This document shows, in pieces, positions 1-64,000 of a DNA stretch of 64,000 nt. The stretch lies in NCBI GenBank assembly GCA_964012805.1, contig CAXGUD010000012.1:32001-96000 (forward strand), written 5' to 3'. The DNA comes from an uncultured Bacteriovoracaceae bacterium (GTDB taxonomy: Bacteria; Bdellovibrionota; Bacteriovoracia; Bacteriovoracales; Bacteriovoracaceae). Positions within the stretch are counted from its first letter, which is position 1, and each line of letters starts with the position of its first letter. The notes under the pieces are model-generated. The model ran no database searches. It was not told the origin of the DNA and was given only the letters and a program-made list of their open reading frames with translations. A program made the translations under genes and the position numbers.

Positions 1-545
1 GGGCCATGAAAAAAACGGCCAAAGGGAAAAAATATCATGGGCTTTTTGGCTGTTGGTACAGTAAAGATAGAGAAAAAGATTATATCTTTTCTAAGGAAAC
101 AATGTTGGATGGGTCTCCTCATTTCATAGCAGGCATAAATTCACCTGTTACTATTTCGAAAGCCTCAGACCTTAAGGGGCTAACAATAGGCATTGTCAGA
201 GGCTATACTACGAGTGAACAGGTTAAGGAATTATTTCAAGCAAAGAAGACAAAAAAATGGGAGGTTTCAAAAGGACATCAGCTTTTCTCTCTTATTGAAA
301 AGAAAAAAGTTGATGTTGTTTTAGAAAATCAATTTGTTGCACAAGATATTTTTAAAAAGAAGTTTCCTGGAAAAAGTTACAATTTTAAGAAGGTTGGAAG
401 CGACTTCTTTAACGGTAAACTTTTTATGTGCTGGAGTAAGAAATTTCCTGGTGTAAAGAAAATAGCTGATGATTTTGATAAGAATTTAAAAATAATGAAA
501 TCCGATGGCAGTTTACAAAAAATCAAAAAAGAATTTAATTTTTAA
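1..545 (+). CDS. Family-3 (amino-acid type) solute-binding protein, N-terminally truncated by the window edge
   Basis: Frame is open upstream of the ATG at 6. Motifs DLKGLTIGIVRGY, KKKVDVVL and C-terminal MKSDGSLQKIKKEF are typical of SBP_bac_3 proteins. Paralogous to 33715, 37298 and 59848. Confidence 0.8.
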   Translation, partial: AMKKTAKGKKYHGLFGCWYSKDREKDYIFSKETMLDGSPHFIAGINSPVTISKASDLKGLTIGIVRGYTTSEQVKELFQAKKTKKWEVSKGHQLFSLIEKKKVDVVLENQFVAQDIFKKKFPGKSYNFKKVGSDFFNGKLFMCWSKKFPGVKKIADDFDKNLKIMKSDGSLQKIKKEFNF

Positions 546-1014
546 ATTATAATTTTAAAATTGCGACCTTGTGGGGGGATCTTTAATGCCCCCACCACAT
601 CGGTTCTTTTTGTGCTACGCGCATTGGTGCCATTTAGGAACTCTATCTCACTAAAAGAGGATGCATAAAAGTCGGCATCATAAAAAATAAATGTTTGTTC
701 CTCCTTTTTTATTATTTTATAAGGTTTTTGCTCCTTCTTTCCGTTTCTCGCGCTCTTTTCTTTGAATGTTTTTTCGAGAAAAAAATAAAATACTATTTTT
801 TCTTTTAGCCAGTGCCAGAATGGAATAAATAAATTTGATTTTTCTTGTTTTTTTTAAAAAAACTTACAAATAGGCCATATGTAAGTTCTTAAATTCATTG
901 TCAGAAAAGGTTAGATGAAGAATTCATTTAGTTGGTATTTAAGATAACTACCACTCTGATGATTGGGTTTAAATTACCTCTTTGTCAGAAAAACTTGAGT
1001 CATGGAGGTTAAAA

Positions 1015-1827
1015 ATGATTAACGTTTTTATAAAAAATTTTTTATTTTTGGGCCTTATTATTTTAGTGGTCTCATGTGGAAAAAATTATAAACGACATGA
1101 TTCTTCGGAAAACTTAGATTTTAATAAGTCTTTAACGGTTATCAGGGAGAATAATTTTGTTAAGGTTCCAGAAAACCCTGATTTGTATTCCGATTTGCTT
1201 TCTTCTAAAGTTCTAAACTCTATCGGAAGAATGGAGCTAGGTTGTACTGTTACCCATATTGGGGGACGTTTTGCAATAACTGCAGGTCATTGTTTCGCTA
1301 ACCCATATTTAAGAGAGGATAGGGCCTCTTTTTTTGTAAAAGATGTTAGTTGTAATTATGTTTCTGGACTTCCTAACAGTAAGTATGAAGTATCTTTTGG
1401 GGTGAGAGGAAAGTCACTTGGAAATGTTAAAGGCCAATGTGAAAAAATTATTATCGCTGAGAATAGTGCTCATTTAGACTTTGCAATAATCAAGCTTACC
1501 AAAGCACCTAAAGAGGCAATTTTTTTAAAGGAAAAATCTAAAGCAATTGAGGGGAAAAAAGTAACGATCTATTCTCATCCCTCTAAAAGGGCCTTAGAGT
1601 GGTCACAAGATTGTTACTTATTAGGTAGGAGAATGGACGAGCTTAATAGAATTCAATATGACTGTGATACGGAAGGTGGAAGTAGTGGAGCAGCTGTTTT
1701 AGATACGGATTCGTTAGAAATTGTTGCTATTCATACTAATGGAACTTTCAATAGTTATTATGGACACAATTCTGGTCAACCCATTCAAGATATTATTAAC
1801 AAGTTAAAAAAAGAACTTGATATTTGA
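1015..1827 (+). CDS. Trypsin-like (S1) serine protease, lipoprotein
   Basis: TAGHC (His), DFAII (Asp), DTEGGSSG (Ser) and lipobox LVVSC. GGAGG precedes the ATG at 1015 (track start 982). Confidence 0.9.
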   Translation: MINVFIKNFLFLGLIILVVSCGKNYKRHDSSENLDFNKSLTVIRENNFVKVPENPDLYSDLLSSKVLNSIGRMELGCTVTHIGGRFAITAGHCFANPYLREDRASFFVKDVSCNYVSGLPNSKYEVSFGVRGKSLGNVKGQCEKIIIAENSAHLDFAIIKLTKAPKEAIFLKEKSKAIEGKKVTIYSHPSKRALEWSQDCYLLGRRMDELNRIQYDCDTEGGSSGAAVLDTDSLEIVAIHTNGTFNSYYGHNSGQPIQDIINKLKKELDI

Positions 1828-1851
1828 TTCCCTAAATTGAGTAAGTTAAAT

Positions 1852-1883
1852 AAAAAGGGGGACGGTTAAGAGTCCTCTTTTTT
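1852..1883 (+). terminator. Intrinsic terminator
   Basis: AAAAAGGGGGAC-loop-GTCCTCTTTTTT hairpin with T-run just after the protease stop. Confidence 0.75.
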
Positions 1884-2070
1884 ATTTTAAAATAATTTCT
1901 ATTTCAAGGATCGATTATTTCTTAATCACTAAAGAAGAAAACTTTTTTTTGTAAATTGAAATAAAATTTTTTTTGTTGTTTAATAAAAAAATACTTGAAA
2001 AAAATTAAATTAAATTTTAATTTTTTCGTTCATAAATAAAAAATTAAAATACTCCGATAATTACTGCGTT

Positions 2071-2808
2071 ATGGAGTTTTATAATTTTTTTTACTTTTTA
2101 TACTTAGATTTAAAAAAACAAGCAAAAGAACAAAAAGTTCCAAAAAAGGTCATTTTTGATCAAATTTACTTCACTGGTGTTCAAGCACTACCCATCATTG
2201 CAATTATTTCACTCCTTTTGGGCGCCATAATTATTAAGGAAGGACATGCTTATGTTGGAAAATTTGTCGATAAAAGCTGGATTTATAAAATTATTGTAAG
2301 TGTTATGATTCGTGATGCTGCTCCCTTTATAACTGCTCTTATTGTTTTAAGTCGATCTGGAATTGCGATGGCAACTGAGCTTGGTTATATGAATATAAAT
2401 AAAGAGGTCGATTCGTTGAGAATCATGGGAATATCACCCCTTACTTATATTGTATTACCAAGGATATTGGGAGTCTCAATTTCGGTTGTATTATTAGTGA
2501 TTTATTTTCTTTTGATTGGGATTATTGGTGGTTATATAGTTACCAATGTTTTTTCGCCAATACCTTTTTGGGTCTTTATGGAAAAACTTTCTCAAAATAT
2601 GAGTTTTTCGGATCTTTTTATTATGTTTATAAAAGCTTTGTCATCCGGTTTTTTAATTTCTTTTATTTGTTGCTTTCATGGACTTAATGTCAGGTATAGT
2701 TTTACGGAAATACCACAAAGAAATATTAAGGCCTTTGCCCAGAGTGCCTTATCTATAACTTTTATTAATTTTATGGGAATAATGTTTTATTTGGTCTTTT
2801 TTACATGA
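2071..2808 (+). CDS. mlaE: MlaE-family ABC permease
   Basis: QIYFTGVQALP, RSGIAMATELGYMNINKEVDSLRIMGISP and LPR motifs; multi-TM; first gene of an overlapping operon. Confidence 0.88.
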   Translation: MEFYNFFYFLYLDLKKQAKEQKVPKKVIFDQIYFTGVQALPIIAIISLLLGAIIIKEGHAYVGKFVDKSWIYKIIVSVMIRDAAPFITALIVLSRSGIAMATELGYMNINKEVDSLRIMGISPLTYIVLPRILGVSISVVLLVIYFLLIGIIGGYIVTNVFSPIPFWVFMEKLSQNMSFSDLFIMFIKALSSGFLISFICCFHGLNVRYSFTEIPQRNIKAFAQSALSITFINFMGIMFYLVFFT

Positions 2809-3482
2809 CTATAAAAATTAAAAATTTAACTTTAAGGAACCTTGAAGGCAATTTTAAAGATTTAACTTTTTCTTTTGAATATGGAAAAAGTTATTTCGTT
2901 CGCGGAGTTAACGGAATTGGAAAAACAACTCTAGTGAACTCATTGGTCGGCTTACATAAGCCTTTAATAGGAGATATTTTATACGATGGTGTTAATTTTT
3001 ACAAAGGTTCTAGGCAAGATAGATATAAAATACGCCAAAAAATGGGAATAATTTTCGACAAGCCAGGACTTCTTTCTAATTTAACAATATTTGAGAATTT
3101 AAAATTGAGATTTCTATCAATAGAAAAAATTAATCTTTGGGAAGACAACTGGAATAAACGAGAAATCGATATTCTGATTGGAGAGGAGTTAATTGATTTA
3201 GGTTTAGAAAACAAAAAATACTTAAGGCCAAATTTACTTTCTCAAGGTGAAATTAAAAAAATATCAATATCCAGGGCCTTGATTTCAAATCCAAAAATAA
3301 TTATTTGGGATAATGCATTTGAAGGTTTATCTATAGAGGATAAAGTGTATTTTGAGAAAAAAATACTTAATCTGAAAAGTAAAAATGCGATTATAATTTT
3401 TTTTAACTCATGGATTTCATGCAAAGACGATTTATTGGATGATGTCTTAGATTTAAATGAATGGAGAAAGAAAGTTGATTAA
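2805..3482 (+). CDS. MlaF-like ABC ATP-binding protein with degenerate catalytic motifs
   Basis: Walker A GVNGIGKT and signature LSQGE. Walker B reads IIIWDN rather than DE, and no His switch is evident. ATGA overlap with mlaE. Confidence 0.8.
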   Translation: MTIKIKNLTLRNLEGNFKDLTFSFEYGKSYFVRGVNGIGKTTLVNSLVGLHKPLIGDILYDGVNFYKGSRQDRYKIRQKMGIIFDKPGLLSNLTIFENLKLRFLSIEKINLWEDNWNKREIDILIGEELIDLGLENKKYLRPNLLSQGEIKKISISRALISNPKIIIWDNAFEGLSIEDKVYFEKKILNLKSKNAIIIFFNSWISCKDDLLDDVLDLNEWRKKVD

Positions 3483-4407
3483 TAAGAATGATGCAACAAA
3501 AAAGACGCCCGTGATTTTTTTGTTAGGCGCAGTCTTAATTCTTTCTATTTTTCTAGGTCTACTTATAACCCAAAGAAATATACTTTTACCGAAAAAAAGA
3601 TTTTATACCTATATTAAAAACGCAAGCGGATTGGATGTGAGACCAAGAGTTTACTTAAAAGGAATTAATATAGGGAGAGTCACAGAATATGAACTGACTA
3701 ATGACAATAGAATAAAGGTTAATTTTTATATTCTAAAAAAATATTTAAAAAATATTACTAAAAACACTATTGTTTTGACTGAAGAAAATCTGTTAACAGG
3801 TGGGGTGGATAAATTAAATTTGGCAACTGAATTTTCATCAAAGAAAAATAATTTAATTGGTAAGAAGTTTATTCCTTGGGAGAATAGTCCCGAGGGAATT
3901 AAAATTAAAAATGACTATCAACTAGACTACTCAGGAAATCAAATAACAATTCTTATTAATCAAATGTCTACTATATTTGCTAACATGGATAAAAAAGAAT
4001 TAACAGATTCCCTAAGAAATATTGTTTTAAATACAGAAAGTGTTTTAAAAAATATTAATGAAAATAAAATACCAAATAAAGTTGGGAATACTGTCTTTCA
4101 AACAAAAAAATTGGTCATAAGTTTAAGACAATTAGTGGATAATTATAAAGAACCAAATGGTATCCTTCTTAAAATGACAGACCCAAATCTAAGAAGTATT
4201 TTTGGAGAAATAGAAAAATCATTAAATCACCTTTCCGGTATATTAGAAAAAGTTCATGAAAACAAAAATGAAATCGGCCCTCTTCTTGAAAACCTTAATG
4301 TTGTTCTCAAGGAAGTTAAACAAATCACTAGTAAATTAAATAGATTGGAAGTTTTTGAAAAGAATAGAATTAAAAAGGAGCGCATTGACTTTGAAATTGA
4401 TAATTAA
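3457..4407 (+). CDS. mlaD: MlaD/MCE-domain protein with long helical C-terminus
   Basis: N-terminal TM, then NASGLDVRPRVYLKGINIGRV (MCE signature) and a coiled-coil tail. True start may be TTG at 3475. Confidence 0.85.
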   Translation: MNGERKLINKNDATKKTPVIFLLGAVLILSIFLGLLITQRNILLPKKRFYTYIKNASGLDVRPRVYLKGINIGRVTEYELTNDNRIKVNFYILKKYLKNITKNTIVLTEENLLTGGVDKLNLATEFSSKKNNLIGKKFIPWENSPEGIKIKNDYQLDYSGNQITILINQMSTIFANMDKKELTDSLRNIVLNTESVLKNINENKIPNKVGNTVFQTKKLVISLRQLVDNYKEPNGILLKMTDPNLRSIFGEIEKSLNHLSGILEKVHENKNEIGPLLENLNVVLKEVKQITSKLNRLEVFEKNRIKKERIDFEIDN

Positions 4408-5221
4408 TTGCTTTCTTATTTTTGTTTTTTCGTCTTGTTCTTTTCAAATGGGGAAAGCACCAAAAGAGCAAATGTTTAATACCTTTGAAAGGGCTTCTTA
4501 CCTTGTAAAAAGATCCAAGGCTTTAAGGTATAAAGGCAAAATAGATGATTCAATTAAGTTAATGGAAAACGCCACACTTAACTTTTTAGCTTCAGGAAAA
4601 AGAAAAGAATTTTTTTTGACAAATGTACAAATATTAATTTTGTCTTTGACTCACAATAAAAAAAGAGAATATGAAAAAGAAATAAAAAAACTAGAAAACT
4701 TCAATATGATAAATGATTTAAATATGGATATACCATTAACTATAGTCAAGTCTTATTTTTATTTCAAAAAGAATAAAAAAAAAATAGCTATTGAAATTTT
4801 AAACAATTATGAGCTAGTCAATACAATCGATGATTTGAGAACTAAAATTTATTTTCTATCAATTCGGATGGAAATATCTGATTTTGATGTAAAAAACGAT
4901 TTAATTTTATCCTTGGATAAAATGTGCAGATCATACGAAAAAAGTAAATCCGAAAGGAATGGAAAAAAAATAAATCTAGAATTATTATCTAAAGCATCTT
5001 TTAACTTAGGTAAGGCTTTTCTGAGAATAGGGGACTTGAAAAAATCAAATTTCTGGCTTTTGAAAAATTATGAAATAAATAAACGACTTCAGCATTATGT
5101 TAAATTAATTCCAACATTAGAACTTTTAAAGGCTAATTTTGAGCGCATGGGGTTGAGAAAAAAAAGTAATTATTATAAAAATCTAGAAAATTTTTACGTG
5201 GATTTTTTAAACTCTCTTTAA
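4355..5221 (+). CDS. Putative all-helical (TPR-like) lipoprotein, last gene of the Mla-like operon
   Basis: Lipobox FSSC and helical-repeat character. AAGGAG at 4375-4380 suggests a TTG start at 4385 or 4391. Confidence 0.6.
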   Translation: MKRIELKRSALTLKLIINCFLIFVFSSCSFQMGKAPKEQMFNTFERASYLVKRSKALRYKGKIDDSIKLMENATLNFLASGKRKEFFLTNVQILILSLTHNKKREYEKEIKKLENFNMINDLNMDIPLTIVKSYFYFKKNKKKIAIEILNNYELVNTIDDLRTKIYFLSIRMEISDFDVKNDLILSLDKMCRSYEKSKSERNGKKINLELLSKASFNLGKAFLRIGDLKKSNFWLLKNYEINKRLQHYVKLIPTLELLKANFERMGLRKKSNYYKNLENFYVDFLNSL

Positions 5222-5238
5222 AGTAATCATAAAAATAA

Positions 5239-7734
5239 CTAAAGAGAAAATTTTAAGACTTCTTTATAGGGAAGGATTAAATTTTGGTTCATTATTGTTT
5301 CATTTAGTTTACTTTGATCAGGGATTTGTTTGAATAAATTTGCGATACTTGTAAAAGTGGATGATTCCATATCTTTATGGATCGATTTTAATAACAACGA
5401 AATATAACTGGTCCTAAGAGTGATTAAATTTATGGTATGGTCAAAGTCTGGGTATGTTTTTGCTAAAAGTGCCATCCTTGCAAGCTTTGTCTTATCAATA
5501 AGATTTAAGTCCTGGATTAGGAATGTTTTTTGAAACAAATTAGATAATAAAATCTTCAAATCTTTAATTTTTTCCTCGATCTTACTATCAAAGGAAAAAT
5601 CTAATTCAATTGGGGAGAAGAGATTCATAACATTTCGGTAAAGTAAAATATAATCAAAGATGTCTATTAATTTGTTTGTTATTTCAACCCTGTGATTAAT
5701 TCCCTTTGTGTTTTCTCTTTTTCCATAATCCTTTTCACCTTTTATTGATGTATAGTCAAACTCTGCTGCTTTTGTGTGTATTTTTGTGTTCAGTGATTTC
5801 ATACTTTTAGTCTTGATATTGACTTTATCTATAAACCCTTTGTATCTTTCCATATGTTGAGGTACTCCATCTGCCTCACATAGTGGAGATAAAAAGAATT
5901 CAAGTTCTTCAATACTAGCTTGGATACTATTTTTTAAATCCAATATAACCGATTCTTTGTCTTTTATCGTTAAGATCTCTTTCATGAAAGTATAGCTTTG
6001 CTGGTCTTTTTTTGCTTCCTGATAATATTTCTCAAAGTCTGATATGTCTTCAACAATAAACATTAATTTTTCAACATTTTTTTGCTTGTTAAATATAGGT
6101 GAGTAAGAAATTTTTAATGTCCTTCCTTCAGGTCTTTCACTATCGGCAAATATTATAGATTGCGGAAAGTTAACTTCAACAAAAGAATAGTTAAGTTCAT
6201 CATCTCCAAAAACACTTTTAAAACTCAATAAAACTTCATCAAATTTTCTTGAGCCTTTTTGGTAGCTTATAAATAAAAATTCAAATACACTTTTACCCTT
6301 AATGTCTTTTTTAAATAATTTTTCTGAGTACGATGAAAAAGGAGGCGTAACCTTCAAATCTTTTCCCACATAAAAAATAGAACTTTCTAAATTATTTAGA
6401 AGACCTGATATTTCTTTTGTTCTTTTCTCGATTTTATCTTCTAGCTCATTATTTAATGTCTCTGCTCTTTGGTAGGCATAGGAAAATTTCTTCGAAATGA
6501 TATAACTTTGGATAAAGACAAATATACTGCTTGTGAAAAGGCTTATTCCAGGTGGTGGAACCATTTGTCTTGCTACTAAAATATCATAAATAGCTCCAAA
6601 AATAAGAATAATATTTCCACTTAAACAAATTCTTGAATAAGGAATATTTTTTATTGAGGCCCTTGTCATTTGGAACAGAAGATAAAATGATATTAAGATT
6701 ATAATGTACTGGTAAGCTTCAGTTAAACGTGTAAAAAAGGAAACTGGTGTCAAAATTGTGATTGCCGAAAGTAAAAGACCAAGCCTCCAATACCACTTTA
6801 ATAAAATATTACTAAAATAATTTTCAAAAATACATTTTAAAAATGTCAAAAAAGTTTGTCCGATAAGGAAAAAAGTAAGATATTCAAGTTTTTTTCCAAG
6901 GGCATAGGCAAAGATCCCTGGATTTTCAAAAAAAACATCAAAATATGAATTAATTGAAAGATAACGAATTGTCATTGTTAAACAAAATAAAGCAAACCAT
7001 AAACTCTCTTTGTCTTCTTTTCTTTGATAGAATATTCCTAAATGGTTTATCGCCATAATTAGAAAAACACCTAAGATGAAAAAAGATCCATGGTTATTGG
7101 TATCAAATTGTTTCTTTAGTTCGTTTTTAAGGCCTATTTTTATTGTTTTTAAAGGGCCACCATCTCGATGATAGAAGTTTGATACGTGGATTAAAATTTT
7201 GAAACTTTTTTCTTTTAAAATAAAATCATTAAAAAACTGCCCACTTTGTGGAGTGGAGTTATTAATTTTATTCCCAACTTTTCCAAGACCTCCTAAGTCT
7301 TCGTAACCATTTTTATAAACAATCATTATTTTATAGCTTGATGAAATCTCAGTTGCCATTAAGCTTAATTTTGTATCTTTGGGGATCCCCTTGACTTCCA
7401 GGACATAACTTGAATATCCATAATCTTTAAAGTTTTTTAAATCTTTATCTTTTCCGGCACTCCACGCACCTGGAATCTTAATGAGATGGCTATCTCTTAA
7501 CCTCTTTTCAATTTTTTCATTTTTGGGGGGGAGAAGTTCGTTCCAAAAAAATAACCAATCTCCCTCTAAAGAAATTGATTGTTCTTTTTTCAAATCTTCA
7601 ATACTTAAATCAATTTTACCCTTTTCCACCTTTCCTATGGTTAAAGTCTGATCTTTTGCATACCCAAAGGGAATTCCACTTGAAACCATTAGAAGTATAG
7701 AGGTTAGGAAATGTAATTTTAATCTTTTAAACAT
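5239..7734 (-). CDS. 7TM-DISM-type membrane sensor with PAS-like domain and unrecognised C-terminal domain (no kinase)
   Basis: Signal peptide, extracellular LEGDWLFFWNELL...VSNFYHRDGG domain, 7 TM, coiled coil, PAS-like LLNNLESSIF...KLMFIVEDISD. No N/G1/F/G2 boxes. Confidence 0.75.
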   Translation of the reverse strand: MFKRLKLHFLTSILLMVSSGIPFGYAKDQTLTIGKVEKGKIDLSIEDLKKEQSISLEGDWLFFWNELLPPKNEKIEKRLRDSHLIKIPGAWSAGKDKDLKNFKDYGYSSYVLEVKGIPKDTKLSLMATEISSSYKIMIVYKNGYEDLGGLGKVGNKINNSTPQSGQFFNDFILKEKSFKILIHVSNFYHRDGGPLKTIKIGLKNELKKQFDTNNHGSFFILGVFLIMAINHLGIFYQRKEDKESLWFALFCLTMTIRYLSINSYFDVFFENPGIFAYALGKKLEYLTFFLIGQTFLTFLKCIFENYFSNILLKWYWRLGLLLSAITILTPVSFFTRLTEAYQYIIILISFYLLFQMTRASIKNIPYSRICLSGNIILIFGAIYDILVARQMVPPPGISLFTSSIFVFIQSYIISKKFSYAYQRAETLNNELEDKIEKRTKEISGLLNNLESSIFYVGKDLKVTPPFSSYSEKLFKKDIKGKSVFEFLFISYQKGSRKFDEVLLSFKSVFGDDELNYSFVEVNFPQSIIFADSERPEGRTLKISYSPIFNKQKNVEKLMFIVEDISDFEKYYQEAKKDQQSYTFMKEILTIKDKESVILDLKNSIQASIEELEFFLSPLCEADGVPQHMERYKGFIDKVNIKTKSMKSLNTKIHTKAAEFDYTSIKGEKDYGKRENTKGINHRVEITNKLIDIFDYILLYRNVMNLFSPIELDFSFDSKIEEKIKDLKILLSNLFQKTFLIQDLNLIDKTKLARMALLAKTYPDFDHTINLITLRTSYISLLLKSIHKDMESSTFTSIANLFKQIPDQSKLNETIMNQNLILPYKEVLKFSL

Positions 7735-7975
7735 GAATATTTAACGGTTTTTTAAGCACTTGATTTAGATTAATGAAAGAAATTTTTTAATTAATTTTTT
7801 TAAAACTTCTTTCAAATTTATTTGGTAAAAAAGAGAGGAATAAGATCATTCAAATGGCAAAACTCAATTCCTCAAGTACTTTTCGGGCAATAAAAATGAT
7901 ATATTTTATTGGGTATTTATCAACTTTTGGTGCAGAAAAGACTAAAGGCATCAGTGAAGTGGAGCGAGTTTACAA

Positions 7976-8200
7976 CTATTCTTTTCTTTTTCCCCGCTTT
8001 TTGATGATAAGACCATTTAAGAAGTTTCTCAAGAGTTGATCACCACATTCTTTATAGTTTGGATGGTCCTCTTTTCTGAAGATGGCCGATAACTCAGATT
8101 TTGTCATATGAAAATCTACCAATTTTAAGACTTCTAATATATCGGTGTCTCTATAGGACAAGGCTATCCTAAGTTTTTTTAAAATGTCGTTGTTTGTCAT
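7976..8200 (-). CDS. DUF1456 (YehS-like) family protein
   Basis: MTNNDILKKLRIAL...CGDQLLRNFLNGLIIKKRG is the family signature. Confidence 0.88.
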   Translation of the reverse strand: MTNNDILKKLRIALSYRDTDILEVLKLVDFHMTKSELSAIFRKEDHPNYKECGDQLLRNFLNGLIIKKRGKRKE

Positions 8201-8516
8201 ACAGGCCCCTAAAAACCATGTTTCATGAGATATTTTGCACTTTTAGGTTAAAAAGACCTTTAGTTCAAGCTAAAATGTAAGATTTGTAGTTTTCTCCTAT
8301 TTTTGAACTCAATTCCCTGGCTTATTTAAAAGCCCTTTGAGTTTTTATTACTTTAGATAAATTTTTTGGAAAAAGAATGCCTATTTTATTGAGTTGGCTC
8401 CTTTTTTAAACTGTTAAGGCTTTTTTCCAGGAGTCCTTCTAGGGAATAATTCAAAGTTTGTCATTAGGTATAAAAATTTTATAATTGTGAAAAAAGTTAA
8501 TTTTTAGGATGCAAAA

Positions 8517-9473
8517 ATGAGTATTGAAAAAAGGATTGACCCCAAATCAAATAGGGCCTTAAAAGCTTTTAAAAAAAATTTACCAAAAGGACTTAATGGT
8601 ATTAAAGACATTAATGAAAGAAGAAGACTTCTTTATGAAAATGTACAAAAGATGAAGGCCATCTTTCCTCCAAGCACCAATATTCTTTGTGAAAATCATT
8701 TTACTAGAAGAAAGAATGGTGGTGAAGATTTAAAGTTGCGTAGTTACAGGCCAAAAGATAAAAAAGGAACCCTTCCTTGCCTCTATTATATACATGGAGG
8801 GGGGATGATTATGGGGACTGCTGAAAATGATGATGCCAATGCTTCTCGCTTGAGTGAAGAACTTGGGGTGGTTGTGGTTTCTGTTGATTACCGTTTGGCG
8901 CCCGAAGATCCTCACCCTGCCCAAATAAATGATTGCTATAACGGTCTTTTATGGGTTGAGTCTCAAAAAGAGAGTTTAAAAATAGACACTTCAAAAATTG
9001 CTCTTTATGGACAAAGTGCCGGAGGGGGGTTGGTCATTGCTACATCTATGATGGTACGAGATAGGGGGGGACCTGAAATAATTTTTCAAATGCCTATCTA
9101 CCCAATGCTTGATGACCGGCATGAAACGCCTTCCAGTTATGAAATAGTAGATATAGGTATTTGGGATAGGGAAGCTAGTATTGAAGCTTGGAATTGGTAT
9201 CTGGGAGGAAAGGATGCTGACCCTTATGCGGCACCTTCAAGGGCAACTGCTCTGAAAGGACTTCCACCTACATTTATTGATGTCGGCGAATTAGACTTAT
9301 TTAGGGATGAAAATATTATCTTTGTCCAAAGGCTTCTTCAAGCTGGGGTTGCGACAGAGTTCCACCTTTATCCTGGTGCCTATCATGCTTCTGAAAACTT
9401 TGCGCCTGATGCTGATCTTAGTAAAACGATTTGGAGTAAAAGGATCGAAGCTTTAAAAAAAGCATTTGGGTGA
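8517..9473 (+). CDS. Alpha/beta hydrolase, HSL-family esterase/lipase
   Basis: HGGG, VDYRLAPE, GQSAGG nucleophile, D-LFRDE and GAYH. Confidence 0.92.
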   Translation: MSIEKRIDPKSNRALKAFKKNLPKGLNGIKDINERRRLLYENVQKMKAIFPPSTNILCENHFTRRKNGGEDLKLRSYRPKDKKGTLPCLYYIHGGGMIMGTAENDDANASRLSEELGVVVVSVDYRLAPEDPHPAQINDCYNGLLWVESQKESLKIDTSKIALYGQSAGGGLVIATSMMVRDRGGPEIIFQMPIYPMLDDRHETPSSYEIVDIGIWDREASIEAWNWYLGGKDADPYAAPSRATALKGLPPTFIDVGELDLFRDENIIFVQRLLQAGVATEFHLYPGAYHASENFAPDADLSKTIWSKRIEALKKAFG

Positions 9474-9518
9474 GTTTTTAAATACCTTTTGAATTAAAAA
9501 TGAACCCTGTTGCATTTT

Positions 9519-9941
9519 TTAAGACTTTGATTTTAAGTAATCAAAAAGTTCATTGAGACCTTTTTTGACTTTCTTCTTTTTTTGTTTAATTTCCTTGTCT
9601 TTTTGGTCGAAGCCATCTTGAGAAGATTGGGAAAAGGTCTTTTCATCTCTTAGCGGCTTTTTAGGGGAATCGGAGGTAAGCGCGAGGGATACTTTTAAGG
9701 TCCTACCATCAACTAAGGCTCCATTAAGTCCCTTTATAGCACCCTGGGCTTGTTCTGGTTTTCTCATTTTAATAAAAGCGATACCCTTACTTCTATCTTG
9801 CCCTGATTCCATAACGAGTTTAACGCTTTGGACTTTTCCGTATTTAGAAAAGAGTTTCTTAAGACCTTCTTGATCTCTTTTATAGTTAAGGTTCCCGACA
9901 TATACTGTTGAATCAAGAGTGTATTGTTTTTTTTGTTCCAT
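9519..9941 (-). CDS. RRM RNA-binding protein
   Basis: RNP2 VYVGNL, RNP1 KGIAFIKM, LNGALVDGRTLKV. Confidence 0.92.
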   Translation of the reverse strand: MEQKKQYTLDSTVYVGNLNYKRDQEGLKKLFSKYGKVQSVKLVMESGQDRSKGIAFIKMRKPEQAQGAIKGLNGALVDGRTLKVSLALTSDSPKKPLRDEKTFSQSSQDGFDQKDKEIKQKKKKVKKGLNELFDYLKSKS

Positions 9942-10171
9942 AATTAACTTCTTTTTTGAAAGGCTCTTTCGGCTTATTTTTAGTTGAGTAAAAGTACGTT
10001 AAATCTAAACCTTGAGCACACTATCACCCCTTTTCACAAACTTCTATGACAATTAACTAAGAGAGTATAATTTAAAGGGTAAATGGAGTTTATTTGATTT
10101 TTTAGTGTCCAAAATCCTTAAATTAATGATTATTAAGGAAAAATTGTAATAATTTCAGATATTTAAGCCTG

Positions 10172-10891
10172 TTAATCTCTTCTCCTGCCAAAGAGTTTTA
10201 AAAGATACAAAAATAAATTGATGAAATCCAAGTAGAGGGTTAGAGCACCAAAAATAGTCTCTTTGTGGTCCTCTTCTGAACCTTCATTACCAATAATATT
10301 TGATTCTTTTATTTTTTGTGTATCATAGGCAGTGAGTCCGGAAAAAATTCCAACTCCAATGATCGATACGACTATATCCATTGTTCCTCCTATGAGAGAA
10401 GGAAAAAACCAACTAAGAACATAAAACCCGATAATTCCCCATAGACCCATATGGCAAAAGGTTCCGACAGGGCCGAGGTCTTTCTTAGTGACATAGCCAA
10501 ATAGAGATAAACCGGCAAAACAAAAGGAGGTAATGAAGAAGACTTCTTGGACAGACTCTTGTGTATAAATTAAAAAGACCACAGAAAGAGTGAGCCCAGT
10601 AAAAAAGGCATAGAGTAAATAAACAAGTGTTGCCATGAATGCATTTATTCGTTCTATCATAGCGCTAAGAAAAATGACTGCTCCAACCTGCGCCAGAATA
10701 AGGCCTATAGATACAAATGGATTAGTTGCAATGACCATGACAATTTGCTGTTTGAGAGAAACGTAATAACTTGTAGCACCTGTAAGTAAAATGCCAAAAG
10801 TCATCCATTTATAAACACCGGCCATAAAGCGCGCATTTTCTTCTTTTATTGCCGTTTCACTTTTAGTTATGTATTGACTTTGAGAATTCAA
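10172..10891 (-). CDS. Bax inhibitor-1/YccA/YbhL family membrane protein
   Basis: LTAYDTQKIK and GALTLYLDFINLFLYLL signatures. Confidence 0.92.
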   Translation of the reverse strand: MNSQSQYITKSETAIKEENARFMAGVYKWMTFGILLTGATSYYVSLKQQIVMVIATNPFVSIGLILAQVGAVIFLSAMIERINAFMATLVYLLYAFFTGLTLSVVFLIYTQESVQEVFFITSFCFAGLSLFGYVTKKDLGPVGTFCHMGLWGIIGFYVLSWFFPSLIGGTMDIVVSIIGVGIFSGLTAYDTQKIKESNIIGNEGSEEDHKETIFGALTLYLDFINLFLYLLKLFGRRRD

Positions 10892-11207
10892 ATTAATTCC
10901 TTATTAAAAAATGCAAGACTTCTAAATACATATTTCATTCGTTATAAAAATATCGACTAATCAGATTGTTTAATTAGATTATATTATTAGAGATATTTGC
11001 TTTAATTTTTTTTGTCTATTATAAAGATAATAATAAGTATTAAAACTAAGATTTTTAGTTAGATATTAATGAAAAAAAATTAATAACTTCCAACAACATT
11101 CTAAAAGTATAGCGGATAATTTTTCCCTTTTTGTTCCTTTTATTATTATTAATCTACTTATTTTTTTATTTTACGAAATACTACCAACACCAATTTAAAG
11201 AAAAAAT

Positions 11208-13919
11208 ATGAAACGTTTTCTTCAAATATTTTTTATCTTTTTTCCTGCAATTATTTTTGCAGAAGCTCCTCCCGTTGTAATGGAGAAGGGGAAAAATTTC
11301 TATCAGCTAGGCCTTCATTTAGATCTATATGAAGATAAGACTGGAAAGTTAACAATTAAAGATATTATTAAGCCTGAATTATTATCCAAGTTTGAGACTA
11401 GTAAGCAAAAGGTTCCTAACTTTGGTTTTACCAAATCTCATTTTTGGGCTAGGTTAAAAATTACAAATCCACAAAAAGTAAAAGGTGATTGGTATTTAAG
11501 TTTTAACTATGTTTTGCAAGATCGAGTTTCATTTTACAAAAAAGAAAATAATGATTGGATTGCCGAAAATATGGGGGATGAATTAAAGTTTTCAAGCAGA
11601 AAAGTAAAGGTGAGGCCTTTTGTCTTACAGGTGAATACAGAAAAGGATCAAGTCTATTTTGTAAAAATCAATGGAGGGCTAAACCAAATAAACCTGACAC
11701 TTGTTTCACAAAAACAAATGTTAATGAAAGAGGGCGAGGACAATCAGGTTTATGGAATATTTTTTGGAATCATCGTCTCAATGGTTCTTTATAACCTTTT
11801 TATTCTCTTTTCGACAAAAAGCTACAGTTACTTATTTTATGTCGTTTATGTTTTCTGCTATGGTTTATTTTTAGCGGGTTATCAGGGGTTCACTCAAAAA
11901 TACCTGTTTTATAACTATCCTTGGTTTAGCAATAATGGACTAAGTTTTATAATGGGCTTTTCTGAGTTGTTTCTTACCCTTTTCACGATGGCCTATTTAA
12001 ATATTCCTGAAAAGAATAAAAGATTAAATTGGCTTTTCAGAATGAGTGCTCTAGGAGGAATCGTTGTTATTCTGTCTAGTCTTATTAACCCTTATGCGGT
12101 CAATGTAAAATTGTTCTTTTTAAATGCAGCGGTTATTTCTTTCCTTGCTTACGGAACTGCCATATATAAGTGGGTTAAAGGTTATAGACCTGCAAGGTAT
12201 TTTACCTTGGCTTTTTCTTTTATGATTATAGGTAGCATGATCACGAACCTGGCCGTTGCCAATGTTCTTCCAAATCTTGCGCTTTTCAGGCAATCAGTTA
12301 TTATTGGAACGGCATTGCAACTTATCTTTCTCTCCATGGGATTAGCCGACCGTTTTAACCTTATTCAGGAAGAGGCCAAGAAGCTTCAAGAAAATTATGC
12401 GAAAGAATTGGAAAAAGAAGTTACAGAAAAAACCAAGCAAGTTGTTATGGAAAAAGAAAGAGCAGAGGCTTCAGAAAGAGAAGTTTCAGGTCTTCTTCAT
12501 AACATGAGGCAGTCTGTTTTTAGTGTTAATAAAGATTGTGAAATCATTCCACCAGTCTCCGAATACAGTTTAGAGTTATTTGGAAAACAAATCGTAAAAG
12601 AAAGTATCCATGACACTCTTTTTAAGGACCTAGATAAGGATGGTGAAGTTTTTTTTAAAGCTCGCTTTGCTTTGGCCGTTTCAATTGATGAAGACTTGTA
12701 TCAATATGACGCTCTTGCAGAGGACCTACCTAGTAAGATTTATATGAAAGATAAGAAAGGTGAAAATAGATCTCTTAAGATTAATTACTCACCAATTGTG
12801 GATAAAGAGGACATTGTTCAAAAAATTATGATGGTTGTTGAAGATGTTACTGAGTTAGAAAATTTAGAGAGAGAAGCTAAAGAAACCAGGGAACAATCGG
12901 CCAAAAAGATTACGAGGCTTCAAGAAATTGTTTCTAATGGAAAAAAGGAAATCCAGCTCTTTACGAGAGGAGCCCTTCTCAACCTTGATAATGCAAAAGA
13001 GTCAATAGAAACAACTGATTTAGATAAGTTGTTCAGGGCCGCCCATACGATAAAAGGTAATGCAAGAATTCATAATCTGGCAGGGCTATCTTCCGAAGTT
13101 CACGTTTTAGAAAATGAAATAGATAATATGAGAGGTTTAGAGGAAGGTACAAAAATTGAAAAAAGCAAATTGAATTCAATATATAAAAGTCTAAAAGCAT
13201 CCGTTGATGATTACCTTGAGTTATCTAAAGAAATTTTTGGTCAAGATGTTGATGAATCAGTAGTAACAACAGATCTTGATGACATGATTATTTCGAAGTC
13301 TCTTTTTACATCGAGCCTTGAAGAATTAAAAGAAATTAATAAAGAAATTGATAACAAAAAGATCCTTGATATATTAGTCAAACTAGAGCGGGAAGAGTTT
13401 AAAAAGTACCTCACTATTCTTCAAAAAAACGTTAATAATATTTCAATAAATTTAATTAAAGATATTGAATTGGAGATTAGTGGTGATGATGTATATTTGG
13501 ACCTTAATACAGCTTCAATGATAAAAGATGCTATCTTGCATATTATTCAAAATTCAGCTGAGCATGGAATAGAAAAAGAAGGTCTTATTAAAATTGACCT
13601 ATCAGACTCCGATGGAAAAATTGGAATTACTGTTTCGGATAATGGTTCAGGAATAGATCCTGAAGTGATTTATAAAAAATCACTTGAAAAAGGCCTTATA
13701 AAACAAGAAGACTCCGGGAACTTGAACCTTGATGAGAAGCTGTATCTTATTTTCCTTCCAGGCTTTTCGACTAAAGAAGTAGCTACAGAATTTTCTGGAA
13801 GGGGAGTAGGTTTAGATGTCGTTAAAAATAATATCGAAAAATTAGAAGGTTCGGTAAAAATAGAGTCATCTTTAGGTAAAGGGACAACGTTTCACTTGTC
13901 CGTTCCTTTGAAATCTTGA
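11208..13919 (+). CDS. 7TM-DISM sensor fused to PAS-like, Hpt and CheA-type kinase domains (no CheW domain)
   Basis: DISMED2-like YEDKTGKLTI...PNFGFTKSHFW, 7TM, Hpt LFRAAHTIKGNA, N box HIIQNSAEHG, SDNGSG, FLPGFSTK, SGRGVGLDVV; the protein ends right after the kinase. Confidence 0.88.
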   Translation: MKRFLQIFFIFFPAIIFAEAPPVVMEKGKNFYQLGLHLDLYEDKTGKLTIKDIIKPELLSKFETSKQKVPNFGFTKSHFWARLKITNPQKVKGDWYLSFNYVLQDRVSFYKKENNDWIAENMGDELKFSSRKVKVRPFVLQVNTEKDQVYFVKINGGLNQINLTLVSQKQMLMKEGEDNQVYGIFFGIIVSMVLYNLFILFSTKSYSYLFYVVYVFCYGLFLAGYQGFTQKYLFYNYPWFSNNGLSFIMGFSELFLTLFTMAYLNIPEKNKRLNWLFRMSALGGIVVILSSLINPYAVNVKLFFLNAAVISFLAYGTAIYKWVKGYRPARYFTLAFSFMIIGSMITNLAVANVLPNLALFRQSVIIGTALQLIFLSMGLADRFNLIQEEAKKLQENYAKELEKEVTEKTKQVVMEKERAEASEREVSGLLHNMRQSVFSVNKDCEIIPPVSEYSLELFGKQIVKESIHDTLFKDLDKDGEVFFKARFALAVSIDEDLYQYDALAEDLPSKIYMKDKKGENRSLKINYSPIVDKEDIVQKIMMVVEDVTELENLEREAKETREQSAKKITRLQEIVSNGKKEIQLFTRGALLNLDNAKESIETTDLDKLFRAAHTIKGNARIHNLAGLSSEVHVLENEIDNMRGLEEGTKIEKSKLNSIYKSLKASVDDYLELSKEIFGQDVDESVVTTDLDDMIISKSLFTSSLEELKEINKEIDNKKILDILVKLEREEFKKYLTILQKNVNNISINLIKDIELEISGDDVYLDLNTASMIKDAILHIIQNSAEHGIEKEGLIKIDLSDSDGKIGITVSDNGSGIDPEVIYKKSLEKGLIKQEDSGNLNLDEKLYLIFLPGFSTKEVATEFSGRGVGLDVVKNNIEKLEGSVKIESSLGKGTTFHLSVPLKS

Positions 13920-13947
13920 GTAAATCTAGAAGACTCAAATGATTAAT

Positions 13948-14334
13948 TCAGTAAGTGCCTTTCAATTTTTCTAAAATTCTTTTGATTGTGGAGACTAGAA
14001 TTGCTGGTTTTACTGGTTTTGTAATCCAGGCCTTCACGACGCCTGTCTTTTTGGCCTCAACAGCCAATTTTGGATGAGATTCTGTTGTAACTAGAATAGT
14101 TGGAATTCTGCAAATTTTATCGTTTTTACTTTGTTCTTTGGCAAACTCAATACCATTCATGGCCGGCATGTTGATATCGAGTAAGATCATGTCGATTTCA
14201 GTCTGTTCTTTTAAAACCTCCAAAGCATCTAGCCCGTCCTCTGATTCCAGAACTTCAAAGCCGGCTCCCTCGAGTATTGCTCGAAGGCTTACTCTTACAG
14301 ATTCGGAATCATCTACTATTAGGACTCTTTGCAT
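13948..14334 (-). CDS. CheY-like single-domain response regulator
   Basis: VLIVDDS, LDINMP, ILVTTE and WITKP. GGAGG precedes the ATG at 14334. Convergent with the CheA-like kinase. Confidence 0.9.
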   Translation of the reverse strand: MQRVLIVDDSESVRVSLRAILEGAGFEVLESEDGLDALEVLKEQTEIDMILLDINMPAMNGIEFAKEQSKNDKICRIPTILVTTESHPKLAVEAKKTGVVKAWITKPVKPAILVSTIKRILEKLKGTY

Positions 14335-14524
14335 GGATCCTCCTAAAATGATCATAACACTAGAAAGATATAAAACAAGACAGGACGCTTTTGGTGATTA
14401 TTTTGCTCTCAATTTAAAGGTTGTCTTTATTACTTGGTCTTTATTGACTGTCTTCCAAACTGTAATTTATAAAAACGCTTTTAATCTTAATCATCAACAT
14501 AGCACGGGTGAGGCTATTTATTTT

Positions 14525-15169
14525 TTAGAGAGTATTATTTTCTTTGAGAAGGGCAAGTGAGTGGTTTGGACCTACACTTGTATTGTAGGCCATATGAATC
14601 CAAAAGAGGGCCAAATTCTCTAGGTGTTTTGCCTCAGCTAAATCACCAATATCAACACCTTGAAAACCTAATTTAGAAATTAATGAGAGGGTTCTTTGCT
14701 TGGCCATTAGGTTATCACCTGCTACTAACATGAGAGTTGTTCCATCTTCGTAGCGTGGATTTTTAATATTTCCTGCCCCTGTATGATTAAAGGCCTTAAT
14801 AACGAAGGCGTCTGGAAGAAGAGAAGATACTTTTTCTCCTCCTGAAAGTCCGTCTTGATGATGGAGACCTTTGAGGTTACTGGTGAGTGGGTTTGTACAA
14901 TCACAGATGATCTGCCCCTTTTTGTATTTCAGTTCCCTCAATGCCTCTGGGACGGTTGGCCACGGGACCGCTAAAAAAATAAAGTCGTGGTCAGGGCCAA
15001 TGTCTTTAACTTTTTGAAATGAGACGAACTCGCGATAAAGCTCTTTTAAGTCGTCGTATTTTGTGTCATTAGGACTTTTTACTCCAAAGGAAACGGGAAT
15101 TTTCTGTTTAAAAAACTTTTGGGCAAGGGCCCTACCGACGTTTCCAGCACCTAAAATAGCAACTCTCAT
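14525..15169 (-). CDS. NADPH-dependent F420 reductase-like (F420_oxidored) oxidoreductase
   Basis: GAGNVG Rossmann motif, LAVPW, DCTNP and VIKAFN. RBS precedes the ATG at 15169 (track start 15205). Confidence 0.85.
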   Translation of the reverse strand: MRVAILGAGNVGRALAQKFFKQKIPVSFGVKSPNDTKYDDLKELYREFVSFQKVKDIGPDHDFIFLAVPWPTVPEALRELKYKKGQIICDCTNPLTSNLKGLHHQDGLSGGEKVSSLLPDAFVIKAFNHTGAGNIKNPRYEDGTTLMLVAGDNLMAKQRTLSLISKLGFQGVDIGDLAEAKHLENLALFWIHMAYNTSVGPNHSLALLKENNTL

Positions 15170-15400
15170 ACCTTCCTCAGGTTTGTTTTTAAATAGAATG
15201 AACAACCGTAAAGTAAAAATAATGTGCCGTCAATAAAGGGAGAGAAAGAGTTTTCAGCTACGAGAGCACAACCAAATGCTCTAGATATTACAGAAGGGTA
15301 ATGATTTCCTTATTATGGCATTCTCATTGATTTGGTATTGTGCGTAATGTAGAAAAGGTTAATTAAGGGGAAAGTGCTTGATATATTCCGTGGAGATTAA

Positions 15401-16597
15401 GTGGAAAAAGACCTTCTAGAGAAAAATATTTCAAAAATCTACTTACTTAAATTCTTCTCTATGTTTCTTATTTTAATGCCTGTTATTGTGCCTTTTTTTA
15501 ACTCTCTTGGGATTGGAATGAAGGGAGTATACCTTATCCAGTGCATTTTTGCTGTTACCGTTTTTATTTTTGAAGTCCCCTCAGGTTATATTGCGGACAT
15601 ACTCGGGAGGAAAAAGACCTTAATGACAGCTTTCTTTTTATCTGCTTTGGGTTTTAGCCTTTTCCCGTTTGCTCAAAATTTAACTCATTTGATTTTAGCA
15701 GAAATCATTTTGGGTTTGGGGCTTTCTCTTAGTTCGGGAACGGATACAGCACTACTCTATGATACCTTAGAGGCCCTTAAATCTAAAAAGGCTTATGTAA
15801 AAGTTTTGGGAAAGAGTCTGGCCTTTTTGTCTATGGGAGAAGGCTTTGCTTCTCTTATTTCAAGTCTATTAATATATTTATCATTCACCACTCGGGATCT
15901 GGCCGTTGCGTCTGCAATTTGCAGTTGGATACCCTTTTTTATAACATTCTTCCTTTTTGAGCCGTCGAGGCAAAAGATGGCAAATGAGCATAAGGAAAAT
16001 TTTAAGTACATTTTTAAGGAGTTATTTAAACAATCCAAGCTTTTAAGACTAATTGTTTTTAATATTGTTTTTTCTTTTTCAGGGACTCTTTTTGCTGTCT
16101 GGATGTTTCAAAAGTATTGGGCGAATCTGGGGATACCTCTTTTTTATTTTGGTCTTTTATGGGCCTTAACGAATTTTACTGTTTCTCTTTCTGGTCGCTA
16201 TGCTCACAAGCTTGAAAAGTGGTGGGGAAGTGCTTGGGTTGTAGCATTTATTGGAGTACTTCCTGTTGCTGGTTATTTTGGAATTTCTTTTGTTGAACAT
16301 ACTGTTGGGGTTTTAGTCTGCTTGTTGTTTCAAGTATGTAGAGGTGTTGGCCAGGTGATTTTAAAAGATGCTCTCAACAAAAGAGTGACTGGCGATTTTA
16401 GGGCTACAGCTAATAGCATTGCTCAGATGGGAGCAAGGGTATTCTTTACTATTTTGGGCCCATTTTTAGGTTTTTATATTGATACATTTGGTCTTTCGTC
16501 AGGGGCTTTTTCCATGGGTGTTCTTTATAGTTTCATTTTCATCTTTGCCATTATCCCACTTATTCGCCAAAGAAAAGACTTCATACAGTTTTCCTAA
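15401..16597 (+). CDS. MFS transporter
   Basis: FEVPSGYIADILGRKK (motif A), SGTDTALLYD, about 12 TM. Confidence 0.9.
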   Translation: MEKDLLEKNISKIYLLKFFSMFLILMPVIVPFFNSLGIGMKGVYLIQCIFAVTVFIFEVPSGYIADILGRKKTLMTAFFLSALGFSLFPFAQNLTHLILAEIILGLGLSLSSGTDTALLYDTLEALKSKKAYVKVLGKSLAFLSMGEGFASLISSLLIYLSFTTRDLAVASAICSWIPFFITFFLFEPSRQKMANEHKENFKYIFKELFKQSKLLRLIVFNIVFSFSGTLFAVWMFQKYWANLGIPLFYFGLLWALTNFTVSLSGRYAHKLEKWWGSAWVVAFIGVLPVAGYFGISFVEHTVGVLVCLLFQVCRGVGQVILKDALNKRVTGDFRATANSIAQMGARVFFTILGPFLGFYIDTFGLSSGAFSMGVLYSFIFIFAIIPLIRQRKDFIQFS

Positions 16598-16696
16598 CAA
16601 TTCTGTTTCGAGTTGAGCTTTTTAAAAAAGTAAAATGGTTGTTTTTTTGTAATGACTATTGAATCAATGTTTGCATTGATTATAATTTAAAAAAAT

Positions 16697-17012
16697 ATGG
16701 CTAAAAAAATGCAAATGAGCAATATACTTGAAGAGGAAATGCAGTCTAAAATAAATCAAGCTGAAGGAAAGGCAGAAGAAATTTTAACAATTTCAAAAGC
16801 TACAGCTGAGTTTATTATGAAGGTAGGATGACTTGAGCCAGTAAGGTGGTGAGAAGCCCATTAAAATACTGCTTTCCCAGCAATATTTGTCTAAATTGAC
16901 CAAACTTGCTTATGGAGAAAAAAAGGTGATTCTTCCCGTTAAGATTTCAGATTTTGATTCACTTTTATTAAATATCGGTCTTGATTGGAGAAAAGAAGAT
17001 TTCAAGCTTTAG
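16697..17012 (+). pseudogene. Remnant of the C-terminal part of an SPFH/band-7 (paraslipin/QmcA-like) gene
   Basis: Reads MQSKINQAEGKAEEILTISKATAEFIMKVG* and then, after a frameshift, LSQ*GGEKPIKILLSQQYLSKLTKLA...VILPVKISDFD, which fits the stomatin-like C-terminal pattern. Internal stops; SPFH core absent. Confidence 0.65.
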
Positions 17013-17038
17013 TATGGAAACCATTTCATGGAGAAGAT

Positions 17039-17692
17039 ATGGCCTATAGAACGGATAACATCCCTTTACTTATAAAACCGCTTTACTTTGCTATATCTTA
17101 TATTCTGGCAATTATTGTATTTGTCTTTTTTATCTTTCCTCTGAGACTCACATTAAGAATTGATTTTCAGGGTAAAGAGAACCTCAATAAGAAACCTTTT
17201 ATTGGATGTATCTGGCATCAAGATTTGGGGCCAGTTTTTACTTCATTAAAAAAATTTGGTGTCAACCAAATTTGGATGAACTATCCTGTTTGGTATATGA
17301 AACCTATCCATTTTCTTCTGAACTTTATTGGAATCAAAGAACTCGTATTGGGCTCTTCTGGCCACAATGGAAAAGAAGCTGCAAGTAAATTATGTAGGCT
17401 TTTAAAAGAGAAAAATGCTTCCACAATAGTTGCCGTGGATGGTCCCCTCGGTCCTTCTAAAGTTTTAAAAAAAGGGGTCCTTTACATGGCACTCGAGACA
17501 GGCTTTCCTATTATACCTTTAACATTTGAACTCTCACCATGTTTTATTCTAAGGCCTAGTTGGGATGGAAAAAAGATGACCGTTCCTTTTGGGCGGATGA
17601 AAATTATTTGTCATGAATCACTTTATGTAACTGAAGACAATTTTAAAGAAAGATCAATACAATTGGAAAATGCATTGAATAGAGTTCCTTAG
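17039..17692 (+). CDS. DUF374 / lysophospholipid acyltransferase-like protein
   Basis: WHQD, VDGPLGP, KKGVLYMALETGFPIIP and SWD...PFGR motifs. RBS precedes the ATG at 17039 (track start 16985). Confidence 0.85.
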   Translation: MAYRTDNIPLLIKPLYFAISYILAIIVFVFFIFPLRLTLRIDFQGKENLNKKPFIGCIWHQDLGPVFTSLKKFGVNQIWMNYPVWYMKPIHFLLNFIGIKELVLGSSGHNGKEAASKLCRLLKEKNASTIVAVDGPLGPSKVLKKGVLYMALETGFPIIPLTFELSPCFILRPSWDGKKMTVPFGRMKIICHESLYVTEDNFKERSIQLENALNRVP

Positions 17693-17963
17693 ATTCTTCT
17701 TTTTCATTATTTTCCCTTTAGAAAGTTATTTAGAATCACCGTGACAAAATTTTCAATTATAAATTTCCTTTGCGCCATGTCCATGGCTACTTTTATTTGA
17801 TCTCTTTTTTCATGGCCGATAAAGCTTTTATAAATCTCTTCAGCGACTTTTTTGTCCAATGCTTTTTTTATCAGGACTATTGGTAATAATAATTTTAATT
17901 TTATTATTTTCTTCGTTAATAATATTCAGGAAGAATTCCAATACGTTTGTAATCTAATTTAAT

Positions 17964-18956
17964 TTATTTCTCTAAAATAAAATAATTCCACACTGCTTTG
18001 AAAGTATCTTTATTTGAAAAAGTTTTTTCCATACCTTCTCGTATAAGAGTTAATCTATCTTCTATGCATTTTTGGTCACAATTTTTACCTGTAACTTTTT
18101 TGGATCCACCAACCCATCCTATAACACCTTCATGGTAGACATTTATAAATTCGTACCAATCGTTAACAGTTGCTTCAATGGGGTGGTACTCACTAGAAAC
18201 TTCTTTAAGTCCTACTTCTTTAAAAATATCTTTGTAAAAATCAATAGATCTTACAGGAAGAAAATACTTTTCCCTCAATTTATCATGAGCATTCATATAA
18301 TTTTTATCTTCCAAAGACAAACGATATTTTGAAAAACGCTTATCTGTTGAAACAATTTCTAAAACAGCTTCATTAATTTTAAGAACGCTTTCATCTATAA
18401 TCCATCCTTCTTTTGCTGCCTCAGGGTTATTTATATTCCCAGATTGAATATAGATACGACCTCCAGGTCTGAGGATTTTTTTCCATGATTCGAGTGTTTC
18501 TTTTAGGTTATAGTAGAGGTGTATGGCATTAGTGGAAGAAATAATATCGATTCCTTTTTTATAAAAGTCTTCTTCTATTACTTCATGAAGGTATTCGAGT
18601 CTTTTTTCTTCTTTTTTGAAGTTTATAAGTCTATAAGCAACTCTAGGATCAGATTTAAGCTTTTCAATGGCCAGCCTTAAAAATTTTGGAGAGGAATCTA
18701 CAATCAAAATACCTAAATCAGAGCTTTTTCCAAGGTTACGTAACAATCTGTTTGCAAGAATTCCTGTACCACCAGAGTAATCTAAAAGTATATCTCCTCT
18801 TTTTATATCCCTACTGATTTGGTCTACGGTGTTATCCAAATTCCTGTACCATCCGTGGTTTTCAACCGTATCATATTTTAAGGCCAAGCTTTCTAAAGGG
18901 GCTCTCACCCACTCTTGTTCTGGAATAGTTTTAAAGTTTTTTGGCCACGGTAACAC
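17964..18956 (-). CDS. Class I SAM-dependent methyltransferase
   Basis: LLDYSGGTG (motif I), VDSSPKFL, NAIHL and ILRPGG. Confidence 0.85.
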   Translation of the reverse strand: MLPWPKNFKTIPEQEWVRAPLESLALKYDTVENHGWYRNLDNTVDQISRDIKRGDILLDYSGGTGILANRLLRNLGKSSDLGILIVDSSPKFLRLAIEKLKSDPRVAYRLINFKKEEKRLEYLHEVIEEDFYKKGIDIISSTNAIHLYYNLKETLESWKKILRPGGRIYIQSGNINNPEAAKEGWIIDESVLKINEAVLEIVSTDKRFSKYRLSLEDKNYMNAHDKLREKYFLPVRSIDFYKDIFKEVGLKEVSSEYHPIEATVNDWYEFINVYHEGVIGWVGGSKKVTGKNCDQKCIEDRLTLIREGMEKTFSNKDTFKAVWNYFILEK

Positions 18957-19198
18957 ATTAGCTCCTTAGGAAAGAATTAACCTTTGAAAGATTTACACTG
19001 TTGTTTTTAGTTTTCATAATTATAGTTCATTTTGGTGCCGTTTTGATCCTCTTTTTTAATTTTTTAAATCAAAAATACTAATTTACCAGACATTTTTTAT
19101 TAGAAAAATAAAGGTGAAAAATCATTTTTCATTGATATATTCCCTCGAAAGAAGGTATTCTAAATGATTTTTGATACCTTCCCCTAAAGGAGGTATAT

Positions 19199-20761
19199 AT
19201 GAAAAAGTTTAAACCACTACCATTTTTTCTTCTCTCAACCTCTATGTTATTTTTGTCCTGTGGTAAATATGATCTAGAATTCAGAGGGCCACAATTTTCG
19301 AATTCAAAATTTATGACAAATGTAAGTAATCTAAAGTTGAAAAAGGACTTTAGGGGCGTTTATCGTACTTTTGATGGAGAGGAAGAAGATAATTTTTTAA
19401 AAGGATGGCAGCATTGGGATAATGATAGGTTTAATAAAGTTCACATACCAAGTTCTAATATTGAAATTGCTAAAAAAAACCTAGATGTTGAAAATATGAA
19501 TGAAGTAATCGTAGCGGTCATTGACAGTGGCGTTGATGTTTATCACCCCTCTTTTAAAGGAAGAATTTGGGAAAATGAAAATGAAATACCTTATGACGGA
19601 ATTGATAATGATGGAAATGGATATATAGATGATATTTATGGTTGGAACTTTTTGGGAGAGGTCGAAAAAGAAAACTTTGAACTTACAAGAAAATATAGAA
19701 GGTGTGGAAACAACAATTTATTAGAAGGGGAAAGTAGGGAAGATTGCTATAGAGTTGAAAAGGAGTTTAGAAAAAAACGTAAAAAAGCCTATCAAAACCT
19801 GAATTATGTATCAAAGTATTCTAATTATTTTGGGAAAGAAGCCTATAATCATTACTATAACCAAGTTAACTTCTATTTAAATCCTGAATATAATCCAAGA
19901 GAGGAGTCTATAAACGGAGTACTTTATGATGAAGAATGGGGAAATAGTAATATTTTACCCAGGGATAATAGCGAAAGTCATGGTACCCACGTAGCCGGTA
20001 TAATTGCAGGAAGAAAGCATGGAGAAATTTCAATTGGAGTTAATCCTTATGCAAAGATCATGGCATTAAGAGTCGTACCTGAAGGTGATGAAAGGGCAAG
20101 TGATGTTTCAAGGGCCGTCATTTATGCAGTAGAAAATGGTGCAAGAGTTATTAATATGAGTTTTGGAAATTATGAGAATACAGGACAAGCAGAACTTTTA
20201 GAGGCCTTTGAATATGCCGCCGAAAAAGGAGTCCTTATTGTTCATGCAGCAGGAAATGATTCACTTAATATAAATAAAATTATTCATTCTCCAAGCCGAA
20301 AGGGAGGTAGTAAAAAATTACTTGATTCCTGGATCGAAGTCGGAAGTAGCACTTCAACTATTTATTTCAATAAAAGAAATCAAAAATACTATGTAAATTC
20401 TTCCTTACTGCCTTCCTCTTTCTCAAATTATGGAAATCAATACGTTGATCTTTTTGCACCTGGAAGTCAAATTTTTGCTCCAGTTCCTGCCGGAAAATAT
20501 GCTTCAATGAGTGGAACAAGTATGGCCGCACCATTAGTTTCTGGAGTTGCTTCTCTTTTGCTCTCCTACAAACCAGAATTAAATGCTGCCGATTTAAAGG
20601 AAATTCTTTTAAAATCATCTAGAATAGAATCATATGATGTTTACCTTCCTAATCAAAGTAAAGGTAGTGATAGTGAGAGAGTTTCATTTTCTTCTTTAAG
20701 TAAAAAGGGCTCTGTTTTAGATGCCTATAGTGCTTTAGGGTATATAAAAGAAAGATATTAA
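19199..20761 (+). CDS. S8 subtilisin-family serine protease, lipoprotein
   Basis: VAVIDSG, HGTHVAG, AAGN, SGTSMAAP, DNDGNGYIDD loop and lipobox FLSC. Confidence 0.95.
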   Translation: MKKFKPLPFFLLSTSMLFLSCGKYDLEFRGPQFSNSKFMTNVSNLKLKKDFRGVYRTFDGEEEDNFLKGWQHWDNDRFNKVHIPSSNIEIAKKNLDVENMNEVIVAVIDSGVDVYHPSFKGRIWENENEIPYDGIDNDGNGYIDDIYGWNFLGEVEKENFELTRKYRRCGNNNLLEGESREDCYRVEKEFRKKRKKAYQNLNYVSKYSNYFGKEAYNHYYNQVNFYLNPEYNPREESINGVLYDEEWGNSNILPRDNSESHGTHVAGIIAGRKHGEISIGVNPYAKIMALRVVPEGDERASDVSRAVIYAVENGARVINMSFGNYENTGQAELLEAFEYAAEKGVLIVHAAGNDSLNINKIIHSPSRKGGSKKLLDSWIEVGSSTSTIYFNKRNQKYYVNSSLLPSSFSNYGNQYVDLFAPGSQIFAPVPAGKYASMSGTSMAAPLVSGVASLLLSYKPELNAADLKEILLKSSRIESYDVYLPNQSKGSDSERVSFSSLSKKGSVLDAYSALGYIKERY

Positions 20762-20763
20762 TT

Positions 20764-20805
20764 CAAAAAAAGAGGGAGAAGGCATGGTCTTCTCCTTCTT
20801 TTTTG
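20764..20805. terminator. Bidirectional intrinsic terminator
   Basis: CAAAAAAAGAGGGAGAAGG-loop-TCTTCTCCTTCTTTTTTG between convergent genes. Confidence 0.75.
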
Positions 20806-20844
20806 AGTTCTTAGTAACAGATTAGGAAATTAAAATAAGAATCG

Positions 20845-22842
20845 TTATACTTTTTGTTTGCCGTAGTTTTTAATTCTATCTTCAATACTCTCTAATTTTG
20901 GTAAAATTATTGAGTACGGCTCAATTAGATTATTTTTAATTATAGATTTTGATAACATTCTTCTTTCCGGCATTTGTTTTACAAGGTTTGATAATGTTTC
21001 AAAATCCTGGGCCAACTCAAAATATCCAAGTCCTCTTAGAAGAAATTTGAGAAGGTTAGACCTTTGATGAATTAAATTAATTGTTCTTTCAAACTCAGGA
21101 TAAAGGATTGCAACTTTTAGAACTTTCTCCATCTTCTCATCGTCTATTTTATTAATATCTCTAACTAGAAAAACATATTCAAATAAGTTTTTAAAAACCT
21201 TTTCTAAATCATTTATCTTTTCAATCGCGATTTTAGAAAATGAAGAACCGAGATCTATTTTTGTTGGTGTGATTAAGTTTGCAGTCATACTATAATTAAT
21301 TAAATATTCAAAGAAAGAGCATAATATGTTTGTCACTTCAAATTGGGTGTTGAGCTCTTTACTATTTTCAATTTGTTGCACTTCTTTAAGATGATATTCA
21401 ATTTTAGATTTGAATAAGATAGAACAATCTAAAATCGATTGGATTTTTTCTAAATACGATTTGAAGTTATTTATAAAATGAGACGAATCGTATGTATCAG
21501 ACATGGGAGAAATAAAGTCATCGAGAATTTCAAAAGATTTTTTTAGAGATAATTCCAACGTTTGAGATAAATGAACCTTTTGGGGAATTGATATAATCTC
21601 TTTTAAATTATGGAATTTTTCTTGATCTTGATTTGAGACTTTTAAAAGATTCTCACTATCTGTTATATCCTCAGCCGTACACATAAGCTTTTCAATGGTA
21701 TCATTTCCATCTGAAATCGCCTTATAGGATAATTTAAGGATTTTACCCCTTTTTTCAAACTGATCAGGTATTGTAACTTTTTTGGGTAATTTTGATTTTA
21801 ATTCTTCAAATTCATTTATATTAGTTTCAAAGATCTTTTTAAAGGTCAATGAAAGTTCTATGTATTGTCTAGTTCCTTTTTTGAAATTAAAAAAAAGAAC
21901 CTGACTGATATGAAGCCCAACTATATTTCTATTAAAAAGAAATTCAGAAAAATCAGATACAGGAGGAAGTATTAAAAAATCACTTCCTATTACAAAAATT
22001 GAGACTTGTATGTTATTTAAAAGTGTCCCAATTTTATTTTTTTCTTCGTTTATTTCTTTCGTAGCATCTCTTATCTTATATTCAAGATTTTTTGAATAAT
22101 CTATAAGCTTTTCATGATTAATTTGAAGGTTTTTTTTCATTTTATTGATTGAATTAACAAGTTGATCTAGTTCATCTGGGTGTTTAAGTACTTTTCTATT
22201 TAATTTTAGATCTCCTAAGGCCTTTAATTTATTTAGATCAAGACTTATGGCGTATTCAACCATTCTATTTATATGACTAGTGATCAGATATCTAAAAATA
22301 AAAAAAACTAAGACTGTTGTTACAATTGTTTGAAATAGAATTAAAAAAGATTGGTCTATAACTTGTTTTCTCGTTTTTTTTAGAATATATCTATTTGTGA
22401 AAAATACTTTTAATTTTCCAAGATAGGCTTTTTTTGTTTCTCCTTCAATCTGATGAAATATTGGTAGAGTCTTCATAATGAAGCTTCTAGGGTCTTCATT
22501 CTTAAAGTTTTTATCTTCTAAAAAAAATAACTCACTGTGTTTGGAATCTAAATTATTCTCATTACTTACTTCTAAAAAAGATACTTTGATAATATTTTCG
22601 TCAGCCAAAATCCCTCTGAGAGACAAGCTAATTCCTTCTTCATTCTCTTCAAAAAGAGCACCAGCAAGAGGGGGAATAATTGATTCTTTAAAATCCCTTA
22701 ATTTTGTATTAATTTTTTTTGTATTTTCTTTTGAGAGTTCTAGATAATTTTGAAGCATGAAAGCGAGGCTAACTAGGATATTTCCTAAAAGAACATAGAA
22801 GATCAGTTTAGACGCTATAGATGATTTCTTTTTTAAATTCAT
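20845..22842 (-). CDS. Two-TM sensor with HAMP, PAS-like domain and unrecognised C-terminal domain (no kinase)
   Basis: TM-periplasm-TM, HAMP DELDQLVNSINKM, PAS-like LLNNIQVSIF...KLMCTAEDITD. C-terminus aligns with that of 5239..7734. Confidence 0.75.
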   Translation of the reverse strand: MNLKKKSSIASKLIFYVLLGNILVSLAFMLQNYLELSKENTKKINTKLRDFKESIIPPLAGALFEENEEGISLSLRGILADENIIKVSFLEVSNENNLDSKHSELFFLEDKNFKNEDPRSFIMKTLPIFHQIEGETKKAYLGKLKVFFTNRYILKKTRKQVIDQSFLILFQTIVTTVLVFFIFRYLITSHINRMVEYAISLDLNKLKALGDLKLNRKVLKHPDELDQLVNSINKMKKNLQINHEKLIDYSKNLEYKIRDATKEINEEKNKIGTLLNNIQVSIFVIGSDFLILPPVSDFSEFLFNRNIVGLHISQVLFFNFKKGTRQYIELSLTFKKIFETNINEFEELKSKLPKKVTIPDQFEKRGKILKLSYKAISDGNDTIEKLMCTAEDITDSENLLKVSNQDQEKFHNLKEIISIPQKVHLSQTLELSLKKSFEILDDFISPMSDTYDSSHFINNFKSYLEKIQSILDCSILFKSKIEYHLKEVQQIENSKELNTQFEVTNILCSFFEYLINYSMTANLITPTKIDLGSSFSKIAIEKINDLEKVFKNLFEYVFLVRDINKIDDEKMEKVLKVAILYPEFERTINLIHQRSNLLKFLLRGLGYFELAQDFETLSNLVKQMPERRMLSKSIIKNNLIEPYSIILPKLESIEDRIKNYGKQKV

Positions 22843-23102
22843 TATTTCTTTTTTTAATAAATATCTAAAAATATATGAACCTGTATCGGGTGGTAAAGCT
22901 ATTAAAATTAATGATTTAACTCAAATTTAAAAAGTAATTTAAGTTAAAAAAACCGACTTTTTAAGTTTTGAAAGATAGTTGACTAGTTTTCTTGGAGTAA
23001 GGATAAATATTACAAAATACTTGTACTCCAATGCAGTTATTAATTACTATCCAGAGGTATAAATGTTATAAATGCCTCAAAGTACTATTAAAAAGGAAAG
23101 GT

Positions 23103-23693
23103 ATGTTTTTAAAAATTTTTACTTTAGGCCTTTGTCTGATTTTGAATTTTTCTTCTTTTGCAAGAACAGGAGACCTTTTTGAAAAAGATTATTTTATTCT
23201 AAAAAAAATTCCAGCAGACTATAGATCATTTGGAGCCATCTGTGAACAGGTTGCAAGATTAAGGCTTAAAGAGAGGTTTGATCCAAATAAATTTCAATTT
23301 ATTATTGGCCTTGAATATAGAAACTCACGAAGGGTATTGGGTGAAATTGACCTTATTGTTGTTTCCAAAAAAAATCAAAAAGTCATAGTTGTTGGTGAAG
23401 TTAAATGTTGGAAAAATTTAAAGGCTGCTTCAAAGAAAGCAAAAAAACAATTAAATAGGTTCTTTACTGCAATAAAGAGTTTGGAAAAAATACTTTTTTT
23501 TCCTAAAGAAACAGTGAGTTTCAAGTTTAAAAAAGAGGACTTCTTTAATGCAAAAAGAATGCTTTTCTCCCAAAAGGTAGAAGGTGATAATCCTTTTAAA
23601 AACAATATTGGTTTAACTCTTAATCAAGTTAAAAAATTAAGACAAAAACTTCAGATCTGTCAAAAGAATAGAGAGTGCCCTTCTCTAAAATGA
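23103..23693 (+). CDS. Signal-peptide protein with PD-(D/E)XK nuclease-like motif
   Basis: MFLKIF...SSFA signal; GAICEQVA...GEIDLIVV...GEVKC. RBS precedes the ATG at 23103 (track start 23031). Confidence 0.55.
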   Translation: MFLKIFTLGLCLILNFSSFARTGDLFEKDYFILKKIPADYRSFGAICEQVARLRLKERFDPNKFQFIIGLEYRNSRRVLGEIDLIVVSKKNQKVIVVGEVKCWKNLKAASKKAKKQLNRFFTAIKSLEKILFFPKETVSFKFKKEDFFNAKRMLFSQKVEGDNPFKNNIGLTLNQVKKLRQKLQICQKNRECPSLK

Positions 23694-23784
23694 TTAATTT
23701 TCTAGGGATATTAATTGTACTCTTTTTATTTTGGAACCTATATAAAAAACAAAATTTTAATATATTTATTTGGGAGATTAAACT

Positions 23785-24243
23785 ATGAGTGAAACCCGCT
23801 TATGGATTGATGCTGATGCCTGTCCGAAAGCTGTTAAAGAAATTATCTATAAATCTTCTAGCCGACTACAGTTTGAAGTCATACTCGTTGCTAATGCTTA
23901 CCAATCTGTTCCCCAAAGTCCCCTTATTAAGCTAGTAAAGGTTGACTTGGGCGCTGATGTGGCGGACCACTATATTATAGAGCATTGTGGAGCATCTGAT
24001 ATTGTTATAACAGCTGATATACCTTTGGCCTCCCATATTGTTAAAAAGGGAGCAATAGCATTAAATCCAAGGGGGGAAGTTTATGATGAAGAAAATATTG
24101 GTGAAAGATTGGCAGTTAGGGATTTGATGAAAGATCTGAGAAATAATGGGGAAGTAACAGGCGGTCCACCGCCATTTGGGCCAAAAGATAAAGCCAACTT
24201 TGCAAACTCTTTCAACAAGCTTATCACGAGGAAGATGAAGTAA
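23785..24243 (+). CDS. yaiI: YaiI/YqxD (UPF0178) family protein
   Basis: WIDADACP, ITADIPLA, ALNPRGEVY and TGGPPPF. Confidence 0.92.
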   Translation: MSETRLWIDADACPKAVKEIIYKSSSRLQFEVILVANAYQSVPQSPLIKLVKVDLGADVADHYIIEHCGASDIVITADIPLASHIVKKGAIALNPRGEVYDEENIGERLAVRDLMKDLRNNGEVTGGPPPFGPKDKANFANSFNKLITRKMK

Positions 24244-24340
24244 AAATTTCTTATAAGTATCAATAAAAACTATTGATTTAAGACAAAGAAATTGGCCCAT
24301 GGTAGAGGTATATTTTTGAAACTTCAGAGAGGTAAGACCT

Positions 24341-25711
24341 ATGAATAAAGGAAAACCTTTTAGCCAAATGGCATTAAAAAAAGAACTTGTGAATTCTCTT
24401 GAAGAAATGAAATTTGAATCCATGACACCGATTCAGGAAAAAGCGCTTCCTTTTATTCTGGAAAATCGAGATGTGATTGCCCAAGCAAAAACAGGATCAG
24501 GCAAAACTTATGCCTTTGGTTTAGGAATTCTTTCATTCATAGATGTATCTATCTTCAAACCTCAGGCCCTTATTTTGTGTCCAACAAGAGAGCTTGCTGA
24601 TCAAGTTGCTGAAGATCTTAGAAAGCTAGGCAAAAAAATAGATAATCTAAAAATCGCGACTCTTACAGGTGGAGGCTTTGAAGAAAGGCAGAAAAAGTCC
24701 CTTGAACATGGTGTGCATATTGTTGTTGGAACACCAGGAAGGACCCTTAAATTTTTAAAAAAGGGAATCTTGAAAAACATAACATTTAAGCACTTTGTTT
24801 TAGATGAAGCTGATAGAATGCTAGATATGGGATTTAGAGAGAGTATCGAAGCAATAGTTTCTTACCTTCCACTTAAGCGTCAAAGCTTACTATTTTCAGC
24901 AACATATCCAGAAAAAATCCAAGATCTTTCAGAAGATATTTTGAGAGAACCTCGATTTTTAAAAGTAGATACGATTCATAATTTTGATGTCATTGATGAG
25001 TGCTTTGTTCATTTAAATGATCATAAAGAAAAGGCACCGTTATTATTTTCTTTTTTAGAGACCTTAGGTTCCAAAACATGTTTAATCTTTTGTAAGACAA
25101 AGCTTATTTGCAAAAATCTTTCTGATTCAATTAACAGGAAAGGCTTTGAAGCACTTGCCATTCATGGTGATTTAAACCAAAAAGAAAGGAGCCTTGTTTT
25201 AACAAAGTTTACCAATGGGAGTTCAAGAATTTTGGTGGCAACTGATGTTGCAGCAAGGGGACTCGATATCGATAAATTGGATGTCGTTATCAATTTTGAT
25301 ATTCCACGAGATAAAGATAGTTATACTCATCGTATAGGTAGGACAGGTAGGGCAAATTTAAAGGGAAAAGCCGTTACTTTTTTTACTGACAAAGAAAAAA
25401 ATTCTCTTGATCAATGGGAAAATATATCTTTAACTTCCCCTTTAGAACTAACAACGCATAAAAAAGGCATTATTCCCCCGGAAATGAAAACTATTTGTAT
25501 TGCTGCTGGGAAAAAGCAGAAATTAAGGAAAACTGATATCTTAGGTGCTTTAGTGAAAGACGTTGGTATAGAAAGTAACGACGTTGGTAGAATAGACCTT
25601 TTAGATCATTCTTCCTATGTTGGAATTAGTGCAAGCTCCGTTGGTTTCGTTTTAACAGCTTTAAAAAGTAAAATGATCAAAGGGAAAAGAAGACGGGTTT
25701 CCCAAGTTTGA
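24341..25711 (+). CDS. dbpA: DEAD-box RNA helicase, DbpA type
   Basis: AKTGSGKT, PTRELA, DEAD, SAT, HRIGRTGR and C-terminal GKKQKLRKTDILGAL DbpA RNA-binding domain. Confidence 0.88.
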   Translation: MNKGKPFSQMALKKELVNSLEEMKFESMTPIQEKALPFILENRDVIAQAKTGSGKTYAFGLGILSFIDVSIFKPQALILCPTRELADQVAEDLRKLGKKIDNLKIATLTGGGFEERQKKSLEHGVHIVVGTPGRTLKFLKKGILKNITFKHFVLDEADRMLDMGFRESIEAIVSYLPLKRQSLLFSATYPEKIQDLSEDILREPRFLKVDTIHNFDVIDECFVHLNDHKEKAPLLFSFLETLGSKTCLIFCKTKLICKNLSDSINRKGFEALAIHGDLNQKERSLVLTKFTNGSSRILVATDVAARGLDIDKLDVVINFDIPRDKDSYTHRIGRTGRANLKGKAVTFFTDKEKNSLDQWENISLTSPLELTTHKKGIIPPEMKTICIAAGKKQKLRKTDILGALVKDVGIESNDVGRIDLLDHSSYVGISASSVGFVLTALKSKMIKGKRRRVSQV

Positions 25712-25767
25712 TTCCTCTATATTATTTGACAGTCTTAAGTAAAAGTTTTTCTTTCAAGGTTATCTTT

Positions 25768-26667
25768 ATGAGAGTCATTTTCACTATTTTAATCTGTTTT
25801 TCTTTGGGTAATCTTAATTATTATCTCTTTTTCCAAGATGATTCATCAATTAAAGGGACTATAAAAGACCTGACATCTAGAAATTCTGAAAAAATTGATA
25901 AATCAATCGATAGGATAAAGGATAATACATCTAAGCTTGATCAAAAAGCGTCTCTTCAAAGTGGATCTCAAAAAAAAGCGAAGGATAAGGCTTTAGTTAC
26001 CCAAAGTAAAAGTGAAAAAAAACAAGCTAGTGTACTTGACGAAAAAACGAATAGGAAAAAGTTCTTAGAAGAACAATTTGTAAAAGAATCTATTACTAGC
26101 GAAGATAATAATCCTTTTTTTGGCGAAAGAAATTTATTAGAAGATTTGGATAATGGCCTTGATGAAAACAAAAAACTAAAGGTTAAAAAAAGAAGAATAA
26201 AAATTAAAAAACGTTTGGAGCATCTTTTTTCAGAAAAAACATATCCTTGGGTGAAAAGAATAAGCTCTTTAAAAGGGATAGAGTCTCCCAGAAACTCTCT
26301 TGAATTTTATCCATGGGGTTTTTGGCGAGGACAATACCTAAGCTCAGATGGATTCATGAGGTCAATAACCCTAAAGATAAATAGAAAAAGTCATGAATTA
26401 AAAGACCTTGCAAAACTCAATATGAAGGTAGGGAAGGGAAAAAAACTTCATTTGGCAATTTTAAAGAATTTTCCATTAAAAACATCTGAAAATGAGGGTT
26501 TTTTAAATAAATTTCATTACTTTTCTTTTTCAATTGATAAAGAAATCCGTTTAATTCTTTTTAAGAGAAAAAAGCAAAAGAATTTTATGGGCTTGATAAA
26601 GCTGAGAAGAAAAAAGGAATGGGTCACCTTTGCAACTTTCAGGCTAAAAAAAATTATTAGGAAGTAA
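25768..26667 (+). CDS. Hypothetical basic protein with N-terminal membrane anchor
   Basis: Long ORF with hydrophobic N-terminus from the ATG at 25768 (track start 25708). No recognised motif. Confidence 0.6.
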   Translation: MRVIFTILICFSLGNLNYYLFFQDDSSIKGTIKDLTSRNSEKIDKSIDRIKDNTSKLDQKASLQSGSQKKAKDKALVTQSKSEKKQASVLDEKTNRKKFLEEQFVKESITSEDNNPFFGERNLLEDLDNGLDENKKLKVKKRRIKIKKRLEHLFSEKTYPWVKRISSLKGIESPRNSLEFYPWGFWRGQYLSSDGFMRSITLKINRKSHELKDLAKLNMKVGKGKKLHLAILKNFPLKTSENEGFLNKFHYFSFSIDKEIRLILFKRKKQKNFMGLIKLRRKKEWVTFATFRLKKIIRK

Positions 26668-27048
26668 AACTTTATAATTTCTATTACTTTACTATTGTTC
26701 AAAACCTCTTTTATTTTCTATTATTAAATATTACTGATTTTATTCATTTAAATAGAGGAATGAGCGTAAATACAGAGACTTTAAATTTGTTTAAATCAGT
26801 TAGTATTCTATTGTTTGTTATTATTTAAAAAGAGTCTAATTTAAAATTATAAATATTTACTTTCACTTCATTTCTTAGTGTTTCTAGGAAATTGTCATTA
26901 AAAAAAATCTATACTTCTTCAAAATTTATTTAATTATTTTGAAAACAATAAAATTATTGGTTTATTTTTTTTTTATTTTTTATAACTAAAAATTGAAAAT
27001 GCTTTAGAATGTATAGAAAAATAGAGACTCTCTTTATGGAGGTTAAAG

Positions 27049-29175
27049 ATGAATTTTAGATTTCTGTCGATTTTCCTTTCTATGATTTTAAGTACTAATC
27101 TCTTTTCTTTTCCTTCCTATATGAAAAGGGATGTCGATGCCTTTTTAAAGCTTAAAAAGCAAATTAAAAAGGAAGTTAAGAAATTTAACAAGGAAACAAA
27201 ATTCACCATAAAGTCATCAATGTTTGGCGGCTCAAGTAAGAAATATAATTTTTATCAAAATGTGGTACCAAATTATTGCCAGTTTGGTATTGAACAACAG
27301 GTTCATGAATCGAAAAACTCCATCTTTAGAACAAAAGATGGAAAAGGTATTGTAAACAGAAGCGGGCCTGTAGATATCGGTGATGACCTGGATATGTTCA
27401 CCAAGGATTATAATCCAAGAAAGAACTTGGGTTACTCAATAAGGTTTAATAATTATTTGGGCAAAACAAATCCTTTAACCCTTAATTATAAAAGTAAATC
27501 TGAAAGAGATAAGGTCAAAGATGCACTGAATGTTGTTCAGAGGCTTTGTAGAGACAAGAAAAGAAGGCTTAGGAACCTAATTTCAGCTGGAGTTGATCCC
27601 GTGGAAGTAGGGGAACTTGGTAAGTTGAAAAAGGGTGAAAAGAGTCAAGGTTATAACAGGAACCCTTATGATCTCTCAAAATTTAGTGGGAAAGGCTTCA
27701 AAAATAATCCTGCTATGACTATTCCAACTTCAAGTAAGTTTGGTCCTTTCCCTTACAGAACAAGTGGACAGGATCTTGTGACAGTTGGAGCGCTTGGAGG
27801 AGAAAGATCATTTATTAGAAGAATTGCCATTTCACAACAGGCCAAAAAATCAATTGATATTTTAAACTTACAATTTATGGCCGATGAAATCGGAATGGTC
27901 TTAGGAGAAATTTTAATCAATAAAAGAAAGCAAGGAGTCAATGTAAGACTTTATATTGATGCTTTTTCGGTTTTTGTTGATGGAAGGGATGCGATCGCTC
28001 AAGGGAATTCTTATATTCTCTATAGAAATATGATGGCCCATGGAATTCCTGTTTATGGTTTCCAGTGTGATTCTAAGTGGAGACTCCTAAAGCAAGAATG
28101 GGACAATACCAAGAAAATTAAGGGGCGTTCCTGGATGCATAGGTTCCATGAGAAAATATGGATTGCTGATGGAGAAGTAGCAATTGTTGGAGGTGCCAAT
28201 ATTACCGCTTCTTACCACATGGTTTACCCCAATGGGCGTTTGAGATGGAGGGATATGGATGTCGAAATGACAGGAAGAAAAACAATTAAGGATTTGACCA
28301 ATAGGATAGATGAAAAGGTTAAGCTTTATAATAGAGACTTTCCTGATCCAACTAAAATGAAGTGTTTTAATAAATATCCAGTTGGTACAGTTAAGTGGAA
28401 AAACTTTGCTAAGAACGAAAGTAAAAAGTATATTCCTTTTGGGTCAGGTAAAATAAGTAAGGACCAAGACTTTGCCATGAAGTATGTCAAAAAATTAACG
28501 AAAGGAGATTTTAACCTTGAAGGTAAAAAGTGGAAATTGAGAAAGGTTAGGACAAAGGGCTCGAGAGTTGTTTTCTCGAGACCAAAGTTTGGAGAACTTT
28601 ACCTTGAGCAGGTTTACATAGACCTGATCAATAAGTCTAAGTATGAAATCCTCTTAGAAAACTCTTATTTTATTCCCTCACAGCCACTTTTAGACGCCTT
28701 AATTAAGGCCTCTCAAAGAGGTGTAAAAATTAAAATTTTGACTAATGGTCCTGAAACAAACGAACCACCTATGGTCATGACTCCGCTAGCGAGGTTCTAT
28801 TACAAGGACCTCATGGACGTAAATCAAGGGAATAAAAGGCATGAAGCAGAGATTTATGAGTGGAATGGTCGTTATAAAAACGGTAAAGATATCCATTTTG
28901 GAATGGTCCACTCTAAGTTTGCTGTTTTCGATAGGCAAATTACACTTATTGGATCTTATAACTTTGATAATGTAAGTAGGGACTTTAATGAAGAGTTGGC
29001 AATTCTTTATGATGGAACAGATTTGGCGCTTTTTATTGCTAAAAGGTTCTATGAATATGATTTGAATTACACGGAAAGGATTAAATACAAGGATGCATTA
29101 AAATATAAGAAGCCAAGGAATTTTGGTCAACAGATGATTTTAAAAATGCTTAGAAAGATGGAAAGTAGGATTTAG
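27049..29175 (+). CDS. Secreted phospholipase D superfamily protein (two HKD motifs)
   Basis: Signal peptide; HEKIWIAD...GGAN, WRDMD and HSKFAVFD...GSYNFD. Confidence 0.9.
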   Translation: MNFRFLSIFLSMILSTNLFSFPSYMKRDVDAFLKLKKQIKKEVKKFNKETKFTIKSSMFGGSSKKYNFYQNVVPNYCQFGIEQQVHESKNSIFRTKDGKGIVNRSGPVDIGDDLDMFTKDYNPRKNLGYSIRFNNYLGKTNPLTLNYKSKSERDKVKDALNVVQRLCRDKKRRLRNLISAGVDPVEVGELGKLKKGEKSQGYNRNPYDLSKFSGKGFKNNPAMTIPTSSKFGPFPYRTSGQDLVTVGALGGERSFIRRIAISQQAKKSIDILNLQFMADEIGMVLGEILINKRKQGVNVRLYIDAFSVFVDGRDAIAQGNSYILYRNMMAHGIPVYGFQCDSKWRLLKQEWDNTKKIKGRSWMHRFHEKIWIADGEVAIVGGANITASYHMVYPNGRLRWRDMDVEMTGRKTIKDLTNRIDEKVKLYNRDFPDPTKMKCFNKYPVGTVKWKNFAKNESKKYIPFGSGKISKDQDFAMKYVKKLTKGDFNLEGKKWKLRKVRTKGSRVVFSRPKFGELYLEQVYIDLINKSKYEILLENSYFIPSQPLLDALIKASQRGVKIKILTNGPETNEPPMVMTPLARFYYKDLMDVNQGNKRHEAEIYEWNGRYKNGKDIHFGMVHSKFAVFDRQITLIGSYNFDNVSRDFNEELAILYDGTDLALFIAKRFYEYDLNYTERIKYKDALKYKKPRNFGQQMILKMLRKMESRI

Positions 29176-29201
29176 AAGAATCTTCCTTTAAAAATGGACT
29201 C

Positions 29202-29232
29202 AAGGGCCGCCTCTATGGTGGCCCTTTTTTTT
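29202..29232 (+). terminator. Intrinsic terminator
   Basis: AAGGGCCGCC-TCTAT-GGTGGCCCTT followed by a T-run. Confidence 0.8.
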
Positions 29233-29245
29233 GACTTTTGTCACT

Positions 29246-29824
29246 TTAAGGTAGCGGAAAACCTGACTTTCTTAGAAACTCACACAATTTAATAAGGGGG
29301 AGACCAATGATTCCTGTTGAGTCATCCACATCAATACTTTCAAAAAGGGAGACTCCAAGAGACTCAAGCTTGTATGAGCCTGCACAGTCAAATGGCTTAT
29401 CGTAATCGACATAGCGGATAATGGCTTCTTTATCCAATGCTCTCATTTTCATCTTCGCTATTGAAGTAAAGAGAAGCTCTTCATCTTCTTCAGCAATACA
29501 CACAGCTGTAATCAATGTGTGCTCTCTACCTTGCATTTCAAGAAGTTGTGTAATGGCTTTTTCTCGTTCACCAGGTTTGCCTAAAAGTTTTCCTTCAAGG
29601 TTGAGGACCTGATCGCTTCCAATAGAAATTTCATTTAAGTCTCTAAGTGCCCTTTTCGCCTTTAATTTCGCAAGCTCCTCTGCAACTTTTCTTGGTTCCT
29701 CAATACTTTCTTTTATGAATTCTTCATTCACACCAGGGTCACGGGTTTCAAAAGGGATATTGAGTCTTTCAAGGAGCTCTTTTCTATAAGAGCTTGTGCT
29801 TGCTAAAATAAGTTTCTTTTCCAT
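29246..29824 (-). CDS. maf: Maf-family nucleotide pyrophosphatase (YceF-like)
   Basis: LILASTSSYRKELL, GSDQV, GKPG, CAGSYKLE and GLPL. Confidence 0.92.
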   Translation of the reverse strand: MEKKLILASTSSYRKELLERLNIPFETRDPGVNEEFIKESIEEPRKVAEELAKLKAKRALRDLNEISIGSDQVLNLEGKLLGKPGEREKAITQLLEMQGREHTLITAVCIAEEDEELLFTSIAKMKMRALDKEAIIRYVDYDKPFDCAGSYKLESLGVSLFESIDVDDSTGIIGLPLIKLCEFLRKSGFPLP

Positions 29825-29918
29825 TCCTACTTAAAACATTTTTTGATTTATATTTCAATGAAAAATTATTTTATGTGATAAAGTTTTAGAGAAAAGAATA
29901 TCTGTGTTGTTTAACTAC

Positions 29919-30440
29919 TCAAAGAGGGCCTTTAATAAAAAATTGGTTCACTTCCCGGAAGGCTTCACTTATTGATTTTTCGAATTTTAATTTATGGGGA
30001 GTTGACTCTTTGGGCTTTTTACCAACATAAGCGTTAAGACATTTGTCTAGCCTTTTTAAATAAGCAAAGGTACTGGCCCCTTCTTCTACTGTTAGGTAGC
30101 ATTTACTGGCCTCAAGAAAATCCTTAACTCCACCTTTTTTCTTTAGAACATTAAAAGCTACTTTTCTTGCAGGTTTGATAAGTGACTGTGGAGGTTGAAT
30201 TTTTGTGAGCTTAAAATAGGAGTAAAGAACAGAAGTTGCATAGTTCTTGCACATCAGTGTTTCAAGTTCCTCAAGTTTTGTTTTCGCGTTAGAAAGAGTC
30301 GAATGAAGGGTAAAGGTCAAAAGAGTTACTTTAAATGATAGGACGAAAAATATCTTCATTGAAATTACCCTAAGATTTAATTTTATGGAAATAAAAGAGA
30401 TTTTCGCAAAGCTAAAATAAACTTTTAGCCTTTTTTGCAT
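29919..30440 (-). CDS. Hypothetical protein, probably exported
   Basis: Signal-like segment from the Met at 30359; three Cys; no recognised motif. Confidence 0.55.
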   Translation of the reverse strand: MQKRLKVYFSFAKISFISIKLNLRVISMKIFFVLSFKVTLLTFTLHSTLSNAKTKLEELETLMCKNYATSVLYSYFKLTKIQPPQSLIKPARKVAFNVLKKKGGVKDFLEASKCYLTVEEGASTFAYLKRLDKCLNAYVGKKPKESTPHKLKFEKSISEAFREVNQFFIKGPL

Positions 30441-30701
30441 TCCTCGTTAAGCTTGCGATTTAAAATTTTTTCTTAATTTTCTCAGCTATTCACTTATCGG
30501 TTAAAGAAACAGAGAGCTTATCTTTAAATTCACTTTTTCAAATAACGAAAACTAAGTGGATTCTTAGCGCCTTTTTGAGACAAAGTTTAGTCGGGTTGTG
30601 AATAGGCTACCATGTGTAGTCCTTTTCTTGTATCATTCGAGAAATGAAGTTGACTGGTTGGGTCAGGCAAGTGACCAAATAAAATAATCATAAGGTCCTA
30701 A

Positions 30702-33647
30702 ATGAAAGCAAAAGAAAAAAGTGGAAGGAAATCAGGTAGTTATGAAGATTCTTTAAAGAATCGGGAAGAAGGGTTCCGCGATATTGTTAAGGAATTAGGG
30801 CATATCCACGTTGTAGGTGCCAAAGAACACAATCTAAAAAATATTGAAGTCAAAATACCCAAAAAAAAGCTCGTTATTATAACCGGGGTTTCCGGTTCGG
30901 GGAAGTCTTCCCTTGCCTTCGATACAGTTTATGCTGAGGGACAGCGTCGCTATGTTGAATCCCTTTCTAGCTATGCAAGACAGTTTTTGGGCCAAATGGA
31001 AAAACCAAAGTTTGATACCATAAAAGGGCTTTCTCCTACCATTGCTATTGAACAAAAAGCTGCTAGTAAAAACCCTAGGTCTACTGTTGGAACAATAACT
31101 GAAGTTTATGATTATTTAAGAGTCCTCTTTGCTCGATTAGGCACTCAGTTTTGTCATAGCTGTGGAAAAGAAGTTGGACGTGGCGATGCCATGAGTATGG
31201 TTAGTCAAATATTAAAAATTCCTGAATCGACTAAGGTTATTCTTCTAGCACCGGTCATTGAAAATAGGAAGGGTGAGCACAAGGAGATTCTCGAGGGTTT
31301 TAAGAAAGAAGGATATAGAAGAGTCCGCATTGACGGAATAGTTCGCGATATAGAAGATGTTCAAAGCCTTGCCAAAAACAAAAAGCATAATATTGAGGTG
31401 GTCATTGACCGTCTCAAAATAAAAAAAGATAAGGCCTTTCAAAAAAGGCTCACTGATTCGGTTGAGCAGTCTTTAAAGGTAGGTCATGGACAGATTTTTA
31501 TTCATATAGAGGGGAGAGAAGACCTTAAAATGAGTGAGGCCCGCTCCTGCTGTGGTCATGCCTTTCCAGAACTCATACCTCAACTTTTTTCTTTTAATTC
31601 CCCAACGGGAATGTGCGAGGATTGCCATGGACTGGGGACTGTTATTGATATAGACATTGACAAAGTGGTTCCCAACGAAAATTTATCCATCAGCGAAGGT
31701 GCCGTCAGGCCTTGGGATAATTATTTTGATAGTGATGGATCAAAGAAGGAGCTCTCCTGGGGACTCGCCAGAATAGAGGCCATGGAGGATGCTTGGGGAT
31801 TAGACCTTAATTGTCCTTGGAAAAAGATTCCCAAAAAAATAAAGGAAAGAATCCTCTATGGTTGTGAGGATCCTCGCTATCAACTGACCATGCAGTGGTT
31901 TGGAGAGAGTGGAGAAGGTCAGTGGAACACTCATTATGAAGGACTTATTCCCAGGCTTATGAGGCTTTACCTGAAACATAAAAGTGATGGGCGTAGGTCT
32001 TGGATTTCCAAATATATTTCAACCCTTAATTGTCAGACTTGTGGAGGAAAAAGGTTAAAAAATGAGGTCCAGCATGTGCTTGTTAAGGATAAGTCCATTA
32101 GTGAAGTGACCTCTATGTCGATACAGGATGCTTTGAACTTCTTTAAGGGAATGAAACTTAAAGGCAACCAAAAGTTAATTGCTGAGGAGCTTTTAAAAGA
32201 AATTAAAGATAGGCTCCGTTTTCTTGTTAATGTTGGCCTTAATTACCTTTCCTTGGACCGCCATGGGCCAAGTTTGTCTGGAGGGGAGGCGCAAAGAATC
32301 CGCTTGGCCTCTCAAATAGGAAGCGAATTGACGGGAGTTCTTTATATTTTAGATGAGCCTTCTATTGGTCTTCATCAAAGAGATAATATAAAACTGATCA
32401 ATACGCTAAAAAGGTTAAGAGATATTGGTAATAGTCTTATTGTTGTTGAGCATGACCAAGAGACTATGGAAGCTTCTGACTGGATTGTCGATATAGGCCC
32501 GGGAGCGGGTCATTTGGGTGGACAAATTATTGCTGAGGGGACTCCGGCCCAGTTGAAAAGGAGCCGGGTTTCCATGACGGGTCACTACCTAAGTGGCAAG
32601 GAAAATATACCCCTCCCTGAAGAAGTTCGAAAACCAGGTGACAAATGGCTTAGGATTATAGGGGCCACTGAGAATAATTTGCAAAATATAACTGCGGAGA
32701 TTCCTATAGGTCTTTTCACCTGTGTCACTGGAGTTAGTGGAGCTGGTAAATCAACTCTTATTAATCAGATCTTGTATCCGGCACTTAATAGGTTGCTTCA
32801 CGATTCTGATATGGAAGTAGGGAAGTATGAATCGATTGAAGGTCTCGATTATTTTGATAAGGTCATCAATATTGATCAAAAGCCTATAGGCAAAACACCC
32901 CGATCAAATCCAGCAACTTACACGAAAGTTTTTGACCTTATTCGAGACCTTTTTGAGCAGGTTCCGGAAGCCAAGGTTCGTGGTTATAAAAAAGGGCGTT
33001 TCTCATTTAATGTAAAAGGCGGACGTTGTGAGAAATGTGAAGGTGATGGATTTATAACAGTTGAAATGCATTTTCTTGCCGATGTTCTGGTTCCTTGTGA
33101 AGCCTGTAAAACGAAGCGTTTTAATCAACCAACGCTTGAAATTCTTTTTAAAGGTCACTCTATCGCTGATGTGTTGGATTTATCGGTTTCTGAGGCGCTG
33201 GAACTTTTTACAAATCAGCCAAAAATAAAAAAGATTTTGACTACATTGATGGACGTTGGACTTGGCTACATAAAACTAGGGCAACCTGCCACCACTCTTT
33301 CTGGAGGAGAGGCCCAAAGAATTAAATTGGCCAAAGAACTTTCAAAAAGGGATACAGGTAAGACTCTCTATATTCTCGACGAACCGACAACAGGTCTCCA
33401 TTTTCAGGATATTAAAAAACTTCTTAGCGTTTTAGACAGGCTTGTTAAAGGGGGAAATACGATCATTGTTATAGAACACAACCTGGATGTTATAAAGTGC
33501 GCTGACTGGTGCCTTGAGATAGGTCCTGAGGGGGGTCACCTTGGAGGTAAGGTTGTGGCCACCGGTTCACCGAAAAAGTTATCTCAGTCTAAAAAGGGTC
33601 CAACGGGAAGCTTTTTAAAAGAGATCTTCAAGAATCTTCCAAGTTAA
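30702..33647 (+). CDS. uvrA: Excinuclease ABC subunit A
   Basis: GAKEHNLKN, two Walker A motifs (GVSGSGKSS, GVSGAGKST), two LSGGEAQRI, zinc fingers and TPRSNPATYT. Confidence 0.98.
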   Translation: MKAKEKSGRKSGSYEDSLKNREEGFRDIVKELGHIHVVGAKEHNLKNIEVKIPKKKLVIITGVSGSGKSSLAFDTVYAEGQRRYVESLSSYARQFLGQMEKPKFDTIKGLSPTIAIEQKAASKNPRSTVGTITEVYDYLRVLFARLGTQFCHSCGKEVGRGDAMSMVSQILKIPESTKVILLAPVIENRKGEHKEILEGFKKEGYRRVRIDGIVRDIEDVQSLAKNKKHNIEVVIDRLKIKKDKAFQKRLTDSVEQSLKVGHGQIFIHIEGREDLKMSEARSCCGHAFPELIPQLFSFNSPTGMCEDCHGLGTVIDIDIDKVVPNENLSISEGAVRPWDNYFDSDGSKKELSWGLARIEAMEDAWGLDLNCPWKKIPKKIKERILYGCEDPRYQLTMQWFGESGEGQWNTHYEGLIPRLMRLYLKHKSDGRRSWISKYISTLNCQTCGGKRLKNEVQHVLVKDKSISEVTSMSIQDALNFFKGMKLKGNQKLIAEELLKEIKDRLRFLVNVGLNYLSLDRHGPSLSGGEAQRIRLASQIGSELTGVLYILDEPSIGLHQRDNIKLINTLKRLRDIGNSLIVVEHDQETMEASDWIVDIGPGAGHLGGQIIAEGTPAQLKRSRVSMTGHYLSGKENIPLPEEVRKPGDKWLRIIGATENNLQNITAEIPIGLFTCVTGVSGAGKSTLINQILYPALNRLLHDSDMEVGKYESIEGLDYFDKVINIDQKPIGKTPRSNPATYTKVFDLIRDLFEQVPEAKVRGYKKGRFSFNVKGGRCEKCEGDGFITVEMHFLADVLVPCEACKTKRFNQPTLEILFKGHSIADVLDLSVSEALELFTNQPKIKKILTTLMDVGLGYIKLGQPATTLSGGEAQRIKLAKELSKRDTGKTLYILDEPTTGLHFQDIKKLLSVLDRLVKGGNTIIVIEHNLDVIKCADWCLEIGPEGGHLGGKVVATGSPKKLSQSKKGPTGSFLKEIFKNLPS

Positions 33648-33714
33648 GATACAATTATCTAAGATAAGCAATAATAATTCATTATGTTCTTCATAAATTT
33701 TTCAAGGATGGAAA

Positions 33715-34491
33715 ATGAAGTCTTTAGTTTTTTTTAGTTCAGTATTATTGTCACTTTTTATTTCATCACCTGGCGCCCTTTCCAAAGAAAAAGAAAAAAC
33801 ATTTAAATTGGCAACGATTGAATGGCCTCCCTACACTTCAAGTAAAATAAAAGGCAAAGGATGGGCCAGTGCAGTTGTTAAAGCTGTATTTAAGAATCAA
33901 GGATATAATGTAAGAGTTGCTATTATGTCGGGAAAAAATACTTGGGGCAAAGTTCTAAGAAATGTGAAAAGTGGTAAATTTCTTGGAGGTTTTCCAGCTT
34001 ATTATTCTGAAGAAAGAACCATAGACTACTTTATCACCAGGGCTTTTGGAAGCGGTCCTCTTGCCTTCTTTAAGAGAAAGGGAGAAGAAATTCCTTTCGA
34101 TGGAGATCTTGAAACGCTAAAGAATTTCAAAATTGGTGTTGTTAAAGATTATTATAATGGAGAGGTTTTTACCAGGGCTGACTATTTAAAAAAGAGAATG
34201 TTTAAAAGTGACCGTGTTAGTCTTGTTATGTTGACAAAAAAGAGGGTCGACCTCGTCCTCCTTGATAAATTAGTCACCGAGTACCACTTAAATAACGACC
34301 CCTACTTAAAAAAATTAAAGGGAGGCCTTCAGGTTGTTAAGCCAGTTCTCCAAAATAAAGACCTTCACGTTCTTTTTACGAAAAAGAACAAGATGGGCGC
34401 AAAACTTACGATAGCTTTTAATAAGGGCTTAAATGCCATTAGAGAAAGTGGTGAACTTAAGAAAATTTTAGAAGAGTACAAAGCGAACTAA
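33715..34491 (+). CDS. Family-3 solute-binding protein
   Basis: Signal peptide, EWPPY, IGVVKDY, RVD and FNKGLNAIRESGEL. Confidence 0.85.
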   Translation: MKSLVFFSSVLLSLFISSPGALSKEKEKTFKLATIEWPPYTSSKIKGKGWASAVVKAVFKNQGYNVRVAIMSGKNTWGKVLRNVKSGKFLGGFPAYYSEERTIDYFITRAFGSGPLAFFKRKGEEIPFDGDLETLKNFKIGVVKDYYNGEVFTRADYLKKRMFKSDRVSLVMLTKKRVDLVLLDKLVTEYHLNNDPYLKKLKGGLQVVKPVLQNKDLHVLFTKKNKMGAKLTIAFNKGLNAIRESGELKKILEEYKAN

Positions 34492-34640
34492 AAAGAGAAG
34501 CCAGTTAAAAAGTAAAGCCAGTTAAAATGTAAAGTTGACCCTGTTTTAAACGAATAGAAAGTTTCGTAAAATGATCTCTATGAGGTACTCTAAGACCTTT
34601 TTTTCCACCCAAAATTTCATTTTGATAAAGGGAATTAAAA

Positions 34641-36308
34641 ATGGATGATTCATCAAAAACAAGTCTTATAAAAGAAGGTCTACCTTCCGCCATACTTCTT
34701 GTGATACTTGTTATTATTGGCATTGTCCTTGATAAAATGGGTCAAGACATCCATTGGCCTGGTTATTTGTCCATGGTCCTTTTTTATGTAGTGATCTTTG
34801 TTGTGGGAACTTATGCAGCTCACATTGGTCGACAAAAGCAAAAAGACCTTAATACGGATTCAACTGATACTATGATGTTAGCAGGCCGCTCTGTCCCCTT
34901 GATGATGGCAGTCTTTACCATGAGTGCCACTTGGGTTGGTGGAGGTTATATCAATGGAACAGCAGAATACGCTTATAATCCAGATTATGGTCTTGTATGG
35001 GCACAGGCCCCATGGGGTTATGCTATTAGCTTAATTTTGGGAGGACTCTTTTTCGCAAAAAAGATGAGGCGTCACGAATTTAAAACAATGCTGGACCCTT
35101 TTGAAAGAAGGTATGGAAAAGGGGTGGCAGGCGTTCTTTATCTTCCTGCCCTTATGGGTGAAACTTTTTGGACAGCTGCGATTTTAACAGCTTTGGGTTC
35201 AACCTTTGGAACAGTTCTTGGTCTCGATTTCACGCCTTCAATTATATTATCAGCAGCAGTCGCGATCGCTTATACCGCTTTAGGTGGACTTTGGGCGGTT
35301 GCTTTAACTGATATGATTCAAATGGTCCTACTCCTTGTAGGGTTATTTCTTGTTCTTCCCTTTGCTTTAGATCATGTTGGAGGCTGGGATTGGGCCTGGC
35401 AAACCTATGAAAAGAAAATGGGCCCTATAGCTTCTTTTTTGCCATCTAAAGCAGCTCTGGGTAATTATTTTTATAATTGGTGGGATTATGCTTTTCTTCT
35501 AATGATGGGAGGAATTCCTTGGCACGTTTATTTTCAACGTGTTCTTTCTTCCAAAGATGAAAATACTGCTCAAAGGTTATCTATTATCGCTGGGTTGGTT
35601 TGTATTTTAGCAGCTATTCCCGCTAGTATGATTGGGATTATTGGAAATGTTGTGGATTGGACAACTGTTGGGTTATCACAAGCTCCTGAAGCGGCTCAAG
35701 TTCTCCCTAATGTTGTTCGTTATCTAACAAATCCTTGGGTAGCGACGATTGGACTGGGAGCGATTGCAGCAGCCGTTATGTCCTCAGTGGATTCATCAAT
35801 TCTCTCGGCTTCATCGATGGCCGGTTGGAATGTTTTTAGACCTCTTTATTCTCACTTTAAGAAAAAAGAAGTGGAGCCTAAGTCTCTTGCTAAAGTTATT
35901 CAAGGGTGTATTTGGATTGTTGGGATTGCTGCCACTTTAATTGCTTTAAGAAAGGGAAGTGTTTACGAGCTTTGGTTTTTATGCAGTGACTTTGTCTACT
36001 GTATTCTCTTTCCTCAATTAGTTTTGGCGCTTTATGATAAGAAGGCCAATACTATAGGAAGTATTTGCGGCTTTATTGTGGCCGCGATACTCCGCTTTGG
36101 GGGTGGAGAGTCTTCTTTAGGTATTCCTGACTTTTTTGAATATCACAAAGTATTCGGAATGCCGGAGTTATATGATGCCAAGGCAAACAAAGGACTTTTT
36201 CCTTTTAGGACACTAGCTATGGTTTCAAGCCTTATAACAATCATGGTTGTTTCAAGGCTGACTCAAAAAATAAGTCCTCCAAGATCTCTAGAAAAGACAG
36301 ATGTTTAA
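34641..36308 (+). CDS. Sodium:solute symporter, high-affinity choline transporter (CHT1/SLC5A7)-like
   Basis: ATWVGGGYINGTAE, WAQAPWGYAISLILGGLFFAK, TMLDPF, PALMGETFW, GGIPWHVYFQRVLS, AAVMSSVDSSILS and FPFRTLAM closely match the CHT1 sequence as I recall it. Confidence 0.88.
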   Translation: MDDSSKTSLIKEGLPSAILLVILVIIGIVLDKMGQDIHWPGYLSMVLFYVVIFVVGTYAAHIGRQKQKDLNTDSTDTMMLAGRSVPLMMAVFTMSATWVGGGYINGTAEYAYNPDYGLVWAQAPWGYAISLILGGLFFAKKMRRHEFKTMLDPFERRYGKGVAGVLYLPALMGETFWTAAILTALGSTFGTVLGLDFTPSIILSAAVAIAYTALGGLWAVALTDMIQMVLLLVGLFLVLPFALDHVGGWDWAWQTYEKKMGPIASFLPSKAALGNYFYNWWDYAFLLMMGGIPWHVYFQRVLSSKDENTAQRLSIIAGLVCILAAIPASMIGIIGNVVDWTTVGLSQAPEAAQVLPNVVRYLTNPWVATIGLGAIAAAVMSSVDSSILSASSMAGWNVFRPLYSHFKKKEVEPKSLAKVIQGCIWIVGIAATLIALRKGSVYELWFLCSDFVYCILFPQLVLALYDKKANTIGSICGFIVAAILRFGGGESSLGIPDFFEYHKVFGMPELYDAKANKGLFPFRTLAMVSSLITIMVVSRLTQKISPPRSLEKTDV

Positions 36309-36347
36309 AAAAAGCATCAAGAGTTAGAGCGTTTATGGGAGGCTTTT

Positions 36348-37205
36348 ATGGTATTGGAGTCAATTGAAAAGGTCTTTTTTCTTCTCTTTGGCTTCGGCCT
36401 TGTCTTTTATATTGGTCTCGTTGTGGAAGCTAGGGAACTCCTCCCTTTTCTAAAAAAGAAAACAACTCTTTTTTTAGGTCCCTTTTATCAATTCGGTGTT
36501 TCTCCACTGATTGCAATTATGCTTGGAAACCTTCTCAAATTGGAAGGGCTTGTTCTTCAAGGTTTTCTTTTGTTATCGATGACTCCTTGTGGTTCAATGC
36601 CAAATTCATTAACGATCGTGGCCAAAGGAAACAAGGAATTAAGTGTTGCGATGACAATTGTGAATTCAATTTTGGGTCTGGTTCTAATTCCTATTTTAGC
36701 GGAAGTTTACCTTAAAAATGAGGGAGAAATAACTCTTCCTTTTTTGAATATGTTTGGAAATTTAGTTGTTCTCGTTTCATGCATTCTTGGAGGAATGTTT
36801 ATTAAAATAAAGAGGAACACATGGACACATTATTTGAAAAAAATAATGACCTTTATACTTTTCCTTAGTATTTTGGGGATATTAATTTTTTCGGGGAAAA
36901 AAATAATAATTCTTTTTTATAAGGCAAGTTTTAAAATCATTTTTGCTTCAATAGCTTTACCTTTGATTCTTTATGTAATTTCCTTTTTTATATCAATATA
37001 TTTAAGACAATCAAAAAGTGATGCCAAGGCGCTAGCATTAGGTTCAGGAACTTTTAATTCTCCTTTAACTATTGTCCTTATTCTAGGAAGTTACCCATTA
37101 AGTGTTTCAGGAGGTGTTTTAAAAATTCCTCTCCTTTATACACCCATAATTATTCTATTGGGTGCTTTGACCGCTTTTGTGTTATCTTTTATTTCGAGAG
37201 ATTGA
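36348..37205 (+). CDS. Bile acid:sodium symporter (BASS) family transporter
   Basis: QFGVSPL, TPCGSMPN, AKGNKELSVAMT; multi-TM. Confidence 0.8.
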   Translation: MVLESIEKVFFLLFGFGLVFYIGLVVEARELLPFLKKKTTLFLGPFYQFGVSPLIAIMLGNLLKLEGLVLQGFLLLSMTPCGSMPNSLTIVAKGNKELSVAMTIVNSILGLVLIPILAEVYLKNEGEITLPFLNMFGNLVVLVSCILGGMFIKIKRNTWTHYLKKIMTFILFLSILGILIFSGKKIIILFYKASFKIIFASIALPLILYVISFFISIYLRQSKSDAKALALGSGTFNSPLTIVLILGSYPLSVSGGVLKIPLLYTPIIILLGALTAFVLSFISRD

Positions 37206-37297
37206 TCAAACTTGTTTGATAAAAATTAATTTATTTTGAAAAATATTAAAATGTAATTAAACTATTCTTATAAATAAATTAAGAAAAGGAATAAATT

Positions 37298-38092
37298 GTG
37301 AAAAAAATTTTTCTGTTAATTTTAATGACCTTTTCAATGCAAGGTATTTCTAAGGACAAAAACAAAAATATAGAGCTTTATGGGGATAATAATTATCCAC
37401 CTTACAGTTATGTTGGAGAAGACAACAAGCTTGTTGGTATATACCCCAGCATATTGAGGGAAGCAGTTAAAGAGATTACAGGTTATAAAGTGACTTTAAA
37501 AGCCGTTCCCTGGAAAAGGGGCTTAAGAATGTTGAAGAAAAATAAAATACAGGGTCTTTTTCCACCATATTTTAGAGTTGAGCAAAGACCTTTTATGTGG
37601 CCTTACTCATTGGCGATACTAGAAGAAGAAGCCGTTGTAGTTTGCAGGAAGGAAGTAAAATTAGGAAAAAAACCTTTCTGGCCAAATGACTTTAAAAATC
37701 TGAAAATAGCAAGGAATCTGGGCTTTGCTACCGGAGGAAATGTCTGGAAACAACTTATTGAAACACAAGAAATCAAAGATCATCAAGTAAGAGATATTGA
37801 GATGGCGATTTTGATGATGTCAAAGGATAGAATTGATTGCTATATGAATGATAGAATAAGTATTTTTTGGACGATTAACAAAATGATTAAAGATAAAAAG
37901 ATTGATAAACATAAAATAGATAAGTTTGTAGAAAAAGCAGTCATTTCAAGGGAAAGAGGATTTATAGGTTATTCATCGAAATGGAACCCTAGTTTTAAGG
38001 AGGACTTCTTAAAAAAACTAGATCATTCTATCCATGAGATGAGGAAGAAAGGTAGAGTGGAAGAAATTAAGAAAAAGTTTCTATCACAGTAA
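37298..38092 (+). CDS. Family-3 solute-binding protein
   Basis: Signal peptide, NYPPYSY, VPWKRGL and RIDCYMND. Confidence 0.85.
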   Translation: MKKIFLLILMTFSMQGISKDKNKNIELYGDNNYPPYSYVGEDNKLVGIYPSILREAVKEITGYKVTLKAVPWKRGLRMLKKNKIQGLFPPYFRVEQRPFMWPYSLAILEEEAVVVCRKEVKLGKKPFWPNDFKNLKIARNLGFATGGNVWKQLIETQEIKDHQVRDIEMAILMMSKDRIDCYMNDRISIFWTINKMIKDKKIDKHKIDKFVEKAVISRERGFIGYSSKWNPSFKEDFLKKLDHSIHEMRKKGRVEEIKKKFLSQ

Positions 38093-38156
38093 ATAAAAAT
38101 AGCTAGAAGTAATTAATACAATTACACATTTTTTAAAATAAGGAAGGTCAGGAGAG

Positions 38157-38993
38157 TTAAGCCTGCTCACCTTCCTCTTCTTCTTCACCTGGTTCTTTTA
38201 GTTCCCTATTTTTAAGTGTAATACTTCTAATCTTTTCTCGCTGAATTTCATTAAACCCTTTAAAAGTCATTTCTGATTTGAAAGTATCTTTAGAAACTTG
38301 CTCCGAAAAAACAACCACACCTTTTAAGTTAAAGTTTACTTTGTAGATATCTGTAAGAGTCTCAGACAAGATGGTTACTACCTCTCCATCTGGAATTTTA
38401 AAAGGTACTTCGAGAAATGCTCCAACTTCTGATAAAGAGCTCAATTTCAAAGGACCCTTACTTTTAAACTCTTGAAGAATTACTACAAGGGTTGAAGGAA
38501 CAGAATGGAAGCGGTTACCAGCACTTTGACCCATGAGTCGTTCAATTTTTTGAAGTAGAATCTTATCATCTATTGGCTTAACAATATAATCGTCTCCCCC
38601 ACCCTGAAGGGCCAAATCAATTTTTGTTTGATCGTCATAGGAGGAACAAAAAAGGATTTTAAGGTTTATTTCATCATTAGAAATTGTATTTTTTATGGCC
38701 TGTTTACTTTTTTCCTCTTCATGCTTTTCAATTTCCTGGGCTTGTTTATTTTTAACCTTTTTCAATTTCAATTTAAGCTGATGAAGTGTTTGGATCCCAT
38801 TCATTTCGGGCATCATTATATCTAGAATGAGGACATTGATAGTGCTATCCTCTTGTAGCATTCTTATGCACTCCTTCCCATTTGATGCTTGAAGGACTTC
38901 ATAGCCTGCTCTACTTAATTTGAGGGCTATAAAAATTCTAAGATCATCACTGTCGTCACAAATGAGGATTTTACCTTTCTTTTCTTCATCCAT
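38157..38993 (-). CDS. Response regulator: receiver with charged insertion plus PilZ-like C-terminal domain
   Basis: ICDDS, LDIMMPEMNG and DYIVKP; C-terminal SLSEVGA...GVVV...F beta pattern. Confidence 0.75.
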   Translation of the reverse strand: MDEEKKGKILICDDSDDLRIFIALKLSRAGYEVLQASNGKECIRMLQEDSTINVLILDIMMPEMNGIQTLHQLKLKLKKVKNKQAQEIEKHEEEKSKQAIKNTISNDEINLKILFCSSYDDQTKIDLALQGGGDDYIVKPIDDKILLQKIERLMGQSAGNRFHSVPSTLVVILQEFKSKGPLKLSSLSEVGAFLEVPFKIPDGEVVTILSETLTDIYKVNFNLKGVVVFSEQVSKDTFKSEMTFKGFNEIQREKIRSITLKNRELKEPGEEEEEGEQA

Positions 38994-39252
38994 TATTTTT
39001 ATCTCAACAAAAATTATAACGGTAACAAAAAGGAGTATTAAACTGAGTTCTATTCTATTAGCTTTTCATAAAAATAAGCTTTTTTTTAAAAAATAAATTA
39101 TAATAAAAAATAAAAAATTTAAATAATATTAATATTATGAATGAAAAAAAAATAAATAAAATTTACCAAAATTATTTTAGTTAAAATTTTTAAGTAAAAT
39201 TCCCGATATGACTAATTACATTGTTTAAACAATAGATGGTAGCCGTAAAAAA

Positions 39253-40314
39253 ATGTTTAATTTATCCTTTTTAACAAAAATATTATTAATCCTCTCAATG
39301 AGTAATACTTTATTTTGTGCGGAAGTTGATAACTTTAGAGGACGATATGAAGATATACCTGATATGAGGGATCTTTTTAATAAAAAAACAAATTTCTATT
39401 TTGAAAAGGGTATTAAGGAACTTAACAAAAAAAACCATAAATGTGAATCAGGTCCTTTATATAAAAAAATGAGGACCTACTTTAGAAATCACATGACTGG
39501 GTCATTTAATAAATGGATGTTAAAGAGTAAAGAGGTTCATGTCGTTTATACCAAACCAAAAGAGAGTATATATAAGTATTGGAATACTTTTGAAAGTTTT
39601 CCAATTAAATTACTTTCTCCTATTATGTTTAAAAAACCAGCAGGTGTTTTGGCCGGTTACGTGAGGGTTGGGCCTGTTTTATTGGGTACCGATAAATTTG
39701 AGCATTTTCTTGGAACGGGCTTTTCTTACTTCAGGTCTTACTTTATAAAAAAGAAATCTATTAACCAGACAGCGCAAATAGGCTGGCGGGATGAAGTCGG
39801 ACCTCTGGGAGGAATGACTGTCGGGGTAATGTCTTTTGGAGATTTAGCCGCAGAATTTAATGGAATGTTCTTTTGGAATGACCTTTTAAGGTTTCATGAC
39901 TCTCTCTCCAAGAAAAAAAAATCTTATGGGACAAAAGATTTCGTTCACGATCATAGAAATGGGCCTTATATTATTTGCAAAAATAATAAGTGGGTCTTAA
40001 ATAAACTTAAACCGTTTGATTGGGGACATTATTTAGATGACAGTATGGATGAAGCGATTAACTGTAGCCTTTTTAAAACAAAAAGTATGGGAATAAAGGT
40101 AAAAAAATCTTTAAGAGAGTTAGAGAAGAAAAAGGGCATAAAGTATAAATGCCCTATGGAACCAGAAAAGTTTAGAAAGTTAAAAAAGAAATACGGTAAA
40201 TATGGTCCTCTTATTTTAAATGAATCAGGTCATGGACCTATTACAAGAGAAATAAGATGGAGAAAATGGCGAAAAATAAATTTAGATACCTATAAAAAAC
40301 CTACACAGAATTAA
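39253..40314 (+). CDS. Hypothetical exported protein
   Basis: Signal peptide; GTDKFEHFLGTG...SFGDLAAEFNG may be a catalytic or metal motif. Function unknown. Confidence 0.7.
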   Translation: MFNLSFLTKILLILSMSNTLFCAEVDNFRGRYEDIPDMRDLFNKKTNFYFEKGIKELNKKNHKCESGPLYKKMRTYFRNHMTGSFNKWMLKSKEVHVVYTKPKESIYKYWNTFESFPIKLLSPIMFKKPAGVLAGYVRVGPVLLGTDKFEHFLGTGFSYFRSYFIKKKSINQTAQIGWRDEVGPLGGMTVGVMSFGDLAAEFNGMFFWNDLLRFHDSLSKKKKSYGTKDFVHDHRNGPYIICKNNKWVLNKLKPFDWGHYLDDSMDEAINCSLFKTKSMGIKVKKSLRELEKKKGIKYKCPMEPEKFRKLKKKYGKYGPLILNESGHGPITREIRWRKWRKINLDTYKKPTQN

Positions 40315-40422
40315 AAGCCTTAATAAAAGATTAATAATATCCCTATATTTTAAATAGTCCGATCGGGTTTAGGTTTTAATGATAGTATGAGTTGAAAAGG
40401 GTAATTTTTATTGGAGAAGTAA

Positions 40423-41238
40423 GTGAAAAAAGAGTTCAATTTCTTTATTATCTTTCTTGTCCTTTTTATAGCTTCAGTAAGTGGTCTGGGTTGGTACATA
40501 AAAAATATTGACCTACCAAAAAAAGAAATAAATAAAGAAAACATAAAAAAAATTATTGATGAAAATCCTCTTTATTTCGCAGAATCTTTCAAAGGGGTTA
40601 TGCTGGCCCTTCAAAACCAGGAGGAAGAAAAAAGAAGAAAGGCTGAGTTAGAAAAAATGGAGGCTTTTTTTGACACCCCATTAAACCCTAAGCTCGATAA
40701 TGAAGCTTTTCTAGGCCCAAAAGATGCCCCTATAACTCTTGTAGAATATTCCGATTTTGAGTGTCCTTATTGTTCTCGCTCTGCTGAAACTGTTAAAGTT
40801 TTGTTGAAGAAGTATCCAGGAAAAATTAAGTTTATTTATAAACATCTTCCTTTGAAATTTCATAAGAATGCAATGATTGCGGCCCAATACTTTGAGGCTG
40901 CACTAATCCAGGATAAGAAAAAGGCCTTTGATTATCATTTCAAAATTTTTGAGTCTCAAAGAACCCTACAAAAGGGCGGGGAAAAGTTTCTAAAAAAATT
41001 GGCCATGGAGCTTGGTTTTGATTCCAAAAGATTAACAAGAGATGCCAACTCAGGGCTCGTTTTGTTAAAAATTAAGTCTCATGTTGATGAAGCAACTCAG
41101 TTTGGCATAAGTGGAACCCCGGGCTTTTTAGTTAATGGAGTTCCTATAAAGGGTGCTTACCCAATTGAATATTTTGATCATATAATTGAACTCATAGTTC
41201 GTAAGAACCCAACTCTTTTCAAAAAGTCTTCTAAATAA
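40423..41238 (+). CDS. DsbA/Com1-like thioredoxin-fold protein
   Basis: YSDFECPYC, KHLPL, GISGTPGFLVNG and N-terminal TM. Confidence 0.92.
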   Translation: MKKEFNFFIIFLVLFIASVSGLGWYIKNIDLPKKEINKENIKKIIDENPLYFAESFKGVMLALQNQEEEKRRKAELEKMEAFFDTPLNPKLDNEAFLGPKDAPITLVEYSDFECPYCSRSAETVKVLLKKYPGKIKFIYKHLPLKFHKNAMIAAQYFEAALIQDKKKAFDYHFKIFESQRTLQKGGEKFLKKLAMELGFDSKRLTRDANSGLVLLKIKSHVDEATQFGISGTPGFLVNGVPIKGAYPIEYFDHIIELIVRKNPTLFKKSSK

Positions 41239-41242
41239 GGCT

Positions 41243-41288
41243 TTTAAAGTTGGTAATATAGGGTGCACTTTATATCACCAACTTTAAA
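41243..41288 (+). terminator. Long inverted repeat downstream of the dsbA-like gene (terminator-like)
   Basis: TTTAAAGTTGGT(A)ATATA...TATAT(C)ACCAACTTTAAA. Confidence 0.55.
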
Positions 41289-41570
41289 TTTTATAGAGTA
41301 TACTTTTGCTATAAAATGTATCTTTTGTATTAAAAGATAAAGAGTCAATTCAAAAGTAATTCACAATAGTAAGTTTTTTTCTAAAACAAAAATACACTCC
41401 ATAATAAAAGGCCAAGTTTTTTTTATTATAAATTGATACTTTTAAGAACATAAACGTGAAGTTTTTTTTTAAATAAGCCGATTGAACCTTCTCCCGCGAT
41501 CACTCGATTAGTTTTAAATTATTTCCCGCAGCTTGTTTTTAATCATTTCTTGAGTATCTTTTGGTTAGGT

Positions 41571-41746
41571 TTTGTCTAGGTTTTGTTGTTGTCTTATTTT
41601 ATACATTTAACCCTAAGAGAGGAAGCAATATTTGAAATATAAGTCTATTTTTAATGGTTTAGCGATTTTTAAAGTCTTTTTTGTTGTTATTTATATAAAA
41701 CTCTAATATTTGATTTTTCTTCACCACAATTTGTCTAGGTTTTGTT
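41571..41746. repeat. 17-bp direct repeat TTTGTCTAGGTTTTGTT (41571-41587 and 41730-41746)
   Basis: Exact copies 159 bp apart; the core TAGGTTTTGT occurs a third time at 41566-41575. Confidence 0.7.
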
Positions 41747-41797
41747 TGGTTATGTGTGTGATATAATTCATGTATATTATTAACCAACGGAGGCTAT

Positions 41798-41941
41798 ATG
41801 AGCTTTGAAACCATTTTGATTGTCTTATTTTTAGCAATCGCAGTTTTCATTTTTGTAGAAACATATTTCAAAGACAACAACAAAGCTGAATCCAAGGAGA
41901 AACAATATGACCAAAGCCCAGAAAACTACAAACGGTTTTAA
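41798..41941 (+). CDS. Small single-TM protein (47 aa), not in the ORF track
   Basis: GGAGG RBS; MSFETILIVLFLAIAVFIFVETYFKDNNKAESKEKQYDQSPENYKRF. Confidence 0.6.
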   Translation: MSFETILIVLFLAIAVFIFVETYFKDNNKAESKEKQYDQSPENYKRF

Positions 41942-42059
41942 TCTTGAAAGCAAAGAAAAAAACCAAGACTCAATAGACAAGAAAAACAAGCAAAGAGAAA
42001 AAGCTTTAAAAGAAAAAAACCAAAAGTCTGTAGAGGAATACCAAAAAATCTATAGATGA
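41907..42059 (+). CDS. Small charged protein (50 aa), not in the ORF track
   Basis: AAGGAG RBS; MTKAQKTTNGFNLESKEKNQDSIDKKNKQREKALKEKNQKSVEEYQKIYR; overlaps the previous ORF. Confidence 0.55.
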   Translation: MTKAQKTTNGFNLESKEKNQDSIDKKNKQREKALKEKNQKSVEEYQKIYR

Positions 42060-42083
42060 GGGGGTTAGTCCGGGAGACTATGT

Positions 42084-42341
42084 ATGATAGTTAAGTTTAA
42101 TGACTACGAGCTGATGAGAAGGGCCCTTTGGGAAATGAACAAAGAGCTACAAATATGCTCCTACAAGAAAGCTTATAGGGTAAACTATGATGTTTGTGAA
42201 ATCCTTTGTGCCAGGAAAGACGTTGCTAACATCTTAATAAAGTTTGGTGGAAAAGTTTTGGAAGCTGATAGCGAGGAAGCCAATCTGTTAAATCCTTCGG
42301 AATGGTTCTCTATGTATAAAATCAATTTGCAATCTAGCTAG
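42084..42341 (+). CDS. Small hypothetical protein (85 aa)
   Basis: GGGAG RBS; third of a run of small co-oriented ORFs. Confidence 0.6.
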   Translation: MIVKFNDYELMRRALWEMNKELQICSYKKAYRVNYDVCEILCARKDVANILIKFGGKVLEADSEEANLLNPSEWFSMYKINLQSS

Positions 42342-42838
42342 ATATCCACCCTTGGCTTGGAAAATCATATAGAATGGTTTTCGAAGCTCGTAAAACTATT
42401 CAGGATCCACTTGAATGAAGTTTATTTTCGAATTGATGGAGCTTTTTTACTATTCATAAAAAGGCTTCCTCTTTTCAAGTCAGCTTTTTTTTATTTTCTT
42501 TTAAGGTTGTATTATATGCACTAAACAAGTTATCGACGATCTCTTTTTTTTCATTATCAGTAGGCTCTTTTTGCACATCCTTATCCCTTTTATTACAATT
42601 TTTTCATTCTTTATCGACATCTAAATTCCAAGCTGATTCTATCTCGAAACCATTTTTTCCGAATTTGTGCAGTATTTGGACAGTAAAAAACCGGAGTAGA
42701 GTGAGATTTATGGAAACGTTGACATGTTCGTTTTTAAAAAAGTTGCACTTTAATTAGGTTTATAAAAAGAACAAACCTTTTTGCATAACGTTAATAATAC
42801 AAATTAAACTCAACCTATAATAATTAATTTAAAAAAAC

Positions 42839-45118
42839 TTAGATAGGAAGTTTCACGGTAAATTTAGTTTCTATATCAATTTCAGATGAAACAGAAATGC
42901 TTCCTCCCAGATTAATAACTTCTGTTAGAACAGCTTCCATACCAATCCCCCTTCCAGAAATATCGTCTACACTGTCTCTAGTTGAAAAACCGTGGCTAAA
43001 AATAAGATTATAGACTTCTTCAATTGATAGACTATCGACTTCTGATTTGGTTTTTATTTTACTTTTTATTGCGGTCAATTTTATCTTTTCGAGATCTAGA
43101 CCTTTCCCATCATCACTAAAAATAATTAAAAAGCAATCCTTATTCTTTACCAATTGAACTTTTATAGAAGCTTCAAATGGTTTACCTTTCTTCTTCCTTT
43201 CTTCTTGGGATTCTATTCCGTGATCAATCATATTTCTGAAAATGTGGATTAAGCTATTTATAAATTCCGCGTATTTATTATATTCAACAAGAATTTTATC
43301 TCCTGATATTTCAAACCTAATTTTCTTATCCTGTTTTGATGCGACTTGATTAATCAGAGTGTGATACTTATTTAACTTTTTTCTTATATCAACAAGAATA
43401 TAATCATTATAAACGTTTATATGAAGTTCTTCTAAAGATTGAGCGTTCACAATAAGCTCAATCATTCGATTGGCCTCTATGGCATTGCCTTCTTGGACTA
43501 GAAATTTTTTAACTGCCTGGATCATTAGATCATTTTCTTTTAATAGATCTTCAAAATTTTTACTAAAAATATTGATTGAGTGGTTAAATGCCTTTCCATC
43601 GCTTGTGTGTATGGAATCCTCTATACTGTTTAGAATAGAAGAAAATGATCTCAATCTAAATTGACCAAATCGTGCTTTAAGTGTGTGAAATTGTCTAAAG
43701 CAAACTTCTTTGTTTTTTATAATATCTTGATTCTTATCAATTGTTTCGTAAGTATCCCTTATGAGCTCATTTAAGTCTAGGGGATTTTGAAGGCCATATT
43801 TTATAAATTGAACTTCTTCATGATCTTTTTCTTGAAGAAATTTTAATTTCTCTTGTTCCGTCTTGTCCGTTACAATTAGAATGATCTTATTCAATACGTT
43901 TTGTTTTTTTTCATTAAAAATCGGTCTAAAATTTAAATGAATAGATTTACCTTGATGGTTAATAAATTTTTTAGGTGCTAAATGTAAGACATCTTTTATT
44001 TTAAGTTTATTACTGAAAAGGTAGCCTACCCATTTTTTTATTGCGCTAACGGTTCTCTCTTTGACTTCTTCATCTTGAATTTTTTTTGTTAGGACATCCC
44101 AAATCTTTATTTTTTCCACTTCAGATTCGTAAAGAGAAGTTTCTAAAAGTTGTTCTACTTTTTGAGTGGCACCTTCACTTATTATTCCATCACCATTAAA
44201 AGTAAGGTAACCTTGTTCAAGACCAGAAAGTATATTATCTCTTTCAATCTTTTTTTGATGTGAATGAATTAAAAAATCTTCAAGAGTGGCCCTTTCAAAC
44301 TCAAGATCAAGGCTTGTATTCTTCATTTCTTTATGCAGGTTCATGTTATTTTTCATTAATTTCTCAATGTTCTCTTGGTATAACTTATCTTTATAAGAAA
44401 AATCTTTATTGTATTTTATGTCTTTAGATCGACTTATTTCACTTCCATTTTCACTAGATATTTTTTCAATAACACCAATATTTAGAAGTAATAAATGAAA
44501 AAAGACCAAAAGTATTATTCCAAAGGCCCCCAAAAAAGAAATAGGTATAAAAATGACTAGGGAAGTGAACATAATTTTTGCAATTTTTGTTTCTTTGGCA
44601 AGAAGGTAGGTAATATTCAAGGAGAAAATATAGGAAATCAGATAGAGAAAAATAGTTAAAGATATCCCAACTAATGAATTAAAAAAGAAAGATAAAATAA
44701 ATCCAAATGCTAGGAAGAACATGAAGTGGGGAATATATCTTAAACGTATTTTTTCTGGGTCATCAGTTTTAAAAAACTCTTTTAAAAAATAGAAGAAGCA
44801 TACCAAAGTTAAAAAGCTTAATATGACATACCTTTTGAAAGATATTTGATCCATATTAAATAAATTCGCTTCTTCGAATAAATTGGTTTCAAAAATTAAT
44901 AAATTTGAAAGAAGGAAATATGTCAAAAATAAAAAGAAAATTTTCTTCTTCGTTTTTAGTCCAGTTAAAAAATTAAAAGTTATGAGTAAAAAGAGAAACA
45001 TCGAATGAAGACCGTGAAAAAACTGACCAGCTGGAAGTTCTCTTTGTAAAGGTGAAGCACCAAGCGGAAAACTCACCACTATTAATAAAAACAAAAAAAT
45101 AGAAAAATAAACCACCAA
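42839..45118 (-). CDS. Multi-TM sensor with PAS-like, Hpt and CheA-type kinase domains (no CheW domain)
   Basis: FRQFHTLKARF, HIFRNMIDHG, SDDGKG, GFSTR and SGRGIGM. Confidence 0.85.
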   Translation of the reverse strand: MVVYFSIFLFLLIVVSFPLGASPLQRELPAGQFFHGLHSMFLFLLITFNFLTGLKTKKKIFFLFLTYFLLSNLLIFETNLFEEANLFNMDQISFKRYVILSFLTLVCFFYFLKEFFKTDDPEKIRLRYIPHFMFFLAFGFILSFFFNSLVGISLTIFLYLISYIFSLNITYLLAKETKIAKIMFTSLVIFIPISFLGAFGIILLVFFHLLLLNIGVIEKISSENGSEISRSKDIKYNKDFSYKDKLYQENIEKLMKNNMNLHKEMKNTSLDLEFERATLEDFLIHSHQKKIERDNILSGLEQGYLTFNGDGIISEGATQKVEQLLETSLYESEVEKIKIWDVLTKKIQDEEVKERTVSAIKKWVGYLFSNKLKIKDVLHLAPKKFINHQGKSIHLNFRPIFNEKKQNVLNKIILIVTDKTEQEKLKFLQEKDHEEVQFIKYGLQNPLDLNELIRDTYETIDKNQDIIKNKEVCFRQFHTLKARFGQFRLRSFSSILNSIEDSIHTSDGKAFNHSINIFSKNFEDLLKENDLMIQAVKKFLVQEGNAIEANRMIELIVNAQSLEELHINVYNDYILVDIRKKLNKYHTLINQVASKQDKKIRFEISGDKILVEYNKYAEFINSLIHIFRNMIDHGIESQEERKKKGKPFEASIKVQLVKNKDCFLIIFSDDGKGLDLEKIKLTAIKSKIKTKSEVDSLSIEEVYNLIFSHGFSTRDSVDDISGRGIGMEAVLTEVINLGGSISVSSEIDIETKFTVKLPI

Positions 45119-45331
45119 CTTTTCCTAAAAAAAGAGCGCTTTCAATGCCTAACTTATCGAAAAAAGGTAGGGTAAACTTAAGAGAAATAGTCGGAAAACC
45201 CTATTGAGGAAGGTTTTCAAGTCAATAAATTTTATTTGCTAAGTGTCGCGTAAAAAATACCAAATATCTTCTAAGGGTTTGATAAGACCCTAAAAAAAAC
45301 ATATTATGCGTAGCGTCTGGTCCTTAAAGTT

Positions 45332-47215
45332 ATGGTAAAAGTCATGTTAACAAAAAGCAATTATCTTGAGAAAAGGCGGGTACTCGATAAAGATTCTTTG
45401 GCTTTTCAGCTAGGTGAGACTTTGAAGGCGCTATACCCTAATTTGCAAAGAGAACACGAAGATGTCTTTTTTGAACTGAATTTATTGTTAAATGAAATTT
45501 ATCCAGAGCTTGAAAAAAGTCTTGATAGCAATCAAAAGTTTTTTGGTGGGATGCCTACCGATTGGAGTGCTTCCTCCCTTTTTGAATATTATCTCAAGAG
45601 GCGTGAACCACTTCCTCAGCATTGCAATTATGGTTTTATATTAGAAGATTTTCTTCCAAATACATTTAACCCCCTTCTAAAGGCAGCTACTTTTGCTCTA
45701 AATCTTTATCACTTTTTAAAAGAAAAAAAAGAAGGGAATTTTAAGAGTACTCCAACAAAGTGGGGAATGGTAGATAATACTGTTTACCAAAAGTTCATCC
45801 ACCTTACGAGAAGACCCGGGATTGGTAGAGACTCTGTCGTCTATAATTCCTGGGAGGATATTCAATCAATAATTATTATTTATAATGGACACTATTTTAA
45901 AGTTCCTCTTTTTAATAAAGAATATAAGCGTGCTTATAGTGCATTAGAGTTAACCAAGTCACTTAATAAAATAGTTAATTTAAAAAAAGATAGAAAGAAC
46001 TCCTTTCCTTTAGGAGTCATGACTTCGTTAAACCGTGATAAATGGGCAATTTATCAAGACTCTTTTAAAAAAATTGAGAACTTTTCTGTATTTCTAGATG
46101 AATTAGAAAAGTCACTTTTTGTCCTTTCTCTAGACTTAAATGAATTTCCATCAACTAAAAGTGATAGGGTAAGGCTTGCAATTGATGGTCGTGCAGAAAA
46201 CCGCTGGTACGATAAATCTTTAAATCTTTCCATTTCCAAGAATGGAACAATAAGTGTTAATTGTGACCATCTCATTATGGATGGTTCACCCTTTTTAGAA
46301 ATGATCAATAGCGCATTCGAAGCGGGCGATTCCAATGAAACTGACCATAATCAAATGAATCATCTTTGTGAAAAGAGTGTGCCTTTTTTTGAATTAGTGT
46401 CACCTGATATAAGTAGTAATATTTCTAAAAATGAGCAAATGGCTGTTTTAAATGAAATAAATAAAGAAAAAAATGAGATAAGCTGCACCCATTATGAGCT
46501 GTCCATAGGAACTGATATTTTCAATAAAATGAAGCTACGTCCTGATATGTCTTTTCAGCTTTTTATTCAAATGGCCAGTTTCATTACTTTTAGTTCGATT
46601 CTCTCAACGAGTCAGGCAGTTGAAACGAGAAATTTTGAATACGGGCGTTATGACACCATCCTTTCAAATTCAAATTATATTCAAAGATTAACAAACCTTT
46701 TTGAAAATTCTTATGACCAGGAAAGTGCAAGGCCTTTCATATCACTTTTTAAAGCAATGGTTGAAAATCAAAAAAATAAAATCGTAAGCTGTAAAAACGG
46801 TGAGGCCATGATAACCTATTTAGACGCCCTTTTGGTTTTGGACTTACCCTTAGAAAACCCAAAAAGAAAATCTTTAGACCGTTTTAAGTTTCTTTTCGAA
46901 ACAAATCCAATTTTAAAAGGTCTGATGGACCCCTATATATCAACTTCAGGAATACCTCATGTAAGGTCAATTGATACTTTTGCTTTCACTGATTTTGGAA
47001 AGGATAAATTGGGTCTTGGTTATATTATAGGACCCAAAAAAGTCATTCTTGGAGAATATCGACTTGGAGATTTTAAAATTAAAAAAGATAATTTTATAAA
47101 AAATCTTAAGGCAATTATTAAAAAATTTATTTTACTCCATAAAGACCATGAAATAGAAGTCGAAGATGGTAAAATTTCAAATCATGGAGAGGAATTTTTG
47201 AAGGAAGTAAGGTGA
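45332..47215 (+). CDS. Choline/carnitine O-acyltransferase family protein
   Basis: YLKRREPLP, GVMTSLNRDKWA, FVLSLD, NRWYDKS, catalytic DHLIMDG (His313), PDMSFQLFIQMA, TRNFEYGRYDT and STS motif; full length (627 aa). Confidence 0.88.
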   Translation: MVKVMLTKSNYLEKRRVLDKDSLAFQLGETLKALYPNLQREHEDVFFELNLLLNEIYPELEKSLDSNQKFFGGMPTDWSASSLFEYYLKRREPLPQHCNYGFILEDFLPNTFNPLLKAATFALNLYHFLKEKKEGNFKSTPTKWGMVDNTVYQKFIHLTRRPGIGRDSVVYNSWEDIQSIIIIYNGHYFKVPLFNKEYKRAYSALELTKSLNKIVNLKKDRKNSFPLGVMTSLNRDKWAIYQDSFKKIENFSVFLDELEKSLFVLSLDLNEFPSTKSDRVRLAIDGRAENRWYDKSLNLSISKNGTISVNCDHLIMDGSPFLEMINSAFEAGDSNETDHNQMNHLCEKSVPFFELVSPDISSNISKNEQMAVLNEINKEKNEISCTHYELSIGTDIFNKMKLRPDMSFQLFIQMASFITFSSILSTSQAVETRNFEYGRYDTILSNSNYIQRLTNLFENSYDQESARPFISLFKAMVENQKNKIVSCKNGEAMITYLDALLVLDLPLENPKRKSLDRFKFLFETNPILKGLMDPYISTSGIPHVRSIDTFAFTDFGKDKLGLGYIIGPKKVILGEYRLGDFKIKKDNFIKNLKAIIKKFILLHKDHEIEVEDGKISNHGEEFLKEVR

Positions 47216-47216
47216 A

Positions 47217-47543
47217 ATGATGGGTTGGATTTATTTATTGAGTGCAATTTTATTGGAAGTTTCAGGTACTATGTCTATGAAATTGTCAGAAGGACTCACA
47301 AAAACAATTCCCTCTATTTTAATATTTATTTTTTATGGTCTATCCCTGTCTCTTTTGACTTTGGCCTTAAAATTCATTCCCGTAAGTATTGCTTACGCTA
47401 TATGGTCTGGGATAGGCACGGCCCTCATTGCTATTATTGGTTTTACCTTTTTTGATGAAAGTTTTAGCGCTTTAAAATGGCTTGGAATTGGTCTCATTAT
47501 AATAGGGGTTGTCTTGATAAATTTAAAAGGTACGGCCCATTAA
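47217..47543 (+). CDS. SMR family (EmrE/Qac-like) small multidrug efflux transporter
   Basis: LLEVSGTMSMKLSEG (membrane Glu), IAYAIWSGIG, 4 TM; starts 1 nt after the acyltransferase stop. Confidence 0.93.
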   Translation: MMGWIYLLSAILLEVSGTMSMKLSEGLTKTIPSILIFIFYGLSLSLLTLALKFIPVSIAYAIWSGIGTALIAIIGFTFFDESFSALKWLGIGLIIIGVVLINLKGTAH

Positions 47544-47557
47544 ATTTAGGTTTTTTT

Positions 47558-48505
47558 TTAAAGGTCTATTCTTTTCGGTGGCGACTGTTTTCTAGAGAGT
47601 CTTTTGTGGAGCCGGTCACAAGGGAAGTTTTCTATAACGGTCATATTTTCTTGATGGTATCCACCTTTTTTTTCAGCATTTTTGTAATCTGTATGACATT
47701 TATATTCTTTATCGACAACTTCTTTTACGAATTTTTTGTTTTGTGATTTATTTTTTGGGCCATTTAAGCACTTTTGCATAACTCCAAAAACAATCCCTGT
47801 CCTGTGCATTCCTCCATAGCAGTGAATAAGGGCATTTCCAGGAACTGATTCGATTTGAGCGATAATAGAAATGACGTCCTTATAAATACTTTCAGCGCTC
47901 CTTTCTTCTAAGTCATAATCAAAGTCCTTAATTTGAGTATAAGTGCCAAAACTGCCTTGTTTATCTTTTGTAGACCTAAGAAAATTAGTCTTTTCCCAAT
48001 AGCTTAAAACGTATTTAGTTTTAAAGCTTCCATCATAAAGGTTTACAATCTGCCTTATATTGGCTTTTTCAATTAAATGTTGGAGGCATTGACGAGCCTT
48101 TCCTTTAGCTTGTCCTTCAGGAAAGGACCCTTTTTTTATTTTTTCATAGGGTATTTTTCCTGAAAAGATTTTTCCGCTTAGAAATGATGACCGGTAAACA
48201 GTTTTAACTCCAGAAGGGAAACGGAATTTGGCGGCTCCCATGTTCGATGTTTCAGCAACATTTACAACCACAAGCCTTTCAAACTCACCGAAATTTGTCT
48301 TTCGAAGTTTTCCAAATGAGTAACTCCAGTGGACGTCATCATTGCACATAGGAGGCTTAACGATTGCAATATCTTTTTCCTTTTTTCCTTTTTGTTTCCA
48401 GTATTTGTATGAAATCTTAGAGCAGTTAAAGGTTTCCGCGTAGGAAAACCTAAAAACTGATAAAAAACAAAAAAGGAAAAGGCAAAGTTGTTTGAGAAAA
48501 ACCAA
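47558..48505 (-). CDS. Exported cysteine-dependent (CX5R) phosphatase, PTP/DSP superfamily
   Basis: Signal peptide, VYRSS and P-loop IHCYGGMHRTG. Confidence 0.82.
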   Translation of the reverse strand: MVFLKQLCLFLFCFLSVFRFSYAETFNCSKISYKYWKQKGKKEKDIAIVKPPMCNDDVHWSYSFGKLRKTNFGEFERLVVVNVAETSNMGAAKFRFPSGVKTVYRSSFLSGKIFSGKIPYEKIKKGSFPEGQAKGKARQCLQHLIEKANIRQIVNLYDGSFKTKYVLSYWEKTNFLRSTKDKQGSFGTYTQIKDFDYDLEERSAESIYKDVISIIAQIESVPGNALIHCYGGMHRTGIVFGVMQKCLNGPKNKSQNKKFVKEVVDKEYKCHTDYKNAEKKGGYHQENMTVIENFPCDRLHKRLSRKQSPPKRIDL

Positions 48506-48630
48506 GGGGGCAACCTCCTAAAAGATAATGAATTTAGAGTACCTAATAAATATAACTCATTATAGCGAAAAGGTGAGAGTAAATTCTTAGTCTATTTAAA
48601 TCAATTTTTCCCTATTATTTCTTAATTTCC

Positions 48631-49104
48631 TTAATTTTTGCGAAGGTGTTTTTCTTCAACTAAAAAAGGATCTGTATTACTTTTTGATTCCGGACCTGGT
48701 TCCAAAAAGTACTTTTCGAATAGGCCTTCGGGCCATTTCGTGGGCTTTTGAGTTTCTTTATCCAAGCAAACAAGATTCATTTTGCAGGTTGAGAGGAGCC
48801 CTCCTTCATGGGTCTCCATTGTGCATGATGCCACAGCAGTGAGGCTTTTTAGCTGAGAAATGAATGAGGTAATTGAAAAAGGGCAGTCACCATAAATAGG
48901 TTTTATATACTCGATTTCTGTTTTCCGGATGACAAAAGCAATCGGAAGCTCCAAGATTTTTTGTAAGTCGAGGTCATTCTCCCTCATTCCATGAAAGCGG
49001 TGGTTTAGGAAGTACTTCAAGTAATGTTCTGAATTCATATGGCCGTAGAGGTCTAACTCGGAAAAGTGAGCGCGGTGAACGGAATGAAAAATTTTTGGTA
49101 CCAT
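48631..49104 (-). CDS. Acyl-CoA thioesterase (4HBT/YbgC hotdog family)
   Basis: FSELDLYGHMNSEHY, IEYIKP and VCLD. Confidence 0.88.
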   Translation of the reverse strand: MVPKIFHSVHRAHFSELDLYGHMNSEHYLKYFLNHRFHGMRENDLDLQKILELPIAFVIRKTEIEYIKPIYGDCPFSITSFISQLKSLTAVASCTMETHEGGLLSTCKMNLVCLDKETQKPTKWPEGLFEKYFLEPGPESKSNTDPFLVEEKHLRKN

Positions 49105-49740
49105 GGAATTAACCCCTTCCTAAAAAGGTAAAAAAAGGATACTTGATCAATTAGATTATGTCCATGAGTGTAAAGGGAATAAGGAACACTACCTGGGCGG
49201 AAATTTATTGGGCTTGGTTAAAGGCCTTTAAACTTGAAACTTGAATAGCCGAAAGGCAATCTATTGAATGCTAGCTGATAATTAAAGGAGATAAAATAGT
49301 GAATTACTCAAACGATGGCCATGAATTAGAAAAAGGCCCATTGGACTTAGAGTCTGAAGACAAGAGCGAAGATAAAAAGTTTAGCAATAACTCATATGAG
49401 GAACTTATTCTAGGACCTTTTCTTTAAAATAAAGTTTGAATTTCTTAGAGGGGAAGATAGTGAAGCCTTTCCGCGTCGAGCAAGGATTCACCCTATATAA
49501 AGATCTTTTTTGAACTTAGTAAGTTGGATTATCTAAACTACAAACCTAAAAAGTTGGCAATTCAATAAAGAGACTTTAAATAAATAAACCTGTCAAACTC
49601 TTCTTTAATAAACCGCAAAAACCGTAATTTCGAGCATTTAATCATTCTTTGAGAAAGTCTAAAGCACGGCCTTTGTAAAGAATCTTTTTCTAAGCCTTGA
49701 AAGAAAGTAAAATGCAGAAGCTGTAAATAACTCAATAAGT

Positions 49741-49926
49741 GTGGCCCGAATGGATTGGAGTTTTGAAATTATTAAAAACATCTTTTTGGTTTTTACGATA
49801 GCTGCTTTTTTCTATTTGATCCTTCGTATTTTTATAAGCAGAGTTGGAGGAACATTTTTTTGGTGGCACTACCCTATAATTATTCTTTATTTTATAATAT
49901 CTTTGACAGTTCCGATTTTAGCTTAA
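49741..49926 (+). CDS. Small two-TM hypothetical protein
   Basis: 61-aa ORF with two hydrophobic segments. Confidence 0.4.
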   Translation: MARMDWSFEIIKNIFLVFTIAAFFYLILRIFISRVGGTFFWWHYPIIILYFIISLTVPILA

Positions 49927-50023
49927 CTTTAATATATACAATTTAAAATCATTTAATTGATATTACTTTTAAATTTGTTTTAAGAACCCTCCTTGTAAAT
50001 GATTTAAAAAAATGTCCCACTTA

Positions 50024-50428
50024 TTAATGGTGCATTTTTGAGTTTCTCTTTGACTTCATCTTATTAGGTAAAACTGTATAAGAGGCAGTTCCTTTTACTT
50101 TTAGCCTTTTAGCATAAACTCTTAGGCTCATACCCTTTTTTAAAACTTCATCAGTCTTACAGATAAAAAATGAATTTTTCGATTTGCAAGTGACTTTATT
50201 ACTTTTATTGATAGAATAATTAACAAAAGAGTTTTTCGTGGTAGGGTTTTTAAAATTTATATCTAACAGATATACTTTAAAACTTTTGTGATTTTTATTT
50301 ATGATAAGCTCAGTGTGAAACATACCTGGCATTTTTATTTTGCCACCATGTGGTCCAGGTCTTTTTCCTCCATGAGCAAATAAATTGATACTTGTAAAAA
50401 AACTAATCACAATTATAAATTTTTTCAT
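50024..50428 (-). CDS. Exported protein with N-terminal HGG...GPHGG motif (possible metal binding)
   Basis: Signal peptide ending LFA, then HGGKRPGPHGGKIKMPGMFHTE and YLLD. Confidence 0.7.
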   Translation of the reverse strand: MKKFIIVISFFTSINLFAHGGKRPGPHGGKIKMPGMFHTELIINKNHKSFKVYLLDINFKNPTTKNSFVNYSINKSNKVTCKSKNSFFICKTDEVLKKGMSLRVYAKRLKVKGTASYTVLPNKMKSKRNSKMHH

Positions 50429-50874
50429 TATTTTTAACCCCAATTTAATTTAAAATATCGACTTATAGTTTTTATCATAAATAAATTATATATCGGTTTT
50501 AAAACTCATTCATAAACACTATTTAGAAAATAGATAAAGTTGGGAAGATTAGTCATATTTTAAATATCTTAAATAGTGGTCGCAATTTTTAATTCCGATT
50601 AGAAAGATATAGTAAAGATAAGTTTTAAAAAAATGCTAATGGTTTCTATATTATTAACGAGGATGACGATCAAGGTATAGATATTGAAATAACTCTAAAT
50701 AAGATGATAGAAAATAAAATTAAGTCAAATGGAGCGGTTAAAAAAAATTTGGACAAGGGTTTATTAGGCATGATTTTTTATTCTGGTTTTATTTTGGAGG
50801 TAAAATTTCTTTTGACTCAATTTTCAAAAAATTCGATTTTAGATATTTTTTAAAGAGTAGGTTGAAAAGAGTAT

Positions 50875-51372
50875 TTAGATGGCCATTTTATTTTCTCTGT
50901 AAGAATTCCATATTTTTTCTTCTATTTTTTTGACTTTTAGAGAACTCTGTTCTTCATATTTATCACCTTCTTTAATAAATTGGTTGGGAATATCAAGTAA
51001 GGCATAAGCATCCAAACGATATAGTAAGCCTTCAGATTTTTTGTGAGCGAGAGAGTATTTTACTTTGCTCAAATAAATTTTAACAGCTCCTTTAATTTCG
51101 GCTTCTGAAGAGAAAACATCAAACTGATATCTTTCACAATCATCAGCTTCGTAAAATATCTCTTTATCACTTATTTTCTTTAGAACCTGTAAGTGGTAGT
51201 TAAAGTTCTCCTCAGATTGAAAAATGACTTTGGATAGGTTAACCATAATAGATTTTTTGTCAGTAAAATCACACCACTCTACGAATGGTGATTCCTCGCC
51301 TGACCAGTACAACCTTTTTTTCATCAGGTTTAGGAGTAGGTTTTCGATATAACTTAGAAACTTTTCGCTCAA
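50875..51372 (-). CDS. Hypothetical protein
   Basis: 165-aa ORF with GGAG RBS; no recognised motif. Confidence 0.6.
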   Translation of the reverse strand: MSEKFLSYIENLLLNLMKKRLYWSGEESPFVEWCDFTDKKSIMVNLSKVIFQSEENFNYHLQVLKKISDKEIFYEADDCERYQFDVFSSEAEIKGAVKIYLSKVKYSLAHKKSEGLLYRLDAYALLDIPNQFIKEGDKYEEQSSLKVKKIEEKIWNSYRENKMAI

Positions 51373-51685
51373 GGCATACTCCGAACTTCTAATTTAACTT
51401 TAATGATAATTTATTATTAAGAGTTATCGTAATTTTTTCAAAACTTTTGCCCTAAAAAATAAAAATAATGAAATAATTAAAATAAAAACTATTGACTTCT
51501 TATCAAATTGAATCGTTACAGTTGAAGAAAATTTGTAAGAACTAGAAGAAATTGAATAAACATTTGCCTTATTCGAGCTCATTTTTAACCTTTATTATTA
51601 ATATATTCAATAAATTAGAGAAAAATGTAATTAAAAAGCCGATAGGTCTTAAAAAAATTTAAAATTGAAAAATACAGAGTGTTGA

Positions 51686-53611
51686 GTGAAGTTACTTCCC
51701 TTTTATGCATCTATTTTAACCTATATATTTAGCTATATTGTATGTGGCATAATTGGACATTTTTTGGGTTCACATGGTTTCGATTTTATTTGGGTTTTTC
51801 CTCCAGCCCTTATTCAACTTGGTTTTTTTTTTATAAGAAGAAAAGTAAAAAAACTAAACTTTTTTGCGATGTCTTCTCAAACAATCTATGCCATTTTTTT
51901 TATTTTTTACATGATCCCAGATCTCTATAAATTAGAAGCCTACCTTGCTTTTTTTATTTCGCTATCCCTTTTATGTGTCACTATTTTAAAGCTTGAAGAG
52001 TTTCTAGTTATTTCTTTAACTGGCATTATATTTTTCTTTTGGCTTTATATCTTTAAGGATGGGGTTGTTAGTACTAGTGAAATTAGAATTACTTTTATTC
52101 TCCTTTCCTTTAGTTTTTTCTCCTTTTTATCTTCTATTTATGTGAATTGGATAAGGTTACGGCTTAAAAAAAAGGAAAAAACCTTGCAGGATAATCTTTT
52201 TTTTATAACAAATCAAAAGTCCAATCTGAATAATATTCTTAATAACCTTAATCAAGGTTACCTTACATTTGATAAATTTGGAACTATTGGTGATGAAGTA
52301 ACGATGATAACAAACTCCCTTTTAGAAAATGACATCAAAAAGGTAAGGGATCAAGACTATAAAGTTTGGGATCTTATTTATGAAGATGAAAAGAAAAAAG
52401 AGCAATTTAAAAGCTGGGTTTGTAAGGTCTTTGATGGAAAGCTTTCTTTTAAGGACTTACTACCTCTGGCACCTAAATATTTTAAGGGAAAAAAGTATAA
52501 AGACGTTAAATTGGACTTTAGGCCGATTTTTTATGAAAAAATGAATAAAAAAGTTGAAAAAATTATAATGATATCTATTGATAAAACTAATGAAGTTTTA
52601 TTAGAAGCTGAAGCTGAACGAAAAAATGGACAAGTCAATTTTATTATTAATTGCCTTGATCACCCGATTGATTTTTTAGACTTGATCCATGATACTTATG
52701 AAGCCCTTGATAAAGATCCCGATTTGAAAAACGAAAAGGAATTATTATTTCGAAAATACCATACGCTTAAGGCCAGGTTCGGACAGTTTAAATTAATAAG
52801 TCTTGTAAAAAAAATCGATAAAATTGAAAATTATATTCAAAATAGTGATGAGAAAAAATTAAAAATTAGTATCCAGGAATTCAAAGACGATTTTGACAGT
52901 CTCCTTAAAGAAAATAGTTTAATTGTAAAAGCTGCTAATAAATTTATGGTTGAAGATGGTCAGGCCATTGAAGCATATAGGGTCATTGAATATATAGTAA
53001 ACGCAGAATCTTTGGAAGAACTTCATTTACTCATTTATGAAGATCATATACTCGTTGATTTAAAGAGAAAGCTAAAAAGATATATAGAGCTTACCAAACA
53101 AATTGGATTAGACCAGGAAAAAGAAATTGTCCTTGAAATAACAGGGGACGATGTCTTAGTTGAGTACAACAAGTATTCCGAATTCGTTAATAGTCTTATT
53201 CATATCTTTAGAAATATGATAGATCATGGAATTGAGACAAAAGATGAAAGAGATAAAAATAATAAAAACTTAATTGCAAAAATTGATGTTAAATTTAAAA
53301 AATATAAAGATAAATTTGTGATAACTTTAAAAGATGATGGAAGAGGGATGGACCCTGAAAAAATTAAATCGACAGCAATTAGTCGAGGCCTTAAAACCGA
53401 AAAAGAGATAAACAAACTAAAAAAGGAAGAAATATTTAATCTTGTTTTTCTCCAAGGTTTTTCTACCAAAGAAGGCGTCAGTGAACTTTCTGGAAGAGGT
53501 GTTGGAATGGGAGCAGTTCAATCAGAAATCAACAACCTTTCGGGTTCCATTACAATAGATTCTGAAATAGGGAAAGAAACCAAGTTCATCGTAACATTGC
53601 CATTAAAATGA
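51686..53611 (+). CDS. Multi-TM sensor with PAS-like, Hpt and CheA-type kinase domains; close paralogue of 42839..45118
   Basis: FRKYHTLKARFGQF, HIFRNMIDHG, KDDGRG, GFSTK and SGRGVGM. Confidence 0.85.
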   Translation: MKLLPFYASILTYIFSYIVCGIIGHFLGSHGFDFIWVFPPALIQLGFFFIRRKVKKLNFFAMSSQTIYAIFFIFYMIPDLYKLEAYLAFFISLSLLCVTILKLEEFLVISLTGIIFFFWLYIFKDGVVSTSEIRITFILLSFSFFSFLSSIYVNWIRLRLKKKEKTLQDNLFFITNQKSNLNNILNNLNQGYLTFDKFGTIGDEVTMITNSLLENDIKKVRDQDYKVWDLIYEDEKKKEQFKSWVCKVFDGKLSFKDLLPLAPKYFKGKKYKDVKLDFRPIFYEKMNKKVEKIIMISIDKTNEVLLEAEAERKNGQVNFIINCLDHPIDFLDLIHDTYEALDKDPDLKNEKELLFRKYHTLKARFGQFKLISLVKKIDKIENYIQNSDEKKLKISIQEFKDDFDSLLKENSLIVKAANKFMVEDGQAIEAYRVIEYIVNAESLEELHLLIYEDHILVDLKRKLKRYIELTKQIGLDQEKEIVLEITGDDVLVEYNKYSEFVNSLIHIFRNMIDHGIETKDERDKNNKNLIAKIDVKFKKYKDKFVITLKDDGRGMDPEKIKSTAISRGLKTEKEINKLKKEEIFNLVFLQGFSTKEGVSELSGRGVGMGAVQSEINNLSGSITIDSEIGKETKFIVTLPLK

Positions 53612-53623
53612 ACTTACTTTGAA

Positions 53624-54289
53624 TTAAGAAAGGGAAAAAGGACCTCCCTTCTCAAGCGCCTTTTTATAAGATTCCATCTTTTGAACTTTTTGAACATAGG
53701 AAAGAATATTAGGAAATTTATCTTTCAATAGACCTCTTGCTTCTGCAGCCTCAAGAGGAAATATCATAATAAAGTCAGCACTTGTTAAATGTTTACCAGC
53801 AAACCATTCATGATCCTTTAAATGATCATTTATATGTTCTAATCTCAGGTTTATTTCCGGTTCAATATAGGAGCTTTTAACTTTTTTAACAATAGATTTA
53901 ATAATTGGTTTTAGTAGAAAGGGGACCGGGGCTTTTTTAAGTGCATCAAATACAAGGCTTAATAATATTTGAGGCATTAAAGAGCCTTCAGCAAAGTGTA
54001 ACCAATAAATTATCTTTCTATTTTCCTCATCATTTAATGAGGTAAAACGGTCTTTTCCGTAGGTTGTTGCCAAATATTCTATTATGGCACCTGATTCGGC
54101 CATTTTTATATCACCATCCTCAAGAACAGGAGATTTACCCATCGGGTGGACTTCTTTTAGCTCTTTAGGTGCAAGCATTGTTTTAGGGTCTCTTTTATAA
54201 TGTTTTATTTCATAGTCGATACCTAATTCTTCTAAAAGCCAAATAATACGTTGAGATCTTGAGTTATTGAGATGATGGAGGATAATCAT
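53624..54289 (-). CDS. Glutathione S-transferase (GTT1-like)
   Basis: LHHLNNSRSQRIIWLLEEL, HPMGKSP, ESGAI and HFAEGSLMP. Confidence 0.93.
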   Translation of the reverse strand: MIILHHLNNSRSQRIIWLLEELGIDYEIKHYKRDPKTMLAPKELKEVHPMGKSPVLEDGDIKMAESGAIIEYLATTYGKDRFTSLNDEENRKIIYWLHFAEGSLMPQILLSLVFDALKKAPVPFLLKPIIKSIVKKVKSSYIEPEINLRLEHINDHLKDHEWFAGKHLTSADFIMIFPLEAAEARGLLKDKFPNILSYVQKVQKMESYKKALEKGGPFSLS

Positions 54290-54448
54290 GGAAGAAGTCC
54301 TTAATTTTTTGGCCTATTTTTTAATCTTCCTGATATTGTAGTAAATCTACTTACGACAAGTCGAATAAAAAAATTGATCAATTTATAAATAGACTGTGTC
54401 GTTTACAGGGTTGTTTAAAGCTACCTCATTATTTTAAGGAGCACTGTC

Positions 54449-55567
54449 ATTAAATTTATTATTTCAAGTATCTTATTTTTTCCCATATTTTTTATAGGGT
54501 TTTCAATCTTTTCTCAATTCGGGACTCTTCCGAAAGGAAAACACCTCAAGCAAATAGAAAAGTCTAAAAACTTTAGTAAAGAAAGAGAACAATTTGTAAA
54601 CAGACGACCCGATATTATAGAAAAAATGAAAAAAAGAATGATTTCTATACCTCTCTGGGTTGATTGGTTTTTTGGTAATGAAAATGACAGATCCCCTAAG
54701 GAAAAGCTTCCTGAAATTGTTCCAGATATGAAATATTTTTTAACAAAATCTGACCATATTAAAGTTATTTGGCTTGGTCACTCAACTCTCTTGATCAATT
54801 TAGGTGGAAAGATCATTCTTTTAGATCCAATTTTTTCAAGAGCAGCTTCTCCTGTCCCTTTTGTTATCACAAGGTTTCAACCGCCTGTTATTAAACTTAA
54901 AGATCTCCCTTATATAGACTACGTAGTTATTTCACATGATCATTACGATCATTTAGATAGGGACACAATTAAATATTTCAAGGATAAAAAGACTCATTTC
55001 CTCGCACCTTTAGGTGTGGGAGCTCACCTCAGAGGCTGGGGAATTAATAAAGGAAGAATTACGGAACTAGATTGGTGGGAAGATATAAAAAGGGATGGAA
55101 TTACATTCACCGCAACACCCGCGCAACACTTTTCAGGTCGAGGCTTTTTTGCAAGAAATAAAACTCTTTGGGCAGGTTGGGTTTTAAAAAAAGGTGATAA
55201 GAAAGTCTTTTTCAGTGGAGACAGTGGATTTGATTCTCACTTCAAAGAAATAGGAAAAAAGCTCGGGCCTTTTGACCTCGCATTTTTGGATGTTGCTCAA
55301 TACAATTCTAAGTGGAGAGAAATCCACTTATTTCCCCATCAAGTGCCTCAGGCCTTCTTCGATGTTAATGCCAAGTTTCTTATTCCTATTCATTGGGCCA
55401 TGTTTGAAATCGCTATGCATCCTTGGTATGAGCCAGCGGAAAAGCTGAAAATAAATGCAAGAGAGAAGGGAATTAACCTTTTAACCCCTAAAATTGGCCA
55501 AATGATTGAATTAGGTAAAAGGCAAAAGACCAGTTTTTGGTGGGAGGCCTTCATCAAAAGGAACTGA
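54449..55567 (+). CDS. MBL-fold metallo-hydrolase (NAPE-PLD/RomA-like); probable non-canonical start upstream of the track's ATG at 54626
   Basis: WLGHST, ISHDHYDHLD, PAQHFSGR, FSGDSG and PIHW. In-frame upstream extension has a signal/TM segment and FGTLPKG...IEKSKNF; AAGGAG precedes ATT at 54449. Confidence 0.85.
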   Translation: MKFIISSILFFPIFFIGFSIFSQFGTLPKGKHLKQIEKSKNFSKEREQFVNRRPDIIEKMKKRMISIPLWVDWFFGNENDRSPKEKLPEIVPDMKYFLTKSDHIKVIWLGHSTLLINLGGKIILLDPIFSRAASPVPFVITRFQPPVIKLKDLPYIDYVVISHDHYDHLDRDTIKYFKDKKTHFLAPLGVGAHLRGWGINKGRITELDWWEDIKRDGITFTATPAQHFSGRGFFARNKTLWAGWVLKKGDKKVFFSGDSGFDSHFKEIGKKLGPFDLAFLDVAQYNSKWREIHLFPHQVPQAFFDVNAKFLIPIHWAMFEIAMHPWYEPAEKLKINAREKGINLLTPKIGQMIELGKRQKTSFWWEAFIKRN

Positions 55568-55569
55568 TT

Positions 55570-56064
55570 TTAAACTTCGGAAAATAGTTTTAACTGGCCT
55601 TTACAGTAAATAAGATTACCGTCGTTAGAGCTTACTTTGCCATTAACAAAGGCAATGGTGGAGATTTCTCGTTCTTTATTTACCTTAATGCGGAGTATCT
55701 TATCGCCTCTTATATTATGGTGTGAAAAGGACATTTTTTTGTAGCTTATGACGAAGGTTTTCTTGAAGCCTCTATACTGACTTTTGAAATGATAATGATA
55801 ATGGGCCATAACAAAGCCAAAGGATTGGGCCATGATTTCTATCATAGAGGATTGCCTTAAAAATCCATCGGTACTTGCTAAAGGAATCTCATTAAGGTCA
55901 ACTAAACATTCCCCTCCGTCTTCATCGCTCCACAAAATTGTTTTAACCCAAACCATAGGAGGTCTGTGGGGGAGCCAACTTTCTAGGACCTTTGTTTCTA
56001 ATGGTCTATTGTAAATGATTTTTCCCTTCGCCTTTTTGATTTCGTTTGTCTTTAACTCTTCCAA
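55570..56064 (-). CDS. Hotdog-fold acyl-ACP dehydratase-like protein (ApeP/FabZ-like)
   Basis: WLPHRPPMVW and IEIMAQS. Confidence 0.75.
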   Translation of the reverse strand: MEELKTNEIKKAKGKIIYNRPLETKVLESWLPHRPPMVWVKTILWSDEDGGECLVDLNEIPLASTDGFLRQSSMIEIMAQSFGFVMAHYHYHFKSQYRGFKKTFVISYKKMSFSHHNIRGDKILRIKVNKEREISTIAFVNGKVSSNDGNLIYCKGQLKLFSEV

Positions 56065-56081
56065 CTTTTAATCTCTTGTTA

Positions 56082-57665
56082 TTATTTTTTAATAAAAAAT
56101 TCATCACTTTGAATTGCTAATTGAATCAATTCCTTTTTAAGGTCCATTATATGGGAATCTAAAGGTGTATCCCTTGTTACAAAAGTAGCGACTTTTCTCA
56201 CTAGATTATAGAGTTTCGTCGAGGTCTTTCCCTTTAAGCTTATTCCTCGAAGATCAAGGCCTTGGGTGAGGCAAATGAGGTGGCACGAAGTAAGAGAAAA
56301 GAGTTTATCAATTAAATCAGAGCACTGGGAAGCGGCGCTCATTCCTAAGCTTATTTTATCTTGGTTATGTGATTCAGAAGATCTGGAAAAAATACCATTA
56401 GGAATTGTCATGGCCATTATTTCCGATGTTATGGCCGAAACACATTGATGAAGACCTTTTAAACCGTGGTGGGAGTGCCTTTCATTTTCTCTCAGGTCAT
56501 TTTTATCAACAAGGTTATCAGGTAGGCCTCGGTTAGTTTTCCCATTAATTAAAAGGGCCAATTGCCTGTCCATATGATCGGCCAGATGACCAAGGCTTAT
56601 TTTTAAGTAGTCCATGCCGTGGCTTAAATGGCCTCCATAAAAGTTTCCTCCCGTGGCCATTTGGCCTTCTTCATCAATGAGAGGGTTGTCACTTACACTA
56701 TTAATTTCGTTTTCAAGCCATTTTTCAACAAGGTCAAACGTTTCCAAGATTGGGCCTAAAATTTGAGGAGAGCACCTTAGGGAGTAGGGGTCTTGAATCA
56801 TTTGATCAACAATATGGTCTTTAACCCCTATATCACGGTAAGGAGTCGAAGAATAAGACTCTTCTTCCAGGAGAGATATAATGATCTTTGCACTTTCAAA
56901 TTGACCTTCTTGAAGTTTGGCCTTTTGGTTAACGAGCTCTCCAAAGGCCTCAACTCTTCCGTTAATACTGATACAAAGCCAAGCCGAGCATACATGGGCC
57001 ATTTCGAGAAGGAACCTGCCATAGTTGTAATTAATAAGGGAGTAGGCCGTCATTGAAGAGGTTCCATTGACAACAGCAAGTCCCTCTTTTGGTTTAAATC
57101 TGTAAGGTTTTACCTTTTGCTCTTTTAAAAGGGAACTTGCTTTAAAAGTGCCTTTTTCTGTTATAACTTCACCATCACCTCTTAAGATATTACCTAAATA
57201 GGAAAGAGGAATGAGGTCGCCACTAGCTCCAAGAGAGCCCTCTCTGGGAGTTAAGGGGAACCATCCCTTGTCAGCGAAAAGGATCATGTGTGAAATAAGC
57301 TCGGGGCTTACCCCAGAGTAACCTTTGGAAAGAGAAATGATCCTTAAAAGGAGGGTCGCCTTAGATGTATGGTAGTCCAAAAATCGACCTGTTCCACAAC
57401 GAAGGTATGAAAGGAGGTTTTCTTGAAGGTTCTTGGACTCATCTTGATTAATGTACTTATAGCAGCTGTCTCCAAAACCTGTCGTCACGCCATAAACGGG
57501 AATCTGGTCGTCCAGGATTTTGAGAAGTTGTGAAAAAGAACCCTCTATTTTGCCCTTTAGTTTATTGCTTACCGAAATTGACTTAAAGGTTCTTCGAGAA
57601 AAAATATAATCCATCACTTTTTTAAGAGGGATAGGCCCATCTTCAATAAAAAAACATTCTTCCAT
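56082..57665 (-). CDS. Aromatic amino acid ammonia-lyase (MIO family; PAL/TAL-like rather than HAL)
   Basis: VYGVTTGFG, GSLGASGDL (ASG MIO), KEGLAVVNGT, QDPYSLRC, DNP, GGNFYG and HNQD. Confidence 0.92.
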   Translation of the reverse strand: MEECFFIEDGPIPLKKVMDYIFSRRTFKSISVSNKLKGKIEGSFSQLLKILDDQIPVYGVTTGFGDSCYKYINQDESKNLQENLLSYLRCGTGRFLDYHTSKATLLLRIISLSKGYSGVSPELISHMILFADKGWFPLTPREGSLGASGDLIPLSYLGNILRGDGEVITEKGTFKASSLLKEQKVKPYRFKPKEGLAVVNGTSSMTAYSLINYNYGRFLLEMAHVCSAWLCISINGRVEAFGELVNQKAKLQEGQFESAKIIISLLEEESYSSTPYRDIGVKDHIVDQMIQDPYSLRCSPQILGPILETFDLVEKWLENEINSVSDNPLIDEEGQMATGGNFYGGHLSHGMDYLKISLGHLADHMDRQLALLINGKTNRGLPDNLVDKNDLRENERHSHHGLKGLHQCVSAITSEIMAMTIPNGIFSRSSESHNQDKISLGMSAASQCSDLIDKLFSLTSCHLICLTQGLDLRGISLKGKTSTKLYNLVRKVATFVTRDTPLDSHIMDLKKELIQLAIQSDEFFIKK

Positions 57666-57724
57666 TTTTTAGGCCATTTTAATTTGTTTGTTTTTCTCGA
57701 ATTAATTTTTATAATGTAATTATT

Positions 57725-58105
57725 ATGGAGAAAAGAAGCACTTTACTAAATTTTAGTAGATCAGATTTAAAGTGGCAAATAACTGATCTGTCAAAAAGTT
57801 CCTGGACAATGAGATGGATCGTTCCTCACGACCTTCCCTTTTTTAACGGCCACTTTCCTGAAGGTTCGATCCTTCCCTCGGTCATCAGCTTAGAGGCTTC
57901 ATTAGAATTGATAGGTTTAGCTTTAAAAAAAGAAAAGGTGTTCTTAACGGAAGTTAAAACGGCCAAATTTTTTGCACCGATTACCCCCGGTTCGAAGGTA
58001 TTTATTCGAGGAATGATGAAGAGTTCGGAAAATCACTGGTTAGTGGACTGGTTTGAAGAAATCGAAGAGGGAAAGAAAACTGCAACTTTTTCTTTATTAT
58101 TATAA
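57725..58105 (+). CDS. Hotdog-fold dehydratase-like protein (ApeI/FabZ-like)
   Basis: FFNGHFPEGSILPSV and AKFFAPITPG. Confidence 0.78.
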   Translation: MEKRSTLLNFSRSDLKWQITDLSKSSWTMRWIVPHDLPFFNGHFPEGSILPSVISLEASLELIGLALKKEKVFLTEVKTAKFFAPITPGSKVFIRGMMKSSENHWLVDWFEEIEEGKKTATFSLLL

Positions 58106-58126
58106 TGAGGACTCAAACCCCACGAA

Positions 58127-59554
58127 CTAATTGATGTAACGCTTCTTTTTAAATGCAATCCATGCCTTTTTGAACTTGTTATTTTTATAGATCCTGGCGT
58201 TTTCCCAACCATTTTTAGGATGACTAAATTGAAATTGATAGCGCTCTTTTTTACAGGCTTCCCTTCCTTCTTTAAAAGTTCCCCGTCCTCTCGTAACAAT
58301 CCAAAACCCTTCATTTTTTTCATCTTGGCAAGCAAAGGGAAGTTTTTCTTTGCAATCAGTTGCCACCCAACGACCATTTTGCGTAATTGCTGCACAATTT
58401 TTTCCCTGACCCCATTTTTTAGGTTCTCCATCGGCCCATGTCCAGATAAAAGCTTTGGCGTGATCAACCGTTAACCAGTCAACTTCAAGACCTGGAATAT
58501 TGCATTCAATAGCCTCTTTCACAATAGAGGGAGTGATTTTACCCGTTTCCTTTTCGCCGTCGTAAAAACGGAGATATTTGGTGGCGTCCCAATGAATTGA
58601 TTGCCAGTTATCGGAGAGTCCATCTTCTCCATAAGTTGGGTCATGGGACCAAAGGACTTCTTCTATGCTTTCATCAGTGAAATGGCAGTGTTTTCCATCA
58701 AATTGCTTAACTTTTGTTCTTTTTCCCCTTTTATTAAAGCTATAAGGAAAGGGGGCACCAATAATAAAAACTCTTTTTCCAGCTTTTCTAATTTGATTTA
58801 TAGAAGGGTAGGGACCTCTCTCTTTATAAAGCCCTTCAGGCAAATCACTAGGTCTAAAGATCAGGTCTTTAAGGTGGTGTTTTAAAGGCGCTTCTAAAAG
58901 TTCAGTTTGTCCGTCACTTTGGTTTTGAATTTTTATGACAACCACTTCATTTTGATTTTCTTTTTTTCGTAACCAAATATTAAATTCCTCAATAATATTA
59001 TAATAAAGCCGGTCAAATGGAGAGCATCCCAAGTGGCTATACTCACCGTGACAAAGGCGTATCCTTTTCCCATAGTAATGAGTGTCCAATTCAAAAACCC
59101 GTCCTCCTAAATCAAGGAGGTCGGTCAGTGAGTATTTGTGATTAGGGAAAAGGTAACCGTCGTTTTTATTGTTAAAGGCATTATGGAGCCAAAGAACATT
59201 AACTTGATTAAGGGGTAAATCAGACTGAAGTTCTCTTTGAAAACGGATTGTTTTTGAGATCCAGGCGTGGGGTTTATTTTTAAGCTGATCCCTCTTTTTG
59301 GCCTTGCATATTCCTTTGACTGAGCGGAGCCCTCTATCACATCCACCACTTCCTTGGAGCCAAAACTCTAATGTTATGGGAGTGCATTTCTTTTGGCCTT
59401 CTTGTCCACAAGACAAGTTTCCAAGACCTTTTTGATATTTTGCCACCGCCAAAGGTGTTGTTGTAAAGCTTGATAGTAAAAGGAACCAAAGAAAAAATAC
59501 AGTTCTTGCTTTCATCATTCCTGCATATTTTGTAAGGGAGTAAGTCTTTTCCAT
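58127..59554 (-). CDS. Exported PI-PLC X-domain-like phosphodiesterase with C-terminal C-type-lectin-like domain
   Basis: Signal peptide; HNAFN, ELDTH, LCHG and EVV; C-terminal WADGEP...NCA...GRW...DC...FAC. Confidence 0.75.
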   Translation of the reverse strand: MEKTYSLTKYAGMMKARTVFFLWFLLLSSFTTTPLAVAKYQKGLGNLSCGQEGQKKCTPITLEFWLQGSGGCDRGLRSVKGICKAKKRDQLKNKPHAWISKTIRFQRELQSDLPLNQVNVLWLHNAFNNKNDGYLFPNHKYSLTDLLDLGGRVFELDTHYYGKRIRLCHGEYSHLGCSPFDRLYYNIIEEFNIWLRKKENQNEVVVIKIQNQSDGQTELLEAPLKHHLKDLIFRPSDLPEGLYKERGPYPSINQIRKAGKRVFIIGAPFPYSFNKRGKRTKVKQFDGKHCHFTDESIEEVLWSHDPTYGEDGLSDNWQSIHWDATKYLRFYDGEKETGKITPSIVKEAIECNIPGLEVDWLTVDHAKAFIWTWADGEPKKWGQGKNCAAITQNGRWVATDCKEKLPFACQDEKNEGFWIVTRGRGTFKEGREACKKERYQFQFSHPKNGWENARIYKNNKFKKAWIAFKKKRYIN

Positions 59555-59847
59555 TTCGAAACACCTTGAGAGTCATCAAAAATAAAAACGTAAAAATTTT
59601 TTAAAAAGAAGCCATTACTTTTCTCTACTCAATAAATTAAATTTTAAAAATAAAGAGGCGAACTTTAACGCCTCCGATACTAAAGAGTCAATGTTTCTTT
59701 AAATATTTTTTATTGCCGATAGGTCAATCTTATTCCTTTAAAGTCATCAAACGTTTCAATATTAAATTTCCAAAATCATTTTTCTGATAAACTTGAGAAG
59801 CTATATAAATAGACAAAAAAACCGTAAAAAGAGCTTGTTTAGAGGGG

Positions 59848-60699
59848 ATGGTTTGCATGTTAAATTTAAAAAAACTGCGCGTTTGGACCTTTCTTTTTTT
59901 CTTATTGCCTTTTTCTTTTTTATCAAAAGCGGAAACGATTCATCTGATGGCAGGAAATTGGCCACCATATCTTTCTCCAAAAATGAAAGATAGTGGAATA
60001 GCTGGAAGAATTGTCAAAGAATCTTTTGCTATGAAAGGCCATAAAGTAGAAATCCATTTTGGGCATTGGAAAGAAGGAATGGACTGGGCCAAGGTGGGAA
60101 GATCTCCTAAAGGTGGAAAGGTTCATGGAACTCTTCTTTGGTTTAAAACTCCTGAGAGGGAAAAATACCTCCATTACAGTGAACCGATCATTCATGAAAA
60201 GCACGTCCTCTTTCATAGAAAGGATAAAAGAATAACGTTTAAAAAGTATTCAGATCTTTCTCGCTTAAAAATTGGGGCGGTTATTGGCTTCCACTATGGA
60301 AAGGAGTTTGAGGAGGCAGAGAGGAGGAATATCATAAGGGTCGGGAGGACTTATATAAGTGAGTTTGCTTTTGCCTTTTTAGTTCATAAAAAAATAGATG
60401 TTTTTCCCCAAGAAATGCTTGTTGGTTACCACCAATTAAAAGAGTACTTTCCAAGAAAGCTTCAGGATCAAATTACACATTATCGAGGAAAACCTGTTTT
60501 TGAAGGTTGGAGTCACCTGACCCTAAGTAAAAAGCATTCACAAAATAAGAAATTAATGACCGATTTTAATGAGGGCTACAAAAAATTAAAAGATTCAGGA
60601 AAAGTAAAAGCTTACCTTGATGAAGTGAGAAACCCCCGGATGGACATGTACAAAAATAGTTTGAGGGGCCTTATGTTTATAAAAAAATGGAAAAAATAA
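59848..60699 (+). CDS. Family-3 solute-binding protein
   Basis: NWPPY, IGAVIGFHYG, KIDVFP and FNEGYKKLKDSG. True start may be the ATG at 59857. Confidence 0.85.
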   Translation: MVCMLNLKKLRVWTFLFFLLPFSFLSKAETIHLMAGNWPPYLSPKMKDSGIAGRIVKESFAMKGHKVEIHFGHWKEGMDWAKVGRSPKGGKVHGTLLWFKTPEREKYLHYSEPIIHEKHVLFHRKDKRITFKKYSDLSRLKIGAVIGFHYGKEFEEAERRNIIRVGRTYISEFAFAFLVHKKIDVFPQEMLVGYHQLKEYFPRKLQDQITHYRGKPVFEGWSHLTLSKKHSQNKKLMTDFNEGYKKLKDSGKVKAYLDEVRNPRMDMYKNSLRGLMFIKKWKK

Positions 60700-60732
60700 A
60701 ATAATAGTGAAAAAAATAAAAAGGCGGGATCT

Positions 60733-61812
60733 ATGGGTTTTATTGATAAATGGAAAACTATCATTCTAAGATTAGTCTTTTCTATTCTTTTAGTTAACTC
60801 AACACTTTCTTTTTCCCAATTTGAACTGGGAGATGAACCAGGCTATGGAGGCTTCAATCATAAGCCCATGGTTGGAGGAACTTTGTGGCAAGGGAGTTTA
60901 CCGACAGGCTCTAGTTCAAATCCAGGTAGACCTGGCATGTTTAAGCTTATGTGGAACTCAAAGGTGACTCGGGTTGATATGATAGGGCAGGCACAGGCAA
61001 CAATAGGTCCTGCCAAGGCCGGGGCCGAGGTTTGGAAAACCTATGATGTTGAAAAAAAGACATTTAAGGATGCCACTTTAAAAACGAACTTCAGTATTGG
61101 TGTTGGAATGGCCAAAACAGAAATAAGAACTGTCGGAAAGCTAAAGGACCCTATGAAATCCAAGGTAACGGGTTATGGTGGTATAAAGCAAGGGGGAGTT
61201 GAAGCGGGCCTTCGAACGGACTTTAAAGGAAAAATAACGGCCGAGGCAAAGGCCGGAGTGGGCCCAGTGAAATTAAAATATAAAGAAATTGTGGCCAAAC
61301 CAAAAAGTGACGGGTCTTTTACAAATGTTGATGGAAAGAAAACCCATGTGGCCTCAGGGACAAGCCTTATTGATTCTCTTTTTGGTGTTTTTGGTTCTAA
61401 TTGGCATACTCATGTTGCAGAAAACACAACGATTTCTTATGAAGATAAAATTGGTAGTAACACGGTTAAGTTGCAAGATGCTGAGAACTATCAGTTAGGT
61501 GGGACAATTGACGGAATTGGACTCAAGGTTGGTAAATCAAAAGGGAATGAAACTTTTTGGGCCGGAACGGGGAATGCCCAGGTTGGTTATGTGAGAAAAA
61601 AGGATGATTCGACAAAAGTCTCCATGAGGGCCTCAACTTTTCTTATGCCGAACGTAAAAGCTGGTGGGGGAGTTGACCTCTATATGGTGCCTATGACCCC
61701 TGAAGAAATTAAGATTAGAAATGAAAACCTTTCTAAAAAACTTCAAAATAACTACTCATCAAGCATGGCCGAGAATATGGGGTTTGTGACTTGGCAAGAA
61801 TCCGATGTTTAA
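60733..61812 (+). CDS. Hypothetical exported Gly-rich, beta-strand-rich protein
   Basis: Signal peptide; recurring short strands such as ATIGPAKAGAEV and AKAGVGPVKLKY. Confidence 0.65.
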   Translation: MGFIDKWKTIILRLVFSILLVNSTLSFSQFELGDEPGYGGFNHKPMVGGTLWQGSLPTGSSSNPGRPGMFKLMWNSKVTRVDMIGQAQATIGPAKAGAEVWKTYDVEKKTFKDATLKTNFSIGVGMAKTEIRTVGKLKDPMKSKVTGYGGIKQGGVEAGLRTDFKGKITAEAKAGVGPVKLKYKEIVAKPKSDGSFTNVDGKKTHVASGTSLIDSLFGVFGSNWHTHVAENTTISYEDKIGSNTVKLQDAENYQLGGTIDGIGLKVGKSKGNETFWAGTGNAQVGYVRKKDDSTKVSMRASTFLMPNVKAGGGVDLYMVPMTPEEIKIRNENLSKKLQNNYSSSMAENMGFVTWQESDV

Positions 61813-61820
61813 AGGTTATC

Positions 61821-61849
61821 AAAAAGGAAGGACAAAGATGTCCTTCCTA
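61821..61849 (-). terminator. Intrinsic terminator between convergent genes
   Basis: AAAAAGGAAGGACA-AAGA-TGTCCTTCCT, with the T-run on the minus strand. Confidence 0.75.
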
Positions 61850-61862
61850 ATCTAAAATCTTA

Positions 61863-62129
61863 TTATTCTAACTTTTTTGCTGTCCAATGAAATTCCACAA
61901 AAGGCTTAATCTCAAAGGAGGCCAGGTAAGGTACTTCTACACCGACTAGAGGCCTGATTCTTAATTTTATCTTATGAAGGTCCCAAAAAGAGTTATAATC
62001 TTGCATAAAAGATTCTTCATTAGTTCCAAAAGATTCTATTTCTTGCTCTAACCATTGATTATAAGAAACCTTCTCTGCATAAACATTAAAAGCTATAAGA
62101 AAAAAGATAATACCAAATATTTTTTTCAT
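61863..62129 (-). CDS. Small exported protein with one Pepco/Trypco-like hairpin unit
   Basis: Signal peptide (VYA); WDLHKIKLRIRPLVGVEVPYLASFEIKPFVEFHWTAK. Confidence 0.65.
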   Translation of the reverse strand: MKKIFGIIFFLIAFNVYAEKVSYNQWLEQEIESFGTNEESFMQDYNSFWDLHKIKLRIRPLVGVEVPYLASFEIKPFVEFHWTAKKLE

Positions 62130-62138
62130 TTTTTTCTC

Positions 62139-63302
62139 CTAATTAAAATAAAGCGCTATATGAGGAATTCCTGAAACTTTAACTGGGCCTAAAGATCCAC
62201 CCATGGAAAACTTAAATTGTGATTTAATTTTTTTGATTTTCCATTGACTTCTATGACTAACTTTTGAACCAAACCTTTTCATAAACTTATGAGAAAATTT
62301 AAAGGCCTTTTTAAGTCCTTTTTTAACTTTCCTCTTTTTTATTTTAAAAAAGTAACTTTTTCCAAGGCTTTTTTCAGTTCCGTTGGCCATGACAAGTATT
62401 TCACCGTCTAGGTTATTAGATTTTACAGTTTTGTTATAATCTTCTGTCCTTTTAAAAAAGACAGAAGGAACTGCATAACCGCCTAATTCAGCAAGACCTA
62501 GTTTTCCCTTAGCAGAAACTCCAAGACCAATTTCTACTCGGCTAAGAGAGAGACCTTTTTTTTCGTATTTTGGAATACTAGAAAATAATATGTCACCCAT
62601 GTCTTCAAAAAAAGCCGTTAACTCATGATTTGAAGAAGCCTTCACCTTTTTGGTCAAGTCTTTTCTTTTCCACTCAAGTCGTAAACGTGTATCTCCACCG
62701 ATTTTTATTAATGGCCCAAAAACAATTTTACCCGTTGCTTTAATTCCCATTTCTAATCTTAATTTATTGGCCTTCCATCCGGAAAAATGCATTTGGGATA
62801 ACGATTCACCTAGTTGGTGGAAGTTTTTCATTGCTTTCTCAAGCCCTTTAGAAAGAACCTTTCCATTTTTAACTTTCCCAGAGTTAACCATCTTTTTTAC
62901 AATGAAATGAACTTGTGAGTTGATAGATTCTTCAGTTGTCGACTCATCAAAGCTAATGACATTTTCTTTTATGGCCTTCTCTTGTTCTTTTCTTGTCCAG
63001 TCAACTTCAAGGACTTTGGTTCCACCCCAAGAATAAATCCCTAGCTTTCCAGAAAGACCTAAAGCGAGAGACGTTTGGAAGCCTGAAAATTTCCACGAAG
63101 AATTGTTTATTGACTTTGTTTCTTTGAGGCTTAGAAATTGATGAGAGTCGACATAATTTGTTAAAAAACCGTCTATTGAAGATAGGTCATCTTCCATAAT
63201 GGATTTTTCATTACTATCTGAAAACCAATAAGAGCTAAGATGCCCCTCTTTTCCATGAAGATTTGTTGTGACTAATAGGAGTAAAATTAAATATCTGATC
63301 AT
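62139..63302 (-). CDS. Exported protein with four helix plus beta-hairpin (Pepco/Trypco-like) repeats
   Basis: Signal peptide and four internal repeats, detailed in the findings. Confidence 0.7.
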   Translation of the reverse strand: MIRYLILLLLVTTNLHGKEGHLSSYWFSDSNEKSIMEDDLSSIDGFLTNYVDSHQFLSLKETKSINNSSWKFSGFQTSLALGLSGKLGIYSWGGTKVLEVDWTRKEQEKAIKENVISFDESTTEESINSQVHFIVKKMVNSGKVKNGKVLSKGLEKAMKNFHQLGESLSQMHFSGWKANKLRLEMGIKATGKIVFGPLIKIGGDTRLRLEWKRKDLTKKVKASSNHELTAFFEDMGDILFSSIPKYEKKGLSLSRVEIGLGVSAKGKLGLAELGGYAVPSVFFKRTEDYNKTVKSNNLDGEILVMANGTEKSLGKSYFFKIKKRKVKKGLKKAFKFSHKFMKRFGSKVSHRSQWKIKKIKSQFKFSMGGSLGPVKVSGIPHIALYFN

Positions 63303-63325
63303 TTTAGTACCCTCTCTTTAAATAT

Positions 63326-63634
63326 TTATTTTTTTGAAAAATAGAGTTTAAAATAAGGTTCTGCCGTTGCGGTTATTAGACTTCCAATACCTAACTTCAT
63401 TTTTATATAGGTTCCAACTGAAACTTTATAAAAAGAGAATTTACTTTTATCTAAAGATTCAAGTGTCGATTCGGAAAGAATAGAAATTGATTTTTTTAAT
63501 TTTAAATCCCATTCACTTTTTTTAAGACTAACTTCTTTTGGGTTTCCTTTACTATCCAAACCTATTAAAGGTAAAGATGAACTATTGGCGACTGAAATAA
63601 GAAAGAAATAGAGAAAAATTGCTTTTTTAATCAT
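63326..63634 (-). CDS. Small exported protein with one Pepco/Trypco-like hairpin unit
   Basis: GGAGG RBS, signal peptide, FSFYKVSVGTYIKMKLGIGSLITATAEPYFKLYFSKK. Confidence 0.68.
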   Translation of the reverse strand: MIKKAIFLYFFLISVANSSSLPLIGLDSKGNPKEVSLKKSEWDLKLKKSISILSESTLESLDKSKFSFYKVSVGTYIKMKLGIGSLITATAEPYFKLYFSKK

Positions 63635-63825
63635 TTAAGTGCCTCCATTAAAAATAAATCAATTTGATCATTTATACTCTTTTAAAGTAAATTTAAGGTT
63701 TTTTTCATGTTTCAAAAATAAACTTAAATATTAAAAAAACGTTAAGAATTGGTTCTGGCTTATTGCAAGGGCCATTGCTATGAAGTTTGAAGTGTATATT
63801 AGAGGGAAGTTTGGAAATTACTCCT

Positions 63826-63999
63826 TTATTTCTTTAAGTTTATCTGAAATGAGCTTTCAACAAAAGTACTCATAGCTTCCATTTGGTAGCTTTTATCATC
63901 GATATTAAGATCCTTTTTCCTCTTTTGGCTAAGGTCTTGATATTTAATTAAAAAGGAAAGAGAGCTGAAATTAAATAAGATAAATAAGATCATGGCAGT
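63826..63999 (-). CDS. Possible 3' end of a gene entering from beyond the window
   Basis: Frame is open from the window edge (TAMILFILFNF...QINLKK*) for 57 codons. Confidence 0.3.
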   Translation of the reverse strand, partial: TAMILFILFNFSSLSFLIKYQDLSQKRKKDLNIDDKSYQMEAMSTFVESSFQINLKK

Positions 64000-64000
64000 G

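What the first reader, a model, noticed from the sequence alone, without database searches (positions are those of the whole stretch)
34641..36308. Transporter strikingly similar to animal CHT1/SLC5A7, about 9 kb from the acyltransferase
Seen: long stretches nearly identical to CHT1 as I recall it (ATWVGGGYINGTAE; AQAPxGYxxSLILGGLFFAK; PALMGExFW; GGIPWxxYFQRVLS; LWxLxSDxVYxxxFPQL; FPFxTLAM). The Trp/Tyr residues of those motifs, which form the choline aromatic cage in CHT1, are retained. Established: bacteria usually import choline by BCCT (BetT) or ABC systems. Inference: this supplies choline to the acyltransferase-SMR pair, giving import, acylation and export like a cholinergic terminal. 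The genes are not in one operon, so the linkage may be chance.
Basis: partly seen in the sequence, partly recalled or inferred. Interest (0 to 1): 0.7.

Follow-up and report, generated by a model that had tools for sequence, protein, structure and literature searches.

The report
Bacterial neuron-type choline importer, already known
This gene is a close bacterial relative of the nerve-cell choline transporter CHT1, a kind already solved and assayed in another bacterium, and it likely imports choline to make the salt-protectant glycine betaine; its closeness to a choline/carnitine acyltransferase gene is likely incidental.

Summary
34641-36308 encodes a 555-aa sodium:solute symporter with all six quoted motifs and all six CHT1 choline-site aromatics. 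It trees with animal CHT1, not PutP/PanF/ActP/YidK (100/100). It is not new: its best solved relative is bacterial sfCHT (PDB 9RWS, E 1.6e-177), already shown to be a Na+-dependent, hemicholinium-sensitive choline transporter (PMC13220886). The scan also noted this family on other DNA (e1-4475416).

The 'cholinergic terminal' link is not supported. In a congener the acyltransferase-SMR pair stays together but lies over 51 kb from the transporter. No acyltransferase was found in 77 loci of other relatives (flanks often short); 41 of 77 lie beside phosphatidylcholine-synthase-like or choline-dehydrogenase-like genes. Both genes occur in all three genomes of this genus, but so do two unrelated neighbours. 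This genome has betA and a betB-like gene but no Pcs or LicD, so betaine synthesis is the likely sink. The acyltransferase is rare, divergent and of unknown acceptor, and deserves its own look.

The parts
34641..36308 (+). CHT1/SLC5A7-family Na+/choline symporter (P0001, 555 aa): cage W98, Y103, Y127, W177, W294, W445; Na2 A96, V99, A378, S381, S382; Na3 D224, D384, S385; exit path R83, Q299, R300, S303
   Evidence: residue roles from PMC13220886 and PMC11589582
36348..37205 (+). BASS/SBF-family transporter 39 bp downstream; neighbour only, sits on another contig than CHT in G002
45332..47215 (+). Divergent choline/carnitine O-acyltransferase-family protein (P0002, 627 aa); H313 and STS 537-539 kept, acceptor unknown; not linked to CHT in G002
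47217..47543 (+). SMR-family small transporter directly after the acyltransferase; pair kept in 3 of 3 genus genomes

Best explanation
The gene encodes a member of the bacterial CHT1-homologue family that likely imports choline together with Na+, and the choline is likely oxidised by the genome's unlinked BetA and BetB-like enzymes to the osmolyte glycine betaine. Shown: family placement, conservation of the choline-cage, Na+-site and exit-gate residues, and the presence of betA in all three genus genomes. Inferred from sfCHT and CHT1: alternating-access symport, with the trimethylammonium held by cation-pi contacts in the Trp/Tyr cage and released past Q299/R300/R83. Also inferred: the betaine sink and its osmoprotective role in a marine organism. 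The acyltransferase-SMR pair is a separate unit that happens to lie in the same block in two of three genomes.
For: Top structures are sfCHT and human CHT1; sfCHT is an assayed Na+-dependent, HC-3-sensitive choline transporter. The tree puts P0001 with animal CHT1 against PutP/PanF/ActP/YidK at 100/100. The key residues are kept, and most are invariant in 25 of 25 aligned homologues. Among 77 metagenome loci (49 clusters at 90%), 26 have a Pcs-like gene and 16 a GMC oxidoreductase within 2.5 kb; 41 of 77 (28 of 49 clusters) have either. Six of 8 GMCs tested pass the betA cut-off, and 3 of 3 aldehyde dehydrogenases pass the PRK13252 BetB cut-off. The Priestia homologue is divergent from betB. 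The G004 homologue heads a betB-like/betA-like run, though both score below cut-off. G000 BetA scores 834.8 against a cut-off of 732.1; betA passes in only 5 of 237 family genomes, two of them in this genus, and the third genus copy is cut by a contig end. No Pcs, LicD or choline kinase was found in G000, which is rated 100% complete. The DNA occurs in marine metagenomes.
Against: No transport assay on this protein. CHT, betA and the betB-like gene are on three different contigs in G000, so the sink is not shown by gene order here. The BetB candidate scores 657.6 against a cut-off of 668.6. The BetA tree joins this genus's BetA to other family members, not to the CHT-linked betBA operons, so the genes were probably not gained together. 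A BetT-like BCCT (632 bits, cut-off 695) and OpuAC proteins could already supply choline or betaine. H295 replaces a Gln found in CHT1, sfCHT and 20 of 25 aligned homologues. The seven Pcs-like proteins tested all score below the genus-specific Pcs cut-offs.
Confidence: 0.68

Rival explanations
1. It imports choline, but mainly as a carbon, nitrogen or methyl source: choline or betaine is broken down further, for instance by the genus's Rieske oxygenase.
For: All three genus genomes carry one PF00848 Rieske oxygenase. Its closest solved relative is carnitine monooxygenase CntA (E 2.6e-40). The sfCHT paper names C/N supply as a possible role.
Against: The oxygenase scores 106.8 against a GbcA cut-off of 670. 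No sarcosine oxidase alpha subunit passes its cut-off in 3 of 3 genomes. It is not linked to CHT.
Confidence: 0.15
2. One reading: CHT feeds choline to the ChAT-fold acyltransferase, which makes an acylcholine that the SMR protein exports.
For: Both genes are rare in the family and present in the same 3 of 237 genomes (CHT also in one more). They are 9.0 and 5.3 kb apart in G000 and G001; two random points fall within 10.7 kb only about 0.5% of the time, though the pair was picked after the fact. The acyltransferase keeps the catalytic His and the STS motif. Like ChAT, it lacks the Thr and Arg that carnitine enzymes have at positions 440 and 495 (their role in binding the carnitine carboxylate is recalled). 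SMR proteins export quaternary ammonium compounds.
Against: Unlinked in G002 (over 51 kb). None of 77 other CHT loci carries the acyltransferase, and none of the 7 long homologues found is a fusion with it. Two control genes show the same genus-only pattern. The fold search does not favour ChAT over CPT2/CrAT (TM about 0.8 and 17-19% identity to all). The enzyme also departs from ChAT at the Tyr-Glu-Ser and Arg positions that ChAT keeps. The bacterial ChATs identified so far are hexapeptide-repeat proteins (PMC13391359 passages).
Confidence: 0.07
3. The family is right but the substrate has shifted to another quaternary amine or amino alcohol in this lineage.
For: The Q-to-H change at 295, next to cage residue W294, is confined to this genus and P0005 among 25 aligned sequences. 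A BetT-like transporter is already present.
Against: All six aromatics and the Na+ and gate residues are unchanged. Relatives sit beside two different choline-consuming pathways.
Confidence: 0.1

Closest known systems
sfCHT, Salimicrobium flavidum Na+-dependent choline transporter (PDB 9RWS/9RWT; PMC13220886)
   Same: About 54% identical over 544 residues (hand count); aligns from residue 9, including the N-terminal region that human CHT1 lacks; W99/Y126/W176/W298/W445, A97/T98/V100/Q226 and R84/Q303/R304/S307 all have identical counterparts.
   Different: H295 in place of Q299; different host group (Bacteriovoracaceae-type); not assayed.
Human CHT1 / SLC5A7 (PDB 8J74, 9BFI; PMC11589582)
   Same: About 44% identical over 508 residues; six-aromatic cage, VGGGY loop, Na2 and Na3 residues kept.
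   Different: Has an extra N-terminal segment; the alignment ends at CHT1 residue 501 of 580; F446 in place of HC-3 contact Y407; Cl- dependence untested. It is not the bacterial branch nearest the animal clade.
CHT homologues beside pcs or betBA in marine metagenomes and Priestia megaterium
   Same: 55-66% identity (52% for Priestia); same family.
   Different: Here the gene stands apart from any choline-pathway gene; betA and betB-like are elsewhere and pcs was not found.
BetT (BCCT) and ABC choline uptake
   Same: Same presumed substrate; a BetT-like BCCT and OpuAC proteins are also in this genome.
   Different: A different transporter family from this PF00474 protein.

Membership tests
CHT1/SLC5A7-type choline symporters (incl. 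sfCHT) | SSS (PF00474) protein whose closest characterised relatives are CHT1/sfCHT | tested here: met
   595 and 409 bits against 48 for the next SSS structure
CHT1/SLC5A7-type choline symporters (incl. sfCHT) | One clade with animal CHT1 to the exclusion of other SSS | tested here: met
   30-row clade 100/100 against E. coli PutP, PanF, ActP, YidK (34 rows, LG+G4; long outgroup branches; no urea transporter included)
CHT1/SLC5A7-type choline symporters (incl. sfCHT) | Six-aromatic choline site (W62, Y67, Y91, W141, W254, W406) | tested here: met
   W98, Y103, Y127, W177, W294, W445
CHT1/SLC5A7-type choline symporters (incl. sfCHT) | Na2/Na3 residues and VGGGY loop | tested here: met
   A96, V99, A378, S381, S382; D224, D384, S385; V99-Y103
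CHT1/SLC5A7-type choline symporters (incl. sfCHT) | Cytoplasmic exit residues R47/Q259/R260/S263 | tested here: met
   R83, Q299, R300, S303
CHT1/SLC5A7-type choline symporters (incl. sfCHT) | Na+-dependent, HC-3-sensitive choline uptake | not testable with these tools
   needs an assay; shown for sfCHT only
PutP / PanF | Score over the equivalog cut-off | tested here: not met
   PutP 99.8 vs 515.5; PanF 98.1 vs 328.05
Cholinergic-terminal-like module (CHT + ChAT + exporter) | Conserved physical linkage of transporter and acyltransferase | tested here: not met
   linked in 2 of 3 genus genomes, unlinked in G002; 0 of 77 other loci
Cholinergic-terminal-like module (CHT + ChAT + exporter) | Co-occurrence in independent lineages | tested here: inconclusive
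   one lineage has both; G004 has CHT only (75% complete); G345 has only a divergent PF00755 protein in which I saw no His motif; whole genomes outside this phylum could not be searched
Choline acetyltransferase (for P0002) | Closer to ChAT than to carnitine acyltransferases in sequence, fold and acceptor site | tested here: not met
   no preference; acceptor-side residues differ from both
Choline acetyltransferase (for P0002) | Acylcholine formation | not testable with these tools
   needs an enzyme assay

The most novel reading that the evidence does not exclude
This marine Bacteriovoracaceae-type genus imports choline through a CHT1-type symporter, acylates it with a true ChAT-fold enzyme, and exports the acylcholine through an SMR protein. 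It would be a bacterial use of the animal enzyme fold for acylcholine synthesis, aimed at prey or eukaryotic neighbours; the bacterial ChATs found so far use another fold.
Probability: 0.07. Interest if true: 0.75.

Novelty: new member of a known kind. Interest (0 to 1): 0.17.

Why it matters
Little as it stands: bacterial CHT1 homologues are common (3584 of 7998 scored candidates at E <= 1e-50, animals included) and one is solved and assayed. Two side results have modest value. The sfCHT paper says the physiological role of the prokaryotic homologues is unclear; the neighbourhood count here (41 of 77 loci beside pcs-like or betA-like genes) points to phosphatidylcholine and betaine synthesis as the usual uses. 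The neighbouring acyltransferase-SMR pair is a small, genus-restricted family with a remodelled acceptor site, and is the part of this region that is actually unexplained.

Tried and rejected
PutP/PanF/ActP/YidK identity: rejected. CHT-acyltransferase fusion: none among 7 proteins of 973-2775 aa, all animal gene models with other domains or none; the tool calls this weak evidence. Acyltransferase near other CHT genes: 0 of 77 at E <= 1, with positive controls found at E <= 2.4e-20; only 17 of 77 loci hold 9.1 kb downstream and 29 upstream. Three of the 80 loci (L065-L067, 94-100% identical) were left out as the same genus. Joint gain of CHT with betBA as one operon: not supported by the BetA tree. 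A Bacteroidota donor: the nearest named relatives are Bacteroidota, but the genus clade sits beside them in FastTree and among them with only 84/44 support in IQ-TREE, so no donor is claimed. Acetylcholine-receptor-type domain PF02931: 0 of 5 genomes, but the control rang nowhere, so uninformative. BetI: no match over cut-off in 3 genomes. Rfam: 0 matches in 30000-49000. Promoter and terminator scans: at chance level. Phage collection: no match. G345's PF00755 protein is too divergent to count as a clean counter-example. A paper source for the ChAT/CrAT specificity residues was not obtained, so those roles are recalled.

Full report
Observation. The ORF at 34641-36308 encodes 555 aa, family PF00474. 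Against solved structures it scores 594.9 bits with 9RWS/9RWT, 409 bits with human CHT1 (8J74, 9BFI) and 47.9 bits or less with the other 11 of the 14 matches. Counting by hand on those alignments gives about 54% and 44% identity. It is far below the PutP and PanF cut-offs. The acyltransferase (PF00755) starts 9.0 kb downstream, followed 1 bp after its stop by an SMR gene.

Host. The genome has 4.47 Mb, 130 contigs and 35% GC and is rated 100% complete. The two nearest CHT relatives in the genome collection are in records titled Halobacteriovoraceae and Bacteriovoracales bacterium. Six runs hold half or more of the sampled words; three of these are flagged as a possible source, and the other three are marine metagenomes.

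It is a known kind. 9RWS/9RWT is sfCHT of Salimicrobium flavidum. I read parts 1-4 of 9 of PMC13220886 (abstract, introduction, results, discussion; not methods or supplements). It shows Na+-dependent, hemicholinium-3-sensitive choline uptake in proteoliposomes, states that CHT1 homologues occur across bacterial genomes, and says their physiological role is unclear. Every functional residue named there has an identical counterpart here: W98, Y127, W177, W294, W445; A96, T97, V99, Q227; R83, Q299, R300, S303. The human CHT1 residues listed in passages of PMC11589582 are also kept: Y103, A378, S381, S382, D224, D384, S385. The exception is Y407, which is F446 here. H295 replaces a Gln in 4 of 25 aligned sequences. 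A 34-row IQ-TREE puts P0001, other bacterial homologues and named animal CHT1 in one clade (100/100) against E. coli PutP, PanF, ActP and YidK. P0001 lies in a 14-row branch with Priestia and Bacteroidota proteins (99/97), not next to the animal clade. No urea transporter was in the tree. The family is large: 3584 of 7998 scored candidates pass E 1e-50, and the Atlas returns clusters that are 96-100% bacterial.

What relatives sit beside. A metagenome scan returned 80 loci; I dropped 3 from this genus and analysed 77, which form 49 clusters at 90% identity. Within 2.5 kb, 26 loci (17 clusters) have a phosphatidylcholine-synthase-like gene and 16 (12 clusters) a GMC oxidoreductase; 41 of 77 (28 of 49) have one or the other. 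All 7 Pcs-like proteins tested match Pcs models best, but below their cut-offs. Six of 8 GMCs pass the betA cut-off, and 3 of 3 aldehyde dehydrogenases pass the PRK13252 BetB cut-off. The one plasmid hit, in Priestia megaterium, is divergent from betB. The divergent homologue in G004 precedes betB-like and betA-like genes, both below cut-off. Two unrelated choline-consuming pathways beside the same transporter family is independent support for choline as substrate.

The link to the acyltransferase. For it: in 237 family genomes CHT occurs in 4 and PF00755 in 3, and those 3 are the genus genomes that also carry CHT. In a 401-genome phylum sample CHT was found only in G000, and PF00755 in G000 and G345. 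G001 keeps the block, with the genes 5.3 kb apart. Against it: in G002 the acyltransferase-SMR pair is intact but on another contig with no shared neighbours, at least 51 kb from CHT given the contig lengths. As a control, 101 of 246 orthologue pairs 9-13 kb apart in 473 kb of G002 stay within 25 kb in G000, and 94 more are unresolved at contig ends. So this pair did no better than background; this is a single event in a 68%-complete assembly. A profile of the acyltransferase found nothing in the 77 loci, with controls positive, though only 17 loci reach 9.1 kb downstream and 29 upstream. No fusion appeared among 7 long homologues. The BASS gene and a phosphatase-like gene show the same genus-only pattern, 3 of 41 each; a third control, the PLD-like gene, is wider, 6 of 41. 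Shared ancestry is therefore enough to explain the co-occurrence.

The acyltransferase. The AlphaFold model (mean pLDDT 84.8) matches CPT2, CrAT, CrOT and ChAT alike (TM 0.76-0.80, 16-19% identity). H313 and STS 537-539 are kept. The positions that are Tyr-Glu-Ser, Thr, Arg and Arg in most of the 18 distant homologues are S427-Q428-A429, Y440, L444 and T495 in the family (L444 varies in two). Rat ChAT has Val and Asn at the Thr and second Arg positions but keeps Tyr-Glu-Ser and the first Arg. From recall, not from a call, those residues bind the carnitine carboxylate. So carnitine is unlikely, choline is possible, and neither is shown. From PMC11852590 I saw passages and part 1 of section 5, which cover the catalytic His and the CoA residues. 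Passages of PMC13391359 show that the bacterial acetylcholine synthases identified there are hexapeptide-repeat proteins. Search listings showed no paper on a bacterial CHT-acyltransferase unit; the library lacks most subscription journals.

Where the choline likely goes. G000 has BetA above cut-off and a BetB candidate just below it (657.6 vs 668.6; the G002 orthologue passes). BetA passes in 5 of 237 family genomes, including G000 and G002, and G001's copy is cut by a contig end. No Pcs model match, LicD or choline kinase was found in G000; Pcs-like queries hit only a weak 25-33% CDP-alcohol transferase. A BetT-like BCCT and OpuAC proteins exist as well, so CHT would be one of several routes, presumably the Na+-driven high-affinity one (inferred). 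These genes are unlinked, so the sink is inferred from gene content, not gene order.

Verdict. A real CHT1-family gene, a new member of a family already characterised in bacteria, likely feeding betaine synthesis (0.68). The cholinergic-module reading is not excluded but is unlikely (0.07). Interest 0.17. Supplements of the sfCHT paper (its homologue alignment, fig. S1) were not read and may already list close relatives.

Noticed in passing
window 45332-47543 (+): Acyltransferase-SMR pair kept in 3 of 3 genus genomes. Only 8 clusters at 58% identity or more, then a drop to about 25%. All 7 full-length members have S427/Q428/A429, Y440, L444 and T495, where 18 distant homologues mostly have Tyr-Glu-Ser, Thr, Arg and Arg. 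The CrAT CoA lysines K419/K423 align to T394/N398. In G002 the pair sits among acyl-CoA and beta-oxidation-like genes (my reading of the sequences). Acceptor and donor unknown.
   Followed up: partly
window 34641-36308, residue 295: His replaces the Gln after cage residue W294 in this genus and P0005 only (4 of 25 aligned).
   Followed up: partly
L009, L010, L049, L157 (G002): CHT, BASS, acyltransferase-SMR and betA each sit singly in different gene blocks than in G000, as if they move independently. In G002 the BASS gene lies about 4.7 kb from the betB orthologue.
   Followed up: partly
L011:4591-9024 (G004): A divergent CHT (39% identity) runs into a betB-like gene and a GMC oxidoreductase, both below cut-off. 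It belongs to a different CHT branch, so the family likely gained CHT twice.
   Followed up: partly
L163:943-2076 (G000:C25): Rieske oxygenase present in all three genus genomes, closest solved relative CntA; may act on a quaternary amine.
   Followed up: partly
window 27049-29175 (+): Phospholipase D-like protein with two HKD-type motifs and a hydrophobic N-terminus, 5.5 kb upstream of CHT, with several paralogues in the genus. It could free choline from lipids, but nothing here shows that.
   Followed up: partly
window 47558-48505 (-): Tyrosine-phosphatase-like protein (weak PF13350 match) found only in this genus among 41 genomes.
   Followed up: no
L014:982-2850 (G345): Very divergent PF00755 protein in another family of the phylum; I saw no catalytic His motif in it.
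   Followed up: no
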